Origin: Balanoglossus misakiensis | Taxonomy: Eukaryota; Animalia; Hemichordata | DNA: 64,000 nt | Reading direction: 5' to 3' | NCBI GenBank assembly: GCA_040954595.2 | Contig: CM082577.2 | Coordinates: 18,326,303-18,390,302 of the forward strand | Shown: positions 1-64,000 of the stretch, one piece after another | How the letters are laid out: the number at the start of each line of letters is the position of its first letter | How positions within the stretch are numbered: position 1 is the first letter of the stretch | Made by a program: the position numbers and the translations under genes | The notes under the pieces: generated by a model | Told to the model about the DNA's origin: nothing | Database searches by the model: none | Seen by the model: the letters and a program-made list of their open reading frames with translations, nothing else

Positions 1-1234
1 ATAGCAACATAGCAATAAGCATATCTGATATGGATGCCAAGATATGGAAAAGTAGGTCAGAGGTCACCTAAGGACATGCAAAATTTGGGCAAGAAATTTT
101 GACCCTATACTGGTCCATGTTCAACAAAAACAAAACCTATAGCCCTATTGGTTAGCCTGGAATTAGGTATGCACATAATTAATGAGATATGCAGGTGTCA
201 CAGGTGACCCCCAATTTTAGCTTTTCAATTTTAGTCCCAACCCTCCAAACGCCAAGTCTGTACCTGCTCTGGATGCCAAGATATGATAAAGTAGGTCAAA
301 GGTCACCTGAGGTCATGCAAAATTTGGGCAAGAAATTTTGATCCTTTACTGGTCCATGTTCAACAAAAACCAAACCTATAGCCTTATTGGTTAGCCTGTA
401 ATTAGGTATGCACATAATTAATGAGATATGCAGGTGTCACAGGTGACCCCCAATTTTGGCTTTTCAATTTTAGTCCCAACCCTCCAAACGCCAAGTCTGT
501 ACCTGCTCTGGATGCCGAGATATTGGAAAGTAGGTCAAAGGTCACCTGAGGTCACCCAAAATTTTGGCAAGAAATTTTGACCCTATACTGGTCCATGTCT
601 TACAAGAACGAAACCTGTAGCCCTGTTAGTTAGCCCGGAATTAGGTATGCACATAATTAATGTGTTAAGCAGGTGTTACAGGTGAGCCCCAAAATTTGCC
701 TTTTATTTTGGCCCCATTGTGCTCACTGACCAATAGACAGTCACTGTACAGGACTATTGCACAGACCAGAATTCCAAAATAAGACGTGGACATAGCTTAA
801 CCATAGAGGTATAAGTAAAGGTATAAATTTAATAAAAATACTAAAAAATTCATAAAAAATAAAACATCCATGATATCAACTTAACACTTACAGGTGAATG
901 TGAGGTTGACATAAGGTACATGCATACCAATTTTTAAAGCAATCTGACGAGTAGTTGTTGACTTACAGAGTTTTGATAAATTTCAAATTTTTCCAGCTAA
1001 TTTGCATATTTTTGGGCCTGGCAACTTCGTTTGGACAAACTCCCATCTACAGCCCTGCCTGCACCTACACACCACATATTGAGGTGATACGCGCAGCGGT
1101 TTTCATGTTTTTGATGTGGACGGACATACAGACATACATCCATACATACATCCATCCATCCATACATACACACAGACGCAACCCATCCCATAAGGTCCCA
1201 TGGTATATAGGCCTATACCAATGGGACCTAAAAA
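1..1234 (-). mobile_element. HINE-like non-autonomous Helentron, type C, copy 1 (3' end outside window)
   Basis: Head hairpin AGGTCCCAT...ATGGGACCT at 1193-1229, then a (GGAT/GTAT)n microsatellite (1125-1170), a unique segment and ~238-bp repeats. Near-identical to 1495-2973. Confidence 0.75.
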
Positions 1235-1365
1235 TGAAACAGTTTGCCAATGCTATTGGTTCACCATGGATCTACTTATCCTGTGTTTTTTTAAATTGAC
1301 AAAATTAGGTCTTTAAGGATATTGTGTCTTTTTTTTGGGAGGGGGTTATACAGTAATCACCATAA

Positions 1366-2973
1366 AAATAGCGTCAAGGACACTGTGGTCCCATTTGAGG
1401 ATAATGCGGAAACAGTGACACACCAGAATAAAAATTACAGGTGACATTGCAAGCAGATCTGCAAGCAGCAATATCGGGCCCAAGCCAACATAGCACATAG
1501 CAACATAGCAATAAGCATATCTGCTCTGGATGCCAAGATATGGAAAAGTAGGTCAAAGGTCACCTGAGGTTATGCAAAATTTGGGCAAGAAATTTTGACT
1601 CTATACTGGTCCATGTTCAACAAAAACCAAACCTATAGCCCTATTGGTTAGCCTGGAATTAGGTATGCACATAATTAATGAGATATGCAGGTGTCACAGG
1701 TGACCCCAAATTTTGGCTTTTCAATTTTAGTCCCAACCCTCCAAACACCAATTCTGTACCTGCTCTGGATGCCAAGATATGATAAAGTAGGTCAAGGGTC
1801 ACCTGAGGTCATGCAAAATTTGGGCAAGAAATTTTGACCCTATACTGGTCCATGTTCAACAAAAACCAAACCTATAGCCCTATTGGTTAGCCTGGAATTA
1901 GGTATGCACATAAGTAATGAGATATGCAGGTGTCACAGGTGACCCCAAATTTTGGCTTTTCAATTTTAGTCCCAACCCTCCGAACGCCAAGTCTGTACCT
2001 GCTCTGGATGCCAAGAAATGGTAAAGTAGGTCAAAGGTCACCTGAGGTCAGGAAAATTTTGGGCAAGAAATTTTGACCCTATACTGGTCCATGTTCAACA
2101 AAAACCAAACCTATAGCCCTATTGGTTAGCCTGGAATTAGGTATGCACATAATTAATGAGATAAGCAGGTGTCACAGGTGACCCCCATTTTGGCTTTTCA
2201 ATTTGAGTCCCAACCCTCCAAACGCCAAGTCTGTACCTGCTCTGGATGCCGAGATATAGGAAAGTAGGTCAAAGGTCACCTGAGGTCACCCAAAATTTGG
2301 GCAAGAAATTTTGACCCTATACTGGTCCATGTCCCACAAGAACGAAACCTCTAGCCCTATTAGTTAGCCCAGAATTAGGTATGCACATAATTAATGTGTT
2401 AAGCAGGTGTTACAGGTGAGCCCAAAATTTTGCCTTTTATTTTGGCCCCATTGTGCTCACTGACCAATAGACAGTCACTGTACAGGACTATTGCACAGAC
2501 CAGAATTCCACAATAAGACGTGGACATAGCTTAACCATAGAGGTATAAGTAAAGGTATAAATTTAATAAAAAGACTAAAAAATTCATAAAAAATAAAACA
2601 TCCATGTTATTAACTTAACACTTACAGGTCGATGTGAGGTTGACATATGGTACATGCATACCAATTTTTAAAGCAATCTGACGAGTAGTTGTTGACTTTC
2701 AGAGTTTTGATAAATTTCACATTTTTCCAGCTAATTTGCATATTTTTGGGCCTGGCAACTTCGTTTGGACAAACTCCCATCTACAGCCCAGCCTGCACCT
2801 ACACACCAAATATTGAGGTGATACGCGCAGTGGTTTTCAAGTTTTTGATGTGGACGGACATACAGACATACATCCATCCATCCATCCATCCATCCATCCA
2901 TACATACATACAGACGCAACCGATCCCATAAGGTCCCATGGTATATATGCCTATACCAATGGGACCTAAAAAA
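1366..2973 (-). mobile_element. HINE-like non-autonomous Helentron, type C, complete copy
   Basis: 5' subTIR/IR hairpin GGTCCCAT (2932-2968) and microsatellite, then about four ~238-bp repeats. The 3' end ATGGGACC-ACA-GTGTCCTTGACGC-TATTT (1366-1395, minus strand) is a matching subTIR plus hairpin. Both flanks are T-rich on the element strand. Confidence 0.75.
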
Positions 2974-3349
2974 GCTGAGTCAACTTTGATAGTTTTAATG
3001 CAAAAATTCTTAACAAATGTTTCCTGTATAAGGCTGCGCAAATTCAAAATTATGTTTGACGTCACCTCAAGACCCCAAAACCTAGGGGGGGGGGGGGGGG
3101 GGGGGGCGGTTTACAAAACAAACTAATTATAGATTCCAAAATATGCAAATTACATATTATGAGAAATTTAAAGCAAATATCCATTTAAGAAAACCCTTGT
3201 CTTTCAACTTTTAACATATTTCACATACAAGATTCATTCCACAGATGTTTACCATGTCGTGTTCAAAGATAGAGATTAAAACAGTCAATTTGAATAAATG
3301 CACATGAGCATATATCAGTTCAACAATATTTTATTGAAAAAGTTGGGTT

Positions 3350-4296
3350 TTTGTCGGACATGGACCAGTATGGGGTCAAATTTTCCCCCCAAATTCAGGG
3401 TGACCTTGGGTGACCTTTGACCTACTTTCGCATACCTCAGCATCCAGAGCAGGTACAGCTTAGGTGTTTGGGTGGATGGGACCAAAATAAGAAGCCAAAT
3501 TTAAGGCTCACCTGTGACACCTGCTTAACTCATTAATTATGTGCATACCTAATCCCAGGCAAACCAATAGGGCTACAGGTCTGGTTTTAGATGAACATGG
3601 ACCAGTATGGGGTCAAAATTTATTGCCCAAATTGTGGGTGACCTTGGATGACCTTTGACCTACTTTGACATATCTCGGCATCCAGAGCAGGTACAGTTTA
3701 GGTGTTTGGACGGATGGGACCAAAATAAGAAGCCAAATTTTAGAGTCACCTATGACACCTGCCTAACTCATTAATTATGTGCATACCTAATTCCAGGCAA
3801 ACCAGTAGGGCTACAGGTCTGGTTTTTGTTGGACATGGACCAGTATGGGGTCAAAATTTATTGCCCAAATTGTGGGTGACCTTGGATGACCTTTGACCTA
3901 CTTTGACATATCTCGGCATCCAGAGCAGGTACAGTTTAGGTGTTTGGACGGATGGGACCAAAATAAGAAGCCAAATTTTAGAGTCACCTATGACACCTGC
4001 CTAACTCATTAATTATGTGCATACCTAATTCCAGGCAAACCAGTAGGGCTACAGGTCTGGTTTTTGTTGGACATGGACCAGTATAGCGTAACAATTTTCT
4101 GCTCATATTAAGCGTGACCTCACGTGACCTTTGACCTACTTTTCCACATCTCAGCATCCACAGCACATACACCCTTGGCATTTGGAGTGATAGAACAATT
4201 AATGCAGTAATTAAATATGCACAAATCTATCTCCAGGCGAACCACTAGGGCTAGTAGTGTCTCGAAACCCGCTTATTGCTGTTCACAGCTATATTT
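3350..4296 (+). mobile_element. 5'-truncated HINE-like element, type B
   Basis: ~237-bp repeats ending in GTCTCGAAACCC-GCTTATT-GCTGTTCACAGC-TATATTT (subTIR, hairpin, T-run). Confidence 0.75.
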
Positions 4297-4545
4297 AGGG
4301 CCCAAGCCCAGCAGGCTTGGGCCCTATTGTTTTTACTGGAGTTTTTTAGGGCCCAAGCCCAGCAGGCTTGGGCCCTATTGGTATTACTGGGTTTTTTAGG
4401 GCCCAAGCCCAGCAGGCTTGGGCCCTATTGGTATTACTGGGATTTTTTAGGGCCCAAGCCCAGCAGGCTTGGGCCCTATTGGTATTACTGGCTTTTTAGG
4501 GCCCAAGCCCAGCAGGCTTGGGCCCTATTGTTTTTACTGGAGTTT
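4295..4545 (+). repeat. Five stacked type-A 5' terminal modules (~50-bp period)
   Basis: AGGGCCCAAGCCCAGCAGGCTTGGGCCCTATTG at 4297, 4348, 4398, 4449 and 4498, separated by short T-rich linkers. Confidence 0.95.
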
Positions 4546-6651
4546 TTCTTCTTTTTCTTCTTGTGCCGTTTCTTTTGTCAAGTAGATCTGGAGAACGGCT
4601 GAACCTACCAATTTCAAACTTAGCACAATGGTGCAGGCCAATGAGAGCTGGTGCAGTACCCTTGTGAATGTTTAATAAGTCATGTGACCTGATGACCATA
4701 TATGGGCAAAATTTTCAAATCGGCCTAATTTGCATATGAATGGAGATATCAAAATTCTGTTCAGATGCTTTGTGGACCACATAGCCAGGGTTCTACATGC
4801 CAAATGTCAAGGCCATAGGCCATGTCAATTTTGAGAAGAAGATTTTTAAGTATTATTTTTCATATTTTTCGCGCAAGCCATGTGCCTATACTTTTCATAG
4901 TTAAGCTATGACCACATATTATTTTGGATAAATATGCATACATATCTTAAAATCTGTTCGGCCGATCATCTCCAACTTTGGTGTGCAGCTAGCCTAGCAT
5001 TTGTCAATAATTTTGAGCAAAAAAATAATATGAAAAATCGACCGATTTTTTTATATTAATTTTTTTATTAAATTTATATCTTTACTTATACCTCTATGGT
5101 TAAGCTATGTCCATGTCTTATTGTGGAATTCTGGTCTGTGCAATAGTCTTGTACAGTCACTATCTATTGGTCAGTGAGCACAATGGCACCAAAATAAAAC
5201 GCAAAATTTAAGGCTCACCTGTAACACCTGCTTAACTCATTAATTATGTGCATACCTAATTCTGGGCTAACTAAGAGGGCTAGAGGTTTCGTTCTTGTGG
5301 GACATGGACCAGTATAGGGTCAAAATTTCTTACCCAAATTTTGGGTGACCTCAGGTGACCTTTGACCTACTTTCCCATATCTCGGCATCCAGAGCAGGTA
5401 CAGACTTGGCGTTTGGAGGGTTGGGACTAAAATTGAAAAGCCAAAATGGGGGTCACCTGTGACACCTGTATATCTCATTTATTATGTGCATACCTAATTC
5501 CAGGCTAACCAATAGGGCTATAGGTTTGTTTTTTGTTGAACATGGACCAGTATAGGTTCAAAATTTCTTGCCCAAATTTTGCTTGACCTCGGGTGACCTT
5601 TGACCTACTTTACCATATCTTGGCATCCAGAGCAGGTACAGACTTGGCGTTTGGAGGGTTGGGACTAAAATTTAAAAGTCAAAATTGGGGGTCACTAGTG
5701 ACACCTGCCTACCTCATTAATTATGTGCATACCTAATTCCAGGCTAACCAATAGGGCTATAGGTTTGGTTTTTGTTGAACATGGACCAGTATAGGGTAAA
5801 AATTTCTTGCCCAAATTTTGCATGAACTCAGGTGACCTTTGACCTACTTTACCATATCTTGGCATCCAGAGCAGGTACAGACTTGGCGTTTGGAGGGTTG
5901 GGACTAAAATTTAAATGGCAAAATTGGGGGTCACCTGTGACACCTGCATATCTCATTAATTATGTGCATACTCAATTCCAGGCTAACCAATAGGGCTAGA
6001 GGTTTCGTGCTTGTGGGACATGGACCAGTATGGGGTTAAAAAAAAATTGCCCAAATTTTGGGTGACCTCAGGTGACCTTTGACCTACTTTCCTATATCTC
6101 CGCATCCAGAGCAGGTACAGACTTGGCGTTTGGAGGGTTGGGACTAAAATTGAAAAGCCAAAATTGGGGTCACCTGTGACACCTGCTTATCTCATTAATT
6201 ATGTGCATACCTAATTCCAGGCTAACCAATAGGGCTAGAGGTTTGATTTATGCTGAACATGGACCAGTATGGGGTCAAATTTTTTTGCCCAAATTTTGGG
6301 TGGCCTCAGGTGACCTTTGACCTACTTTACCATATCTCGGCATCCACAGCAGATACAGCCTTGGCATTTGGAGGGATGGAACTCCTGATTGAGCCTTACA
6401 CTTTATCTCATTAATTATGCACATACCTAATTGTAGGCGAACCCATAGGGCTACAGATTTTGTTCTTGTGGGACACGGACCAGTATGGGGTCAAAATTTC
6501 TTGCCCAAATTTTGGGTGACCGCTTATGACCTTTGACCTTCGGCTTAAGCTTGGGCCCATCATCGCTGCTTGCAGCTATATTTTCTTCTACTTCTTTAGG
6601 GCCCAAGCCCAGCAGGCTTGGGCCCTATTGGTATTACTGGGATTTTTCTTC

Positions 6652-6683
<32 letters not shown>

Positions 6684-9600
6684 CTTGTGTCGTTTTTTTG
6701 TCCAGCTAGATCTGGAGAACGGCTGAACCTACCAATTTCAAACTTAGCACAATGGTGCAGGCCAATGAGAGCTGGTGCAGTACCCTCGTGAATGTTTAAT
6801 TAGTCACGTGACCTGATGACCATATATGGGCAAAATTTTCAAATCGCCCTAATTTGCATATGAATGGAGATATCAAAATTCTGTTCAGATGCTTTGTGGA
6901 CCATATGGCCAGGGTTCTACATGCCAAACGTCAAGGCCATAAGCCATGTCAATTTTGAGAAGAAGATTTTTAAGTATTATTTTCCATATTTTTCACCCAA
7001 GCCATGGGCCTATACTTTACATAGTAAAGCTATGACCACATATTATTTTGGATAAATATGCATACATATCTCAAAATCTGTTAGGCCGATCATCTCCAAC
7101 TTTGGTGTGCAGCTAGCCTAGCATTTGTCAATAATTTTAAGCAAAAAAAAATAATATGAAAAATCGACCGATTTTTTTATATTATTTTTTTTATTAAATG
7201 TATACCTTTACTTATACCTCTTATGGTTAAGCTATGTCCATGTCTTATTGTGGAATTCTGGTCTGTGCAATACTCTTGTACAGTGACTGTCTATTGGTCA
7301 GTGAGCACAATGGCACCAAAATAAAAGGCAAAATTTTAGGCTCACCTGTAACACCTGCTTAACTCATTAATTATGTGCATACCTAATTCTGGGCTAACTA
7401 AGAGGGCTAGAGGTTTCGTTCTTGAGGGACATGGACCAGTATAGGGTCAAAATTTCTTGCCCAAATTTTGGGTGACCTCAGGTGACCTTTGACCTCATTT
7501 CCTATATCTCGGCATCCAGAGCAGGTACAGACTTGGCGTTTGGAGGGTTGGGACTAAAATTGAAAAGCCAAAATGGGGGTCACCTGTGACACCTGTATAT
7601 CTCATTTATTATGTGCATACCTAATTTCAGGCTAACCAATAGGGCTATAGGTTTCGTTTTTGTTGAACATGGACCAGTATAGGTTCAAAATTTCTTGCCC
7701 AAATTTTGCTTGACCTCGGGTGACCTTTGACCTACTTTACCAGATCTTGGCATCCAGAGCAGGTACAGACTTGGCGTTTGGAGGGTTGGGAATAAAATTG
7801 AAAAGCCAAAATTGGGGATCACCTGTGACACCTGCCTACCTCATTAATTATGTGCATACCTAATTCCAGGCTAACCAATAGGGCTATAGGTTTGGTTTTT
7901 GTTGAACATGGACCAGTATAGGGTCAAAATTTCTTGCCCAAATTTTGCATGACCTCAGGTGACCTTTGACCTACTTAACCATATCTTGGCATCCAGAGCA
8001 GATATGCTTATTGCTATGTTGCTATGTGCTATGTGCTATGTTGGCTTGGGCCCGCTATTGCTGCTTGCAGCTATATTTAGGGCCCAAGCCCAGCAGGCTT
8101 GGGCCCTATTGGTATTACTGGCTTTTTTCTTCTACTTCTTCTTCTTCTTCTTCTTCTTGTGTCGTTTTTTTGTCCAGCTAGATCTGGAGAACGGCTGAAC
8201 CTACCAATTTCAAACTTAGTACAATGGTGCAGGCCAATGAGAGCTGGTGCAGTACCCTCGTGAATGTTTAATTAGTCACGTGACCTGATGACCATATATG
8301 GGCAAAATTTTCAAATCGCCCTAATTTGCATATGAATTGAGATATCAAAATTCTGTTCAGATACTTTGTGGACCATATGGCCAGGGTTCTACATGCCAAA
8401 TGTCAAGGCCATAGGCCATGTCAATTTTGAGGAGAAGATTTTTAAGTATTATTTTCCATATTTTTCGCCCAAGCCATCGGCCTATACTTTACATAGTAAA
8501 GCTATGACCACATATTATTTTGGATAAATATGCATACATATCTCAAAATCTGTTAGGCCGATCATCTCCAACTTTGGTGTGCAGCTAGTCTAGCATTTGT
8601 CAATAATTTTAAGCGAAAAAAAATAATATGAAAAATCGACCGATTTTTTTATATTAATTTTTTTATTAAATTTATACATTTACTTATACCTCTATGGTTT
8701 AGCTATGTCCATGTCTTATTGTGGAATTCTGGTCTGTGCAATAGTCCTGTAAAGTGACTGTCTATTGGTCAGTGAGCACAATAGCACCAAAATAAAAGGC
8801 ACGATTTTAGGCTCACCTGTAACACCTGCTTAACTCATTAATTATGTGCATACCTAATTCTGGGCTAACTAAGAGGGCTAGAGGTTTCGTTCTTGTGGGA
8901 CATGGGCCAGTATAGGGTCAACATTTCTTGCCCAAATTTTGGGTGACCCCAGGTGACCTTTGACCTACTTTCCTATATCTCGGCATCCAGAGCAGGTACA
9001 TACTTGGCGTTTGGAGGGTTGGGACTAAAGTTGAAAAGCCAAAAAGGGGGTCACCTGTGACACCTGCATATCTCATTAATTATGTGCATACCTAATTCAA
9101 GGCTAACCAATAGGGCAATAGGTTTGGTTTTTGTTGAACATGGACCTGTTTAGGGTCAAAATGTCTTGCCCAAATTTTGTATGACCTCAGGTGACCTTTG
9201 ACCTACTTAACCAGATCTTGGCATCCAGAGCAGGTACAGACTTGGCGTTTGGAGCGTTGGGACTAAAATTGAAGAGGCAAAATTGGGGGTCACCTGTGAC
9301 ACCTGCCTACATCATTAATTATGTGCATACCTAATTCCAGGCTAACCAATAGGGCTATAGGTTTGGTTTTTGTTGAACGTGGACCAGTATAGGGTCAAAA
9401 TTTATTGTCCAAATGTTGCATGACCTCAGGTGACCTTTGACCTACTTTACCATATCTTGGCATCCAGAGCAGATACAGAATTGGCGTTTAGATGGTTGGG
9501 ACTAAAATTAAAAAGCCAAATTGGGGGGTCACCTGTGACACCTGCCTACCTCATTAATTATGTGCATACCTAATTCCAGGCTAACCAATAGGGCTATAGG

Positions 9601-12600
9601 TTTGGTTTTTGATGAACATGGACCAGTATAGGGTCAAAATTTCTCGCCCAAATTTTGCATGACCTCAGGTGACCTTTGACCTACTTTTCCATATCTTGGC
9701 ATCCAGAGCAGATATGCTTATTGCTATGTTGCTATGTGCTATGTTGGCTTGGGCCCGCCATTGCTGCTTGCAGCTATATTCTTCTTCTTCTTCTTGTGTC
9801 GTTTTTTTGTCCAGCTAGATCTGGAGAACGGCTGAACCTACCAATTTCAAACTTAGTACAATGGTGCAGGCCAATGAGAGCTGGTGCAGTACCCTCGTGA
9901 ATGTTTAATTAGTCACGTGACCTGATGACCATATATGGGCAAAATTTTCAAATCGCCCTAATTTGCATATGAATTGAGATATCAAAATTCTGTTCAGATA
10001 CTTTGTGGACCATATGGCCAGGGTTCTACATGCCAAATGTCAAGGCCATAGGCCATGTCAATTTTGAGGAGAAGATTTTTAAGTATTATTTTCCATATTT
10101 TTCGCCCAAGCCATCGGCCTATACTTTACATAGTAAAGCTATGACCACATATTATTTTGGATAAATATGCATACATATCTCAAAATCTGTTAGGCCGATC
10201 ATCTCCAACTTTGGTGTGCAGCTAGTCTAGCATTTGTCAATAATTTTAAGCGAAAAAAAATAATATGAAAAATCGACCGATTTTTTTATATTAATTTTTT
10301 TATTAAATTTATACATTTACTTATACCTCTATGGTTTAGCTATGTCCATGTCTTATTGTGGAATTCTGGTCTGTGCAATAGTCCTGTAAAGTGACTGTCT
10401 ATTGGTCAGTGAGCACAATAGCACCAAAATAAAAGGCACGATTTTAGGCTCACCTGTAACACCTGCTTAACTCATTAATTATGTGCATACCTAATTCTGG
10501 GCTAACTAAGAGGGCTAGAGGTTTCGTTCTTGTGGGACATGGGCCAGTATAGGGTCAACATTTCTTGCCCAAATTTTGGGTGACCCCAGGTGACCTTTGA
10601 CCTACTTTCCTATATCTCGGCATCCAGAGCAGGTACATACTTGGCGTTTGGAGGGTTGGGACTAAAGTTGAAAAGCCAAAAAGGGGGTCACCTGTGACAC
10701 CTGCATATCTCATTAATTATGTGCATACCTAATTCAAGGCTAACCAATAGGGCAATAGGTTTGGTTTTTGTTGAACATGGACCTGTTTAGGGTCAAAATG
10801 TCTTGCCCAAATTTTGTATGACCTCAGGTGACCTTTGACCTACTTAACCAGATCTTGGCATCCAGAGCAGGTACAGACTTGGCGTTTGGAGCGTTGGGAC
10901 TAAAATTGAAGAGGCAAAATTGGGGGTCACCTGTGACACCTGCCTACATCATTAATTATGTGCATACCTAATTCCAGGCTAACCAATAGGGCTATAGGTT
11001 TGGTTTTTGTTGAACGTGGACCAGTATAGGGTCAAAATTTATTGCCCAAATTTTGCATGACCTCAGGTGACCTTTGACCTACTTTACCATATCTTGGCAT
11101 CCAGAGCAGATACAGAATTGGCGTTTAGATGGTTGGGACTAAAATTAAAAAGCCAAATTGGGGGGTCACCTGTGACACCTGCCTACCTCATTAATTATGT
11201 GCATACCTAATTCCAGGCTAACCAATAGGGCTATAGGTTTGGTTTTTGATGAACATGGACCAGTATAGGGTCAAAATTTCTCGCCCAAATTTTGCATGAC
11301 CTCAGGTGACCTTTGACCTACTTTTCCATATCTTGGCATCCAGAGCAGATATGCTTATTGCTATGTTGCTATGTGCTATGTTGGCTTGGGCCCGCCATTG
11401 CTGCTTGCAGCTATATTCTTCTACTTCTTCTTCTTCTTCTTCTTCTTCTTGTGTCGTTTTTTTGTCCAGCTAGATCTTGAAAACGGCTGAACCTACAAAT
11501 TTCAAAGTTGGCACAATGGTGCAGGCCTATGAGAGCTGGTGCAGTACCCTTGTGAATGTGTAATTAGTCATGTGACCTGATGACCATATATGGGCAAAAT
11601 TTTCAATTTGGCCTAATTTGCATATGAATGGAGATATCAAAATTCTGTTCAGATGCTTTGTGGATCATATGGCCAGGGTTCTACATGCCAAATGTCAAGG
11701 CCATAAGCCATGTCAATTTTGAGAAGAAGATTTTTAAGTATTATTTTCCATATTTTTCGCCCAAGCCATGGGCCTATACTTTACATAGTTAAGCTATGAC
11801 CACAGATTATTTTGGATAAATATACATACATATCTCAAAATCTGTTCGGCCGATCAATTCCAAAGTTGCTGTGCAGCTAGCCTAGCATTTGTCAATCATT
11901 TTAAGCGAAAAAAAATAATATGAAAAATCGACCGATTTTTTTATATTAATTTTTTATTAAATTTATACCTGAACTTATACCTCCATAGTTAAGCTATGTC
12001 CACGCCTTATTGTGGAATTCTGGTCTGTGCAATGGTCCTGTAAAGTGACTGTCTATTGGCCAGTGAGCAGAATGGGACCAAAATAAAAGGCAAAATTTTG
12101 GGCTCACCTGTGACACCTGGATATCTCATTGATTATGTGCATACCTAATTCCAGGCTAACCAATAGGGCTATAGGTTTGGTTTTTGTTGAACATGGACCA
12201 GTATAGGGTCAAAATTTCTTGCCCAAATTTTGCATGACCTCAGGTGACCTTTGACCTACTTTACCAAATCTTGGCATCCAGAGCAGGTACAGACTTGGCG
12301 TTTGGAGGGTTGGGACTAAAATTGAAAAGCCAAAATTGTGGGTCACCTGTGACACCTGCCTACCTCATTAATTATGTGCATACCTAATTCCAGGCTAACC
12401 AATAGGGCTATAGGTTTGGTTTCTGTTGAACAGGGACCAGTATAGGGTCAAAATTTCTTGCCCAAATTTTGCATGACATCAGGTGACCTTTGACCTACTT
12501 TACCAGATCTTGGCATCCAGAGCAGGTACAGACTTGGCGTTTGGAGGGTTGGGACTAAAATTGAAAAGCCAAAATTGGGGGTCACCTGTGACACCTGCAT

Positions 12601-13310
12601 ATCTCATTAATTATGTGCATACCTAATTCTGGGCTAACTAAGAGGGCTAGAGGTTTCGTTCTTGTGGGACATGGCCCAGTATAGGGTCAACATTTCTTGC
12701 CCAAATTTTGGGTGACCTCAGGTGACCTTTGACCTACTTTCCTATATCTCGGCATCTAGAGCAGGTACAGACTTGGTGTTTAGAGGGTTGGGACTAAAAT
12801 TGAAAAGCCAAAATGGGGGTCACCTGTGACACCTGCCTATCTCATTAATTATGTGCATACCTAATTCCAGGCTAACCAATAGGGCTATAGGTTTGGTTTT
12901 TGTTGAACATGGACCAGTATAGGGTCAACATTTCTTGCCCAAATTTTGCATGACCTCAGGTGACCTTTGACATACTTTACCAGATCTTGGCATCCACAGC
13001 AGGTACAGACTTGGCGTTTGGAGGGTTGGGACTAAAATTGAAAAGCCAAAATTGGGGGTCACCTGTGACACCTGCCTACCTCATTAATTATGTGCATACC
13101 TTATTCCAGGCTAACCAATAGGGCTATAGGTTTTGTTTTTGTTGAACATGGACCACTATAGGGTCAAAATTTCTAGCCCCAATTTTGCATGACCTCAGGT
13201 GACCTTTGACCTACTTTACCGTATCTTGGCATCCAGAGAAGATATGCTTATTGCTATTTTGCTATGTGCTATGTTGGCTTGGGCCCGCTATTGCTGCTTG
13301 CAGCTATATT
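4295..13310 (+). mobile_element. Nest of type-A HINE-like elements (7 heads, 5 bodies ending at ~6582, 8078, 9780, 11417, 13310)
   Basis: Each body has a (TTC)n microsatellite, ~650 bp of unique sequence, several 238-239-bp repeats and the tail CTTGGGCCC-N6-GCTGCTTGCAGC-TATATT. Extra heads at 6598 and 8079. Bodies 8125-9780 and 9781-11417 are nearly identical. Confidence 0.85.
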
Positions 13311-16300
13311 TATTATTATTCCCACTCTTAAAAACAGCCGCTATTCGAAGACCGTTGCACCCAATGACTTGAAATTTGGCTCATAGGTAAAACTCAAAGC
13401 AAGTAATTTTCTGATCATGTCACTATGGCAACAGGTCACATGACCTGGCAGCCATCTTGGATTTAAACATTTAAATTGGTCTCATTTGCATAAAAAATGA
13501 CGAATCCAAATTCTGTGCAGAAACTTTGTGGAATATGCCAAATTTCAATGTCTAAGTCCTTGCCGATTTTGAGGAGATGATTTTAAAGCATTATTTTTCA
13601 TATTTTCCATGACCATTGGACCCAGCCATTGGCCTATACTTTCCATGGTTAAGCTATGGCCACCTAGGATTTTAGATTTATGCCCAATATCTCAACATCC
13701 GCTGGGCTGATCAGTTTCAAATTTTGTGTGCAGCTAGCCAACCAACAGGGCTACAGGTCTGGTGTTTGTTGGACATGTACCAGTATGGTGTCAAATTTAT
13801 TCCCCAAATTTTGGGTGACCTTGGATGACCTTTGACCTATTTTCATATATCTCGGCATCCAGAGCAGGTACAGCTTAGGTGTTTGGACAGACGGGACCAA
13901 AATAAGAAGCCAAATTTTAGAGTCACCTGTGACACCTGCCTAACTCATTAATTATGTGCATACCTAATTCCAGGCAAACCAGTAGGGCTACAGGTCTAGT
14001 TTTTGTTGGACATGGACCAGTATAGCGTCAAAATGTTCTGCTCATACTTAGGGTGACCTCACGTGACCTTTGACCTATTTTCCCACATTTCAGCATCCAC
14101 AGCACATACACCCTTGGCATTTGGAGTGATAGAACAGCTAATGCAGTAATTAAATATGCACAAATCTATCTCCAGGCGAACCAATAGGGCTAGTAGTGTC
14201 TCGAAACCCACTTATTGCTGTTCACAGCTATATTTAGGGTTTCGAGACCAGAGGGGTCTCGAAACCCTCTTGAAATCGTGTTGTTTTTTATTATTATTAG
14301 GGTTTCGAGACCAGAGGGGTCTCGAAACCCTCTTGAAATCGTGTTGTTTTTTATTATTATTATTATTATTATTCTTCTTCCCACTTTTAAAAACAGCCGC
14401 TATTCAAAGACCGTTGCACCCAATGACTTGAAATTTGGCTCATAGGTAAAACTCAAAGCAAGTAATTTTCTGATCATGTCACTATGGCAACAGGTCACAT
14501 GACTTGGCAGCCATCTTGGATTTAAAATTTTAAATTGGTCTAATTTGCATAAAAAATGAAGAATCCAAATTCTGTTCAGAAACTTTGTGGACCATATGGC
14601 CAGGGTCCTATATGCCAAATTTCAATGTCTAAGTCCTTGCCGATTTTGAGGAGATGATTTTTAAAGCATTATTTTTCATATTTTCCATGACCATTGGACC
14701 AAGCCATTGGCCTATACTTTCCATGGTTAAGCAATGGCCCCCTAGGATTTTAGATTTATGCCCAATATCTCAACATCCGCTGGGCTGATCAGCTTCAAAT
14801 TTTGTGTGCAGCTAGCCTACCTTCCGACAATCATTTCCAACTGGAAAAAATAATATGGAAAATCGACCGATTTTTTTATATTAATTTTTTTATGAAATCT
14901 ATACCTATACTTATTCCACTATACTTAAGCTATGGCCACATAGTTTTGTAGAATTCTGGTCGGCGCAATAGTCTGCAGCATAGGACCAAAATAAGAAGCC
15001 AAATTTAAGGCTCACCTGTGACACCTGCTCAACTCATTAATTATGTGCATACCTAATTCCAGGCAAACAAATAGGGCTACAGGTCTGGTTTTTGTCGGAC
15101 ATGGACCAGTATGGGGTCAAATTTTTTCCCCAAATTTTGGGTGACCTTGGGTGACCTTTGACCTACTTTCGCATATCTCAGCATCCAGAGCAGGTACAGC
15201 TCAGGTGTTTGGGTGGATGGGACCAAAATAAGAAGCCAAATTTAAGGCTCACCTGTGACACCTGCTCAACTCATTAACTATGTGCATACCTAATTCCAGG
15301 CAAACCAATAGGGCTACAGGTCTGGTTTTTGTCGGACATGGACCAGTATGGGGTCAAATTTTTTCCCCAAATTTTGGGTGACCTTGGGTGACCTTTGACC
15401 TACTTTCGCATATCTCAGCATCCAGAGCAGATACAGCTTAGGTGTTTGGGTGGATGGGACCAAAATAAGAAGCCAAATTTAAGGCTCACCTGTGACACCT
15501 GCTTAACTCATTAACTATGTACATACCTAATTCCAGGCAAACCAATAGGGCTACAGGTCTGGTTTTTGTCGGACATGGACCAGTATGGGGTCACATTTTT
15601 CCCCCAAATTTTGGTTGACCTTGGGTGACCTTTGACCTACTTTCGCATACCTCAGCATCCAGAGCAGGTACAGCTTAGGTGTTTGGGTGGATGGGACCAA
15701 AATAAGAAGCCAAATTTAAGGCTCACCTGTGACACCTGCTTAACTCATTGACTATGTGCATACCTAATTCCAGGCAAACCAATAGGGCTACAGGTCTGGT
15801 TTTTGTCGGACATGGACCAGTATGGGGACAATTTTTTTTCTCAAACTTTGGATGTCCTTGGGTGACCTTTGACCTACTTTCACATATCTCGGCATCCAGA
15901 GCAGGTACAGCTTAGGTGTTTTGGTGGACGGGACCAAAATAAGAAGCCAAATTTTAGAGTCACCTGTGACACCTGCCTAACTCATTAATTATGTGCATAC
16001 CTAATTCCAGGCAAACCAGTAGGGCTACAGGTCTGGTTTTTGTTTGACATGGACCAGTATAGCGTAAACATTTTCTGCTCATATTAAGCGTGACCTCACG
16101 TGACCTTTGACCTACTTTTCCACATCTCAGCATCCACAGCACATACACCCTTGGCATTTGGAGTGATAGAACAACTAATGCAGTAATTAAATATGCACAA
16201 ATCTATCTCCAGGCGAACCAATAGGGCTAGTAGTGTCTCGAAACCCGCTTATTGCTGTTCACAGCTATATTTATTATTATTATTATTATTATTATTCTTC

Positions 16301-19300
16301 TTCCCACTTTTAAAAACAGCCGCTATTCGAAGACCGTTGCACCCAATGACTTGAAATTTGGCTCATAGGTAAAACTCAAAGCAAGTAATTTTTTGATCAT
16401 GTCACTATGGCAACAGGTCACATGACCTGGCAGCCATCTTGGATTTAAACTTTTAAATTGGTCTAATTTGCATAAAAAATGAAGAATCCAAATTCTGTTC
16501 AGAAACTTTGTGGACCATATGGCCAGGGTCCTATATGCCAAATTTCAATGTCTAAGTCCTTGCCGATTTTGAGGAGATGATTTTTTAAGCATTATTTTTC
16601 ATATTTTCCATGACCATTGGACCCAGCCATTGGCCTATACTTTCCATGGTTAAGCAATGGCCCCCTAGGATTTTAGATTTATGCCCAATATCTCAACATC
16701 CGCTGGGCTGATCAGCTTCAAATTTTGTGTGCAGCTAGCCTACCTTCCGACAATCAGTTCCAACTGGAAAAATAATATGGAAAATCGACCGATTTTTTTA
16801 TATTAATTTTTTTATGAAATCTATACCTATACTTATTCCACTATACTTAAGCTATGGCCACATAGTTTTGTAGAATTCTGGTCGGTGCAATAGTCTGCAG
16901 CATAGGACCAAAATAAGAAGCCAAATTTAGGGCTCACCTGTGACACCTGCTCAACTCATTAATTATGTGCATACCTAATTCCAGGCAAACCAATAGGGCT
17001 ACAGGTCTGGTTTTTGTCGGACATGGACCAGTATGGGGTCAAATTTTTTCCCCAAATTTTGGGTGACCTTGGGTGACCTTTGACCTACTTTCGCATATCT
17101 CAGCATCCAGAGCAGATACAGCTTAGGTGTTTGGGTGGATGGGACCAAAATAAGAAGCCAAATTTAAGGCTCACCTGTGACACCTGCTTAACTCATTAAG
17201 TATGTGCATACCTAATTCCAGGCAAACCAATAGGGCTACAGGTCTGGTTTTTGTCGGACATGGACCAGTATGGGGTCAAATTTTCCCCCCAAATTTTGGG
17301 TGACCTTGGGTGACCTTTGACCTACTTTCGCATACCTCAGCATCCAGAGCAGGTACAGCTTAGGTGTTTGGGTGGATGGGACCAAAATAAGAAGCCAAAT
17401 TTAAGGCTCACCTGTGACACCTGCTTAACTCATTAACTATGTGCATACCTAATTCCAGGCAAACCAATAGGGCTACAGGTCTGGTTTTTGTCGGACATGG
17501 ACCAGTATGGGGACAATTTTTTTTCCCAAACTTTGGATGTCCTTGGGTGACCTTTGACCTACTTTCACATATCTCGGCATCCAGAGCAGGTACAGCTTAG
17601 GTGTTTGGGTGGACGGGACCAAAATAAGAAGCCAAATTTTAGAGTCACCTGTGACACCTGCCTAACTCATTAATTATGTGCATACCTTATTCCAGGCAAA
17701 CCAGTAGGGCTACAGGTCTGGTTTTTGTTTGACATGGACCAGTATAGCGTAAACATTTTCTGCTCATATTAAGCGTGACCTCACGTGACCTTTGACCTAC
17801 TTTTCCACATCTCAGCATCCACAGCACATACACCCTTGGCATTTGGAGTGATAGAACAACTAATGCAGTAATTAAATATGCACAAATCTATCTCCAGGCG
17901 AACCAATAGGGCTAGTAGTGTCTCGAAACCCGCTTATTGCTGTTCACAGCTATATTTTATTATTATTTTTATTATTATTATTATTATTCCCACTCTTAAA
18001 AACAGCCGCTATTCGAAGACCGTTGCACCCAATGACTTGAAATTTGGCTCATAGGTAAAACTCAAAGCAAGTAATTTTCTGATCATGTCATTATGGCAAC
18101 AGGTCACATGACCTGGCAGCCATCTTGGATTTAAACTTTTAAATTGGTCTCATTTGCATAAAAAATGAAGAATCCAAATTCTGTTCAGAAACTTTGTGGA
18201 CCATATGGCCAGGGTCCTATATGCCAAATTTCAATGTCTAAGTCCTTGCCGATTTTGAGGAGATGATTTTTAAAGCATTATTTTTCATATTTTCCATGAC
18301 CATTGGACCCAGCCATTGGCCTATACTTTCCATGGTTAAGCTATGGCCCCCTAGGATTTTAGATTTATGCCCAATATCTCAACATCCGCTGGGCTGATCA
18401 GCTTCAAATTTTGTGTGCAGCTAGCCTACCTTCCGACAATCAGTTCCAACTGGACAAAATAATATGAAAAATCGACCGATTTTTTATATTAATTTTTTTA
18501 TGAAATCTATACCTATACTTATTCCACTATACTTAAGCTATGGCCACATAGTTTTGTAGAATTCTGGTCGGTGCAATAGTCTGCAGCATAGGACCAAAAT
18601 AAGAAGCCAAATTTAAGGCTCACCTGTGACACCTGCTCAACTCATTAATTATGTGCATACCTAATTCCAGGCAAACCAATAGGGCTACAGGTCTGGTTTT
18701 TGTCGGACATGGACCAGTATGGGGTCAAATTTTCCCCCCAAATTTTGGGTGACCTTGGGTTACCTTTAACCTACTTTCGCATATCTCAGCATCCAGAGCA
18801 GGTACAGCTCAGGTGTTTGGGTGGATGGGACCAAACTAAGAAGCCAAATTTAAAGATCACCTGTGACACATGCTCAACTCATTAATTATGTGCATACTTA
18901 ATTCCAGGCAAACCAATAGGGCTACAGGTGTGGTTTTTGTTGGACATGTACCAGTATGGTGTCAAATTTATTCCCCAAATTTTGGGTGACCTTGGGTGAC
19001 CTTCGACCTATTTTCATATATCTTGGCATCTATAGCAGGTACAGTTTAGGTCTTTGGATGGATGGGACCAAAATAAGAAGCCAAATTTTAGGGTCACCTG
19101 TGACACCTGCTGAACTCATTAATTATGTGCATACCTAATTCCAGGCCAACCAACAGGGCTACAGGTCTGGTGTTTGTTGGACATGTACCAGTATGGTGTC
19201 AAATTTATTCCCCAAATTTTGGGTGACCTTGGATGACCTTTGACCTATTTTCATATATCTTGGCATCTATAGCAGGTACAGTTTAGGTCTTTGGATGGAT

Positions 19301-22031
19301 GGGACCAAAATAAGAAGCCAAATTTTAGGGTCACCTGTGACACCTGCTGAACTCATTAATTATGTGCATACCTAATTCCAGGCCAACCAACAGGGCTACA
19401 GGTCTGGTGTTTGTTGGACATGTACCAGTATGGTGTCAAATTTATTCCCCAAATTTTGGGTGACCTTGGATGACCTTTGACCTATTTTCATATATCTTGG
19501 CATCCAGAGCAGGTACAGCTTAGGCGTTTGGACTGATGGGACCAAAATAAGAAACCACATTTTAGGGTCACCTGTGACACCTGCCTAACTCATTAATTAT
19601 GTGCATACCTAATCCCAGGCAAACCAATAGGGCTACAGGTCTGGTTTTAGATGAACATGGACCAGTATGGGGTCAAAATTTATTGCCCAAATTGTGGGTG
19701 ACCTTGGATGACCTTTGACCTATTTTCATATATCTTGGCATCCAGAGCAGGTACAGCTTAGGCGTTTGGACTGATGGGACCCAGGGTTTTACATGACGCG
19801 CATTTCTGCGTCCTTTACGCAAAAAACTGGGCGTGGGACCCGTCAAAAACTAAACCATGCGTCCCTTGGGACGCATGAAATATGTCTATTGTTGAGACCC
19901 TTGTTTCCTGATATCTAATGGGTGTACGCGTACACAGAGAGTCAATTAAACAGTTAATGACCTTATGACCTGTAATCGATACTGATAACAATTTCATAGC
20001 AAACTTGTAGCAAACTTGGTTTATTGTTGAATTTGATACAGTTTACGTACACGCAGTCACCCTCTTGGGAATTATAAGTTACACTGCGATATCACGCCTA
20101 TATCGCACTTTGCTGTGTGCAAGCAGTGAACTACCGTGACTCCTATTGCTCTGAAACCGTCCATGAGTACCAGCAGTCTTAGTTTTGTTGAAAACCCTGA
20201 ACTTAAACTTTAAATATAGATTCAGCTGCAAATTTCTCGAATAAGACTATAAGAAGACAAGTTGAGAGTACATGTACTGGTATTCTCCATATTATATACT
20301 TTAGGTCAAAGGGTCACTCATAAGTTGATGTTCAAGATGGGACCCCTAGCCATACTACAGTTGATCTTGGAATTACTCCCTATATCTTGTAGACAATATC
20401 ATTTTATGATTTGGATAGGTATTGATTCTTACAACCGTTGCCCATTCACAGAAGGATTTTCTAATTTCCAGCATTGATAAAATGATAAAATATTCTGGTG
20501 AAATAAATTGGGACCCCCATGGTTTGATGTAGGACCCCCATTTTTCAACACTAGGAGTCCCAGGGACTCCCAAAAGTAAAAAGTGATGTAAAACCCTGTG
20601 GGACCAAAATAAGAAACCACATTTTAGGGTCACCTGTGACACCTGCTTAACTCATTAATTATGTGCATACCTAATCCCAGGCAAACCAATAGGGCTACAG
20701 GTCTGGTTTTAGATGAACATGGACCAGTATGGGGTCAAAATTTATTGCCCAAATTGTGGGTGACCTTGGATGACCTTTGACCTACTTTGACATATCTCGG
20801 CATCCAGAGCAGGTACAGTTTAGGTGTTTGGACGGATGGGACCAAAATAAGAAGCTAAATTTTAGAGTCACCTATGACACCTGCCTAACTCATTAATTAT
20901 GTGCATACCTAATTCCAGGCAAACCAGTAGGGCTACAGGTCTGGTTTTTGTTGGACATGGACCAGTATAGCGTAACAATTTTCTGCTCATATTAAGCGTG
21001 ACCTCACGTGACCTTTGACCTACTTTTCCACATCTCAGCATCCACAGCACATACACCCTTGGCATTTGGAGTGATAGAACAACTAATGCAGTAATTAAAT
21101 ATGCACAAATCTATCTCCAGGCGAACCACTAGGGCTAGTAGTGTCTCGAAACCCGCTTATTGCTGTTCACAGCTATATTTATTATTATTCCCACTCTTAA
21201 AAACAGCCGCTATTCGAAGACCGTTGCAACAGGTCACATGACCTGGCAGCCATCTTGGATTTAAACATTTAAATTGGTCTCATTTGCATAAAAAATGACG
21301 AATCCAAATTCTGTGCAGAAACTTTGTGGACCATATGGCCAGGGTCCTATATGCCAAATTTCAATGTCTAAGTCCTTGCCGATTTTGAGGAGATGATTTT
21401 AAAGCATTATTTTTCATATTTTCCATGACCATTGGACCCAGCCATTGGCCTATACTTTCCATGGTTAAGCTATGGCCACCTAGGGTTTTAGATTTATGCC
21501 CAATATCTCAACATCCGCTGGGCTGATCAGTTTCAAATTTTGTGTGCAGCTAGCCAACCAACAGGGCTACAGGTCTGGTGTTTGTTGGACATGTACCAGT
21601 ATGGAGTCAAATTTATTCCCCAAATTTTGGGTGACCTTGGATGACCTTTGACCTATTTTCATATATCTTGGCATCCAGAGCAGGTACAGCTTAGTTGTTT
21701 GGACGGATGGGACCAAAATAAGAAGCCAAATTTTAGAGTCACCTATGACACCTGTCTAACTCATTAATTATGTGCATACCTAATTCCAGGTAAACCAGTA
21801 GGGCTACAGGTCTGGTTTTTGTTGGACATGGACCAGTATAGCGTCAAAATGTTCTGCTCATACTTAGGGTGACCTCACGTGACCTTTAACCTATTTTCCC
21901 ACATTTCAGCATCCACAGCACATACACCCTTGGCATTTGGAGTTTTAGAACAACTAATGCAGTCCTACACCCTGCCTAATTAAATATGCACATATCTATC
22001 TCCAGGCGAACCAATAGGGCTAGTAGTGTCT
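13311..22031 (+). mobile_element. Nest of type-B HINE-like elements (heads at 14236 and 14299; bodies ending at ~14235, 16271, 17956, 21180 and cut at 22031)
   Basis: Head AGGGTTTCGAGACC-AGAGG-GGTCTCGAAACCCT, (ATT)n microsatellite, ~237-bp repeats, tail GTCTCGAAACCC...GCTGTTCACAGC-TATATT. Confidence 0.85.
19782..20598. mobile_element. Non-autonomous TIR DNA transposon (hAT- or P-like MITE), 817 bp
   Basis: Perfect 13-bp TIR CAGGGTTTTACAT...ATGTAAAACCCTG and a 7-bp TSD TGGGACC. It interrupts a satellite monomer whose empty site is visible in sister copies. Confidence 0.9.
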
Positions 22032-22059
22032 TATGGCGCGTAATCGAGGCCAAAATTAA

Positions 22060-22545
22060 CACCTCACTTTTTGAGTGAAACGCCTTCGTTTTGAGTGAAA
22101 CGCATTTGAATCGGACTCAACCTCATTTGATTTGAACGTCAACACTTTTGAATCGCCGAGGACCACATTCCTTTTGAGCTGAAACGCATTTGAATCGGAC
22201 TCAACCTCATTTGATTTGAACGTCAACACTTTTGAATCGCCAAGGACCACATTCCTTTTGAGCTGAAACGCATTTGAATCGGACTCCCCAGCATTGGCTT
22301 TGAAGGTCGACACTTTTGAATCGCCGAGGACCACATTTCTTTTGACTGAAACGCATTTGAATCGGACTCAACGTCATTTGAGTTGGGACAAACCATTTTT
22401 GACTTGGAGTACAATGCATTTGATTTGAGTGACGATACTTTTGAGTTGAGACAAACCGTGTTTGAATTTGAGTCCACCGCATTCCATTTGAGGCTCAACT
22501 TGTGAATGGGACACCATCTCATTTGATTTGACTCAGGTTTTTCTT
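22060..22545 (+). repeat. Subterminal array, ~84-bp units built from ~21-bp TTTGA-containing subunits
   Basis: GAAACGCATTTGAATCGGACTC at 22097, 22181, 22265 and 22348, degenerating to the right. Confidence 0.9.
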
Positions 22546-24887
22546 CCAATTGATTGTACCAGAATGTGGCTCTCCGTAAAACAACCCTTCTCTGTAGCGG
22601 TTAGCTTTGCCCAGACAACGTGAAACGTCACAAAGCGTCATGCCCTAAGTCACATGACGTCATTAATATATACAGGTGTTTTCTGTTACTGAACTGGGGG
22701 GTCTGGAAGGACTGACCCGGAAGTGCAGTGGCCAGTGCTAGTTTCCTGTTACGAAGGCCAAACTCTTCTGCACAATGGATTACGAAGTCATTCGCACGCA
22801 GATTGTTTCCAATCTGAACAATATAATACATGGACTGGAAAATGATTGCCCAAGCGATAGAGTTGGCGGCTTAGCAACTAGGTGCGAAAGTATGGCGCTA
22901 TCGTTGTCTTGGTTAAACTCTGTGGGTTTGTGTGATGAACGTGTAAGTCAACTTGTACGAGAGGCTCAGAATGAATTGCAAGAGGTTGATGACGTATCTG
23001 ACGAGTCATACCAGTCACCAATTGTACAAGCTGGTACGGCAGGAAGACCACCCTATTTCATACGTGAAGAACAGTTAAGGTTTTTGATTGAGATGGGTTT
23101 CTCTTCTACTAAGATCGGGAACATGTTGGGAGTTAGTGGACGCACAGTGAGACGCAGACTAAGGTCATACCAGATTTCCATTGTTAAAACGTATACTACT
23201 CTAACTGATGAAGAACTGGATGGGAACGTGCGAGAAATACTACGCGACTTTCCAAATTGTGGTTACCGGAGAATGGCGGGGTTCCTTCTGGAGAGAAACT
23301 TGCGCATTCAGCAAACTCGAATAAGAGATGCGTTGTGCAGAGTTGATGCTTGTGGTGTTCTGTTGCGTGCTTTGGAGATACGACAAACACCGAGACGGGC
23401 ATACAGCGTACGCTCCCCTCTAGCACTCTGGCACATTGATGGAAATCACAAACTAATTAGGTGAGTAAGATGACTAACCTTCATGTGCAATGCATTTACT
23501 CTGTGACATTACATTGAAATTACTGCAGTGACATGCAAAACTGGACATTAATTGTCATTGTTTATTCTGTCAGTACATGTATACAATAACACAAGTTTTA
23601 ATATATTTTAATTTCAGAAACCATGTTACTATTGCATGGTACTATCACACCGGAATTTTGTTTTCTTTTGCACTGCAGGTGGCGCTTTGTGATACATGGT
23701 GGGATTGATGGGTATACTAGGAAAATAATGTACCTCCACTGCAGTGCAGACAACAGAGCACAGACAGTGCTTTCCCAGTTTAAACCTGCAGTGGACTTGT
23801 ATGGTTTACCATCACGTGTCAGATCAGACAAGGGGTTGGAGAATGTAGCGGTAGCAAAATTCATGCTGAATCATCCTGACAGGGGCTGTGGAAGAGGCAG
23901 CCATATCGCAGGTAGTAGTGTACACAACCAGAGGATTGAAAGACTTTGGCGGGATATGTTTTCTGGTTGCGCATATTTATTTTATGATTTATTATATCAA
24001 CTGGAAGAACAGAGATTACTGGACCCAACAAATGAGGTACATTTGTTTTGTGTCCACTTTGTTTTCTTGCCAAGAATTAATAAAGCCCTGCAGCTATTTA
24101 AGGGTGGCTGGGATGCACATGGAATACGAACAGCTGGGCATCTGAGTCCTAATCAGTTATGGATTGATGGTCTTCTACGCATTGCCAATTCAACTGGTAC
24201 CATATCCAGAGAAGTCTTCAGTTTAGCACCAGAGGTAGGACTTTGAATGAAACAGAAATATGCTTCTTAGGTTTTCAGTGTTTAAAATATCACCATGATC
24301 GTATGTTCAACTAGGAAGAATTTACAACTGTTATTGAATTCGTTTTAAATTTCACTGGAATGTGGCATCCAAGCCCTGCCACAACCTCACTGTACATAAC
24401 TGTGTAAGCAAATACGCCATGTTGCAGCTTTACAGCTCTGTCACAGCCAAATGACCACTTTGCTGTCACAGATCTGTACCACATGGTTGTGACTAGAGCT
24501 GTGGCACAGGTACAATGCTATGTAAACATGCCTGTCACAGGGTCCATCAGAATGTAATAGTAAATATGCTTCCAAAATTTACAAACCTCCCAACAGGCCC
24601 TGAAAATTCAACCCTGGCACAACATCCAGACAATACACCACTGCTTGAATGCAGTGATCACAGTGTGGGCACATACAGAAATGACTAAAAAGTACACACT
24701 CTCATGTACCACCAGAACTGTTTCAGGTTTGTTAATATAGCCCTATAAAAAGGGATTACCAGTATTTGAAATACCCTGTATTCAGGCTCAGGGTGATACA
24801 GACAGGTTCTGTATCTGCCTGTGGTTTTCTTTCTGTGCAGTAAGAGTAACTATTGAATGTTTGTCATTGATTTTACTTGCAGGATAT

Positions 24888-25792
24888 TTACATATAATCC
24901 CATGATATCTTTCTTTGTTTGACGTCATCGTATACGAGTGGTTTTCGCGGAGCAGTGCAACTTCGAGCCGCAGGCGAGAAGTTGTACGCTTCCGCGAAAA
25001 CCACGAGTATACGATGACGTTAAACAAAGAAAGATATCATGGGATTATATATTTATCACATGAACAGTCTTCTTATTTTTCGTTAGAAGAGGCAGGACTA
25101 AAACAATTCAGTACCTTGCAACAATTTTGGAGCGGTGTCGTATTTTACTGAGCGGGATTATGTCCCCCAGGAGATATATGTTGGGAGATTTTATGAATGA
25201 TCAGCGATAGTTCATCATTTGCATATACGCAAATGGTGAACTATCGCTGATCATTCATAAAATCTCCCAACAAGTCGTCCCGTTGAGTTCCGTTCGCTCG
25301 AAGTTCGGCCTTACACAAATGTAATCGATTCTCTAACAATTTTACTGCAACCTGTTGCCACGTCTTATACATTTCGTTGACCGGTGCAATAGAGAGGTTC
25401 AGTCGTCACGCTGAACTGGCTCGAAACAATTCCCCACACTGATTCGACTCGGAACGTACCGGACTTGCGCCTAGCCTATGGCTATGTACACCTGACCCAA
25501 AACATTGACAGCCACGATCGTCCATGATCGTTGCGTCGACTGTCTTCTTTCCAAATTCCACCTTTCTGTTTTGAGCTTACAAAGCGTTATTGTCATGGAA
25601 CCGTAATTTTTTTATTTCATTTCTGTATTGTAAATGCCGCGCGCTACACGTACTGTTTCTGTTTGACAACAAAGCTACGGCGAATCGGTGGAAATAGTTC
25701 CGGTTGATGACGTAACACAGGGGTGATCAGGATTTTTGATCTGTCCTGGTCTACGTCACACAGGTGGTGATCAGGGCCAGTTCATGTGATAA
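24888..25792. mobile_element. Non-autonomous Crypton-like element (long terminal hairpin plus sub-TIRs)
   Basis: ~157-bp hairpin at 24893-25049 centred on GCCGCAGGC, then TTATCACATGAAC (25053) inverted with GTTCATGTGATAA (25780-25792). Removing it restores GAT ATT GAC TCT TAT in the transposase exon with no clear TSD. The family call rests on architecture only. Confidence 0.65.
25180..25271. repeat. 92-bp near-perfect palindrome
   Basis: GTTGGGAGATTTTATGAATGATCAGCGATAGTTCA...TGAACTATCGCTGATCATTCATAAAATCTCCCAAC. Confidence 0.95.
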
Positions 25793-26391
25793 TGACTCTT
25801 ATGGTGTTGACTGGAACGGTCCTATGCCTTCACCAACATATGGATCATCAACTGAATCTGATGAGGTGGTAGTACCAGGCATCCCACAACAGCTGACAGA
25901 AGAATAATGGGAGGAGCTGTGTGTCTTGATAGACCCACTCTCAACGTCAGATTGTCATGGAATTGACATATATTTACAGACACTTAATGTTGTGAATGCC
26001 TTTTTAAGGTAGGGGACTACCCAGACGCAAAGTATTTCGGCCTGTTTCTGATGCCTGTACATTCTCATTCAGCCATCTTGAGTAGTAAATACATTGTGTG
26101 TATGCATTAGCTCTTCTCTCCCACTTTATTTGTATGACTGATTTATTAACCTAGGGTTCATAAACAAAAGCCACTCTAAATTACAGGGCTTTCTGTGATT
26201 TCCAAGAGGTTTTCCATGATAATCAATGTTTTACAGCAGCATCAGTAGCTGAATCATTTTTGACAGGAAGTTATGTGAGGGTTTGTCGGGAACAATGAAA
26301 CCAGAATGGAATAAAATTACATCAAGAATGTTTGATCATACTCTCAAAGGAGGATTTTATTTAAAACAATAACAAGTTCAACAATTGTTAA

Positions 26392-26721
26392 AACCCCATT
26401 AGCTGTATCTTTTTTGCATTTTGCCAACCAAAAATATTATCCAATCTTCAGAGATATGTTGTATATTTCTGGCATTAAGCCACATTGCCTTTGAAAATGT
26501 TTCAATACATGGTGATGGATTGGGTCGCTCAAATTCAGGCACTTACGAGTACTCACTGGTGGCGGCCATATTTGGCTTGCAAGCCAAAAATTATTTATTT
26601 GTTTAAACCAATTTTTTGAACACTTTCTGTGGTTACACTTTGGAAAGCATTTTTACAAAAATTGCTTTGACGTCATATCATCATGTAGAAAACAATACAA
26701 AAAGATACAGCTAATGGGGCT
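26392..26721. mobile_element. Kolobok-like MITE
   Basis: TIR A(A/G)CCCCATTAGCTGTATCTTTT, flanked by TTAA at 26388-26391 and 26722-26725. RR..YY termini. Confidence 0.85.
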
Positions 26722-26961
26722 TTAAGTGTAATGTAAAACACAGCATGCACAATTAGGCAGTCTGTAAACATGGCAACACAAACAACATAACTTTCGTAAG
26801 ATGTAAAACAAAATGACTGACAATATTTTCACAAAACAGGTTTCAACATTGACTATATCATAGGCATCCGAGGTAGTCTCACCTTTGTCATTTTCACTAC
26901 TGAAGTGCTTTCAGTCCATCCAGTGGTCCCTATTAAAGGGGACCTTCTGTTCGAGAGTTAA

Positions 26962-27418
26962 TATTGAACACCTATTGCCTGGCCATGAGGGCCATAGCGG
27001 CCGTTTATTACCCACGAGGGGCTGTGAGTTACCAGAATCACATGCTATTTCCCGAGGCCGCAGGCCGAGGGAAATAGCATATGATTCTGGTAACTCACAG
27101 TCACGAGGGGGTAAAAACGGCTGCTATGGCCCGAATATAGGCCAGGCTATAGGTGTTTTATAATAAACCTCATGCTAACAGCTGGGAAAATCTTGCAATT
27201 TTCTCTTGAGGTTGGCACACGACATCTTCCGCGGTGGCCATTGTGTCAGACGACGCGACGCTGATTGACGTGACCGAGTCTGCGCACTCACGCTGGTCAC
27301 GTGACCGGTTTATATTTTTTCTGCTATTTCCCTAGCGGTTCATAGTCGATTCTATTTTCCTATCACATGACGGATTCTGGCGAATCACGGCACAGTATTA
27401 GCATGAGGTATATTATAA
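26962..27418. mobile_element. Second Crypton-like non-autonomous element
   Basis: ~195-bp imperfect hairpin at 26965-27157 centred on GGCCGCAGGCC, then TTATAATAAACCTCATGCTAA inverted with TTAGCATGAGGTATATTATAA. A related relic lies near 29100-29228. Confidence 0.65.
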
Positions 27419-27960
27419 TGCAAAATGTGGTATGAAAGTCACATGAAAACCGCCGGTTTCATAAACTTCCATGGTACTGTTCCCCTTTATAAGAGTTAAA
27501 CACTCACTGCATTGCATTTGATAGTTCATAAGAGGCAGACTGGTTAAAAAGTGTACTTGCTGAAAAAATACAACAGAATATCATCCATACTCTCACTGCC
27601 TCCAAATTGCGGCCTTGTAGCAATGTAAACTGTCTGTGATGATGTATCAAATTCAAATTGCTATGCTGTTGTAAGTCTTTCTGATATTCAATGCAATGTG
27701 ACCAATAGAGCTTTGTGACATAAGGGAAATATTTGTCAAGAATTTGTACATAAAGCATCCAATTTTACTGAGCAGTTGACTGAGATTTTTGTTAATTGGA
27801 ACTAACCAAGGAAAGTAGGTCACAATAGACCCAATGGACTAAACTTCACAGCTCTTTGAGAGAACGTTGGTGCCGAGATTTAGAACGCTACTGGTAATCA
27901 CTATTCTTCGCTATCAAATGACGTCAGACGCGCTCAGACGGCAGTTACGTTCACATTCAA

Positions 27961-28153
27961 ATTTCCAGATGACGGGCAAGTTCAGCAACGTGTACTTACG
28001 TGGTGCAGACAAAGACTGTGCAGACGAAATGCAATGAGGCTGATGAGGCAACATACCCGATACATGTTATGTGTTTGGTGGTTCTAAAGTAAAAACATAC
28101 TCGGAAAAACTTTTACTGGATGCCGAAATATTGCTTGCCCGTCATCTGGAAAT
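27961..28153. repeat. 20-bp inverted repeat pair, possible MITE relic
   Basis: ATTTCCAGATGACGGGCAAG (27961-27980) and CTTGCCCGTCATCTGGAAAT (28134-28153). Confidence 0.7.
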
Positions 28154-28693
28154 GACTGCGCCATGGGACACATTGCCAGATCACGTGATTGATAGTAAAG
28201 AATTCAAAGGCACAATTGGAATTAAATAACTTACTCTAACCAATCATTTAACAGCAAACAATAATAGCCACTGCACAGTAAACTGACTGAACTAAACCTT
28301 AAACTTACAATTATGAACTGAACATGTTGGTAAAAACAGAAACATTGCACTTAGCACAAAATGAACGGTTTGAAAAATCTATAACCTGTTAACAATCTAT
28401 TAAGTTACACTTGGAAGTTGGATAACCCATTCTCTCTTTCTGCAAAAGTAAATAGAGGAAAATTATATAAGGAAATACAAAATATTCAAAAACAATTATA
28501 CCTTCAGCTCAGCCAGATTGATAATGCCACATTTTGTAAGGTTAAAATGAAATAAGCAAGTTCAGAATGGCAAAATGGGTGCTGCTTTTATTTCTTGTGG
28601 CCCTGCAAAGTACCAACAATATTTCTAAAACATGCACTACAACTTCGTTCACAAACCTTTAAGACTTGTGGCTACCAGCAACATCACAGGAGG

Positions 28694-31600
28694 CTACCAT
28701 CGACCATACCCTACTCCCTGTATGGACAAAGTGGAATCAAATGCCTTCTTGAAATCTTCATAAGTTGTGTGACTGATAGGAAGAATAACCTCCTCAGTGC
28801 AAACACCAGGGTCGGGAAGAGGCATTGTGTCCACTATTGCATACTTTACATACATCTTCAGGGGAAGAGACTTTGAACCAGTGATAAACTGCAAAATGTC
28901 ACAAATGCCTGGACTGGACTCTGGAAAGAGAAAACAAAATAAAAAAATTAAACTTAAGAAGAAAAGTGAAATTTACTGGGTTACTATGTTGGTTACTAAT
29001 TCACATATTAAAGAACTATACTCATGAACTGATGAGGTCATCTAGGTCATGGCAGACCCACATCAGCAGCTGGCAATGAGGGTGTACCACAAAAATATAT
29101 GTTTGTGGTAAGGTATTTCCATCGGCCTACGGCTTCGGGGAAATAGCAAGCATGTCTGGCAACTCAAAGTCCCTCGAGGTAATAAACAGGTGTTCTAGCC
29201 CTCATGGCCAGGTAATGTGTTCAATAAAGGATTGACTTCAAGGATATACCCGGTACGGCATCTCTCTCAGCAGAGGTATTACTTTGCATGTTCTTAAGTT
29301 GAACGAACAGAGCTAGCATGAAGTGAGTTACAATGTAGGTTCTCGCCAAAAAAAATTCATGCATCAATACAATAATCTTGTGAATAAGCTACATGTGTTA
29401 CTATTCATACCTTTGTCTTCACATTTTTCTTTGACATATCTATGAAAATATGCCATGGATTGCTTCTTTCTCTCATTGTCTTCTGTTTCACCTTCCTTCA
29501 GAGTAATTCTGGATTTCAAAGCATCATATACGATGATTTCTGTAGGTGGAAATACCATTGGTAACAGTTTCGGTGCCTCTGCAATAATACGAAGAAGGCC
29601 GAGTGTCTCTAATCCCCTTCTGACTTGATCCATTTGGATCTTCCTACTGATTAGAATATGATGCTGCATCACTTCAAACACCAAGATACCCTTATTTTGT
29701 TCAGTGACATCAATGTGTGATGCTCCTGAAATGGCCAACATATCACAGAGTTTAGGCCCAATAATCTTCAGGTCATCTTCATTAGCTTCAATGACCTGGA
29801 AATGATAACAATGAGACAGTTGAGAGTCATAAAGAATTAACACGTGTATTACATAGACATTCTTTGATATATTTTTAATAAAAGGAAACATACTGCACTC
29901 TGTTAAATAAATATTTACTTGTAGTAACTTGTTTTGACATCTATGCTTAAAAGCTACAATTGTAAACAAAATGTAAAGTTTGAAGACTATTGTATAACAG
30001 CTGGACTGAACTTTGGAGACTACACTTCATTTTCTGAACATGGATATACCATTCATGTAATTTGAAATTTAGGGAATCTTGGGACCACACAGTCTTTGTC
30101 TTGACACTCAAGTGTGGTGTTGGTCAAGTAATGTAAGTAAATTCCATTTTATATTGTGGAATTTGGTGTTTTACTTAGCTGAACTTGTTTTAATCTCAAA
30201 CTCATTTTCATTGCCCCCAAATTCAATGTCTTCCAGAAAACAAAATATATACCACTCTGAAGTAGTTAGGTGAATGTTCATGCTCATTTAAGTGCATTTG
30301 AAATGTTAGTAAAGGGAAGTATCAACATGTGAACATGAATTTGTCATGTTTTTCATATGAAGCCTGATGAATTCATTGGTTGTAAGAAACATTTACATGA
30401 TGATATTAAGTATTTGAAGCCAGTTGGTAAACAGTGCTAGAGTGACTGTTAACCAGATAGTCACCCTTGAAGTGTATGCATACCTTTCGCAACGTCTCCT
30501 TCAGTTCATAGTCAGCAATATCATCCAGTGTGAGATGGCTGGCTGCTACGGATATATCACCACAAGATATATATTCTCTAATCGGTTTAGCTACACTGCT
30601 GAAGCCAGGGCCGTAATGTAGCAAGGAGTGGCCAATAATTTTGCCGACAAGCACAAACAGCTCCTGGCTTAGCACAGACTGTTTCAACACCGGCAATAGG
30701 TGGTCTTCTTGTCCTTCAAACAGTGGTTCTTCTGTATTGGAAGTCAATGTTTTGAAGACCAGGTGGAAAAATTCTCGTGATGGTCCACCAACATCAACTC
30801 CTGGTTCTTCTTCATCAGCAGAAATGAAGGTGATCTTTGGGCGGACGAGGAGGTCAATGTTACCTTTGTAGATGCTAACTACCTGCCTGAAGGGAAATTT
30901 ATCGTCCCTGTTGAAGTAAATCTTGGGAGGTCTCCTATCTACTTTAAGTGTTACTGTTCTCCACTTCTCAAGTATTTCTTGTGAATTGAAGGAAATAACA
31001 CCTCTTACCATTCTGACTGCATCCTTCATTGCCTCGGAAAGGGTCTGCTGCCGACTCATTGACAACTTCAACATCACTATCTAGAAATTAAATTCACAAG
31101 AACCACATATCAGTAATTTGCAGAAAAATAGTTAAGTCACATGATTTAAAGGCTCGGTATCATGCCAACAGATTACGCTACATGAAACATCGCATTTAGG
31201 TGCCTTCATTCAGGTTATGACAAGTGACTGAAACTGATTAATCATGGTAAATTGAAACTTACCCTTATCACCACTTAAGACAAAGAAAGCCATATCAGCA
31301 TCTCCACTGCACTCTCTCAGAGTTCTTAAGACAACCTCTCTTGGTACAGATTTTCCAAGAATTTCAGCCAAGGTTTCAGCTTTTCCATCGAACTGCTAGC
31401 TCAAAACAAACATTACAAATTTTATAGGTACACAACAAATAGCGTCAAGGACACAGTGCTCACATTTCACTTGAATTGACATACGAGTGTGTATGATACT
31501 TTTTTCCTTTTTTGGCTGGGTTGTGCGTTTTGGTGTTCTGCTATGTTATTGTATACTCATTCTGTTTGACTTTTTGACTACATACATACATACATACATA

Positions 31601-32046
31601 CATACATACATACATACATACAAAACTCGTTCTGCCAAAATCATTTGATGTTTATTTCCCCTGTAAGTACTATATGGATTTCCCCCCGTAAGTACTTTTA
31701 TCAACAAATAAAATATGTTTTGTTGTACAACAGGTCTAGATCAAATGTGACATTTTGAGAGGATTCAGCCATGGTCCCTCCAACACCTGCAATGTATGAC
31801 AAAATCTGAACCTTGCCAACCTCACCCTTTAACGTAACAATAAATTAAACAATTTACCTGTACTGGTGCTTCAGCTGCGGGGGTTGCTACTTCAGTATCA
31901 GAACTTTCTTCTTCACTTGTTGATGAATCATCCAGTACAGTCACATTACATGTCTTCTGATGATTTTTCACTCCAGATATAGGTATTTCTTTACCACAGT
32001 GCACACAGGGAACCTTGACAATCCCAGTTGCTGTTGGTTGCTCAAC
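28694..32046 (-). pseudogene. G2E3-like HECT E3 ubiquitin ligase; exons 32046-31858, 31395-31263, 31080-30484, 29795-29411, 28920-28694; 5' exons not seen
   Basis: CVHC..H..C zinc finger, a UBA/CUE-like helical exon, HECT motifs GVDVGGPSREFF, ILQFITGS, LPDPGVCTEEVILP (putative catalytic Cys) and terminal GYGRW. Splice phases fit except for an apparent frameshift near 31000-31050. Confidence 0.8.
31437..31645 (-). mobile_element. Small HINE-like relic with a (TACA)n microsatellite inside a HECT intron
   Basis: AAATAGCGTCAAGGACAC is identical to the type-C tail at 1366-1383. (TACA)n at 31579-31622. No clear head. Confidence 0.5.
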
Positions 32047-32718
32047 CTTTAATTAGGTTGGGTAAAAAACATGGTGTATTGGGTCAAAGATAATAATAAT
32101 AATTAAATAAAGAATTATATAAAAATAATAATTTTAATAATAATAGGTCCGATTTCCACAAAAATTTCACCATAGGGGTATCTTGGCTCAATAAGAACAA
32201 AAATGATATCCGTTTAGTGATCACATGTTTCTATGGCAACCATTTTGGGGCTGAAATTATGCTTTTTGTGCTAAGAGAGGGTATCACAAGTCAATTTACA
32301 TAATAATTGGTTGGATTTGAACACAAAATCACACTGGCAGTATTTTTGTTCACAAAGAAAACATTTGGGGTTTATTTTCCGAATGCACAATAATAAGTTG
32401 GTGAAATTTGACTTTTCTTTCAAGACAGAGGAACTGCGCATGTGCAGAAAAACTGGCAATGCAGCCTGCCGATTTCCACAGTGTAACTACAAAAAAATAC
32501 AAGATACAATAGTAAAGTTAAGGAATCCAATCAATCGATTGTTCATGCATTTCCAGACTGTCGACCAGTTTTAAAACATAAATTCTTTGGTATTGCATAA
32601 ACGTTTACCGTCTATTTGTTGTTGTATGACATGGGTTATTGAAGGAAGGCAGTTACAGGACACACTTTACTAAACAAACCTTTAAACAAGCTTAATTTTT
32701 GAAGCTTTGTCGAAGATG

Positions 32719-32901
32719 TTTATTTTATTTTCATCCAAATCAAGTCACAACAAACTCTCATTGTAACTTTTATACTGATGTGTATCACTAGCTACTTCAT
32801 TTAATTCCGACAACAATTAAATGAAGTTGTAGTGATACACATGAGTATAAAAGTTACAAGGAGAGTTTGTTGTGACTTGATTTGGATGAAAATAAAATAA
32901 A
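32719..32901. repeat. ~183-bp imperfect palindrome
   Basis: TTTATTTTATTTTCATCCAAATCAAGTCACAACAAACTC...GAGTTTGTTGTGACTTGATTTGGATGAAAATAAAATAAA with an ~8-nt loop. Confidence 0.9.
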
Positions 32902-35080
32902 GGTAATCATGTTCAAATAATACACTACAGGCAATGAATGTATTTGAATTTTAAAGTTGTATTTATTATCCAATATCACATTAATAACACATGCAATTAT
33001 AAATACAGGCAATACTGTTACAATAAGACAAACCTCACAAGAATCACAATACTATAAAATCAAAATTGGATAAAATTATTGATGTCTCTTGTTTTGGTTT
33101 TCCGAAGCAAGTTATCCTGGTGACCATTAGCTGCAATAATTGTAGCTCTTGTTTTTTTCTGTTGGGTTTGCGAAAAAAAGTTCCGCCAAGATATCATCAA
33201 AATGTCAAAAAAAGGCCTAGATATCGTCAAAATGCTAAAAGAAGGCGGAAAACGCTACAGTTACTGCAGTTAGGTGACCATATGCTCTCTGAAAAAAAAT
33301 AGAAAGAAAATCATTGATCCCATCATGAAAGTTTGGTTTCGGCATGCCTTAATAATTAAACCACATCACACCACACATCAACAGAGCTCTGTCTGTTTAA
33401 CACAAGTTTGACCGAAAGACAGAACCCGACGCCAAAATTATCATAGGGTCTCTGAGTGTGAAATGAATACAGAGTCGCATCAGCCCCGGGTGAAGAGTTC
33501 ACACGAGAAATTAAACATTATTCCGATTATTTCTAATTCCATCTTAAAAACGCACCTAGGTACATATTTCCATTATTAACTGTTGTCATTACTCTGTTTT
33601 CGCGACATTGATTCCAGAATCTGTGGATATTTCTACACTCAAAAAAACATTACACGATCGCGATTAACGTCGTGAGCGCCTCCGGCCCGCCCGGACATGT
33701 TTCAAACTCAAAGTCAAAGCGCGTGCGGAAGTAATGTTGATAAATGTTGTCGTTTTTTGCGAAAACAATGTTCAAAACACCAGTTTTCTGAGAGGCATTT
33801 GCCAACTATTTTAACACCATGTACACACGGACACAACATTGTCAGAAATTACCCACCTCTGAAATAGTTGTAGCCGTACAGCCCGTACGTACATCGACCA
33901 GGCAAAATCCATCGCGTGAGTCCCAGAGTTTACGTTGCATCTCATGACGTCACATGACCTTTGCCCATAGATCCTCGTTCATAACGTATGTTTATTTTGA
34001 GGAAGAAGTCGGCAAACTGCAACTTTTCATCAACTAATCAGGGCAGGTGTAAGGTTTTGATACAAATAACGTCTGTCACGTGCTCAAATTGCAAAATGAC
34101 CTGTCAAACTAAGCTGCTGACCGATGACATGCGTGCAGCACCGGACGTAGTCTTGCTCCAAGACTGTGTGATACTGAAAATAAAATGCACGTCCGCGTTA
34201 CGTATATATAGAACGTCCTGTGGACGCGACGCTAATCACACAGTCTTGCCGATTCTGTAAACGCCCTCAAGTGGTTTTACCAGATTTTGGTAAGTAGCGG
34301 AGAACATTCGAACCTCATATGTCTGTCAATCAAATTAGCGTCGTGTCAACATGAGTTCTATACGCGTACATACCAGGTACAGAATACGCATTTTGGGGCG
34401 TTATCGCGATTTTTGTGCGCTTCTAGATGTTCTACATGCAAATTAACGCCGCTCATGAATATTCATATCAAATATATGTGTGCAGAAACGTACAGTCGCT
34501 TTGCCTGGCGGCGCGTCGTACGAAAGTTCCATTCCTTATCGACAGGCACAGCGACTGCCATAGAGTCTACACCGGACGTCGCGCGATTAGGTCAAAACTG
34601 GCTGTCGATAGGCGTACAATAAGGTTTGATAAAGGTTCATAACAAAGCTTCGTCGAAGCTTTCTGTTAGCCAAGATTTTAAAAAGCTTTGACAGTAACCT
34701 TGGTCCAAGGTTTAGCGCAAACCTTGTCTTGTGCTTCGGCACGAAGCTTTGCCAAATCTTTATTGAAAATAAGCTTAGCCAAACCTTTATTGCAAACCTT
34801 CACACAAGCTTTGAGGACACCCAAGCTTGGCCCAAGGTATGGCACAATCGCGTGTGTAGCGCCAAGTCATATGCCACATCCACAGCTTGAAGTCGGGCTT
34901 GAAGCACAATATACGACTGTCCCATCCACCGCTGGCTGCGCTGTGGTGAAGTAGTTGTTCGCGAACGAGGCTGTTGGGCTGTGCATGAATATATTTTAAA
35001 ATTACACCTCTCACGCAACAAATGACCAAGACAACTCTCTGGCAGTAAACCGAAGTATTTTAATAAACTCCGCAACTAAA

Positions 35081-35122
<42 letters not shown>

Positions 35123-35629
35123 AAATACATATCTCAAAACCGGGCAGGAGCTTACTCCCCGAGGTGCGCTGCTGACCCAAGAAAGAGTGCAAAGACTGAG
35201 CATGCGCCGAATATTGAAGGAAGGGCTCCCTAGCTAAGTCAAGGTGTAATTAACCCCAATGACACACATTATTAACAAATTACACCTCTCACGCAACAAA
35301 TGACCAAGACAACTCTCTGGCAGTAAACCGAAGTATTTTAATAAACTCCGCCAAGGCTAGAAAACGGCCAGAGAGTTGAAGTCAAATTCTAATGAGAAAA
35401 AAAAAATATAGAAAAATAAAATAATAAAAAAAAATCACAATAAAGAAAGATGATAAAATACATGATGAACTTGCCAACTCTAAGCTGTGGAAGAACACTA
35501 ACATTGCAAAACAGTAAAGGCGAACTGAGGCTGATAAGTTGCTCGGTTCACAATGCGTACATGGCGCTGAGGCCAAGCCCATAGGGGCGTAACTGTACCC
35601 AGGGAGTTGAAAGTGGCGAAGCGTAAAGC

Positions 35630-36781
35630 TTAACATAACAAGCGATTCATGTACACTAGCAGAGAGGAAAAAAGAAAATGGGAAGGCGACTTGGTAGTGG
35701 CTAACTGAGCCATTCGCTGGGAAACCGTCAAGCGTGTGGACAGGGGTATTTTGACGTAACGTTCATAGGCATTTGACCGCCAATCACCGTGAAGCTTGAT
35801 TAGGTCAGGTGGTACGCCTGCAGCGTGAGCCAGTGAGGCTCCCCCCCTGCGCAAACTGTGAGCAGAGTAGAGACTGCTGTCTTTGCCAACCTTCTTTAAT
35901 AATTTGCTGAGTGCAGATGAAAACGATGAATATGTAAGCGTAACAAGCTTCCCACCCTTGGGGTAAACAAAGGCTGGAGCATCTTTAGCCGATGTAACTG
36001 ATGCCAGCATGCGACGGAGTGCCGACACGGGGCACAAGGGGCTGCCTGGTAAAGCGGCTAACGGTATGAAAAGGGTGCGCTCATGGCACTGCAAGGTTTT
36101 GGACCAACGCACTGCAAGCATAACATGGCTATCTTTAACAACCAAATCCCTACGTGAGAGATGTCGCTTGCAGTCAAAGGAAGTCTTGGAAGGAGGAACC
36201 AGGTTTGACTTTCTGAGAAAGGCGAAAAAACCGATTAGAATGGCACACCAAACAACGAGTTGGAAAACATCACTAATGTCAATAACTGCTGCCATGTCCA
36301 ACAACATGGGAACTGTAATAGGCAACTTCTGAGTGGGCGAATGAACACTACTTTTACGAATGCCGGCCAGCGCTAACTTAAAGCTGAGGCACTCGAACCC
36401 CTCCAAGTTATAGCCGGTAAGAATGTGCAGTGTCTTAACCCCTGAAATATAATTGGAAATGGACACAGGGCTGCTAAAGGACCTGTTAAGGAACTGTGCG
36501 TAAAGTGCCAAGACTGTGGATGAAGCAGGGAGAGCTTGTAAGCCAAAATGGAGTGTGAAGCTAAGGAAGGAGCGAAACTGGGTATGCAAGTTGTCGAGAG
36601 TCCCCGGACGAAATGCTGCCAAACGAGAGCGCTTCACTTCTTGTCTGAGTAACTCTAGGTCCTGCTGAACATCTGTGGGAAGATTAGAATAAATCATTAA
36701 GAGTGAACAAGGACTCTGGAACAGGGGTTTCCTCGAGAGCACGTCCTCTGGTGAGATCAAAAAAGCAGTCTTGGTATGCAC
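35630..36781 (-). CDS. Tyrosine recombinase of the Ngaro element (true start probably near 36690)
   Basis: FFAFLRKSNL (R), WSKT (K), HSLRRGGA (HxxR), HGDWRSNAYERY (Y). The frame is open. Confidence 0.92.
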   Translation of the reverse strand: MHTKTAFLISPEDVLSRKPLFQSPCSLLMIYSNLPTDVQQDLELLRQEVKRSRLAAFRPGTLDNLHTQFRSFLSFTLHFGLQALPASSTVLALYAQFLNRSFSSPVSISNYISGVKTLHILTGYNLEGFECLSFKLALAGIRKSSVHSPTQKLPITVPMLLDMAAVIDISDVFQLVVWCAILIGFFAFLRKSNLVPPSKTSFDCKRHLSRRDLVVKDSHVMLAVRWSKTLQCHERTLFIPLAALPGSPLCPVSALRRMLASVTSAKDAPAFVYPKGGKLVTLTYSSFSSALSKLLKKVGKDSSLYSAHSLRRGGASLAHAAGVPPDLIKLHGDWRSNAYERYVKIPLSTRLTVSQRMAQLATTKSPSHFLFSSLLVYMNRLLC

Positions 36782-38648
36782 TGCCTAGGTGCCACCGGGA
36801 TAAGCAATCAGCGAGTTGATTCTGAGCGCCTGGTAAGTGCTGGGCTTTCAATTCAAACTGAAAGGATGCTGCAATAAACCAAAGTTCACGCGCCGCTGTC
36901 ATAAGGAAAGGGTCACGACCGCGACCAGCATTGAGAACCTTAACTGTGCTGGTATTGTCGCTGTACACCAAGATACGCAAGCCAGTCCATTGGCTCCCCC
37001 AAAGACGGGCCGCGACAACGACTGCGAGCATTTCCAAGCAGTGGATTGGGAGCCGTTTATGCAGAATAAGTTCTGGAAACGTTGAGTGGAAGTACTGCGA
37101 ACCGGAAAGTCCCCCGCAACCTGAAAGGCACGCGTCTGTGCAAACAATGCTGTTAGGAGCGGACCAAGTTAAGTCAGGCATGATAGAAATCCCATTGAAC
37201 TGCCTAATGAAAACAAGCCACCAATTAACATCTTTGTGAAACTGAGCATTTAAGTATATGTGGTGACTTGCGGACTCCACAGAGCGCAAGGTGTCCAGCA
37301 TGCGGCTAATGAAAAGACGGCCCGCGCGGATGCAGCCAGCAACAAAGGAAAGTTTGCCGATTAGAACTTGCAAGTCTCGGCGGGTGGCTTTCCTTCTGCC
37401 CGACCAATCAAGGAGCAGCTCAGTGAGCTCGGTCAGCCTGTCGTCTGTGACCTCCAATGTCATGGCTACTGTGTCAACCTGTATACCTAAGAAAGAGAGA
37501 CGTGTGGTCGGTGGAACCGCCTTACTGGTGGCTTCTTCGACACCCAATTCTTGCAGAAGTGACCGCAAGGCCATAAACGCAGGCTCTGAAAGTGCCGGTT
37601 TCTCGGCACCGCAAAAATCGTCCAAGAAATTAACTGCTCGAAAACCTAAATTGTTGTACATAGAAATAATAGTGTTAGTTGTGGCCTGGCATGCAAGCGC
37701 TGCCGAACGCAAACCAAAAGGCAGACGGAGGTCAATAAAAAGCCGACCCCGCCAAGTGTAGCCCAACAGGTGAAAGTCATGCAGGTCGACGGGTAACTGC
37801 CGGTACGCCCTGGGCAGATCAAGCTTGAAAAGGTGACACCCAGGACCCAGTTCCCTGATGAGAGCCACAAGTGAGTCAATATTTGGGTAACGAAGCTAAA
37901 AATGATGCCCCAGGAAAGTAGACTGAGAAATACCCGCGTTAACCGAAGTTACAGGGGGAAAGCTGAGGTCCATAATAGTACGTCTATCGGTGGACCCTTT
38001 CTTCGGCACAGAAGAGAGTGGGGATGTCGCCACGGGTAGTGAGAGGGAGTTGTAGTCAAAAGGACCAGCGGTTGCGCCTAGACTAACTTCAGTACAAACA
38101 AAGGAATCAATGTGCTGCGCAAAATGCAGGGCGGAACCGTGGTTGCGTCCGCTCGAAAGAGGAAACTGACTAGCGGTGAAATTGACAGGCCAGCCAAATT
38201 CCAGAAAGTCAATAAAAAGCGCACTGTGCTGATTGGGTAAACGTGCTCGCCAGGCGGGGATATTCAACGCTGATGGCACGGGAATGCGAACGCCCGCAAA
38301 GTTGGGCCTACCGGATGAAAAAACAATCTGATGCGTGTCGCGCAACCACTGCGGGGAAATACGGGCGCTTGGCGGCCAGAGGGGGATGCTGGGAGGGATC
38401 CACGCCGGTGTTTCTGGGGGGTTGAAACTACTGGTAGCCGCTGACTGGGAAAAAAAAGACTGGTACTGAAAGTCGTGTATACCCTGAAGTTCATGTGCTA
38501 ATGCAAGGGGAGTGGAAACAGATGGGGCAATTGCGAGCACGTACGTGCCATCAATATCAGGAGAATCCTGACAACAAACTACTGAATTCAAAAATACAGC
38601 GCTGTCAGCAGAAAGGTGACTACGGTCAAAACGTACACTATCCTGCAA
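36684..38648 (-). pseudogene. Ngaro RT-RNase H, broken by an in-frame TAG at 37896-37898
   Basis: IDFLEFGWP, KLDLPRAYRQ, LPFGLRSA, NFLDDF, TDACLSGCGG, CLEMLAV, SDN, LADCLSR. ORFs 37896-38648 and 36684-37868 are in the same frame. Confidence 0.9.
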
Positions 38649-38854
38649 AGGTACAAGTCTTCAAAAGTGAGAACATCACTGTACAAGTGGGCGCTAGGCA
38701 AACTATTAACATAACTGCGCGACTGAGAGGCAACAGAGCTACAAGGAATGGGTGGTGGTCTATCCAGACTAGTTTCATATAGCCTGGAATGTGGTGAGGG
38801 AGGAAACGAGACCGAAGGGCCAGAAAAGTCATCCCGTTTCCCCAAAGGCTGGAG

Positions 38855-40026
38855 TCATTCCTTGTTGCCCCCCTGCGTCTTTTCCCGAAATTCTTTCTCG
38901 TTATATGGACAATCGGCAGCGGCATGTTTCTTTTCTTGTTGCCTATAACGCAAACAGGCGGAACAAACATGTTTCTCCAAGATGCCTTCCACCATGTGAT
39001 CCTCAGCCTGAATACACTTGTGGATCTGAAAGGCGGAACAATACCTGGCACGACGGTTTTTCTTTGGCTTTGTGGCTGAGGTGGAAGTGCTCTGTGGAGG
39101 ATTTCTAACAAATCTAGTGTGGAGGTTATCAAAATCATCCTCCCAATTTAACAATCCTTGCTCCAAATATTGCAACACTACTGAGTGATATTTCCCAATT
39201 ATACAATTGTGCATCTATGACAATGTCTTGCAAATGAGTCAATCTATGCAAACTAGAGTCACTGCCAAACCCCATCCCTAAAATGATTTCGAGTTCACCG
39301 GCCACTAATTGTGGTAAGACAGTTCATCGTATGCCAAGGCCTCTGGCCTGTTTGGGTTTGGGTCGCGGACAAATTCATGTGGCCATGGAATGTACATCCG
39401 TACTCTGTCCGTTATAATGGCTTCCTCCTTGCGCCACTTTTCATGCGTTTACCTTTGGGAATAACATTCTGCAACGGGGATCGTCTGCTTTTGGCCTGTG
39501 TGCGAAGTTTGGTTCTGCCTTTCTTCGCTGCTCTTGTACCACGCTTGGTGTCCATATCATCGCTGCTGGAGCTGCTGCTTGCTTCGGATGCTGAAGTGTT
39601 GGACGAACCGCTCGATAACAAACGTTCGACGGAGTCCTGGAGAGCCGAGTCACGTCTAAGGTCGGCTAGAGTGGAACGAGGTTGCTCGGTCTTTTCCCGC
39701 TCACTAGTGGCTGTGACGTCATCGTTTTTAGGTTTCACAAACTTCATCACCTCGGAAATTTGGTGGAAAATCTCTCTTACTTGAGATGTCACAGAGTCCA
39801 ACTGCTGTTGCACTTTCGGGTCAGTCCCGGAACGCTTACTTGTAATTTTCTTGCGTGTCATTACGTTGTACATGTAAGCTGGCTGTTTTGGGCAGTTGCG
39901 CCGTCGGGCAACTGTATCCATTTCTGCTCGTTCTGCTACAGTTCCCGCCTCGAGTTCTGCGAAGGTATCTTCAACTTCTGATGTGGGCTGAGCCGATTCG
40001 GCCATTTCGGTGAAAATTAAAACCAA
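38855..40026 (-). pseudogene. Ngaro gag-like ORF1, frameshifted
   Basis: Segments 39412-40026 and 38855-39214 are linked by shifted-frame WPHEFV..YDELS..LVAGELEII. C-terminal Cys/His cluster YCSAFQ..C..H..HVCSAC..H..C. Confidence 0.7.
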
Positions 40027-40124
40027 GGAGAACTGAAGAGCTGTGGATACCGGTACCGGATCAGCAATATCAAAGTCCGAAAGCTTTTAAATATCTCAGT
40101 ATCTCAAAACCAGGCAGGAGCTTG

Positions 40125-40285
40125 ATCCCCTCAATAACGATGCCTAGAAAAGTAATTTGTTGAGATGGACCAACCACTTTATGCCATGCTATGTGAAAAC
40201 CTAATTTGCGGAGAAGCTTGAGTAAAGTGTTGAGCGCTAATTGGCAAGCCTGATAGTCAACTCTGTTTACATACGCAATAAACAT
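40125..40285 (-). pseudogene. Fragment of a second, divergent DIRS/Ngaro RT
   Basis: LLKLLRKLGFHIAWHKVVGPSQQITFLGIVI resembles LRSLLQELGVEEATSKAVPPTTRLSFLGIQV of the neighbouring RT. Confidence 0.7.
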
Positions 40286-41639
40286 TGGGTAATCCCTCTG
40301 GATGAGCGTGATTGGTCAGAGATAGAGGGATCACCCAAGTGGCTATGCTCCCTGATGTTTAAACTTCATTAAAGATTTTAATGCCGTCTTACGGCTCGGG
40401 GGGGGGGGGGGTGGGCGGAAAGTTTGTGTCATGGGTTTCAAAATCAGGCCGACCCCCCTTCACCGAGGACCAAAAAATGATGACCCCCCCCCCCCTTGAC
40501 AGGCCAAAAACAAAAAATATGATGACCCCCCCCCCCCCCACGCCGAAAACATTCACCGTCCTGATCCTATGTACACTGTATGCTATAAAGGGAATTCCCT
40601 TTACTAGGTCAATGATGAGATTTGGAAGAGAGTTCGTGTGTGGCAGTCTAATACATATCTACCAGGAAAGCCAGATGTGTGGATATACCCGTACGTGGAT
40701 ATGTCAGCCATACCTGGGAAAGATGCCAGCTGGAAATCTACTGATCTCAGGGGCAAAAACTCTCTTCTGGCTGTATGATTGCCCAAACATTATGATTATT
40801 TAGGTTCATGAATATGTTATGCATTGAAAGAAGAACATTCTACCGTCATCAAAGGCTTTATCTTCAGCCCACTGTTATGACCACTTGAAACTCATAGACC
40901 AACTCAAGCACATGGTAGGAGGATTAGTGATCCCATTCACATCAGCAACCGAGTTGAAACATTCTGTCTGGTAAATGTAATCGATCTGGCATCAAGTTAC
41001 CTGTACTTCTCCAACAAAATCAGAGGAGATGCCAGTACCATTAACAACCAAAACCAGCCAGGAACTGCAAATGCTACCTATTAACCCCAAGGAAAACTCT
41101 ATACAACAAATTCAAGAGAAACTGGTTGACAAACTACTTCAGCTACACTACATTTCACCAGTCAATCAACACTATCACTTTCGTTTAAAATCGGGCCAAA
41201 TTTTCTCAATACTAAACCCAGGAATCGACAAAAAAATATGCCAGTAAATTTCACTTTTTAATTTTGTGTTGTATTTACATTGGTAATTTCATTCCATACA
41301 ATAACCTCTATAAGAAGCTCTCCCAACCAGTGACAGTTAACAATTTGGTTTTTGCTTTTAGTATGAGAGCAAGGAAGCTAAACATTATTAAGTGCACTAG
41401 AAAAGTTTGTTGTTGAACATTTGACAATAAAACATCTAGTGATGTCCGCTGCGACTCCCCTGGCTACAGTGCTAAATACCATATGTTGGTGAAGTTATTG
41501 ATTTCACAGATACTCAAGTTTCCTAGGTAGCCAATTTAAATGCTATGGAGAAGACTGGCTTCAAGAAAAACCCCTGATCGAATTCTGGCCGCCGAAGTTC
41601 CGGTGGTTACCATGGCAACTGACAGGCATTTGCAATGCT

Positions 41640-42340
41640 ATGGAGGTCCTTCATTGAAGATCAGAGTGAAGTGGAGAGGATACCAGCCACCTCTAAGCTG
41701 TACAAGGAATACCAATGGCTGATGAGGCACCTGTGTCTTTCTAATGGTTGGGAGGTCCCAGAAAAGTTCTCGCTTAAGCCACCAAACTCCCAAGCTGTTA
41801 TCATCCATTGGAGAATTATCTCTATTTTGATTAGCAGAATTTCTCCAGAGCAAAGGAACCAGTTTCGTAAATTACTTGATTCATTCCATCGACAGCAGTG
41901 AGGTCTGGGGTAGGGTCGGCAGATATCGGAAATCCCGACCAATCCAACAGGGAAGACACAGACAGACCACAGGAGAGCCAACAGTCTAACATCACGATCC
42001 CAGTCCCAGCGAAAAAGATGGAGGCTGAGACACAGGAAACAGAAGTGTTACCAGAGGCATGGGATTCACATTTCCACCTTGATCGCAAAAGTAGATGCTT
42101 GTTTAGGAAAGTGACATCAGATGAGCTACTACAAGCACCAGATCTACCCATGCTGAAACATCCACTCCATCCACGGGATCGAAGTTTATAGCGAACCAGA
42201 CCAATATCCATCCGACCTCAACAGGAGAGAAAGATGGAAGGTCGCACTGGGGGTACATCCAGCGATTGACCGATGAGGGGTTCTGAAAGCTTGGAGAACT
42301 TACCCTGTCACCTGTGGTGATCGCCCTCGGAAAAATCATG
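41640..42340 (+). pseudogene. Degraded homologue of the Gypsy TatD-like accessory gene
   Basis: MRHLCLSNGWEVPEKFSLKPPNSQAVIIHWRIISILI aligns with MKRLCVFQGWEVPNKFPLNPPTTPAILIHWRVLSVLL (ORF 51089-52531). It continues with WDSHFHLDR and VALGVHP, with stops and frameshifts. Confidence 0.85.
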
Positions 42341-43589
42341 GAATAAGAAGCTTAAGAAAGATGGCAGAAATATAGAGTAAAAAGAATAGAAGAAAAGAAG
42401 CAGAAATTTTGTTTAAATTTTTTTTATTGTAGTTTCATTGTTGAACAGTAATACAGGATTTTAAATTCACATAGCAGGCTGGAATGTGCGTGTTTTTAAG
42501 TCATGAATGAAAATCCAATAAATCCGCCACTATTGTTACTACTATTGTTACCAAATGTATGGAAGCCCAATGTGGGTAAAATTCACTATCAGCACAATGT
42601 GGAAATTGAAAGTTGCATACAACAACGCTGCTCATGGACGAAGTAGTGCGAGCTCTATGTTTGTGACGAACAGAATTGATACATTCGATGCCCTGCATAG
42701 AAGGCGAATTTTTAGTCTCAAACAAAGACTTTAGCTGAATGTTGCATTTTTATGAACTCAAAAGCAAATTATCTCAATGTTTGGGAGGACCAATTTTACT
42801 TTTTGCCACTCCACTCAAAGTTAGAAGATTTGGCGTCATCTTTGTCATGACATCATTTATAAAACTTCTAGTATATAGAAGTGGGGTTGGGGTGGCAAGC
42901 ACTCTGCCCTGGTACACTAGCCAAACCAGCAAAAAACGAAATGTGGCAGAGAATGAAGGGGGTGGGTGTGGGAGGGGGTGTCCCCCTCGCACATTAGAAA
43001 ATTTTGTAAAATAAAGGGCGCGAAACTGCAATTTTGTGGACTCAAAAGCAAAAGTTCGGTGGCAAAAGTATGTGACCCCCCCTAAACGTTTAAAAAAAAA
43101 GATGACCCCCCCTTTTGGACTTCAAAATTAAAGTGACCCCCCCTTGGATTTTGCCACCCCCCCCCCCCCCCCCCGGGCACTATTTTTTGTTCAAAACAAA
43201 TTTCTTCTCATGCCACATTCTGTGCTCATACCTTGTATTGGTGCGATTTGATACAACAATACACAAAGAATTTCATCACCAATCACAGTATAAAAACTAA
43301 GATATCTTAATATGTTTACGTTGTAACCAATTTCTAAAAATTATATGATATGATATGAAACTGAAAATTGGGATCCAAAATTGTGAATTTGGTGAGACCT
43401 ATTGTGTTAAATGAGGGAAATGACAATAATTTGTGTGAGGCAATTTATGTATGAGGGGGAGTTTTTTATACTAAATTATGGCACATACACACCAGGAGAA
43501 ATTGCCATGGAAATGGCCTTGAGGTTTTATGACCTCTACTGAACATGTCAAAGAAGTGCTGAATCCCATCTTGTTTTACTATTTCACAG

Positions 43590-45206
43590 GTGCAAATGCA
43601 GTCACTGCCAAACAATGCCCACAGCTGTTGCAATGTGTTTGCTGCTGGGAAATTCCACAAGTTACAGATAAAAGGGTGAAAAGGGAGGACAGGTTTTATC
43701 AGACATTTACCTGTATAACAGACCATCCTGGAATTTGCAGCACTTTTTACAATAGAACGACACTTCATGCTCCATAATATTTCTGAAAATGAAGAAAACA
43801 GTAAATTTTTAGGATTTTTAAAAAAAAATTACTATTTTTGTCAAAATATGGCCATTTTTGGAGTGGTCGAAACTTTTAACATACAATCAACATGTCATGT
43901 ATGATGATACATGTCTATTTTCTAGAGTCAACATGCTTATATCTGAGATGATAAGACTTCAACTAGCATGTAGTAGCAAGTTTTTTCACTCTTGTGTCTA
44001 CAGGTGAGATGGAAGTTGTGTGTGGTCGAACAATTGATTCACTATATATCCACATGTAGAATAACATCAACAGTGTCTTGTATCAAACATAATTAATGGA
44101 AAACGGGCAGCAAAAGAGAGACTTTAAGTTACTTTATCCATTTCCCACACAAACCAAGTCAAATTATATCCAAGTAGTGAAATTAGTTAATTTTCTTTTT
44201 CATCATTTCCAGTGTATTTACTTGCCAAATCAAAGGAACAGAAGAGATCGATGGGCCTGAGTTCCAAGACGTTTAATGTCAAATTCCAAAATAAAATCAG
44301 CAATGCAAGGAGGACATTAAAAACAACTTTGAATTGTTAAAATTCGGCCTTTGTTTTATCTGTTTGATGGAAATTAGAAAATAAAATATCTCAAGTTTAA
44401 TATTGAAGATCTTCATTGGTCTGTCTTTCTTTACATCTGTAAGGTAAGCCTTTATATTTTTAAAGTAAAAACTTATGCCAGAAGAAGTACTGCTTGAAGT
44501 ATAATGGTTGTCACTATTTAATACTTCTGAACTACATGGGGTAACCAAGCAATTTATAAATACATAACATAACAATGCACTATAATATTTAGGCTGCATA
44601 ATTTTGCATGTCGATTATATATGCATACTTGATCTTGCTTCATACATGTACATGCTTAAGCATCAAGTATGTATATGCAAATATTTTAGCATGTACATGC
44701 TATTTTTCCAGCAATGTACAGGTTTATGATTGAGCATGTATATGCAAATTTTCTTAGCATGTACATGCTTATTGTACAAGATCATTTAAATAATTCGGCC
44801 TATATACATGCTTATAAGCATGTCACATGCTAGTAATGTCCATAGATGATTGCAGAAAGCATGTCCAGTCAAGTAACATGTACAGGCTAATATCTGACCA
44901 CTAAATACAGGCATGCAAGTTTTGTAAGGGTCAATCCAGATGTGTTAGATGTGGCTTGGCTGACATACAAGCAGCAGGACAAAGGGAAGGCATTTAGTGG
45001 ACCGCAGGATGCCAAGTACAGACACATTTGCATACAGACAATTTGTTCGATGGTGCTGGGAGTTTCTTAGTAAAGACAACCAGACTGTACTACCAGCCTG
45101 TGCTGTTTCCTGTATCAGGGCACACTTTCTGTCACTAGGTGAAGAGGATAATTTTGTTTTTAAGGAGTTTCTTGTTGCTGAGAACAACTTTCCAGAACTC
45201 CAGTAA
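43590..45206 (+). pseudogene. P2X7 cytoplasmic-ballast/nanor-like protein (KolobokP accessory type), split into 43590-43745 and 44931-45206
   Basis: After an AG acceptor: CKCSHCQTM..CVCCWEIP..CITDHPG. After the insertion: NPDVLDVAWLTY..KYRH..AYRQFVRWCWEFL..VLPACAVSCIRAHF. Several frameshifts. Confidence 0.75.
44590..44930. mobile_element. Terminus of an EnSpm/CMC-like DNA transposon
   Basis: Many AGCATGTACATGCT-like subterminal motifs ending in TTTTGTAAGGG, exactly where the ballast-like coding frame resumes. Confidence 0.5.
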
Positions 45207-45518
45207 TACATTCTACAGAATTATCAAGTAATACATTCTGCAGATTTATCAACTTGTTTAAAAGAATGTGTCAGAAAATATTTCTTAACCTTCCAGAACT
45301 CCAGTAATACATTCTACAGAATTATCAAGTAATACATTCTGCAGATTTATCAACTTGTTTAAAAGAATGTGTCAGAACATATTTCTTAATCTTCCAGAAC
45401 GCCAGTAATACATTCTACAGAATTATCAAGTAATACATTCTGCAGAATTATCAACTTGTTTAAAAGAATGTGTCAGAAAATATTTCTTAACCTTCCAGAA
45501 CGCCAGTAATACATTCTG
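45190..45518 (+). repeat. 101-bp tandem repeat, about 3.3 copies
   Basis: TTCCAGAAC(T/G)CCAGTAATACATTCT at 45190, 45291, 45392 and 45493. Confidence 0.95.
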
Positions 45519-46122
45519 CCATAGACCCTAGAGAAAGAAGGATGCGCAACTGCCGGCAAAGATCAAAGGGTTTGGGGATTATCGGTATGACGATGTTCTT
45601 TTGCATATAATTAACACCTAGGACAGTGGCATGTGTGAATCTCCACTTTGGCACGCGTCGATGTAATTAGCATATCATTTACATATCACCAAACATTAAA
45701 CGCAACTCTGCGATGCGCGACAGTAGCCGCAGCCTTCAGTGCAGACGGTCATATTTTTTTCGCGTTTAACCTCACCAGTCAGAAGTTTTTTAAGTCAAGA
45801 CTCCTCTATTGACCAAAGATAAATGTTTTCCTTACTTTTTCTTTCAAACATATTGTGAGAGCTACCGTAGTGACTCCAGAAAACACTAGAGTCTGCAGTG
45901 CAGGCTCTGAAGTTCAAGAGTGAAAACTCGCCATCAAAACGGGCACTCGTATATTTCAGTAACCACTGCGTTTTTTTCCAAAATTCCAAAAATAGTTAGT
46001 TGTTTGTGTAAATTATTGTGGTATGGTGTATGTCTGTTGGTTGTAAGGTCAATTCTAACGCCACAATCTTTATTTCAAAATTGTAAGCATGTCATCCAAA
46101 ATGGTATGACGCTCCCAATTCT

Positions 46123-47345
46123 GCCCGATTGGGCACTCATATATTTTGGTAATGCTGACATTTCTTGCAAAAACTTTATGTTAACGTGAATCTTTGAAAC
46201 AAAAATTGTGGTTTAGGGGCATTTTCTTTCCTGGTGAGTGAACAATGAAGCAGATTTCAAGAAAACAATTTGTAAACAAACTGGTCGGATTTCCACATGT
46301 GCGCTATGGTCGCCATCTTAACGCATCCAATTCTGTGTCAAGCGCCCGATTGGGCACTCATATATTTTGGTAATGCTGACATTTCTTGCAAAAACTTTAT
46401 GTTAACGTGAATCTTTGAAACAAAAATTGTGGTTTAGGGGCATTTTCTTTCCTGGTGAGTGAACAATGAAGCCCAGATATCAAGAAAACAATTTGTAAAC
46501 AAACTGGTCGGTTTTCCACGTGTGCGCTATGGTCGCCATCTTAACGCATCCAATTCTGTGTCAAGCGCCCGATTGGGCACTCATATATTTTGGTAATGCT
46601 GACATTTCTTGCAAAAACTTTATTTTAACGTGAATCTTTGAAACAAAAATTGTGGTTTAGGGGCATTTTCTTTCCTGGTGAGTGAACAATGAAACAGCTT
46701 TCAAGTAAACAATTTGTAAACAAACTGGTCGGATGGTCGCCATCATGCATCTTTGTCGACGACAGGAAGTCAACCACATGATGTGTTAACGAGTTGACAA
46801 ACTTGTCAAATACCCGGCTTGTAAAAAATACTAGTTTTCAACGCTGCCATGCTCAAAAGTGCAGTATTCCTTTTTACTTGTTCAGGTGTTTTCTGTAAAT
46901 CAACGTTGCAGCAGTTCAACTTTAGCTAAGCTGCATAAATATTTTCTCTGCACGGTAACTAAAGGTGGGCGGGTCCGACCATATGGTGAGGTCAGACTGG
47001 GCACTCATATATTTTTGTAATGCTGACAATCCTCGCAAATACTTTATGTTGGCTTTGAGCTTTGAAACAAAAATTATGGCTTAGGTGTCTTTTCATTCGT
47101 GATGTGCGAAGAATTAAAAAGATTTCAGGAAAACAATTTGTAAACAAACCGGTTGGGTTTTCACGTGTGCGCTTCGGTCGCCATCTTGGTTGACAACGAC
47201 AGGAAGTCAACCACACCGTGTTAACGAGTTGACAAACTTGTCCATTACGCGGACAATATACAATGTATACTAGTTTTCAACACTGCCATGCTCAAAAGTG
47301 CCGTATTCCTTTTAACTTGTCCAGGTGTTTTCTGTAAATCCCCGT
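46123..47345 (+). repeat. ~222-bp tandem repeat (3 copies) plus a diverged longer duplicate from ~46998
   Basis: GCCCGATTGGGCACTCATATATTTTGGTAATGC at 46123, 46344 and 46567. 46998-47345 resembles 46575-46925. Confidence 0.9.
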
Positions 47346-48151
47346 TGCAGCAGTTCAACTTTAGCAAGTACCCACATGCGATTCCCCGTGTTAGACTAAT
47401 GGGATTTGGTTTGAGGAAAGAAATAACAAACAACAAACAGAACGAGAATTACAATAGAGCGAGAATTTGTGGTAATTTACGAGACTTCGTTCGGCATGCC
47501 TCAGAATCGGTACAATTTCCTTTGATTGGTGAAGAATCGCTTGAACTTGCGGGAAAAATGAACGTATCCACAGGATTCACTAACCATCTATCCTTCCCAG
47601 GAGGCAGTGGCATGAAACACTGTGCGACCGTTTGTGAGTAGCGAGCGATTAATGGTCGCAATGCGTGGCCGCGCAGTTCTAAAGTAATACTCGCCCTACA
47701 GGGGAGAATACTACTCGCGGTTGCACCGGCCGTGTATATATTACCTACACAAAAGCGGTCGATGCTTATACTAACTATGACTAAATACTTAACCCTTTGC
47801 TGCCCAGGGCACCCTCATGCGCCCGACATGCGCTGCTGTCCAGAGCACCCGTATCCGCCCGAGATTTCCTTCTTCCGGGTTTGGGAAATTCCATCCGGGA
47901 TAGCACGCAAAGTACCCGCCTTTTGATTATGATAATGTGGTGACGTCTGGTTTATATCCGGGACCTTACTTTGACGTCAATGAATATGTATGTTCCCATT
48001 GGATAAATTTGAATTACAATCGTTTGAAGTTGTTTGCCGCCTACGCGTCACGGAAAATTATCATAACCGCTGACCTCTGTAGTGTAAAAATATTCACGTC
48101 GTGTACACTTTCCACTTTAACCTTTTACACGACCTATATTAAACAACAACA

Positions 48152-49849
48152 ATGGATCCCGGCCGTGCTAATGCGGAAGTAATGAGGTTTCTTTTGGACG
48201 ACGACGACGATGAAGAATTTCTCGGTTTTCCAGCGGAGGATACGGCCAGCGACATCGAAATCCGCGAAATCAACGATGCGCTGCGACAAGTTCTCGAGCT
48301 GGAGAATGAGAACGACTTAGAAGTCCCGGAAGATCTGCGTAACATCCCGTGGTCGGCCGATCTAGAAAATTTTGATTTACCAACATTTCTCGTAGGCGAA
48401 TCAGGGCCAAACCACAACCTGGCGGCAGGTTCTCAGCCTCTTGATTATTTTTTTTTACTGATTCCGCCGTATTTTATACGACGCTTGGCAGAGGAGACCA
48501 ACCGTTACGCCGATCAAAAACAGCGCGCGACGGGCATCGACCGCTATTGGTATGACACAAAACCCGACGAAATCAAGGCGTTCATCGCGATCAATATTTT
48601 GATGGGAATACACCAGCTTCCCAACATCAACTTGTACTGGTCGACTGATGACAGGCTTCAGGTCCCGGGCATAACCAAAATTATGACCAAAAACCGTTAT
48701 AAGAAGTTGTGTCAATACTTTCACGTCAACGATAACGAAGCCGACCAGCCAGCTGAAAACCCTCACCGAGATCGCATGCATAAGATCCGCCCGCTCCTCG
48801 ACGTCGTCCAGCTCACATTCCCGGCAAACTATGTCCCCTTTCGCGAGATTTCCATCGATGAGGGAATGGTAAAATTCAAGGGGCATAGCTACATGATTCA
48901 GTATCTGCCAGCGAAACCAATCAAATGGGGGTTCAAGCTTTGGATCATCGCTTGCCCCCGTACCGGGTACTGCCTCAACCTCGATCCGTACACCGGGAAG
49001 AAAGGTGGTCAAGTCGCCCAGAAAGGTCTGGGATATTCGGTTATTTGGCAACTGTCGCACATGTACCACAACATGGGGCACGTTTTATTTTATGATAATT
49101 TTTTTAGTTCAGTCGGGTTAGCCCTCGATCTGCTAAAATCGGGTACGCTTTGCTGCAGTACAGTTCGGCCAAACCGAGTTGGATTTCCCGTCGATCTCCG
49201 GAATGTAAAACTCGATAGCAACGCGTCAAAAACTCGCCAGTTTGGGAAGCTGACGGCAACTGTGTGGCAGGATAAAAGACAAGTTACCACACTCCAGCCT
49301 GAGTGTGTAACAACAAGACGGCGAGCCGGAGAAGTGTCCTGTCCCAAGAGTATTGTTGACTACAACAAATATATGGGCGGTGTCGACCTTTCAGACCAAC
49401 TCGCGACCTACTATCCTTTGGGCGGAAAGCACTTCAAGTACTGGAAGTACCTGTTTTGGTCCATTCTAAACAGGGCAATCTGCAACGCCTGGATTTTGTA
49501 CAAGATTGCCAATATTCCAGCTCCAAGACGAAGATACCGCCAGCTGGATTTCCGCCTAGATCTGTGTACACAGTTGACAGCTGGATTCAGTGGTAGAAAG
49601 CGACCAGGGCCATCACCAGCTCCTGTCCTACTTCCAGCGTCGCTGAGTGCGGATAATTTTCCCGGCCACCAGTGCACAAAATTGGACACTTCCCGGCAAA
49701 AAAAGGGCTGTGTTCTTTGTGCTAAGCAAAAGAGGAAGACGCAGTCTGGCAGAGCTGTCCAAACAACGTGGATGTGCTGCAATTGCAGAGTAGCCCTTTG
49801 CAAAGTCGACTGCTTTGCAAAGTACCATGCCATCCAGTACCAGGCATAA
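48152..49849 (+). CDS. piggyBac transposase (PGBD4-like), 565 aa
   Basis: DDD triad SIDEGM, FYDNFF, GGVDLSDQ; KPIKWGFK; C-terminal Cys-rich domain CVLC...CCNCRVALCKVDCFAKYH. No stops. Confidence 0.95.
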   Translation: MDPGRANAEVMRFLLDDDDDEEFLGFPAEDTASDIEIREINDALRQVLELENENDLEVPEDLRNIPWSADLENFDLPTFLVGESGPNHNLAAGSQPLDYFFLLIPPYFIRRLAEETNRYADQKQRATGIDRYWYDTKPDEIKAFIAINILMGIHQLPNINLYWSTDDRLQVPGITKIMTKNRYKKLCQYFHVNDNEADQPAENPHRDRMHKIRPLLDVVQLTFPANYVPFREISIDEGMVKFKGHSYMIQYLPAKPIKWGFKLWIIACPRTGYCLNLDPYTGKKGGQVAQKGLGYSVIWQLSHMYHNMGHVLFYDNFFSSVGLALDLLKSGTLCCSTVRPNRVGFPVDLRNVKLDSNASKTRQFGKLTATVWQDKRQVTTLQPECVTTRRRAGEVSCPKSIVDYNKYMGGVDLSDQLATYYPLGGKHFKYWKYLFWSILNRAICNAWILYKIANIPAPRRRYRQLDFRLDLCTQLTAGFSGRKRPGPSPAPVLLPASLSADNFPGHQCTKLDTSRQKKGCVLCAKQKRKTQSGRAVQTTWMCCNCRVALCKVDCFAKYHAIQYQA

Positions 49850-50045
49850 AATGGCCCTTTGCTTTTCACGGCCAACAAACGGCCCTTTTCAGGGCCATCA
49901 CTAGAAGTCACACTACTGTAAAAAAAATGTGACCCAAGCCAAACGGCCCTTTTCAGGGCCAACAAATCCTCCAAAAAGAGAATACCGAAAAATAAAAATG
50001 TAAGCACCCACTCTCAACAACACAAACACACACAAACGTATACAG

Positions 50046-50046
<1 letters not shown>

Positions 50047-50092
<46 letters not shown>
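50047..50092 (+). repeat. (CA)n microsatellite in the piggyBac 3' region
   Basis: Direct observation. Confidence 0.95.
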
Positions 50093-50094
<2 letters not shown>

Positions 50095-50794
50095 GACAGA
50101 AAGAAGGAAATGAAACCTTTAACTTAATAGTAAAAAGAAAGAAATTACTGTTAATAATGTGAAAAACTGACAAAGAGACCTGTAATTTAGTTTTATTTAT
50201 TCTCATTCAAAACTAATTTCCTCTTCACCTGAAACAGAAAGTGTAAAATGCACAAAACCTGCTTTCCATGAACTATAGTTGAATGGAAACTTTCTGGACA
50301 CATCACATGCCACACATCATTGAAACGGGAATTTTCAGAACTGTAAAATAAATTTTACCTGCTACAGTCAATTCCCAACCATTTTTGAGCAAATTCTGGT
50401 AAAAACACACACCTAATTTTGATTGCACAATCTCACTAATTCAGTGAAAAGTTCTGGGCTCCACTATGCATTGTTATGCAAATGAGCTGGGCTGCAAAGG
50501 GTTAACTATCTTAAACGCTATATAAAGGTGAGACAGAACTATATGTGAAAGCTTATAAGGATATTACTTACGTCTTGATAGATATCAGGTACAATTCGGT
50601 CTATCGGATCTCCAGCTCGTCGGAACGGCGTGCTTTCCCCAGGTCCGCCCACACTGCTGTTGGCCTCATCCATTGGTGCTGCCCCTGTCAGTCAGATCTC
50701 CGTGCTCCGCCTTCCACGGTCCTGGCTGGCTGTCGCCCTGGGCAACCTACTCCGGCTGCCAGTCATCCGGGGGTCCAAATGTAATTCCACTACA

Positions 50795-50814
50795 CTCGTC
50801 CTTCTTTTCTTTTT
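50795..50814 (-). promoter_or_regulatory. Polypurine tract
   Basis: AAAAAGAAAAGAAGGACGAG directly followed by TGT on the minus strand. Confidence 0.75.
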
Positions 50815-51088
50815 GGGAGATCCTCCCTGGGGCTATATGTCGGGTAATGGGAAGCCTGAAACGGTGGGGTTCCCTGGAAACGTTCGCCGGGCTGGTCCTG
50901 AAAATAAAAAGATCTTGGGTGGCTTGCCCGCGGAGACGGGCACCAGAATACTCTCTGATATTAGATTCCAGCCAGGGTGGCCGGATTGGGTTTTGTGGTT
51001 GTTTGGCATGTATTTCCTCTGCCAGAAGCGGATGTTTGGGTAGGATCTTCCTCCGTCAGTGACGGATTTCACACTCTGTTTTGTTTCT

Positions 51089-53322
51089 TCAGATCTGGTA
51101 CAGACGGCGGGCGTTTTCGGCCGTCTGCGCCAACAGCTGGCGAGTAGAGGTACCTCGCAGTCTGGCTACCTCAAGTGCTACGTCCCCAAGGAAGGCTGGA
51201 GTATTCATCCTCTGGGACTCCCACACGCGTCTGCTGGGCGACTCGGTCTCCACTAAGATCCGGTCCTCCGAGATAGCCTGCATGGCTTCAATCTGTCGCT
51301 CATCAAACTGGCGGACGGCTGCCGAGAACCCAAAATAGGTCTCGGGGAAGTACCGCCGCCAGTCTCCCACGGTCTCCATACATCCTCGGAAATCCCGGAG
51401 GTGGATCTGCTGGCGCTCGTCGCAGTGCCTGGTCATGGTTAGTAGAGTCCAGGCTGCCGTGTGTCGGTCATACCTGTCGTTGGAGGTTCCCCGGGCGGTG
51501 ATGACTACTGGCTTCCTTCCCGGGTTCATGGTTAACAGGTCTTCGAAGACCCTATCTTGGCCTTCCCAGGTGGAGGGGTCTTCCGTCCGGTCAAGTCCGA
51601 TGTCCCCTAGTGCGGCCACGTCTGGGCGCCTCAGAAGATTGCCGAGGGTCTGGCGTTGATCCTTGGTCATGTATGGTGCCACTCGTGGGTTAACTCCAAG
51701 GGCTATTGGAAAATCTTTTTCCCCCGGCAGCGGGTCCGGGTACCGATCCGGCTCAGAGAATACTTGTAGCCCTCCGAGGAGCCGGATTCGATAGTCTGGA
51801 AGGACACCAACATCGTAGTCAGTGAGGTCTTGTGGAGTTGTTGGAGCGTCCTCCACCCTACATTTCTCGGCGCAGGCCTGAGGGTAGAAGCAGGCATCGA
51901 TTCCCCCGGGTGTGGATGGGTCCCGGGCTGCTGTTTCGGGTGGCTGTGTCCGGGTTGCTGCTGGTCTCCGGGGCGGTTGGATTCTCCAGAACTCGTCCTG
52001 ACGCGCTTGTGATACCCATCTGAGCAACACGCTCAGCACGCGCCAGTGGATGAGGATCGCTGGCGTGGTGGGGGGGTTCAGCGGGAACTTGTTTGGTACT
52101 TCCCACCCCTGAAACACACACAGGCGCTTCATCATAACGATGCTCTCGGGCGAGCACAGGGATTCCGAAGGGATTTTTCCGGGTCCACCCCTACGAATGA
52201 ACAGATCCAACAGGTCGGGTATCTCTTTCCCGGGACCACATAGCCAGTAGGTCAGCTTTTCCAAAGCCTCCACCGCGTCCCGCTCGCGGAATACCTCTGG
52301 CCTCTCAACAAACAGTTCGGGAAGGTGACGGTGAAATACATGTTTCTTCAACTTCCGTGTTGACATCCGGCATCCCGGGAATGGACATGGAGAGGGGCCA
52401 TACGAGTAGCGTGGACCAGGGGGTGGGGAGTTTCTTCGGGTCGGCCTGGTGCTCCTCCATCGGTGTTCCTCCATCGGTGTTCGGTTTGTCTGGGCGGTTC
52501 CGGCGTTGGGTACCGGATAGGTGAACGACACCTGGGGCTGAGGTCTCCCCAGCGCGAATGGGATGGTCGTTCGCGGGAAGGCGGGCGGTCCCGCCTCTCC
52601 TCTCTAGCACGACCCGGTCGAGGCGACCGGGTTGGGGATCTGGACCTAGTGGGGAATCCGAGAAATTCCCGGAGATCCCAGGGGATATCGATTTCCCCCA
52701 CCTCCGACATCTCCTCCGGCGCTATAGGCCGGATCAACGGCTGCAGCGGTAGCGTCTCCTGGCGTGGGGGTGGTGGCTCCTGCAGAAACGGTCGGCCACT
52801 TTCTGCTCTTGGGGGTGATCCGTGGGTGGGGGGTGGTTCTGGCCCCTCCAACACCTCCATCGCCTGGTCTTTGTCGCCACCGAGTACCTGTCTCTCCTGC
52901 TGTGGGTCCGGGAAGATGCTGAGGGTTTCTTCCTGGTCGTCAGCTGCGGTGGTGGTTCTGGGGAGCTCTTGCAAAGAAAGACTGCCGACGAACCCTCCCC
53001 GTACTCGGCCTAGGTTGAACTCCCGGGGGACTGTGGTTTTCAGGGCTGTGGTGCGACTCTTCATGGCTATGTCGGGCGCGGGCAGATGGGCGTTAACTTT
53101 TTCCTCTCCGTAGATCCGGATGGCCTCCTCCCGTGCGATGGACATCCACCCCACGTCCCCAATTACGGTGGCCACTTGGAAGTGCTCGTGGAGCATTTCG
53201 AACATGGTGTCCTCGTCCATGCCGAGGTCTCTCAACCGGGGGATCACACTGATGGGGTCCAAGAGTTTCCCCTTGCCACATCGGAAACGGATGTCCTCCA
53301 ATTGACGTTGATTTGAATCCAT
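51089..53322 (-). pseudogene. Accessory ORF (~739 aa when repaired): helical N-terminal domain, Pro/Arg-rich linker, C2H2-like finger, conserved helical domain, TatD-like amidohydrolase fold
   Basis: ORFs 52348-53322 and 51089-52531 join in frame if the 14-bp tandem duplication CCTCCATCGGTGTT (52454-52481) is removed. TatD-like motifs ALGDIGLD, KPVVITAR, YFGFS, RILVETESP, TAENARRLY. Confidence 0.85.
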
Positions 53323-53369
53323 TCTGGGGGGGGGGGCAAAAAGAAAAGAAAGAAAATTAACGGTTAGTG
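53323..53369 (-). promoter_or_regulatory. Splice acceptor immediately upstream of the accessory ORF
   Basis: CACTAAC branch point, ~30-nt polypyrimidine tract, then CAG|A ATG. Confidence 0.75.
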
Positions 53370-53434
53370 GGTCCTCGTCGGTAACGAGTCATAGTCCTAC
53401 CCGATGGCAATTTCCCCTTTTTCCCTCTGTTCCC

Positions 53435-56400
53435 TTACTCATCGGTTCCCTCCCCCACGCAGTTCGGACAGTGAAAGGGGTCTGTCGATTTGACCTGTTT
53501 TGGGGAGAGATTGACGCAGGTGCTGTGAAACCAGTCGTAACAGCTGTCACACTGGACCATCAGCTTCCCGGTGTCCGGCCCACGGCAGACACAGTATGTC
53601 TGCCCCCGGTCTTTGTCCTGCGTGTCAGGATCCCCACCCTTCAGGGGTAGTGACCTCTTGAATTTAACTATCCAGCTGGGCAGTTGCGCGTCCCTGCACA
53701 GCTTCATTCTGTCGTGGTTTGCGGTGGCCATGCGTCTCGGAAATTTCACCCGGTACAAGTATGGCGATAGTTTCGCTATCACTATTCCTGGTCCTTTCCA
53801 TGGTGGGCTTAGTTTTTTACACTTCCCTCTCACGGTCGCTGAGTCCAGAAGGTAGACGGGGTCTCCGACTTCATATGAACTGAGACGGGCCTTCAAGTCG
53901 TAATCTCGCTTCATTCTTTCCTGGGTGACAACAGTTTTTCCCGAGCGAGCTCATGGGCTTCCTTCATGGTGCTTCCCAGGTTGCTCGCATATTCTTCAGG
54001 GTCTTGGGCTGGCGCTGGTTTCCCGAAGACCAGGTCGGCCGGTTGGTTCACTTCCCGCCCCAGCATAAGGCGATTAGGTGTGAATCCGGTATTTCGGTTT
54101 ACGGAGGTCCGAATGGCTCCGGCGATTTGGGGTAGGAATTTGTCCCACTCGTTCTGTTTGCCCTGGACGAAACAGCGAACTGCATCCATGAGGGTCCGAT
54201 TTTGCCGTTCCACCTGGCCGTTCGCGGACGGGCGGTACGGCGTGGTCCTAGCCTTGTGTATTTGGAGCAATTCGCATACTGACTGGAACAGCTGACTTTC
54301 GAAATTACTGCCTCTGTCGGTGAATATCTCAAATGGACATCCGAATCGAGAAAAGAATTCCCCTACGGCTGCCGTAGCGGTCACCTCTGCCGTTTGGCTA
54401 GGTAGTGGAATGCACTCTACCCATTTGGTGAATTGGTCGACCATGACTAGGATATATTCGTTTTTTCGGGGTGTCCGGGGCAGTGGTCCAAGAAAGTCCA
54501 GATGTACCCTTTCCATTGGCGATCCCACGTGGTACCGGGTCAGGGGGCACCTCGCATGCCGCTGTGGTTTCTTGTGCTTGTTGCAATCGTTGCATGAGGC
54601 TACGAAGCTGCGGACATCATCTGCCATCCGATGCCAGTGGTACTTCATCTGGAGTCTGGCCAGCGTCCATTGCACGCCCTGGTGTCCTGCCGAGGGGATT
54701 GCGTGATTCAGTTCAATTACTTCCGATATCATTTTTCTGGGGATGACCAGTTTTCCTTCGCCCTCGTCCTCGGATTTCCTCCGGAGTATTGGCATCTTCG
54801 GGTCCACATAGTATATTTCTCGGTTTATCCAGGCATTTTTTGCGGCGGGGCTGAGTAGTGCCAATGCGCTCTCTGCGGGAGTTTGGCCAGTATTCAGCCA
54901 TTCCAGTATCGGCCGTAGATCGGCATCTTCCCGCTGTCGTCGGTATATGGTGTCCAGGGTTTCCCGCCACGGCGTCTCGATCTCTGGCGAGCTGCTCCTA
55001 GTCACCGTGCATATCTTGGGGTCCTCTTTTTCCGCCTGTGTATCTTCACCGGAGGTCGTGTCCTCTCCCCTGAAGTCTATTCCGATTGACTTTAGTATTT
55101 CGTCGAAATCGAATCCTTCCCCGGGGTCCTCCGGGGGGTCTGCGAGGTGGTCATTCGTCTCGTCGTCTTCGTTGCCTAGGTTTACCGCGCAGACGTCTTG
55201 TCTGATGTCTTTGGATGGTTGTGAGGCTAACGGTATTACTTCGTCTACCTTGGTCACGAAATCTCCCCAATTTCTGTGCGCTCGTTGGCAATAATCACAG
55301 CCGCCGCAGGGAAGTTCGTCCGGCGTAACGTTGTGACGGTAGTGTCGGCACTGCCCCTGCGGTTCGATTCGGGATAAGGCATCAGCGTTGAGGTGTTTGT
55401 TCTCAGGCCTATGCTGAACCGTCATGTTGTACTGGCTAAGTTCCTCCAACCATCGGGCCAATTGTCCTTGGGGTTCTTTAAACCCCAGCAACCAGGCCAG
55501 ACTGCTGTGGTCCGTCCGTATTATGAAATGGTTCCCCAGCAAGTAGTGTCGAAATAACCGGGTAAATCGTACTACCGCTAGGAGTTCTTTTCGGGTCGTA
55601 CAATACCTTGTTTGCTCGGGTGTTAGCGCGAAGCTGGCGTACGCGATTACTCGCTCCCCTCCATCCTGCACCTGGAGAAGTTCCGCTCCCACGGCAATGT
55701 CTGATGCATCCGTGTCCAATATGAACGGGTCTTTTGGGTTCGGTAATGTGAGTACCGGCGCTGATGTTAAGCGATCTTTTAACGCTTCGAAGGCCAGCTG
55801 TTGCTCTTCGCCCCACTTGAAAGGCTTTTTTCCCGTAACTGTGTACAGCGGGGCGGCCAACTTGGCATGATCCTTTATAAACGAGCGGTGATAGTTGGCT
55901 AAACCTGCGAAACGTTCCACCTCCTTGGTGTTTTTTGGCGTCGGCCAGTTGCGCACTGCGTCAACGGAACGCGGGTCCAGTCCTATTGTTCCTTTACGGA
56001 CAATCCGCCCCAGGAATTCCACTTCCGTCTGAAACAGCTCACACTTGCGGGGGCGTAGTTTCAACCTGTATTCTCGTATCCGGGTGAACACGTCCCGCAG
56101 ATTCTGGAGATGGTCAGCAAAGTCCGCCCCAAGTACCATGATGTCGTCTAAGAATGCAAATACTACCTCCCATGTCAGCCCACGCAGCACCAGATTCATG
56201 GCTCGCGAGTATGTGGCGGGGGCGTTGCACAGGCCGAAGGGCATGCGGGCGAATTCAAACAGTCCGTACTTTGTGGTAAAGGCGGTCTTCTTGCGGTCAT
56301 CTTTGTCCACTTGTATCTGCCAGTACGCTGAATTGGCATCTAGTTTCGAGAATCATTCATTCCCGGCCAGCGTGTCCATGCAGTCTTCGATCAGCGACAG

Positions 56401-57972
56401 GGGGAATACGTCTTTACGGGTCACGTTTTTCAGCGCCCGATAGTCAACGCACCAGCGGACGGTCCCGTCCCTTTTCCTTACCAATACCGGTGCCGATGCC
56501 CATTCCGATGTTGAGGGTTGGATTACCCCTGACCGTAACATTTTCTTGAGATGGGCTTCCTCCTCCCCCGCGAAACGCAGTGGGGTTCGGCGCATCCTCT
56601 GTTTCACTGGTCGTGCATCCCCCGTATCGATACCGTGCGCAAGGGCGGTGAAGTTCCCCAGGTCGTATTCATTTGCAGCAAAGACATCCTGGAACTCCAT
56701 AAGTAGCTCTTTCATTTCCTGTGACTGGTTCTCCGTCAGATTGGCTGCTGATTTCTCGGCCAATTCTCTCAAGTGGTCTGGGAGCTCGTCTTCGCCATGC
56801 GGTGAAGCTTCCGTGAGTAGTTCAACCTCGCTGACTGTGCCTGTGGCGATTTCGATGTCTTTGGTTAATGTCCGAAGAAGCTTTCCCCCGACTGCTGTTG
56901 CCACTACTGTTCCCGGCGGTATTGTGACGTTGTCATCGGTCGGGTTTATTAAACAGATGATTGGGGGTTGCCCCTTTTTACAGAATGTCCGGGGCATAAT
57001 GAGGTCACCTAGTTTCACGGGCTCCACTATGTAGTTGGGCATGTCCATGTCGATTGTCCCTGTCACCCTGGTCACGGAGTTCGGAGACAGGATAGTGCGT
57101 GGAGTGACTGATATGTTGGCCACGTGCGTCACAGCGGTCTGGTCCCCTTGCAGCAACGGGAGCCGCTGTTCTCCCACCTGGAGGGTGTTTTCTCTCATGT
57201 CGAGGATGACCTGCTTGGATCGAAGTTGGTCTATTCCCAACAGCATGGTGTCGCCTATGGGGCCCACATATATATTTTCTCGAAAGGCAGTGCTCCCCAA
57301 CTTCAGGTTCACTGGTCCAATTTTGAATCCTCTCATGGACGAGTCTCTTCCGGCTAGTTGTACTTTGACATCGTGTATTATAGGCGGTTTCGGCTCTAGG
57401 GTGTCGTACAGCCTGTCGGAAATTATTGTTATTTCTGCGGCCGTGTCTAGGACGGCGAGAACCTCGGTCCCCTCGACTTCTACGGTGACTTTGTACATTG
57501 AACTTGGGGAGATTTTACGGATGGTCACGCTGGGGGGAGCGGTGGTGTCGCTTTGGTGGCTAAGCTCGATGGACATTGCCGGTTGGGGCTGCTGATTGCC
57601 GTCACTGGCTGGCTCGTTCTCCGAGTTTTCGATCAGCACCTCTTCCCGGTCGACGAGATATAACAGCTCCCTCTCTGAATTCTCTTCCAGCGCTTCAGTC
57701 ATCACTGCCCCGAGTTCCTCAAATTGTCCAAGTTCGCCATCGGTTGCTTCTCCGTCCGAGCCATCGCTGTCTTCTGATTCGGAATCAGTTCCCGGTGGAC
57801 ATACCGGGGGTAAGTTGGCATTGCTGGCAGACGGATTACGGCTCCCGGTGGCTCTGTCTGTAATGTTATTTTCGTCTTCCTCCACTGGCTCCACATCCGC
57901 GTTCCTCATAAGGCCAATTCCGGTGACTTGGGTCGGGCTTAGGCTTCTGTGACCGACCCGTACCGGTTTAAC
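53435..57972 (-). pseudogene. Gypsy pol: protease, RT, RNase H, integrase, PHD finger
   Basis: LDTAAEITII, MPFGLCNAP, FLDD, DTDASD, HH-CC integrase finger, HLDFLGP/TDRG/VERQNR, WKGP, YCVC..CDSC..WFH..C..CPNC. In-frame TGA at 56353-56355 (Trp expected) and a frameshift near 53928. Confidence 0.95.
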
Positions 57973-59357
57973 TGGCATTGAAAGACACGCGTTTCTGTGG
58001 GGGTTCTGGCTTGGTGTCCGTTGACAGACGCGGACAGTCCTTTTTGAAGTGGCCTTCCTGACCACAGTGGTAACATCCGCGGCTCCTGGGGGATGGTGAT
58101 CGGCTGGTTGTACGGGGTCGGTTGCCCCAGTTCATACGAGTTAGCTGATTAGTGAGCATTTCTACAGCAGTGCCCAGTCCGGACATCTGCGTTTCCACCC
58201 GGGCTAGGTGTGACTCCATCCGTGACAGGCGTCTATCCATAACAGGACTGCCCTCACTGGGTCGGACCTTGGGTTCGGTTGAGGGTGTGTCGCGCTTCTG
58301 TCGTTGGGGGGTGGATGCTGACTGTACTCGAGCTATCTCCTCGGCTTCTGAATCAGAACTGAGTCGGCGCACTTCGCGTTTTGGTGAGCGGCCTCCGAAT
58401 ATCTCTTTGTTGTTGTACTGGTACCAGCGTATCTGGTCGATGGCTTTCTCCATGGTCTGGGGGCGCTGTGTGGCTGCATTCAATCCAGCCTCTCTGTCGG
58501 CACAGCCCTGGCAGACCTTAATGATCGCTTGCCTAATCATCGCTTCCCCATCGCCATCGGGATAAGCTTGTGCTGCCAGGATGAGAACTCTGTCTGCCCA
58601 CTCTTCCAGGGATTCTCCTGTGTTTTGTCGGGATTGATTGAACTTCATTTGAGCGGCCTCTGGGAGTTCACAGTACCCAAACCTTTTCTCCATTTTTCGG
58701 ATTACCTCTTCGTAGGTGATGTTTTTCCCGGGGCCGGCGAGTGTTGTGTAAAACATACTGGCCCTTCCGTCGAGGCACCAGCAAAGTTGGCTTTTCCGTT
58801 CCCGGGAGGTCCACGCTTCGATATCCGCGTACTGCGTGAACTTGGTATAAAATGCCTGTCAATTTCCTCCCCCATTGTATACTAACGTCTTCGGCAGGTT
58901 GACAGATAGTTGACGGTGGACAGGGTGATCTGTTTTCCTGCTTGGGGTGTCGACATTTTTAGGGAGAGTGGATGTCTGCGTAGTTGTCACTGCTGAGGCC
59001 CCAGTTCGGGCGTCCGGGCTCTGCGTCCCCAGTGCTGGTCCGGGATCAGACTGATATTGTGGTGCTGCCCCCCGATAGGGTGGTGGGGGGGGGTATAAGG
59101 TAGCGACTGTCGGGACTGTGGCTGCTGCCGGAAGTATGGACCCCAGTTGTACTGGTTGGCATCCACCTGTTGCTGTTGTTGTGGTTGGGGATAGGCGCCC
59201 CAATTGTATCCGCTGACGTCCAGCTGTTGTTGTTGTTGTTGAGGGTGTGGTCCCCAACGGTACTTGCTGGCGTCTGGTTGTTGTTGCTGGGGTTGTGGCG
59301 GATATGAGCCCCAGCTGTTTTTAACGTCTGTTTCCTTTTGACTCTGGCCATACTGGG
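57968..59357 (-). pseudogene. Gypsy gag, disrupted
   Basis: Gln-rich repeats, capsid-like RQNTGESLEEWADRV, knuckle CYHCGQEGHFKKDC. In-frame TGA at 58859-58861 and at least one frameshift. Confidence 0.85.
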
Positions 59358-59538
59358 TGTGTGTACTGAGACATTTGATTACTTTGTGAATGGCGCCCTC
59401 TGTGTCAAGAGGTGGGAGGTGGGTAGCCTCGTTTTGGAAAAAAGACGCCATCTTGTTTTGGGGTGTTATTGTCGATGTCGAGCATGGTCTGATGTGAATA
59501 AAGAGTCCATAGAAATACAGTTGTGTGTAGACGTTTCA
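59358..59538 (+). repeat. Putative 5' LTR of the second Gypsy
   Basis: Ends in CA just before the PBS and contains AATAAA and CGCCATCTT. The TG start at ~59358 is inferred from where the opposite-strand gag stops looking gag-like. Confidence 0.6.
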
Positions 59539-59539
59539 A

Positions 59540-59553
59540 TGGTGGCAGCGGTG
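59540..59553 (+). promoter_or_regulatory. Primer binding site, tRNA-Leu type
   Basis: TGGTGGCAGCGGTG is complementary to the 3' end of metazoan tRNA-Leu(AAG/TAG). It lies 1 nt after the LTR-terminal CA. Confidence 0.8.
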
Positions 59554-59559
59554 TAAACG

Positions 59560-60417
59560 ATGGCCAAAAAAGTAGAATATTTCACCGGGGAGGAGAGAGG
59601 AGAACTGGAACCTTGGTTGGATAGATTCGATGCTATCATTGAGGCAGAAGGTAAAGAGAACAAAGCTGCAGCAATAATACGCACGTGTTTGAAAGGAGAT
59701 GCAGCGACCGTAATCCAATTGCTGTCGGTAGATGACAAAAAGGACATAGATAAGATAAAGGTAGAGTTGAGAAAACATTTTGGATTGAAGAGAGATGAAT
59801 TGTCAGCACAGCGGGAATTTCATTGCCGTAAACTGGAATCCGGGGAGAGCATTGGGAAGTTCGTGCGTTCCCTAAGAAAGCTTGCAATTGAAGGATTTCC
59901 CAAATGCGTTGGTAGCGGATTAGACTCAATTATCAAAGGTCAGTTTATCGTCGGTCTTCCTAGGGAATTGGGCGACCAGTTATCTGTTGCCTTACACTAC
60001 AAAGTTGCCGAAGCGGAGTTAAGTGAGGTCGTGGATTTTGCCACGAACTGGCAAAAATATCAGACAAAGGAGAACACTATTTCTGTTGACAACGTCATGC
60101 AAGTAGGGGAGGTCGATACAACCGTAAGTAGTGTGGTACGCGAGGCTGTTGAATCTGCAATTTCAAGCTTAGAGCCAACAATTTCAGCAATGGTTAATGC
60201 GCAAGTTAATCGGGTGTACGGAAACCAGAGCAACCAACAAAGAGGTAGTGGTAGAACCAGTCGCTCATCAACAAGGCCTGCACAGACAACTGGTAAGTGT
60301 TTTGAATGTGGACGGTTCGGCCATTTTAGAAGAAACTGTCCTAATCGGTTCCAGTGTTTCAAGTGTCATCGTTACGGACATAAGGCAGCCAATTGTCCTG
60401 AATTTTACCCAAACTAG
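59560..60417 (+). CDS. Gypsy gag, 285 aa
   Basis: WLDRFD, GESIGKFVRSLRKLA, QFIVGL and two CCHC knuckles. Confidence 0.93.
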   Translation: MAKKVEYFTGEERGELEPWLDRFDAIIEAEGKENKAAAIIRTCLKGDAATVIQLLSVDDKKDIDKIKVELRKHFGLKRDELSAQREFHCRKLESGESIGKFVRSLRKLAIEGFPKCVGSGLDSIIKGQFIVGLPRELGDQLSVALHYKVAEAELSEVVDFATNWQKYQTKENTISVDNVMQVGEVDTTVSSVVREAVESAISSLEPTISAMVNAQVNRVYGNQSNQQRGSGRTSRSSTRPAQTTGKCFECGRFGHFRRNCPNRFQCFKCHRYGHKAANCPEFYPN

Positions 60418-60451
60418 TGGGAGGTCGGGGCGCTGGCCAGCCCTTGACCTC
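60408..60451 (+). promoter_or_regulatory. -1 ribosomal frameshift signal (gag-pol)
   Basis: C CCA AAC heptamer in the gag frame, a 6-nt spacer and the stem GAGGTCGGGG...CCTTGACCTC. pol is in the -1 frame. Confidence 0.8.
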
Positions 60452-63400
60452 TGTTGAGAAGACGGCCATGGATGGTCTGTGTACTGATGATCTGGTGAGT
60501 GGCAATGTTCGGGGGACCCCGGAACTGCCTGTCCGGGGCCTTAGAGCCTGGGGATTGCCACATGACCAGAATCAGTATCATAGTCAACAAACTGTTACCG
60601 AACAACAAATGAACAACGATGAACTCTCACCCCAAATATTAACCACAATGACTTCACGCACATGCGGCGACCAATATAGGACTACGGGTATGATAAATGG
60701 AGTTGAGACGCCCATATTCGTAGATAGTGGTTCACAAATTACCATAGTCAGAAGTGATCTACCAGCCATAAACGGGTTGCCACTGTATCCTGTGAATATT
60801 CAGCCAGAAGCAGTTAATGGTACACCCGTATGCTTTGATGGCCAGGTACAAGTCGATCTTACTGTTCAAAATTTTGTCATTGGTCCAACATGGGTGTATG
60901 TAATGTCTCCAAAGCTCATGCGTAATGAATTCTTGATGGGAACGGATGTTATGGAAAAACTGGGAAGCATGGAAGTTGATTTTGTAAAGAAAACTGTGAC
61001 TTTCAAAGGACTGACACAACCTAATACTTACCTCAACAAACCTGTAAATAACAAGATGAACTTGAAACCACAGTGTTGCCGTGTGACATTACTACAACGA
61101 GCTGTTATACCACCTAGACATGAACAAATGTGTCATGTACTTGTCGCAGCTATACCGGGACAACAAGGACTCATTGAAGGTAGTGATCAGCTACTTGAGA
61201 AAAAACACGTCGCTTGTGCTGCCTCACTTAACACTTTGGATAAGGACAGAACAACCTGGGTTAGATTATGCAACCCAAATCCTATATCTGTTAAATTGTA
61301 CAGGGGATCCAGTATTGCCGAGTTCACGCCTGATGTTGGCCAACCCACAGTAATTGAACAAGTATGTGTTGAGAGCGACACACCTAAGCCAGAAAGTAAA
61401 CAGGACCATGAAACTATTGATTCTTTGATAGAAAGAACAGATGTGAACCAGTCACAAAAAAATGAAGTTCATAAACTTGTTGAGAGTTTTGAGGATGTGT
61501 TTTCATGGAAAGGTGAATTTGGAAGAACTCATATTATAGAACACAAGATACATACTGGTATTGCACCACCACTTAGATCAGGTGCTAGGAGAACGGGTTA
61601 CCACGAGAGGGAGAAAGTCGACAAAATGGTGACTGAGCTATTGGAAAAGGATGTTATTGAGGAGAGTTCCAGTCCTTGGGCTAGCCCAATTGTCCTTGTA
61701 CCCAAGAAAGATGGGTCCTTACGATTTTGCATTGACTTTCGTCGATTGAATTCGGTAACTAAGGATGATGCATTTCCCTTACCGCGTATTGACGATGCCA
61801 TAGACTGTCTTGGAGGGAGTAAATGGTTTCCCACGTTAGATATGGCTAGTGGCTACTGGCAAGTAGGTATGGATAAAGAATCTAGGGAGAAGACAGCATT
61901 TATATGTCACAAAGGACTATATCAGTTTAAAGTCATGCCATTTGGACTTAAGAAGCACCAGCTACATTTCAAAGACTCATGTCGTCCATTTTCAGTCCAG
62001 AGATGTGGCATGTTCTACTTATATATCTGGATGACATCTTGATTTTTTCATCAACATTCGAGCAGCACTTGCAACGAATAGAGCTGGTATTCAGAAAATT
62101 GCGTGAGGCAGGACTTAAGCTACAGCCACGAAAGTGTCATTTCTTTCAAACTGAGATTGAGTATCTTGGCCAGCTTGTAACTCGTCATGGGGTGTCACCC
62201 AGTCAAAGAATAGTCAGTGCTGTTGCAGAGTTTCCCACACCTACTTCAGTAACAGAGCTTCGCAGATTCATAGGACTTGCCTCGTATTATAGGAGGTTCA
62301 TAGCAGGATTTTCAACTATTGCAGCCCCGTTACACAAGTTGACTTCAAAGGGTGAGGTATTCATTTGGACAACAGATTACCAACAAGCATTCAGTGAACT
62401 GAAAACTAAGCTGTCAAGTGCTCCAGTTTTAGCATACCCTAACTTTGATGTACCATTTTCGCTGGTAACTGATGCCAGTGGGGTTGGAGTTGGTGCTGTT
62501 CTTGAGCAAACAGTGAGTGGTGTAACCCGACCAATAGCCTATGCTAGCTCAATTCTCACGAAAGCGCAACGCAATTATTCAGCGACAGAGCGTGAGTGTT
62601 ATGCGGTGGTCTGGGCGATTGACAAGTTTCGGAGTTACCTCTACGGAACTAGATTCAACATAATTACGGACCACAGATCATTAACTTTCCTCAAGTCAGT
62701 GAAGGAGCCAAGGGGCAGATTGGCACGGTGGCAGTCTGAACTGCAAGTCTATGACTATGAGATATTACACAGACCAGGCAAAGCCATACCACATGCTGAT
62801 GCACTTTCACGTGCCCCATTGATCGCAGTTACTACTGTTCAAGGGAAGTGGTCTTTTGACGAGTTGAAAGCGCTGCAAGAAACAGACCCAGTTATAAACA
62901 GAGTGCGTGACTTGGTTCGATTGAAACAACTCTGTACACCTGGTGATGGAAAACGAGTAAAGGAGTTAATGCTGCGTGCAAGAGGTCTTCATATTGACAT
63001 TGGTACAGGGCTTCTGTGCTGTCGATACTATGTTGGGAGGAGAGAATGTATACAGGTAATTTTCCCAGACTCTCATGCTTCTGAGGTTCTGCCAGTGGTA
63101 CATGATCAGGAGGGTCACTTGGGAATCAAACGCACATTAGCCAAACTAAAGAAGTCGTTCTATTGGCCGGAGATGAGACTTAGAGTACAGGAGTGGTGTC
63201 GCAGCTGCATACAGTGTAATCAGAACAAGTTGCAACTGAGAGGAAAAGCCCCATTGCAACGTATGCCTGAACCAACTCGACCATTTCAATGGGTCAGCAC
63301 TGATGTATTTGGACCCATCCCAGCCACCAAGAAAGGAAATCGCTACATTGTAACCATAAATGATGGCTTTAGTAAATTTGTTGTAGCTAAAGCAATACCC

Positions 63401-64000
63401 AATCAAGAAAGTTCTACCATAGCAGAAATATTCATCAATGATTGGTGTTTGTTGTTTGGTCCACCAGAGACATTACACAGTGATCAGGGACGAAATTTCG
63501 AAATTAATCTCCTGTCTGAGGTGTGCAGAATGTTCAACACATCAAAAACAAGAACATCAAGTTACCACCCATCTGGAAATGGACAAACAGAACATTTCAA
63601 CCTTACTTTGGCTGACATGTTAAAGAACTATGTTAACGAGTGTCAAGACAATTGGGATGACCATCTACCAAAAGTCATCCACACCTATAACACGAGTGAA
63701 CATGATGCTACCGGGCATACACCGTATTTCTTACTGTACGGTCAGGAGGTTAGAACTGCATTGCAGCCAGTACCCACAGACACAGTCAATTCAAGAGGTT
63801 TGTGTACAGCCCGGGACAGGGTCAAAGATCATTTTGACAAACTCACCAAGGCCAGAAAACTGGTGTATGATAGACTGGCTAAATTGAGAGACAGACGTTG
63901 TGAGAAGTCAAAGATAAACAGCCGATTCTGTAAATACAATGTTGGTGACAAAGTTATGGTTGCTAACAATGCCAGAAGGAAGGGACGTTCACCTAAACTC
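60414..64000 (+). pseudogene. Gypsy pol (PR-RT-RH-IN) with a 1-nt deletion near 61952; runs off the window
   Basis: FVDSGSQITI, LDMASGYWQ, MPFGLK then shifted APATFQRLM, YLDD, VTDASGVG, HDQEGHLG..CIQC, TDVFGP, HSDQG. Confidence 0.92.

Follow-up and report, generated by a model that had tools for sequence, protein, structure and literature searches.

A short stretch of decayed coding DNA in the hemichordate Balanoglossus misakiensis raises the question of what kind of gene it came from, and of whether that gene encoded a working enzyme. Within the 64,000 nucleotides analyzed here (the window), this relic joins part of an unfamiliar N-terminal domain (N-domain) to the beginning of a TatD nuclease, and a paralogue lies on the opposite strand as the third open reading frame (ORF3) of a Gypsy retrotransposon. 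An earlier note had proposed that the two belong to a family defined by this domain architecture, with branches whose active site is intact and branches in which it is lost.

A decayed relic and its paralogue in the window

The relic was delimited with family proteins (Table 1), its bounds being set by contigs of related copies, which diverge from the window at 41635, and by another repeat that starts at 42336. Alignment to the family resolves it into four blocks (41650-41880, 41883-42170, 42172-42261, and 42269-42337). Upon six-frame translation, GWEVP (41746), IHWR (41803), WDSHFHLD (42060-42083), and GVHP (42250) are all found on the plus strand, spread over three reading frames. As the earlier note had it, the fragment is decayed and carries the same pre-TatD domain as the ORF at 51-53 kb on the minus strand, with which its N-domain piece shares 26 of 66 residues (39% identity; E 5e-18). 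The decay amounts to three frameshifts, one in-frame stop, and the loss of both ends. This piece scores 68.8 bits with a family N-domain HMM built without the relic, 300 shuffles reaching at most 5.2 bits, and the piece ending in GVHP scores 29.3 bits with the TatD HMM (shuffles at most 5.5). Taken alone, the relic pieces have no match in Pfam, and the zinc finger found in other family members is absent from its N-domain.

Table 1. Positions of the relic, of the window Gypsy element, and of their parts
Feature	Position	Strand	Basis or remark
Whole relic, inner part of a probable Gypsy third ORF (half of N-domain, linker, first third of TatD)	41635..42336	+	tblastn with family proteins
C-terminal half of N-domain (GWEVP...IHWR)	41650..41880	+	HMM positions 71-137 of 138, 61-69 bits
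Low-complexity linker	41883..42059	+	Between N-domain and TatD in family alignments
WDSHFHLD, HxH metal motif of class II TatD, intact	42060..42083	+	
TatD strands GIEVYSEP...GVHP, His kept	42172..42261	+	
Last TatD piece: in-frame stop, then ALGKI; homology stops	42269..42337	+	
Paralogous ORF3 of the window Gypsy: variable N-terminus, CCHH finger plus helical N-domain, TatD	51089..53322	-	
N-domain of window ORF3	52393-51983	-	
Ligand-dead TatD of window ORF3	51904-51095	-	
Gypsy gag (zinc knuckle) and pol (PR, RT, RNase H, integrase, SH3, PHD finger), damaged	53435..59320	-	Pfam
Polypurine tract then TG, likely 3' LTR start	50790..50814	-	
Predicted splice acceptor: branch-point-like CTAAC, pyrimidine tract 19/20, CAG	53324..53370	-	One base before the ORF3 ATG

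The breaks in the relic are not assembly errors, since over 41614-41814, 41842-42045, and 42016-42365 the sequence of the window is reproduced exactly in short-read contigs, although these contigs possibly come from the window's own sample and are not independent support. The same sample holds a contig about 85% alike to the relic over 41635-41831. The two differ at 30 positions, and 14 of the 22 differences listed fall at third codon positions (p 0.003); by this pattern, the relic lineage diverged as coding sequence.

Of the four active-site positions that the relic covers, three are kept. These include both His of the HxH motif, the retention of which had been read correctly from the sequence, and the His of GVHP. 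The remaining position, that of the catalytic Glu (E91 in Escherichia coli, E593 in TATDN2; motif G-E-x-G-L-D), is a Lys (42332-42334), whose letters are confirmed by a short-read contig (ALGKI). The relic ends at this codon, and three further ligand motifs are absent. Therefore, the relic alone cannot prove an intact or active site. The earlier note had concluded from it that the family has both kinds of branch; that conclusion holds, but through evidence from outside the window.

As no pol or LTR lies beside the relic, and no gag remnant flanks it either, its own Gypsy origin rests on homology and on its relatives, which make it very probable that it is a piece of such an element. Since it is identical to window ORF3 at just 53 of 156 columns, it comes from a different family from that of the window element.

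Window ORF3, in which the GWEVP and IHWR motifs lie at 52108 and 52051 (minus strand), is itself damaged. A frameshift near 52.47 kb splits it, and the segment before the frameshift matches the N-terminus of a relative, P0014 (E 7e-6). Of eight active-site residues, its TatD domain keeps one, whereas 30 of the 36 conserved positions elsewhere are kept (Fisher p 3e-4), which indicates targeted loss rather than general decay. Among the two further His and the E-x-D ligands, three of four are gone. Self-comparison of the window revealed no LTR pair for the Gypsy element at 51-59 kb. A deep contig omits 147 bases in the N-terminal part of ORF3 (window 52972-53120), and within ORF3 contig depth is greater across the N-terminal half than in the TatD part; deleted ORF3 derivatives may be common.

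Several other elements share the window. On either side of the relic is a small, high-copy element whose inverted ends consist of G/C runs (40389-40548 and 42883-43166), and these two elements are related. A tyrosine-recombinase retrotransposon at 34999-40130 (minus strand), with gag-like, RT/RNase H, and YR ORFs, bears split direct repeats (34999-35073/35277-35351 and 35130-35160/40100-40130); we take it to be DIRS/Ngaro-like. At the 3' end of the Gypsy element, a piggyBac-like element (47789-50501) has an open transposase of 568 aa and TTAA/CCCT ends, and it is polymorphic or recent, since contigs that skip it exist. A second, unrelated Gypsy (59557-64000, plus strand) stands head to head with the first, which lacks a 5' LTR. 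Over the first 22,000 bases (1-22000) extends a large block in which repeats of ~240 and ~1700 bases are nested, with both orientations represented. At 22742-24246 (plus strand) and 29364-31080 (minus strand) lie ORFs with HTH and integrase-core (rva_4) matches, and ORFs with no Pfam match that presumably carry a HECT-like motif; together these ORFs are possibly a further mobile element.

The TatD ORF3 family and its two domains

A five-sequence profile run against 1.84 billion representatives retrieved 536 proteins at E 1e-30 or better, and the family comprises at least 150 clusters at 50% identity. We examined 151 representatives, namely the best 150 of the 536 and P0002. The layout of N-domain plus TatD is indeed a family trait, the N-domain being found at 25 bits or more in 112 of the 151 (the remaining 39 are mostly short). 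Both kinds of branch exist as well. Among the 126 representatives that cover seven ligand columns, 106 (84%) keep all seven, 9 have lost one, and 11 have lost two or more. The two His of HxH are present in 131 and 125 of 152 rows, the catalytic Glu in 139 of 152, and the CCHH finger is nearly invariant where covered. Family members score 82-120 bits with Pfam TatD (PF01026), for which the cut-off is 27. Their general architecture consists of a variable disordered N-terminus, the CCHH finger and helical domain, a linker, and a class II TatD barrel. Three members stand apart: P0117 has a sulfatase fusion that is likely a chimeric model, P0149 has a zinc knuckle, and P0046 is 1543 aa long.

For 30 of the 151 representatives looked up by cluster, most clusters are unnamed. 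The named members come from Ostrea edulis, three species of Haliotis, Lingula anatina, Lytechinus variegatus, Ptychodera flava, and Glandiceps talaboti. P. flava has six loci on at least five scaffolds. No family member was found in viral contigs, and no pol-ORF3 fusion among proteins of 1884-5000 aa, which is weak evidence from a word-index search. Protein searches of this type were weak in general, returning 13 matches, 11 of them ordinary TatDs, and then 2 matches.

The N-domain appears to be a well-folded module. Its predicted model (143 aa, from 98 sequences) has a pLDDT of 96.7 and shows a helical body that comes after a CCHH finger of the beta-beta-alpha type. Pfam has no family for it, Foldseek found no clear fold match in PDB and BFVD (best E 2.6 and 1.3), and a VIA comparison with 48,161 chains gave no clear match either (best Z 3.7). 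In Atlas, its best score is 0.88, to unnamed eukaryote clusters. This domain of ~140 residues is thus predicted to fold confidently with no clear structural match, which by itself does not prove a new fold. In the model of a compact full-length member, two confident domains are joined by a flexible linker (pTM 0.70), the linker having the lowest confidence. The modeled TatD barrel superposes on solved TatDs with TM scores of 0.70-0.80 (normalized by target; Foldseek E 2e-13), at 22-26% sequence identity. NCBIfam and PDB scores point to the YcfH/TatD group, but they are below all NCBIfam cut-offs. We presume that the family also resembles TATDN2 in its motifs.

Linkage to Gypsy elements and predicted expression

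The genomic context of the family could be read in the window and in two metagenome-assembled genomes (MAGs) labeled Sedimenticola, which look like one host. These MAGs were found with a degenerate N-domain pattern, which gave 79 matches in GTDB genomes, 7 of them true family loci and all of these in the two MAGs. They hold 217 and 18 Gypsy pol matches, respectively, and their contigs with eukaryotic retrotransposons are likely mis-binned host DNA. The family profile has 36 matches on 27 of their contigs: 22 with N-domain and TatD, four with a TatD lacking the N-domain among genes of bacterial type, and one with a broken deletion form. The active site is complete in all 22. In 16 of the 22, ORF3 is intronless and lies directly behind integrase/SH3/PHD on the same strand; in the other six, each of which has ~920 nt or less upstream, there is no pol match. 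The complete order gag-pol-ORF3 is seen in eight contigs, and these eight and the window element have gag followed by PR-RT-RNase H-IN. Those contigs that are full-length either form closed circles or have repeats of 88-1187 nt at their ends, as would be expected of collapsed LTRs. Scans of the circular contigs for PBS and PPT identified no consistent LTR ends.

A quick RT tree (49 rows) unites the window pol, eight TatD carriers, and two truncated contigs in one clade (SH-aLRT 99) and places L204, a divergent TatD carrier with no PHD match, in a sister Gypsy clade. Together with L180, L182, and L205, L204 makes up a divergent TatD ORF3 subfamily with a weak N-domain score, a short linker, and a full active site. 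Among the elements sampled, TatD ORF3 is confined to these two sister RT clades. Among 40 further RT contigs from one of the two MAGs (G001), a TatD piece was found in L213 only (17 bits). Since many of these contigs end early at the 3' side, with just 20 having 330 nt or more after pol, the absence of TatD outside the clade is weakly shown.

The position of ORF3 is compatible with expression in the manner of env. For env and some plant aORFs of LTR elements, a spliced subgenomic mRNA is known (excerpts of PMC7264820). When the YAG richest in pyrimidines was taken near the pol stop of each of 17 elements, an ATG followed it within 4 nt in 13 of them, vs. 18 of 109 windows inside pol and 5 of 20 TatD-less contigs (p 1.5e-6 for the comparison with pol windows, a value that is overstated since the elements are related). 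In 10 of 16 contigs, the ATG next to the acceptor opens a frame that reaches the TatD stop without interruption. The window has the clearest acceptor-like site, with 19 of 20 pyrimidines and the ATG one base on. It is quite likely, judging from these signals, that ORF3 is expressed from a spliced subgenomic RNA.

Selection was measured on the TatD domain in eight pairs. Two close pairs gave dN/dS of 0.03/0.23 and 0.018/0.134 (~0.13), and in the other six dS was 2.3 or saturated. By these values, the TatD domain of ORF3 is under purifying selection.

In an ORF3 tree made with the ligand columns removed, the relic falls inside the main family (support 100 vs. the divergent subfamily). It groups weakly (SH-aLRT 80; FastTree 0.98) with window ORF3 and with ligand-keeping Ptychodera and Glandiceps proteins. 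The earlier note had named as the finding that would speak against its view that the closest intact relatives are intron-bearing single-copy host TatD genes unlinked to retroelements. This was not observed: by the tree, the nearest intact relatives are several P. flava loci, which lie on different scaffolds, and a single protein from Glandiceps. Relatives with readable DNA are intronless retrotransposon ORFs.

Competing readings and a proposed role for ORF3

Our preferred explanation, which we regard as probable, is that the relic is a dead, truncated third gene of a Gypsy element, the intact forms of which would be expressed by env-like splicing and likely act as two-metal 3'-5' nucleases on the element's own intermediates. 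The main rival concerns the purpose of the protein. ORF3 might chiefly be a counter-defense binder or decoy that protects the RNA of the retrotransposon, its hybrids, or its abasic cDNA against silencing, sensing, or repair by the host, or that titrates a host TatD partner, cutting being secondary. In favor of this reading, placing the eleven ligand-dead proteins in one clade is rejected (AU p 1e-83, on a quick tree of 74 chosen rows with the dead group defined by ligand state), which indicates that dead forms arose repeatedly, with at least six state changes. P0107, like window ORF3, has lost seven of eight site residues and kept 30 of 36 other conserved positions (p 3e-4), and the CCHH finger is retained in most dead forms. 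However, the whole site persists in 84% of complete members, and most of the other dead proteins, taken singly, show no significant excess of losses at the site (p 0.02-0.66). We regard such a role as rather unlikely. A point against the preferred explanation is that the repeated loss of ligands indicates that cutting is dispensable in some lineages.

The remaining rivals concern the relic itself. It might descend from a lineage that was already catalytically dead, with HxH kept and Glu replaced, and so be no witness of the intact branch. The confirmed Lys at the Glu position, its weak grouping with the dead window ORF3, and the existence of dead members that also keep HxH (P0044 and P0121) are consistent with this, but the relic is decayed by three frameshifts and a stop, the Lys codon adjoins a break, and its nearest proteins by tree path (P0144, P0029, P0137, P0048, and P0103) keep every ligand position covered, so that we consider this reading unlikely. 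That the relic is passive cargo of a nonautonomous DNA transposon with ends at 40.4 and 43.2 kb is improbable. Although there are inverted arms (40394-40421/43151-43178), contigs joining ~40590 to ~43000, and a variant contig with the same left junction as the relic, both ends are small elements that have inverted ends of their own, no target-site duplication was seen by eye at the outer ends, and the interior is at low contig depth when the ends are very deep. Finally, the relic could be a retrocopy or pseudogene of a single-copy, TATDN2-like host TatD, and the family an expansion of a host gene, as the automatic NCBI names might suggest (one abalone member is a "putative deoxyribonuclease TATDN2" and others are TatD- or YcfH-like). 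This reading is largely refuted, and we give it very little credence. The gene stands behind a Gypsy integrase as one ORF in 16 of 22 readable contigs, the six Ptychodera loci are dispersed over scaffolds, and the N-domain is absent both from solved TatDs and from 80 of 80 other TatD loci returned by a metagenome scan with a generic TatD pattern.

How a captured Gypsy ORF3 might work can be outlined by comparison with class II TatDs. According to excerpts of PMC10085689, these enzymes use HxH to bind two metals and have both 3'-exonuclease and AP endonuclease activity. In human TATDN2, which degrades the RNA of R-loops, E593 (E. coli E91) is essential, and the N-terminal region is required for binding (excerpts of PMC10711561). 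A Gypsy clade would have captured a class II TatD behind pol and joined it to the CCHH/helical domain; a TATDN2/YcfH-type gene is the source that we somewhat favor. A spliced subgenomic RNA, as for env, would yield ORF3. Ligand-complete members, which with good confidence are predicted from their sequences to have nuclease activity, could then trim the element's own RNA:DNA or single-stranded cDNA intermediates as two-metal 3'-5' nucleases. The finger domain and the disordered part would form a nucleic-acid binding arm, and ligand-dead lineages, including the window copy at 51-53 kb, might keep binding without cutting. The purpose would tentatively be the clearing of hybrid and cDNA by-products so as to finish replication and evade host sensing, with binding supplied by the N-domain and the disordered part. 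In a bolder version, which is speculative and on the whole doubtful, a widespread and undescribed clade of Gypsy elements in marine invertebrates would have acquired its nuclease from a TATDN2-type gene and joined to it a zinc-finger domain whose fold is new. Expressed like env, the protein would serve the retrotransposon as a weapon, removing RNA:DNA hybrids and cDNA or hiding them from host defense, and its repeated conversion into pseudo-nucleases would record an arms race with the host TatD pathway.

Among described systems, the nearest is an ORF3 of LTR elements in bdelloid rotifers that encodes a DEDDy 3'-5' exonuclease (Rodriguez, Kenefick, Arkhipova 2017; excerpts of PMC5408684). In both, a third ORF in sense orientation lies behind pol and encodes a captured 3'-end nuclease of predicted function. 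In contrast to the DEDDy enzyme of those excerpts, the ORF3 described here is a TIM-barrel TatD in a new fusion with a CCHH/helical domain, occurs in five animal groups of four phyla, and has repeated dead branches. With class II TatDs (TATDN2/TATDN3 and YcfH/YjjV, as presented in excerpts of PMC10085689 and PMC10711561), the family has in common HxH, the Glu of GExGLD, two His, E-x-D, and the barrel, and with TATDN2 also a long N-terminal extension (PMC10711561, same excerpts), but it is retrotransposon-borne, intronless, and multi-copy, and has a folded N-domain. It resembles env and env-like aORFs in its position between pol and the 3' end, its sense orientation, and an acceptor-like site before the ATG (excerpts of PMC7264820), whereas its product has a nuclease fold and is probably not a membrane glycoprotein; the Pfam matches of ORF3 are to TatD and to no env family. 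Among openly accessible papers, a literature search found none tying TatD to LTR retrotransposons; Repbase, subscription journals, and supplements may contain such an annotation. Neither "TatD" nor "DNase" occurs in the main text of PMC8220671, and neither "DNase" nor "nuclease" in that of PMC6238403.

The relic is dead DNA, and its worth lies in pointing to this gene family. In LTR retrotransposons, third genes that encode enzymes have been described from few lineages, all of them narrow. The present one is retained across at least 150 divergent clusters in several phyla. The natural occurrence of presumably active and of dead versions makes the role of a non-env third gene testable with paired proteins. 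More broadly, many models named "TatD-like," "YcfH-like," or "TATDN2" in the genomes of molluscs, brachiopods, echinoderms, and hemichordates probably represent transposon genes.

Follow-up and report, generated by a model that had tools for sequence, protein, structure and literature searches.

A Gypsy-type LTR retrotransposon in the genome of Balanoglossus misakiensis carries a third gene behind pol, and the product of this gene is modelled as a complete TatD TIM barrel in which every metal-site position is substituted. The element lies on the minus strand of a 64,000-nucleotide stretch of DNA, referred to here as the window, to which all coordinates refer unless a locus is named. The favoured explanation, with a probability of roughly 0.7, is that the window holds a decayed copy from a Gypsy clade whose third gene (ORF3) encodes a soluble accessory protein, and that the barrel of this copy is predicted to bind rather than to cut. 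Within this explanation, TatD as cargo of the element and the pseudo-enzyme state of the barrel are both highly probable, and a specific role of ORF3 on the element's own cDNA or RNA is proposed with considerable reserve.

The element shows the order typical of Ty3/Gypsy (Metaviridae) retrotransposons, with gag followed by protease, reverse transcriptase (RT), RNase H and integrase, and with a polypurine tract (PPT) followed by a 3' LTR that starts with TG. The gag region (57968..59315) encodes a PNMA/Retrotrans_gag capsid-like segment and a CCHC knuckle; it is fragmented, and its 5' end is truncated by a second element. pol (53435..57980) ends in a C-terminal PHD finger (about 53459-53593) and a TAA stop at 53437-53435, and its reading frame contains a single in-frame stop codon and shifts once. 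The PPT (50795..50815) is directly followed by TGTAGT, the beginning of the first part of the 3' LTR (50502..50794), which is placed by its position behind the PPT; the second part (47389..47788) has an estimated end, and the LTR as a whole was recognised by PPT and TG alone, without a paired 5' LTR. Between the two parts, at a TTAA within the LTR, sits a piggyBac-type DNA transposon on the plus strand (47793..50501) with an open 568-aa transposase frame (Pfam DDE_Tnp_1_7, E 4e-80). The element nested in gag is a second, unrelated Gypsy element in the opposite orientation (59316..64000, plus strand), which exits the window; it belongs to another lineage (RT 47% identical) and starts with a putative LTR of about 220 bp (59316-59538) and a PBS-like TGG at 59540. 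Because it breaks gag at about 59316, the 5' LTR of the TatD-bearing element lies outside the window. The stop and frame change in pol, the broken gag and the piggyBac-split 3' LTR indicate that this copy is dead. In an intact clade member (locus L015, 611-3985), gag starts with a helix-hairpin-helix match (HHH_3, E 0.0016, below cut-off), and the matching part is lost in the window through the cut in gag.

The first-pass annotation had placed a same-strand reading frame between the pol stop and the PPT and had treated it as a single gene. The frame is present, with its ATG at 53322 and its stop at 51089, and is split into two frames (52348-53388 and 51089-52603), the downstream one remaining open between 52603 and the stop. 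Near 52455-52482, a low-complexity linker contains a perfect 14-bp tandem repeat, and the two frames were analysed separately. The N-terminal part (52483..53322) comprises a weakly conserved N-domain (about 53020-53271) and a Pro/Arg-rich linker, beyond which, near 52455-52482, the frame breaks. That both frames belong to one gene is borne out by a 130-residue N-terminal profile built from 17 related ORF3s, for which the upstream frame is the sole match in the window's six-frame translation (E 9e-4), and by the relative P0011, which aligns to both frames. Related intact ORF3s are mostly 690-1100 aa long.

The C-terminal open frame (51089..52444) contains three conserved units. The first is a putative zinc finger (52325..52387), reported earlier as C2H2-like and found here in the form C-x4-C-x9-H-x4-H; it is almost invariant in the family, with the two cysteines kept in 94/95 and 93/95 and the two histidines in 94/99 and 102/104 of the aligned relatives among the matches listed, and would bind zinc. 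The second is the conserved helical domain that the annotation had noted, an all-helical, family-specific segment with an HWR motif between finger and barrel (51983..52324). It has no match in the Pfam scan; structure searches with the whole model were dominated by barrel matches, and the Atlas search returned only unnamed clusters, at 0.90-0.91. The third is the TatD barrel (51092..51910), complete and substituted at all seven metal-site positions, which makes it a predicted pseudo-nuclease.

The identity of the barrel is supported by both profile and structural comparisons. A TatD profile match, chosen beforehand as a test on which the assignment could fail, was obtained far above the Pfam cut-off: the downstream frame matches TatD_DNase (PF01026) with E 4.7e-23 and 82.3 bits against a cut-off of 27, and it also matches solved TatD proteins by sequence. 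With the TIGR00010 model (NCBIfam) it scores 68 bits, below the cut-off of 206. An AlphaFold2 model of 51092-52444, computed from a 103-row alignment, reaches a mean pLDDT of 90.9; an earlier fold from a 3-row alignment (pLDDT 55) was set aside. Residues 179-451 of the model superimpose on residues 1-256 of E. coli YcfH (1yix) with Z 29.2 and an rmsd of 2.3 Å over 248 residues, and the comparison with TATDN3 gives Z 26.2. In the structure search, nine TatD entries score Z 25-29 and the following entries at most 18, with Foldseek concordant. By this model, ORF3 contains a complete TatD TIM barrel. The full barrel claimed in the first-pass annotation stands as a fold, and two of the motifs quoted for it, GDIGLD and LVETESP, proved to be altered metal-binding motifs, not intact ones.

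A gene located between pol and LTR in a single copy could be a host TatD gene or retrocopy that lies beside the element, or was transduced once, by chance. This reading draws on the public labels of the relatives, which are recorded as TatD, YcfH-like, TATDN2 or uncharacterised host genes; it is refuted by linkage from both sides, by enclosure between LTRs, by a single RT clade and by congruent trees, and is considered highly improbable. From the TatD side, 46 metagenome loci were found via family-specific motifs. Integrase or the PHD tail lies upstream on the same strand in 22 of the 27 loci with at least 1 kb of upstream DNA, in 19/20 with at least 1.5 kb and in 14/14 with at least 2.5 kb, and pol occurs on the opposite strand at none of the TatD-selected loci. 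The exception among the 20, L055, lacks pol and is the weakest match, without a TatD match of its own; at L033, only a protease piece is found upstream. From the other side, 16 loci were picked by integrase alone, and 11 of them match through the PHD finger. All ten of these with at least 2.6 kb downstream carry finger and TatD, so that copies of the same RT family keep ORF3 wherever this could be tested; in the eleventh, L061, the contig stops 158 bp past the integrase match. The other five matches comprise two weak bacterial ones and three more distant elements without TatD, two of which have just 2 and 1195 bp downstream. The third distant element, L072, is a Gypsy element without PHD or TatD, and its ORF3 (8652-9791) is of another kind, with zinc fingers of the C2H2 type.

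Enclosure and phylogeny lead to the same result. In the window the PPT (50815-50795) lies downstream of ORF3, not upstream, and terminal repeats enclose gag, pol and ORF3 in L068 (216 bp, 97%) and L070 (94 bp, 99%). Three open genes are present in the relatives L015, L030, L044, L045, L060, L062, L065 and L068. In an RT tree of 20 rows, 15 TatD carriers and L061 form a single branch (SH-aLRT 99), the trees being quick ones with no bootstrap. Across 24 elements, nine of the ten strongly supported splits among integrases are also present in the TatD tree, and eight of nine in the reverse direction, with no strong conflict, and integrase and TatD distances correlate over 14 elements (Mantel rho 0.63). 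Since the same record prefix recurs among many loci, the number of independent hosts is smaller than the number of loci. A Mytilus gene model labelled 'tatD' (P0197) is joined to a retroelement protease, which also speaks against a chance host gene. The proposal that a Gypsy lineage adopted TatD as stable cargo is upheld by these results. As a variant, locus L021 (1-2700) has pol fused to ORF3, a single open frame running through the C-terminus of integrase, PHD, finger and TatD.

At a limit of E 1e-30, a search with the family profile gave 305 clusters, 150 of them among the matches listed; within these listed matches, the finger/helical domain is found in 117 of 152 aligned rows. Named members come from Ruditapes, Pinctada, Mercenaria, Mytilus, Saccostrea, Pecten, Ostrea, Elysia, Ptychodera, Lingula and Lytechinus, and thus represent bivalves together with single genera of gastropods, brachiopods, sea urchins and hemichordates. 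The closest among the matches listed is the Ptychodera protein, 35% identical over 469 residues. Mean identity is 37% for the ORF3/TatD domains and about 60-63% for integrase. A pol fusion is absent from the 58 longest of 151 family proteins in a Pfam scan. Scans of viral contigs gave no family member, and one scan yielded ordinary prokaryote-type TatD only, which served as outgroup. Six family proteins among the matches listed carry a doubled finger/helical domain. In Ostrea edulis, P0013/P0241 combines a degenerate TatD with two copies of this domain and may have been domesticated by the host.

The possibility that the element resides in bacteria was considered and rejected. Loci L060-L073, Gypsy elements of complete appearance, are found in bacterial bins (Sedimenticola, SUP05), and some family proteins are named Candidatus Thiodiazotropha TatD hydrolases, yet these loci have gag and pol, fall in one retroelement clade with the window element and likely represent host DNA within symbiont bins. 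The capture itself appears to have drawn on a eukaryotic gene. The family and two host-like proteins separate from 13 bacterial TatDs (SH-aLRT 97), and on the family profile a crab protein recorded as 'uncharacterized' (P0228), which we take to be a TATDN2, reaches 185 bits where YcfH reaches 127. TATDN1 and TATDN3, scored on a related profile, reach 64 and 76 bits, below YcfH. These sequence comparisons suggest a host TATDN2-like gene as the likely donor, a suggestion that hinges on one protein, P0228. The long N-terminus described for TATDN2 (PMC10085689) agrees with this view of P0228.

Where dS is measurable, the TatD domains of the relatives are under purifying selection. Three pairs give dN/dS of about 0.12, 0.19 and 0.33, and a near-identical fourth pair is uninformative; L031/L046 show dN 0.22 and dS 1.83, and L033/L038 show pN 0.14 with saturated pS. 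Since dS is saturated in every pair with the window, selection in the window lineage was judged by a test on conserved columns. Seven metal-site positions, HxH and the other Glu/His/His/Asp sites, were fixed before counting. The window copy keeps none of the seven. Among the matches listed, 105 of 130 relatives with full site coverage (21 rows dropped for gaps) are canonical at all seven, and 12 of 130 are degenerate, with four sites or fewer; degenerate barrels require eight state changes on the family tree. When a barrel column counts as conserved if at least 85% of 137 relatives among the matches listed agree, there are 36 such columns; the window retains 28, and the eight lost columns are the seven metal sites and the Asp two residues past HxH. 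Retention is thus 28/29 at conserved columns outside the metal site against 0/7 within it (Fisher p about 1e-6). The RT and integrase of the window retain 114/118 and 117/123 conserved columns, like other elements, and decay after insertion therefore fails to explain the loss of the site.

These data also bear on another reading, in which the TatD of the clade is an active accessory nuclease that the window lineage ceased to need, the window barrel being a structural remnant behind a finger/helical domain that is still needed. It is favoured by the long terminal branch of the window TatD (1.2-1.5, against 0.3-0.35 for the window integrase) and by the canonical metal sites at all ten integrase-selected loci, an unbiased sample. 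The 46 TatD-selected loci are biased to intact motifs; of the 42 context-bearing loci with full coverage, 39 are canonical and none has four sites or fewer, which leaves the window as the sole degenerate TatD with demonstrated element context. The reading sits poorly with a barrel that is full length, has an open frame and keeps 28/29 non-catalytic columns, given that a dispensable C-terminal domain is removable by one stop codon; in addition, the seven site changes cost at least 10 nucleotide differences over 21 positions. A mere remnant is accordingly judged unlikely, and the window barrel is predicted from its sequence to be a pseudo-nuclease rather than the product of simple decay. Its net charge of -7, against a family median of -1, does not favour improved nucleic-acid binding. 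Class II TatDs have the HxH motif, and metal-site mutations in TATDN3 reduce activity, whereas in TATDN1 one such mutation was without effect and another increased activity (PMC10085689). Because two of the seven swaps exchange acid for acid and because of these TATDN1 results (PMC10085689), inactivity of the window barrel stays a prediction. With all seven metal residues lost, a catalytic role in cDNA processing could apply to the relatives only, and not to the window copy.

The position of ORF3 raises the question of an envelope gene. In errantiviruses and retroviruses, env lies between pol and the 3' LTR, with a splice acceptor shortly past the pol stop. ORF3 shares this slot, and a predicted acceptor (CTAAC, pyrimidine tract, CAG) lies at 53324..53367 on the minus strand and ends one base ahead of the ORF3 ATG. 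At a strict threshold, an acceptor after the pol stop is present in 12/22 elements against 33/584 control windows, with shuffles giving a mean of 1.4 and a maximum of 5 in 500 runs; at a loose threshold the figures are 17/22 and 143/584, and most of the acceptors have an ATG no more than 10 bases away. L021, where pol and ORF3 share a frame, is left out of this count. The signal is weaker at integrase-selected loci, where 5/10 pass the loose threshold within 150 nt (control 143/584). On these sequence signals, ORF3 is likely expressed in an env-like manner from a spliced subgenomic message. An env-like entry protein would fit both slot and acceptor, and is nonetheless very improbable: ORF3 has a soluble enzyme fold, its profile scans contain no fusion-glycoprotein match, and its maximum 19-residue hydropathy is 0.8 and 1.1 in the two window frames and 1.0-1.75 in 17 relatives, the scan of the window frames giving no evident transmembrane or hydrophobic segment. 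The fusion glycoprotein and transmembrane anchor that mark env-bearing errantiviruses are thus absent from ORF3 in these scans. The PPT at 50799-50815 and the pyrimidine tract of the acceptor at 53337-53353, which flank ORF3, are complementary over 17 nt (94%); this may be chance between low-complexity tracts.

The proposed mechanism begins with a TatD of the HxH type (Class II) that was captured once, long ago, its most likely source being a TATDN2-like gene of a eukaryote. An env-like spliced subgenomic message would then supply a soluble accessory protein. In most members, by analogy with TATDN3 and YcfH, this protein would act as a 3'-5' exonuclease or AP endonuclease on single-stranded products of the element's own reverse transcription, which it would trim or remove, and intact members could also cut abasic nucleic acid arising in the element's cycle. 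The protein of the window lineage would hold and shield these substrates, or else a partner protein, without cleavage. The main rival to this own-nucleic-acid role is counter-defence, a possible but rather doubtful alternative in which the targets cut by intact members would be silencing RNAs of the host or DNA that stimulates immunity, and the pseudo-enzymes would act as decoys, aimed at a host restriction factor or at partners of host TATDN2. It is consistent with the much faster evolution of ORF3 than of integrase (mean identity 37% against 63%) and with the recurrence of degenerate barrels (12/130 among the matches listed, in eight state changes), although domesticated host genes may account for some of these 12 proteins. 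The rotifer-element paper also mentions nuclease derivatives without activity in piRNA biogenesis (PMC5408684).

The window contains further repeats and mobile sequences. Positions 1-22000 are occupied by satellite arrays with units of 237-239 bp in both orientations. Helix-turn-helix and integrase-core frames at 22742-24246 on the plus strand (rva_4, E 8e-70) likely represent a DNA transposon. At 29364-31080 on the minus strand, two frames resemble pieces of a HECT ligase by eye, and the one that was scanned has no Pfam match. At 35630-40086, also on the minus strand, an RT frame (RVT_1, E 3e-5, below cut-off) is followed by a frame that resembles a tyrosine recombinase by eye and has no Pfam match; together they probably form a DIRS/Ngaro-type element.

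The closest parallel in the literature searched comes from rotifers, whose elements have a DEDDy exonuclease as ORF3. In the bdelloid rotifer LTR retrotransposons Juno and Vesta, ORF3 encodes a DEDDy 3'-5' exonuclease or a GDSL esterase, and such ORF3s are typically expressed from spliced messages (PMC5408684). The shared features are a Gypsy-type element and an enzymatic, non-env ORF3 behind pol without a membrane segment; the Balanoglossus element differs in having a TatD TIM barrel in place of an RNase D-like DEDDy fold, in its added finger and helical domains, in its spread over several invertebrate phyla and in the loss of catalytic residues in this copy (PMC5408684). Furthermore, ORF3 and pol descend together here, whereas the ORF3s of Juno and Vesta have been exchanged between element classes, and the sections of that paper considered here make no mention of TatD (PMC5408684). 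In the excerpts used from other sources, PHD fingers occur on Ginger1 transposases (PMC2836005), the accessory domains named are a chromodomain and a DnaQ-like exonuclease (PMC6338049), and TATDN2 appears only as a label in the legend of a Hox-cluster figure (PMC6962438). Class II TatDs (YcfH, TATDN2/TATDN3) have the same barrel, and intact family members share their HxH and metal-site residues; unlike them, the proteins described here are retroelement-encoded and multi-domain, with a finger and a helical domain, and score below the TIGR00010 cut-off, the window copy also lacking the metal site. A description of TatD in an LTR element was not found in the literature searched, a search outside which lay Repbase, Dfam, GyDB, supplements and subscription journals.

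TatD represents a new kind of accessory gene for LTR retrotransposons, in which a repair-type nuclease fold has become a fixed and long-lasting third gene. A broader scenario, advanced only tentatively, combines an ancient TATDN2-type capture spanning molluscs, brachiopods, echinoderms and hemichordates with a binding-centred function in counter-defence or cDNA shielding, the recurrent emergence of pseudo-nucleases and a retrotransposon origin of most extra 'TatD' genes in these animals. By implication, many gene models of bivalves, brachiopods, echinoderms and hemichordates that are labelled TatD, YcfH-like or TATDN2 would be retroelement genes, as would some from symbiont bins, which affects claims that a gene family has expanded or came from bacteria. 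Intact members and a member that has kept the fold and lost the site form a natural pair that bears on the role of non-env ORF3 proteins.

Follow-up and report, generated by a model that had tools for sequence, protein, structure and literature searches.

The active site of a TatD-fold domain has been lost in the third gene (ORF3) of a minus-strand Ty3/Gypsy LTR retrotransposon lying in the window, the 64-kb stretch of repeat-rich DNA analysed here (judged to be animal from its satellites, transposons and the names of homologues), and this loss in a retrotransposon accessory gene is real, selected and recurrent. Judged by sequence and model, the domain has the properties of a pseudoenzyme, with the catalytic residues lost, the fold apparently kept and the coding sequence under purifying selection. 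The barrel, likely non-cutting and joined to a conserved zinc-finger domain, has probably been retained for a non-catalytic role in binding or scaffolding.

Organization of the element

The gag, then protease, reverse transcriptase (RT), RNase H and integrase order of Ty3/Gypsy was recognized in the element through Pfam matches and reading frames, and ORF3 formed a separate open reading frame between pol and the 3′ end on the same strand (Table 1). This copy carried one stop and two frameshifts in total. The premature stop was located inside RT at 56353-56355, the PHD part was frameshifted relative to the integrase core (the two were in the same frame in the related loci L005, L007, L015, L017 and L021), and ORF3 was frameshifted upstream of the TatD domain, where the frames 52348-53388 and 51089-52603 overlap. 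These two frames were taken as one gene because the upstream frame matched both the N-terminus of P0007 (E 3e-6, one of 151 homologues) and L007, where ORF3 is one frame of 907 aa (E 9e-7). The TatD domain itself had no stops, as an earlier sequence-only reading of this DNA had stated, though that does not extend to the frameshifted part of ORF3 upstream.

Table 1. Features of the ORF3-bearing element, motifs of its TatD domain and a related fragment in the window
Feature	Position	Strand	Evidence or remark
gag with CCHC zinc knuckle	57968..58858	-	Pfam; 5′ part disrupted
pol: aspartyl protease and 5′ part of reverse transcriptase	56353..58131	-	Pfam, reading frames
pol: reverse transcriptase (3′ part), RNase H, integrase	53911..56352	-	Pfam RVT_1, RT_RNaseH, Integrase_H2C2, rve
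Integrase C-terminal SH3-like region and PHD finger	53435..53950	-	Pfam PHD, E 7e-10
Predicted splice acceptor (pyrimidine tract and CAG)	53324..53356	-	Sequence
ORF3 5′ part: short helical domain, then proline/arginine-rich linker	52348..53322	-	ATG at 53322
Helical domain with C-x4-C...H-x4-H zinc-finger-like motif	51968..52399	-	C73, C78, H88, H93
TatD-fold domain, C-terminal part of ORF3	51089..51905	-	Seven canonical active-site residues replaced; E452 and R371 kept
Motif DACFY	51898-51884	-
Motif GVNP	51697-51686	-
Motif GDIGLD	51607-51590	-
Motif VITARG	51505-51488	-
Motif HLRDF	51403-51389	-
Motif ETESP	51250-51236	-
Element 3′ non-coding end, presumed 3′ UTR and LTR	50506..51088	-	Multi-copy depth from near 50505
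Broken fragment of a different ORF3-family member	41644..42270	+	Keeps DSHFH and GVHP

No repeat pair representing paired LTRs was found within the 64-kb window, and the 5′ end of the element was interrupted by another element. A second Gypsy element, on the plus strand at about 59460-62042 and back to back with the first, seems to be responsible for this interruption; it contained gag at 59557-60417 and protease/RT at 60402-62042, and the sequence TGGTGGCAGCGG, which follows CA near 59540, resembles a primer-binding site. A minus-strand frame with repeated glutamine-rich units (58987-59451) upstream of the first gag is probably a disrupted gag N-terminus. Other repeats were also observed in the window. 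An open 568-aa piggyBac-like transposase frame lay at 48143-49849 on the plus strand (DDE_Tnp_1_7, E 4e-80, with a C-terminal zinc finger), frames resembling a DIRS-type element by eye (tyrosine recombinase, RT/RNase H) lay at 35630-40086 on the minus strand, integrase-like and HECT-like frames recognized by eye at 22742-24246 (+) and 29364-31080 (-) possibly belong to another mobile element, and positions 1-21950 were occupied by a large tandem satellite with units of ~238 bases in blocks of both orientations.

Context of ORF3 in related loci

The same layout was common to relatives. In the metagenome scan, 80 of 191 confirmed loci were kept and 29 of them were assigned to the ORF3 family by eye; many of these share contig-name prefixes and probably come from few hosts. 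Of the family loci, 15 extended 1.2 kb or more upstream and were informative, and 13 of these had a Gypsy integrase or PHD finger preceding ORF3 on the same strand. None of the 52 other loci (L001 included) gave a gag or pol hit. Viral contigs gave only that one locus, L001, without the finger domain and without a gag or pol hit. In L017, a terminally redundant contig, the order was integrase-PHD-ORF3-gag-pol, so that the contig closes on itself as a collapsed LTR element would. Since the metagenome loci were found by intact-motif patterns, their mostly intact ligand states are uninformative on frequency. Among the ligand-lost proteins described below, the genomic context is that of the window copy, and the other 14 were seen as proteins.

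An acceptor-like pyrimidine tract with CAG ended 1 base before the ORF3 ATG, and in 5 of 13 related loci a similar site was found no more than 10 bases from the first in-frame ATG, a count taken without a null control. On these sequence features, we infer that ORF3 may be expressed from a spliced subgenomic message.

Zinc-finger domain

The helical domain preceding the barrel contained a CCHH motif that was complete in all 62 intact rows and all 9 ligand-lost rows with coverage (106 aligned). Its predicted structure was confident (pLDDT 95.5). No Foldseek hit at E≤0.001 was obtained for it in PDB or BFVD, the best VIA Z being 3.6, and this absence need not mean a new fold. In the ESM Atlas, the whole protein brought up only generic TatD clusters (0.77) and the finger domain clusters at 0.90-0.91, which gave no lead.

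Active site of the TatD domain

Residues were numbered in the stop-free minus-strand frame 51089-52603 (504 aa from stop to stop). The domain matched Pfam TatD_DNase with an E value of 4e-23 and 82.5 bits against a cut-off of 27. The AlphaFold2 model built from 106 sequences reached a pLDDT of 89 and matched the TatD structure 6l25 in Foldseek with an E value of 3e-13, so that both the TatD sequence profile and, in the model, the TIM-barrel fold were retained.

The six altered motifs listed by the sequence-only reading were all found in this one frame, and the alignment to E. coli TatD/YcfH which it had proposed bore out the ligand replacements. When aligned to S. aureus TatD/YcfH and to E. 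coli YcfH and TatD, N305, D334, T369, R403 and E454 fell on the H, E, H, H and D sites; that is, D334 occupied the site of the bridging Glu, T369 and R403 those of the two metal-B His, N305 that of the phosphate-binding His and E454 that of the distal Asp. In the alignment to the family homologue P0003, DACFY aligned with DSHFH and C238 and Y240 fell on HxH. Neither the class II HxH nor the class I (G/A)xN motif was present at the N-terminus of the TatD domain. In class I TatDs, activity does not depend on an HxH motif. In the window protein the five histidines and the two canonical acids were all replaced, for which no fewer than 10 substitutions in 21 bases would be required. The claim that every metal ligand had been replaced held for the seven canonical sites, but two of the seven changes were acid for acid (E to D, D to E) and E452, the E of ETD, was kept, as was R371. 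The equivalent of E452 in E. coli TatD, E201, is described as a needed metal ligand in the available text of PMC4176340, while E220 of TATDN1 is placed outside the metal sphere and called dispensable in that of PMC10085689.

Outside the ligand sites, 44 columns are conserved in 80% or more of the intact rows; the window protein kept 35 of these and 0 of the 7 ligand sites (Fisher p 1e-4), in agreement with the earlier remark that flanking structural residues are kept. We predict that R403 occupies the second metal site and prevents metals from binding. The net charge of the TatD domain was -7 versus -0.3 +/- 4.1 in intact relatives.

Selection among sister copies

Sister copies were taken from one sample, probably the window's own source. 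The element was dispersed and multi-copy there, with 240 and 177 contigs at 80-100% likeness and a depth far above that of the unique flank; depth was 55-150 over 50106-50505 and 290-3260 over bins from 50423 to 51127. Between 51225 and 51915, 79 differences passed the filter. The 40 of these 79 that were listed, seemingly ranked by share and so favouring changes common to several copies, comprised 30 silent and 10 replacing differences against 153 silent and 480 replacing sites, giving a pN/pS of 0.11, or 0.14 with transition weighting (p<2e-9). In a second comparison, differences were listed in 15 codons of the frame, and 13 of these were silent.

The ligand codons showed no difference among those listed. 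A 95%-alike contig spanning N305 and D334 had 8 of its 10 differences listed, none of them at N305 or D334, and the 8 of 19 listed for an 89%-alike contig were all silent and flanked D334 on both sides, with none in D334. No difference at T369 or R403 reached the listed shares, which began at about 27%; the codons of C238, Y240 and E454 lie too near the stretch ends to fall within reach of the comparison. The sister-copy test suggested earlier therefore came out on the side of purifying selection, with the replacements at N305 and D334 common to sisters and pN/pS not near 1. The loss of the active site appears to be lineage-wide and under purifying selection, though this copy itself is broken upstream.

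Recurrence of ligand loss among homologues

A full HMMER scan gave 1456 matches at E≤0.001, and the best 150 of 1456, with 27-46% identity, were used; among these, as in the other protein searches, identity nowhere rose beyond about 46%. Word-index protein searches gave only 2 and 1 matches. Where the clusters of the 20 homologues looked up carried names, these were those of a hemichordate, an oyster, a pearl oyster, a gastropod, a brachiopod and a bacterial bin. Two family members, P0133 and P0162, come from short contigs of Candidatus Thiodiazotropha bins, under the name 'TatD family hydrolase', and are likely host transposon DNA in symbiont bins.

Among the 151 homologues (P0003-P0153), 127 were ungapped at the seven sites and 125 were scored after P0078 and P0095 had been dropped as misaligned. 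All seven ligand sites were kept in 98, four to six in 13, and three or fewer in 14; the window protein was the only row with none. At least four sites were thus lost in 14 of 125 homologues versus 0.35 expected under independent losses, although relatedness among the rows keeps this comparison from being strict. In the 15 ligand-lost rows taken together (the window protein included), 27 of 105 ligand sites were kept versus 318 of 390 strongly conserved other sites, and individual ligand-lost rows kept 68-84% of the conserved columns versus a mean of 91% in intact rows.

On a quick IQ-TREE tree, with ligand columns left out and the root not inferred, the ligand-lost state required 11 changes, of which at least 5 were forced by branches with SH-aLRT of at least 95. 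A single origin of the dead form was thereby rejected. Loss rather than gain is the likely direction because cellular class II TatDs carry the full ligand set. The window protein had no supported sister. Two ligand-lost clades had open frames, which points to a long-lived state: P0005 and P0026, 63% identical, had one common set of replacements, and in P0109, P0130 and P0133, 51-54% identical, the replacements differed. Within one clade the pocket residues read CQREKHN, NHKEKTY and NHSEKQY. Lys or Arg occupied a His site in 9 of the 15 ligand-lost rows, which is only a hint as the rows are related. R371 was kept in 8 of 15 ligand-lost rows versus 95 of 98 intact ones, and E452 in 14 of 15 whatever else was lost.

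Armed and disarmed lineages share this genome, because the fragment at 41644-42270 keeps DSHFH and GVHP; no gag or pol hit was found near it, in 40000-43500.

Function of the disarmed barrel

In the mechanism we propose, a TatD of class II (HxH) would have been acquired by an ancestral element and, like env, translated from a spliced message. The zinc-finger domain and the surface of the barrel would supply what the element requires of ORF3, making cutting optional; lineages losing one metal ligand would then lose the rest, and the window lineage would have gone furthest. Candidate partners are the ends of the element's RNA or cDNA and host proteins of silencing or repair. The net acidic character of the domain makes us favour a scaffold for protein or RNP rather than a tight DNA binder. 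Direct support for a nucleic-acid-binding role is thin (net charge, and R371 in about half of the ligand-lost rows), and stronger nucleic-acid binding in the ligand-lost form was discarded since charge gave it no support.

The sequence-only reading had gone further and proposed selection for a binding or decoy role. Such selection may have acted, but the replacements vary among and within dead lineages, a released pocket fits as well, and such variation would favour a freed pocket more than a selected decoy. We regard as rather unlikely the bolder version in which a recurring zinc-finger/TatD decoy, its barrel disarmed, protects the element's RNA or cDNA ends by capping or shielding them, or else blocks the TATDN nucleases or silencing factors of the host, and so serves as the counter-defence protein of a widespread, unpublished invertebrate Gypsy clade with armed relatives in the same genome.

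The earlier naming of the domain as a pseudo-nuclease is likely right, but D334, E452 and E454 are still carboxylates, and residual Mg-dependent activity is possible from these three residues. In a rewired active nuclease, they would form a Mg/Ca site and R403 would contact phosphate, and 3′ ends would be trimmed, perhaps weakly or on a different substrate. The available text of PMC4176340 reports that three acids are essential in E. coli TatD, while H127A and H152A kept activity, and that of PMC10085689 that TATDN1 was barely affected by H149A or H174A; the three essential acids remain acids here, D334 is common to sisters, and the distant P0005/P0026 clade also keeps D-E-D with Lys at a His site. 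However, only 3 of 15 ligand-lost rows keep the three acids, and the retention of E452 regardless of other losses points to a structural role. The published tolerance concerns single mutants rather than five histidines at once, the equivalent of His62, which is important in E. coli TatD, is Asn, and the bridging Glu shortened to Asp would be expected to move both metal sites. In TATDN3, Asp loss alone cut activity 30-fold, and the bridging Glu was needed in both human enzymes, as far as the same text of PMC10085689 describes. A rewired nuclease is unlikely on this balance.

A barrel retained as a passenger, only for the folding or stability of the fusion, would leave all function to the zinc-finger domain and eventually be deleted. 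The completeness of CCHH in all fully covered rows while the pocket drifts freely, even within a clade, would fit this, as would the somewhat fewer conserved columns of the ligand-lost rows. But the barrel is C-terminal, so that one stop would remove it, and yet it is full-length through 37-49% amino-acid divergence in the ligand-lost clades, and silent changes predominate across it, which makes this explanation quite improbable; the homologue searches used queries with the barrel included and thus covered ORF3s that carry it. Random decay of a dead insertion that chanced on the active site would suit the RT stop and the integrase and ORF3 frameshifts of this copy, but is extremely improbable, since the closest contigs differ by only about 2-3% (5/284, 5/272, 4/127), at least 10 changes in 21 bases have a chance of 3e-12 to 1e-5 at 2-10% divergence, and sisters differ mostly silently while sharing the tested N305 and D334 codons at 89-95% likeness with the fold kept. 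The sequence-only reading, too, had argued against random decay.

The non-catalytic binding or scaffold module therefore stays the probable reading. Non-env accessory genes of LTR retrotransposons are barely understood, and this family gives natural armed and disarmed pairs of several origins, in which cutting would be optional and the zinc finger and barrel surface the working parts. A further suggestion from this family is that transposon cargo accounts for some of the genes labelled 'uncharacterized' or 'TatD family' in the genomes of invertebrates and in bacterial bins associated with hosts.

Comparison with known systems

No published TatD in an LTR element, TatD ORF3 or TatD pseudoenzyme was found in a literature search covering the main texts of openly accessible articles; as far as that search goes, this would be the first described pseudo-TatD, and it makes ORF3 function directly testable. 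A mention of TatD in PMC6962438 proved to be a gene label rather than a precedent, and no word beginning with 'nuclease' occurred in PMC6238403 or PMC13524379.

By its sequence, the window ORF3 would work like an accessory ORF3 and derive from a class II TatD, and it falls outside the enzymes by its active site. TatDs have been co-opted elsewhere too, QatD in bacterial defence reportedly being another case. With the class II (HxH) TatDs (TATDN2/3, E. coli YcfH/YjjV and S. aureus TatD), as described in the available text of PMC10085689 and PMC4176340, it shares PF01026, the TIM-barrel and the GxxP, GxIGLD and ETxSP scaffolds. The full class II HxH/H/E/H/H/D set is kept by 98 of 125 transposon-borne relatives; the window protein, in contrast, is without the five His, has both canonical acids swapped, and is transposon cargo rather than a host gene.

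The closest parallel in organization is given by the bdelloid rotifer LTR retrotransposons Juno and Vesta, whose non-env ORF3s, in the portion of PMC5408684 available, encode a DEDDy exonuclease or a GDSL esterase. They resemble the window element, also being of Gypsy type, in that pol is followed by a third ORF derived from an enzyme, with nuclease cargo, and differ in that the window ORF3 is a TatD barrel fold fused to a new zinc-finger domain. The rotifer ORF3s are described there as having intact catalytic residues and as near-neutral within the genome, whereas the window ORF3 has lost the site and is under purifying selection. The same portion mentions non-catalytic GDSL derivatives in Athena-L elements, and also Maelstrom and EXD1, inactive DEDD derivatives that keep RNA binding and act in piRNA pathways. 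Like these two, the window protein has a nuclease fold without catalytic residues in a setting of transposon-host conflict; but Maelstrom and EXD1 are host proteins of another fold, while here the protein is element-encoded and a binding role is proposed for it.

Follow-up and report, generated by a model that had tools for sequence, protein, structure and literature searches.

In the genome of the hemichordate Balanoglossus misakiensis, a Ty3/Gypsy retrotransposon carries a third open reading frame (ORF3) behind pol, and the locus raises the question of whether this gene was passively captured or belongs to the expression programme of the element. The element lies on the minus strand of the 64,000-nucleotide stretch of DNA analyzed here, referred to as the window. 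The original prediction described an env-like splice acceptor in a 110-bp gap after pol, composed of the motif CACTAAC, a pyrimidine tract and an AG one base before the ORF3 start codon, and regarded the cargo as wired into the expression of the element. All three motifs are present on the minus strand at the predicted positions, within a gap that measures 112 nt. Sequence comparisons indicate that this strong 3′ splice-site motif likely serves a spliced subgenomic mRNA for ORF3.

The Gypsy element and its ORF3 protein

Pfam searches identified gag (PNMA, zinc knuckle), protease, reverse transcriptase, RNase H, integrase and a C-terminal PHD finger, arranged in the order of Ty3/Gypsy elements. 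The element has the following features:

57968..59451, minus strand: gag (PNMA/Retrotrans_gag, zinc knuckle), broken near 58860-58990
53435..58131, minus strand: pol (protease, reverse transcriptase, RNase H, integrase, PHD finger), with an in-frame stop at 56353-56355 and a frameshift near 53911-53950
52348..53322, minus strand: 5′ part of ORF3 with its own ATG, a helical conserved N-terminal domain (about residues 1-100) and a Pro/Arg/Ser-rich linker
51968..52414, minus strand: ORF3 middle domain, C-x4-C...H-x4-H, mainly helical, without a Pfam match, modeled with confidence
51089..51905, minus strand: ORF3 C-terminal TatD-fold domain, with all six metal-ligand positions substituted
50795..50814, minus strand: polypurine tract before the 3′ LTR
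50506..50794, minus strand: first ~290 nt of the 3′ LTR, starting with TGTAGTG, with CCAAT at nt 119 and a GC box at nt 145; cut by piggyBac; present at multi-copy depth

The genomic copy is defective, with breaks in gag, pol and ORF3 and a missing 5′ LTR, and ORF3 mRNA would therefore come from other copies. No 5′ LTR of the element was found in the window, where a second, plus-strand Gypsy element abuts the gag start; terminal repeats are present in the related loci L012 and L029. The second element (59452-64000) is placed head to head with the first, with about 110 nt between the two gag start codons. Its LTR is very short or truncated, and a primer-binding-like site is located at 59540 on the plus strand. 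The piggyBac transposon, at about 47789-50505, sits in the 3′ LTR of the first element, encodes an uninterrupted transposase of 565 residues (PF13843) and displays a TTAA duplication.

The ORF3 of the window copy is split by a frameshift in the Pro/Arg/Ser-rich linker, and its relatives are single proteins of 759-1102 residues. The named relatives are molluscan, from oyster, mussels, zebra mussel, abalone and mud snail; annotated examples are XP_052266585.1 and XP_056014015.1. A Dreissena cluster has 20 members, the 15 listed of which are spread over contigs of nine different lengths, in keeping with a mobile family. A hidden Markov model built from the N-termini of 15 relatives, with the window sequence excluded, matches the window frame exactly from the ATG at 53322 (E 3.9e-8); by this profile match, the ATG is the true start of the conserved N-terminal domain. 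The profile of the middle domain retrieved 423 clusters (50% identity) at E≤0.001, and TatD is carried by 25 of the 30 longer hits chosen for a Pfam scan, none of which has a gag, reverse transcriptase or core integrase domain. The middle domain of the window copy has a confident AlphaFold model (pLDDT 95). Foldseek searches of the PDB and of viral structures produced no match to its fold at E≤0.001, and the best Z score in VIA was 3.7, which is no demonstration of a new fold.

The C-terminal part of ORF3 matches TatD_DNase (PF01026, E 4.7e-23), and its sequence matches in the PDB are 2gzx, 6l25 and 1yix. The AlphaFold model of the relative P0001 consists of three folded domains connected by disordered linkers, and Foldseek recognized a TatD TIM barrel in the model (E 4e-13). 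TatD is the only domain that Pfam assigns to ORF3; the signal peptide and transmembrane segment of a fusion glycoprotein were not found, and none of 30 sequences reaches a Kyte-Doolittle value of 1.9 over 19 residues. The predicted ORF3 product is a soluble TatD-fold protein, not an envelope protein. The label env-like in the original prediction holds for the inferred mode of expression, but fails for the product, which has a TatD fold and no hydrophobic segments.

The metal ligands of TatD are H6, H8, E92, H128, H153 and D204 in the published numbering (PMC7201278). None of these six ligands (HxH, E, H, H, D), which characterize group II nucleases, is kept in the window copy. The equivalent residues are C, Y, D, T, R and E, respectively, and the equivalent of E202 alone is retained. 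Of the 66 aligned TatD stretches from the family, a few of them near-duplicates, 48 keep all six ligands. The closest relatives of the window copy, P0018 (Ostrea edulis cluster) and P0021, keep two ligands, and the HxH motif is present in most ORF3 relatives. It is likely that most relatives make an active two-metal TatD nuclease, and that the window lineage makes a catalytically weakened or dead version that binds nucleic acids; we hold both views less firmly than those on expression.

Two further occurrences of family domains were observed. The Mytilus protein P0029 cluster contains the middle domain within gene models of 2000-2600 residues that end in an EF-hand, PDCD6-like region, and these models represent either a domesticated fusion or a merged annotation. 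A degenerate second fragment of the ORF3 family, comprising the middle domain and the TatD start with HxH, lies at 41650-42340 on the plus strand of the window, contains stops and frameshifts, and has no pol beside it.

The acceptor motif and its conservation

The stop codon of pol (53437-53435) and the ATG of ORF3 (53322-53320) delimit the 112-nt spacer that contains the acceptor motif:

53363..53369, minus strand: branch-point motif CACTAAC with the branch A at 53364 (position -41); identical in the contig common to both subfamilies
53356-53360, minus strand: second branch-point pentamer TTAAT with the branch A at -34
53326..53356, minus strand: polypyrimidine tract, T-rich from 53356 to 53337, followed by 11 C at 53336-53326; the length of the C run differs among copies
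53323..53325, minus strand: acceptor AG (53325-53324) and first base of the predicted exon (A 53323), unchanged in both subfamilies

The single base A 53323 separates the acceptor AG from the ATG. The site has the build of a U2-type 3′ splice site, with a YAG following a polypyrimidine tract and an AG-free zone; no further AG occurs in the 50 nt upstream of the acceptor AG. U2 branch points are typically located about 18-40 nt upstream of the acceptor. CTAAC is positioned at -41 and TTAAT at -34 in the window. The run of 11 C is particular to the window copy and is 4 or 6 bases shorter in contigs of other copies, which brings the branch A of CTAAC to about -35 to -37.

Thirty-two of the 35 bases upstream of the acceptor are pyrimidines, compared to at most 24 at the other 639 AG sites on the sense strand of the element (rank 1 of 640), a strand with a T content of only 17%. 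The best sites of 900 sequences simulated by Markov models of orders 1-3 had at most 30 pyrimidines, and none of the 900 matched the acceptor. On the minus strand of the whole window, the acceptor is outscored by only two sites, both at a poly-T run. Since the tract is rich in purines on the antisense strand only, it was not interpreted as a polypurine tract. A separate purine-rich run directly behind the pol stop (53409-53434, minus strand) resembles a second or relic polypurine tract and is not evident in relatives. The splice scores used throughout were obtained from simple matrices set by hand from consensus values, not trained on the host.

Copies were compared using DNA contigs of one sample, possibly the source of the window, in which two DNA runs contain the element; the comparison was restricted to contigs at least 80% alike. 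Seven contigs from run X1 cover the region 53230-53500 and fall into two types, one window-like at a depth of 125-222 and one diverged at a depth of 384-463. A 41-nt contig (53337-53377), without any difference from the window, is common to both types. Within the ORF3 start, 17 of 83 positions are changed in the diverged type, as are 15 of 120 upstream. In the acceptor zone, the diverged type has one substitution in 52 aligned nucleotides, a sense C to T that preserves the pyrimidine, in addition to a shorter C run; the AG and ATG are unchanged. Relative to the flanks, which are 12-20% different, the acceptor zone is conserved with a binomial P of 0.0014 when the flanks are pooled and 0.02 against the non-coding spacer alone; the left-right linkage of the diverged contigs was inferred from depth, and two unlisted substitutions were placed in the left flank on the basis of overlap. 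Recombination between the subfamilies could also homogenize such a short stretch. No joints among the DNA contigs involve 53323.

A scan of metagenome contigs with a TatD motif specific to the family identified 26 loci, 21 of them with family domains; the other five (L011, L013, L017, L019 and L024) had no family hit. Ten of the 26 were excluded because they are too short or located too far downstream to include the start of ORF3; ten other loci reach this start. The integrase-PHD region directly precedes ORF3 in nine loci, which favors an old and stable carriage of ORF3 over recent passive capture. ORF3 occupies the env position behind a conserved acceptor: a pyrimidine tract with YAG precedes it in 10 of 10 loci, ranking 1-6 among 194-973 AG sites per locus, and is located 13-280 nt behind the pol stop. 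The acceptor is 1-14 nt from the ATG in eight of the ten, and loci L025 and L030 share the one-base spacing of the window. In L012, the acceptor follows the pol stop by 42 nt and precedes the ATG by 396 nt; in L029, these distances are 37 and 220 nt. Short upstream ATGs lie between acceptor and ATG in both loci. A branch-point pentamer was found at 7 of 11 sites, in some cases at -42 to -48.

The conservation among copies that the original prediction had called for is thus observed both within the sample and between families; the best local DNA alignments of these families are only 63-80% identical. The spacers themselves are not alignable among loci, except for two hits of 12-13 nt, and the median amino-acid identity among the elements is 46% in the integrase C-terminus and PHD finger and 35% in TatD. 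The N-terminal model did not confirm the ATGs of L009, L021 and L028, where the best site was picked post hoc. Among the eight ATGs fixed by the model, including that of the window, six have a site scoring at least 6 within 20 nt, as opposed to 3% of 972 other ATGs (P 2e-8). Shuffling the 60 nt upstream at each locus of this set gave a combined P of 8e-6. The acceptor is real and conserved, and very probably functional.

The co-divergence of pol and ORF3 is weak, with a Mantel rho of 0.38 (p 0.035, nine loci) for the middle domain and 0.30 (p 0.14, eight loci) for TatD. Searches of viral contigs returned no relative among 31 pattern matches when the middle-domain alignment was used and no matches to the family motif; with the full alignment, five loci matched the TatD part only (E 2e-14 to 6e-6). 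Locus L015 is a rearranged derivative, in which the end of gag is followed by the middle and TatD domains of ORF3 without pol. Its interpretation as a retro-copied spliced RNA was considered and rejected; the gag end is followed by rearranged sequence, and both pol and the N-terminal domain are lacking.

Candidate donor and the proposed expression of ORF3

The distance of 1-14 nt between acceptor and ATG covers all three phases, which excludes a shared coding first exon and agrees with a non-coding one. Among 19 sequences examined, nine contained an LTR start, defined by a polypurine tract followed by TGTNGT (with the number of purines relaxed from 12 to 11 after the first pass). In all nine LTRs, the highest-scoring donor of the initial 290 nt is located at nt 127-242 (combined shuffle P 1.6e-5; p for single LTRs ranges from 0.002 to 0.34). 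Six of the nine contain GTAAG, a count attained in 3 of 2000 shuffles, and in eight the A+T content is higher after the donor than before it. The site in the window is:

50566..50571, minus strand: candidate splice donor GTAAGT at LTR nt 224, with a shuffle p of 0.34 alone and supported by its position across nine LTRs

The CCAAT and GC boxes precede this candidate donor, and an antisense site outscores it. The copy of the donor in use would be that of the 5′ LTR, which is absent from the window. The LTRs of L012 and L029 appear to exceed 1.2 kb and to extend as far as the gag ATG, which leaves the LTR as the only place for the donor of a non-coding first exon. In the clade of the element, the gag start codon seems to be placed directly behind the LTR without a separate leader (contig ends of L012 and L029, and 59452-59535 of the window), and the LTRs contain tandem repeats. 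An acceptor before gag was seen in two of four elements, with only a moderate score. The sequence TAG/GTAATA at 47744, beyond piggyBac, was dropped as a donor, because the stretch is not demonstrably LTR and the relatives point to nt 127-242.

We hypothesize that transcription starts early in the 5′ LTR, and that a short non-coding exon, ending at the donor about 220 nt into the LTR, would be joined to the acceptor before ORF3. Gag-pol would be removed as an intron and ORF3 translated from its own ATG, while the unspliced RNA would remain the genome and the gag-pol message. The weakest step concerns function: the nuclease of most relatives may have cDNA or RNA intermediates of the element itself as substrates, and the ORF3 of the window lineage may be a binding-only derivative. 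The conserved acceptor, the fixed ATG, the recurrent LTR donor and the gene order support the proposal that the cargo is wired into the expression of the element, not passively captured.

It is also conceivable, at rather long odds, that the acceptor is real and its partner lies elsewhere, either as a donor in gag or the leader, or in a short intron downstream of an internal promoter located late in pol. Sites with comparable donor scores are present in gag-pol (57177, 56481 and 57804) and in the spacer (53400, 77 nt upstream), and the LTR donor of the window is weak alone. Errantiviruses have a conserved acceptor, and no conserved donor was apparent in them (PMC13669377). A coding gag exon is nevertheless incompatible with the varying phase between acceptor and ATG, the spacers of 27-64 nt in L026, L009 and L008 leave little room for a promoter and an intron, and all nine LTRs identified have a donor-like site in a comparable position.

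The proximity of the acceptor to pol in all loci would suit a splicing event in which the pol stop is eliminated and integrase-PHD is joined to ORF3 in one polyprotein. We consider such a fusion very improbable, because the single donor-like site in the vicinity (53400) is downstream of the pol stop, the phase between acceptor and ATG is not conserved, and the conserved domain begins with a separate ATG in every confirmed relative. Furthermore, the 165 proteins examined contain no gag or pol domain: a phmmer search with the window gag and pol gave no match among them, which is weak evidence since many come from gene callers without splice modeling, and no longer pol-fused forms of the middle domain occur among 69 candidates, which is also weak evidence.

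Equally improbable is a role of the tract as a pyrimidine-rich translation element, by which ribosomes would enter internally or re-initiate on the full-length RNA, or as an ORF3 core promoter. There is a precedent in the Drosophila MDG1 group, whose sORFs are on transcripts without evidence of splicing (PMC11952523). However, at all 11 sites the YAG that terminates the tract is preceded by 18-54 nt free of AG, and the two sites 220-396 nt from the ATG fit an exon boundary better than a start-site element. A chance low-complexity sequence, or a dead intron end captured with a host TatD exon, is largely refuted despite the unstable C run and the post hoc choice of the best site in three loci, since the signal is kept across elements with spacers that share no alignable sequence and precedes the element-specific N-terminal domain instead of the TatD domain.

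Relation to known systems

The use of a spliced message for a third gene, as favored here, is a known mechanism. In errantiviruses, the env message is a spliced subgenomic mRNA whose acceptor is well conserved (PMC13669377). The element resembles errantiviruses (Drosophila gypsy, Tirant and Kuruka) and simple retroviruses (MLV and RSV) in its env-type acceptor and in the ORF3 splicing predicted from sequence. It differs from them in its product, which is a TatD fold without a hydrophobic segment in 30 of 30 sequences instead of an envelope protein, and in the candidate donor, which lies inside the LTR. The site would work like an env acceptor, but the element is not an errantivirus.

The Juno and Vesta elements of bdelloid rotifers have ORF3s that encode a DEDDy exonuclease or a GDSL esterase and are reported to be typically expressed from spliced messages (PMC5408684), and share with the present element a nuclease-type enzyme in the env slot. 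The ORF3 described here differs in having a TatD TIM barrel instead of DEDDy, two extra unnamed domains, and a loss of ligands in a sub-lineage. The term TatD is absent from the main text of PMC5408684. Cer1 of C. elegans expresses the non-env CERV from a spliced mRNA, and the acceptors before its initiator ATG are conserved across species (PMC10309623). CERV is similarly a non-env frame in the env position, but has five exons, shares gag sequence and exports genomic RNA. The unspliced sORFs of Drosophila MDG1 elements are a counter-example (PMC11952523).

TatD proteins have been divided into groups, with the HxH motif in group II (PMC10085689). Similarly to the group II proteins YcfH, YjjV, TATDN2/3 and S. 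aureus TatD, ORF3 matches PF01026 and has HxH in most relatives. Unlike in these nucleases, the TatD part of ORF3 is the C-terminal module of a retrotransposon protein of 750-1100 residues, and the window copy is devoid of the ligands. The available parts of PMC6431247, PMC2836005 and PMC6238403 contain nothing on a TatD ORF3. No TatD-bearing LTR element was found in the literature searched, which lay outside Repbase entries, most subscription journals and all supplements, and an earlier description may exist. The mechanism is thus known from env and the rotifer nuclease ORF3s, and the TatD cargo is apparently undescribed.

We tentatively speculate that the window copy belongs to a so far undescribed clade of invertebrate Gypsy elements that is both old and widespread and has a two-message programme in the manner of retroviruses, in which a short non-coding exon within a long LTR would be spliced over gag-pol to an ORF3 composed of two unnamed domains, one of them a probable zinc-binding fold for which no structural match was found, and TatD. 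Some lineages, that of the window copy among them, may have turned the nuclease into a non-catalytic nucleic-acid binder, possibly shielding cDNA or countering host silencing. Spliced third genes are known; here, the junction base is predicted precisely, and a candidate LTR donor is provided for the whole clade. Hundreds of TatD-domain proteins annotated as uncharacterized are probably accessory genes of retrotransposons rather than host DNases. Why retroelements keep enzymes in the env slot has been asked for the rotifer elements (PMC5408684), and the relatives described here, if confirmed, would offer a natural pair of active and dead nucleases for addressing this question.

Two other repeat regions were noted in the window. 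Positions 1-22000 are occupied by arrays of satellite-like repeats of 237-239 bp, organized in higher-order blocks and partly inverted. The minus-strand region at about 35000-40130 is a probable DIRS/Ngaro-type tyrosine-recombinase retroelement. Pfam gave no hit on this retroelement; it contains an open reading frame of 355 residues (35630-36697) with the motifs HSLRRGGA and GDWRSNAYERY, a weak reverse transcriptase match at 37614-37826, and sequences that repeat at its ends.
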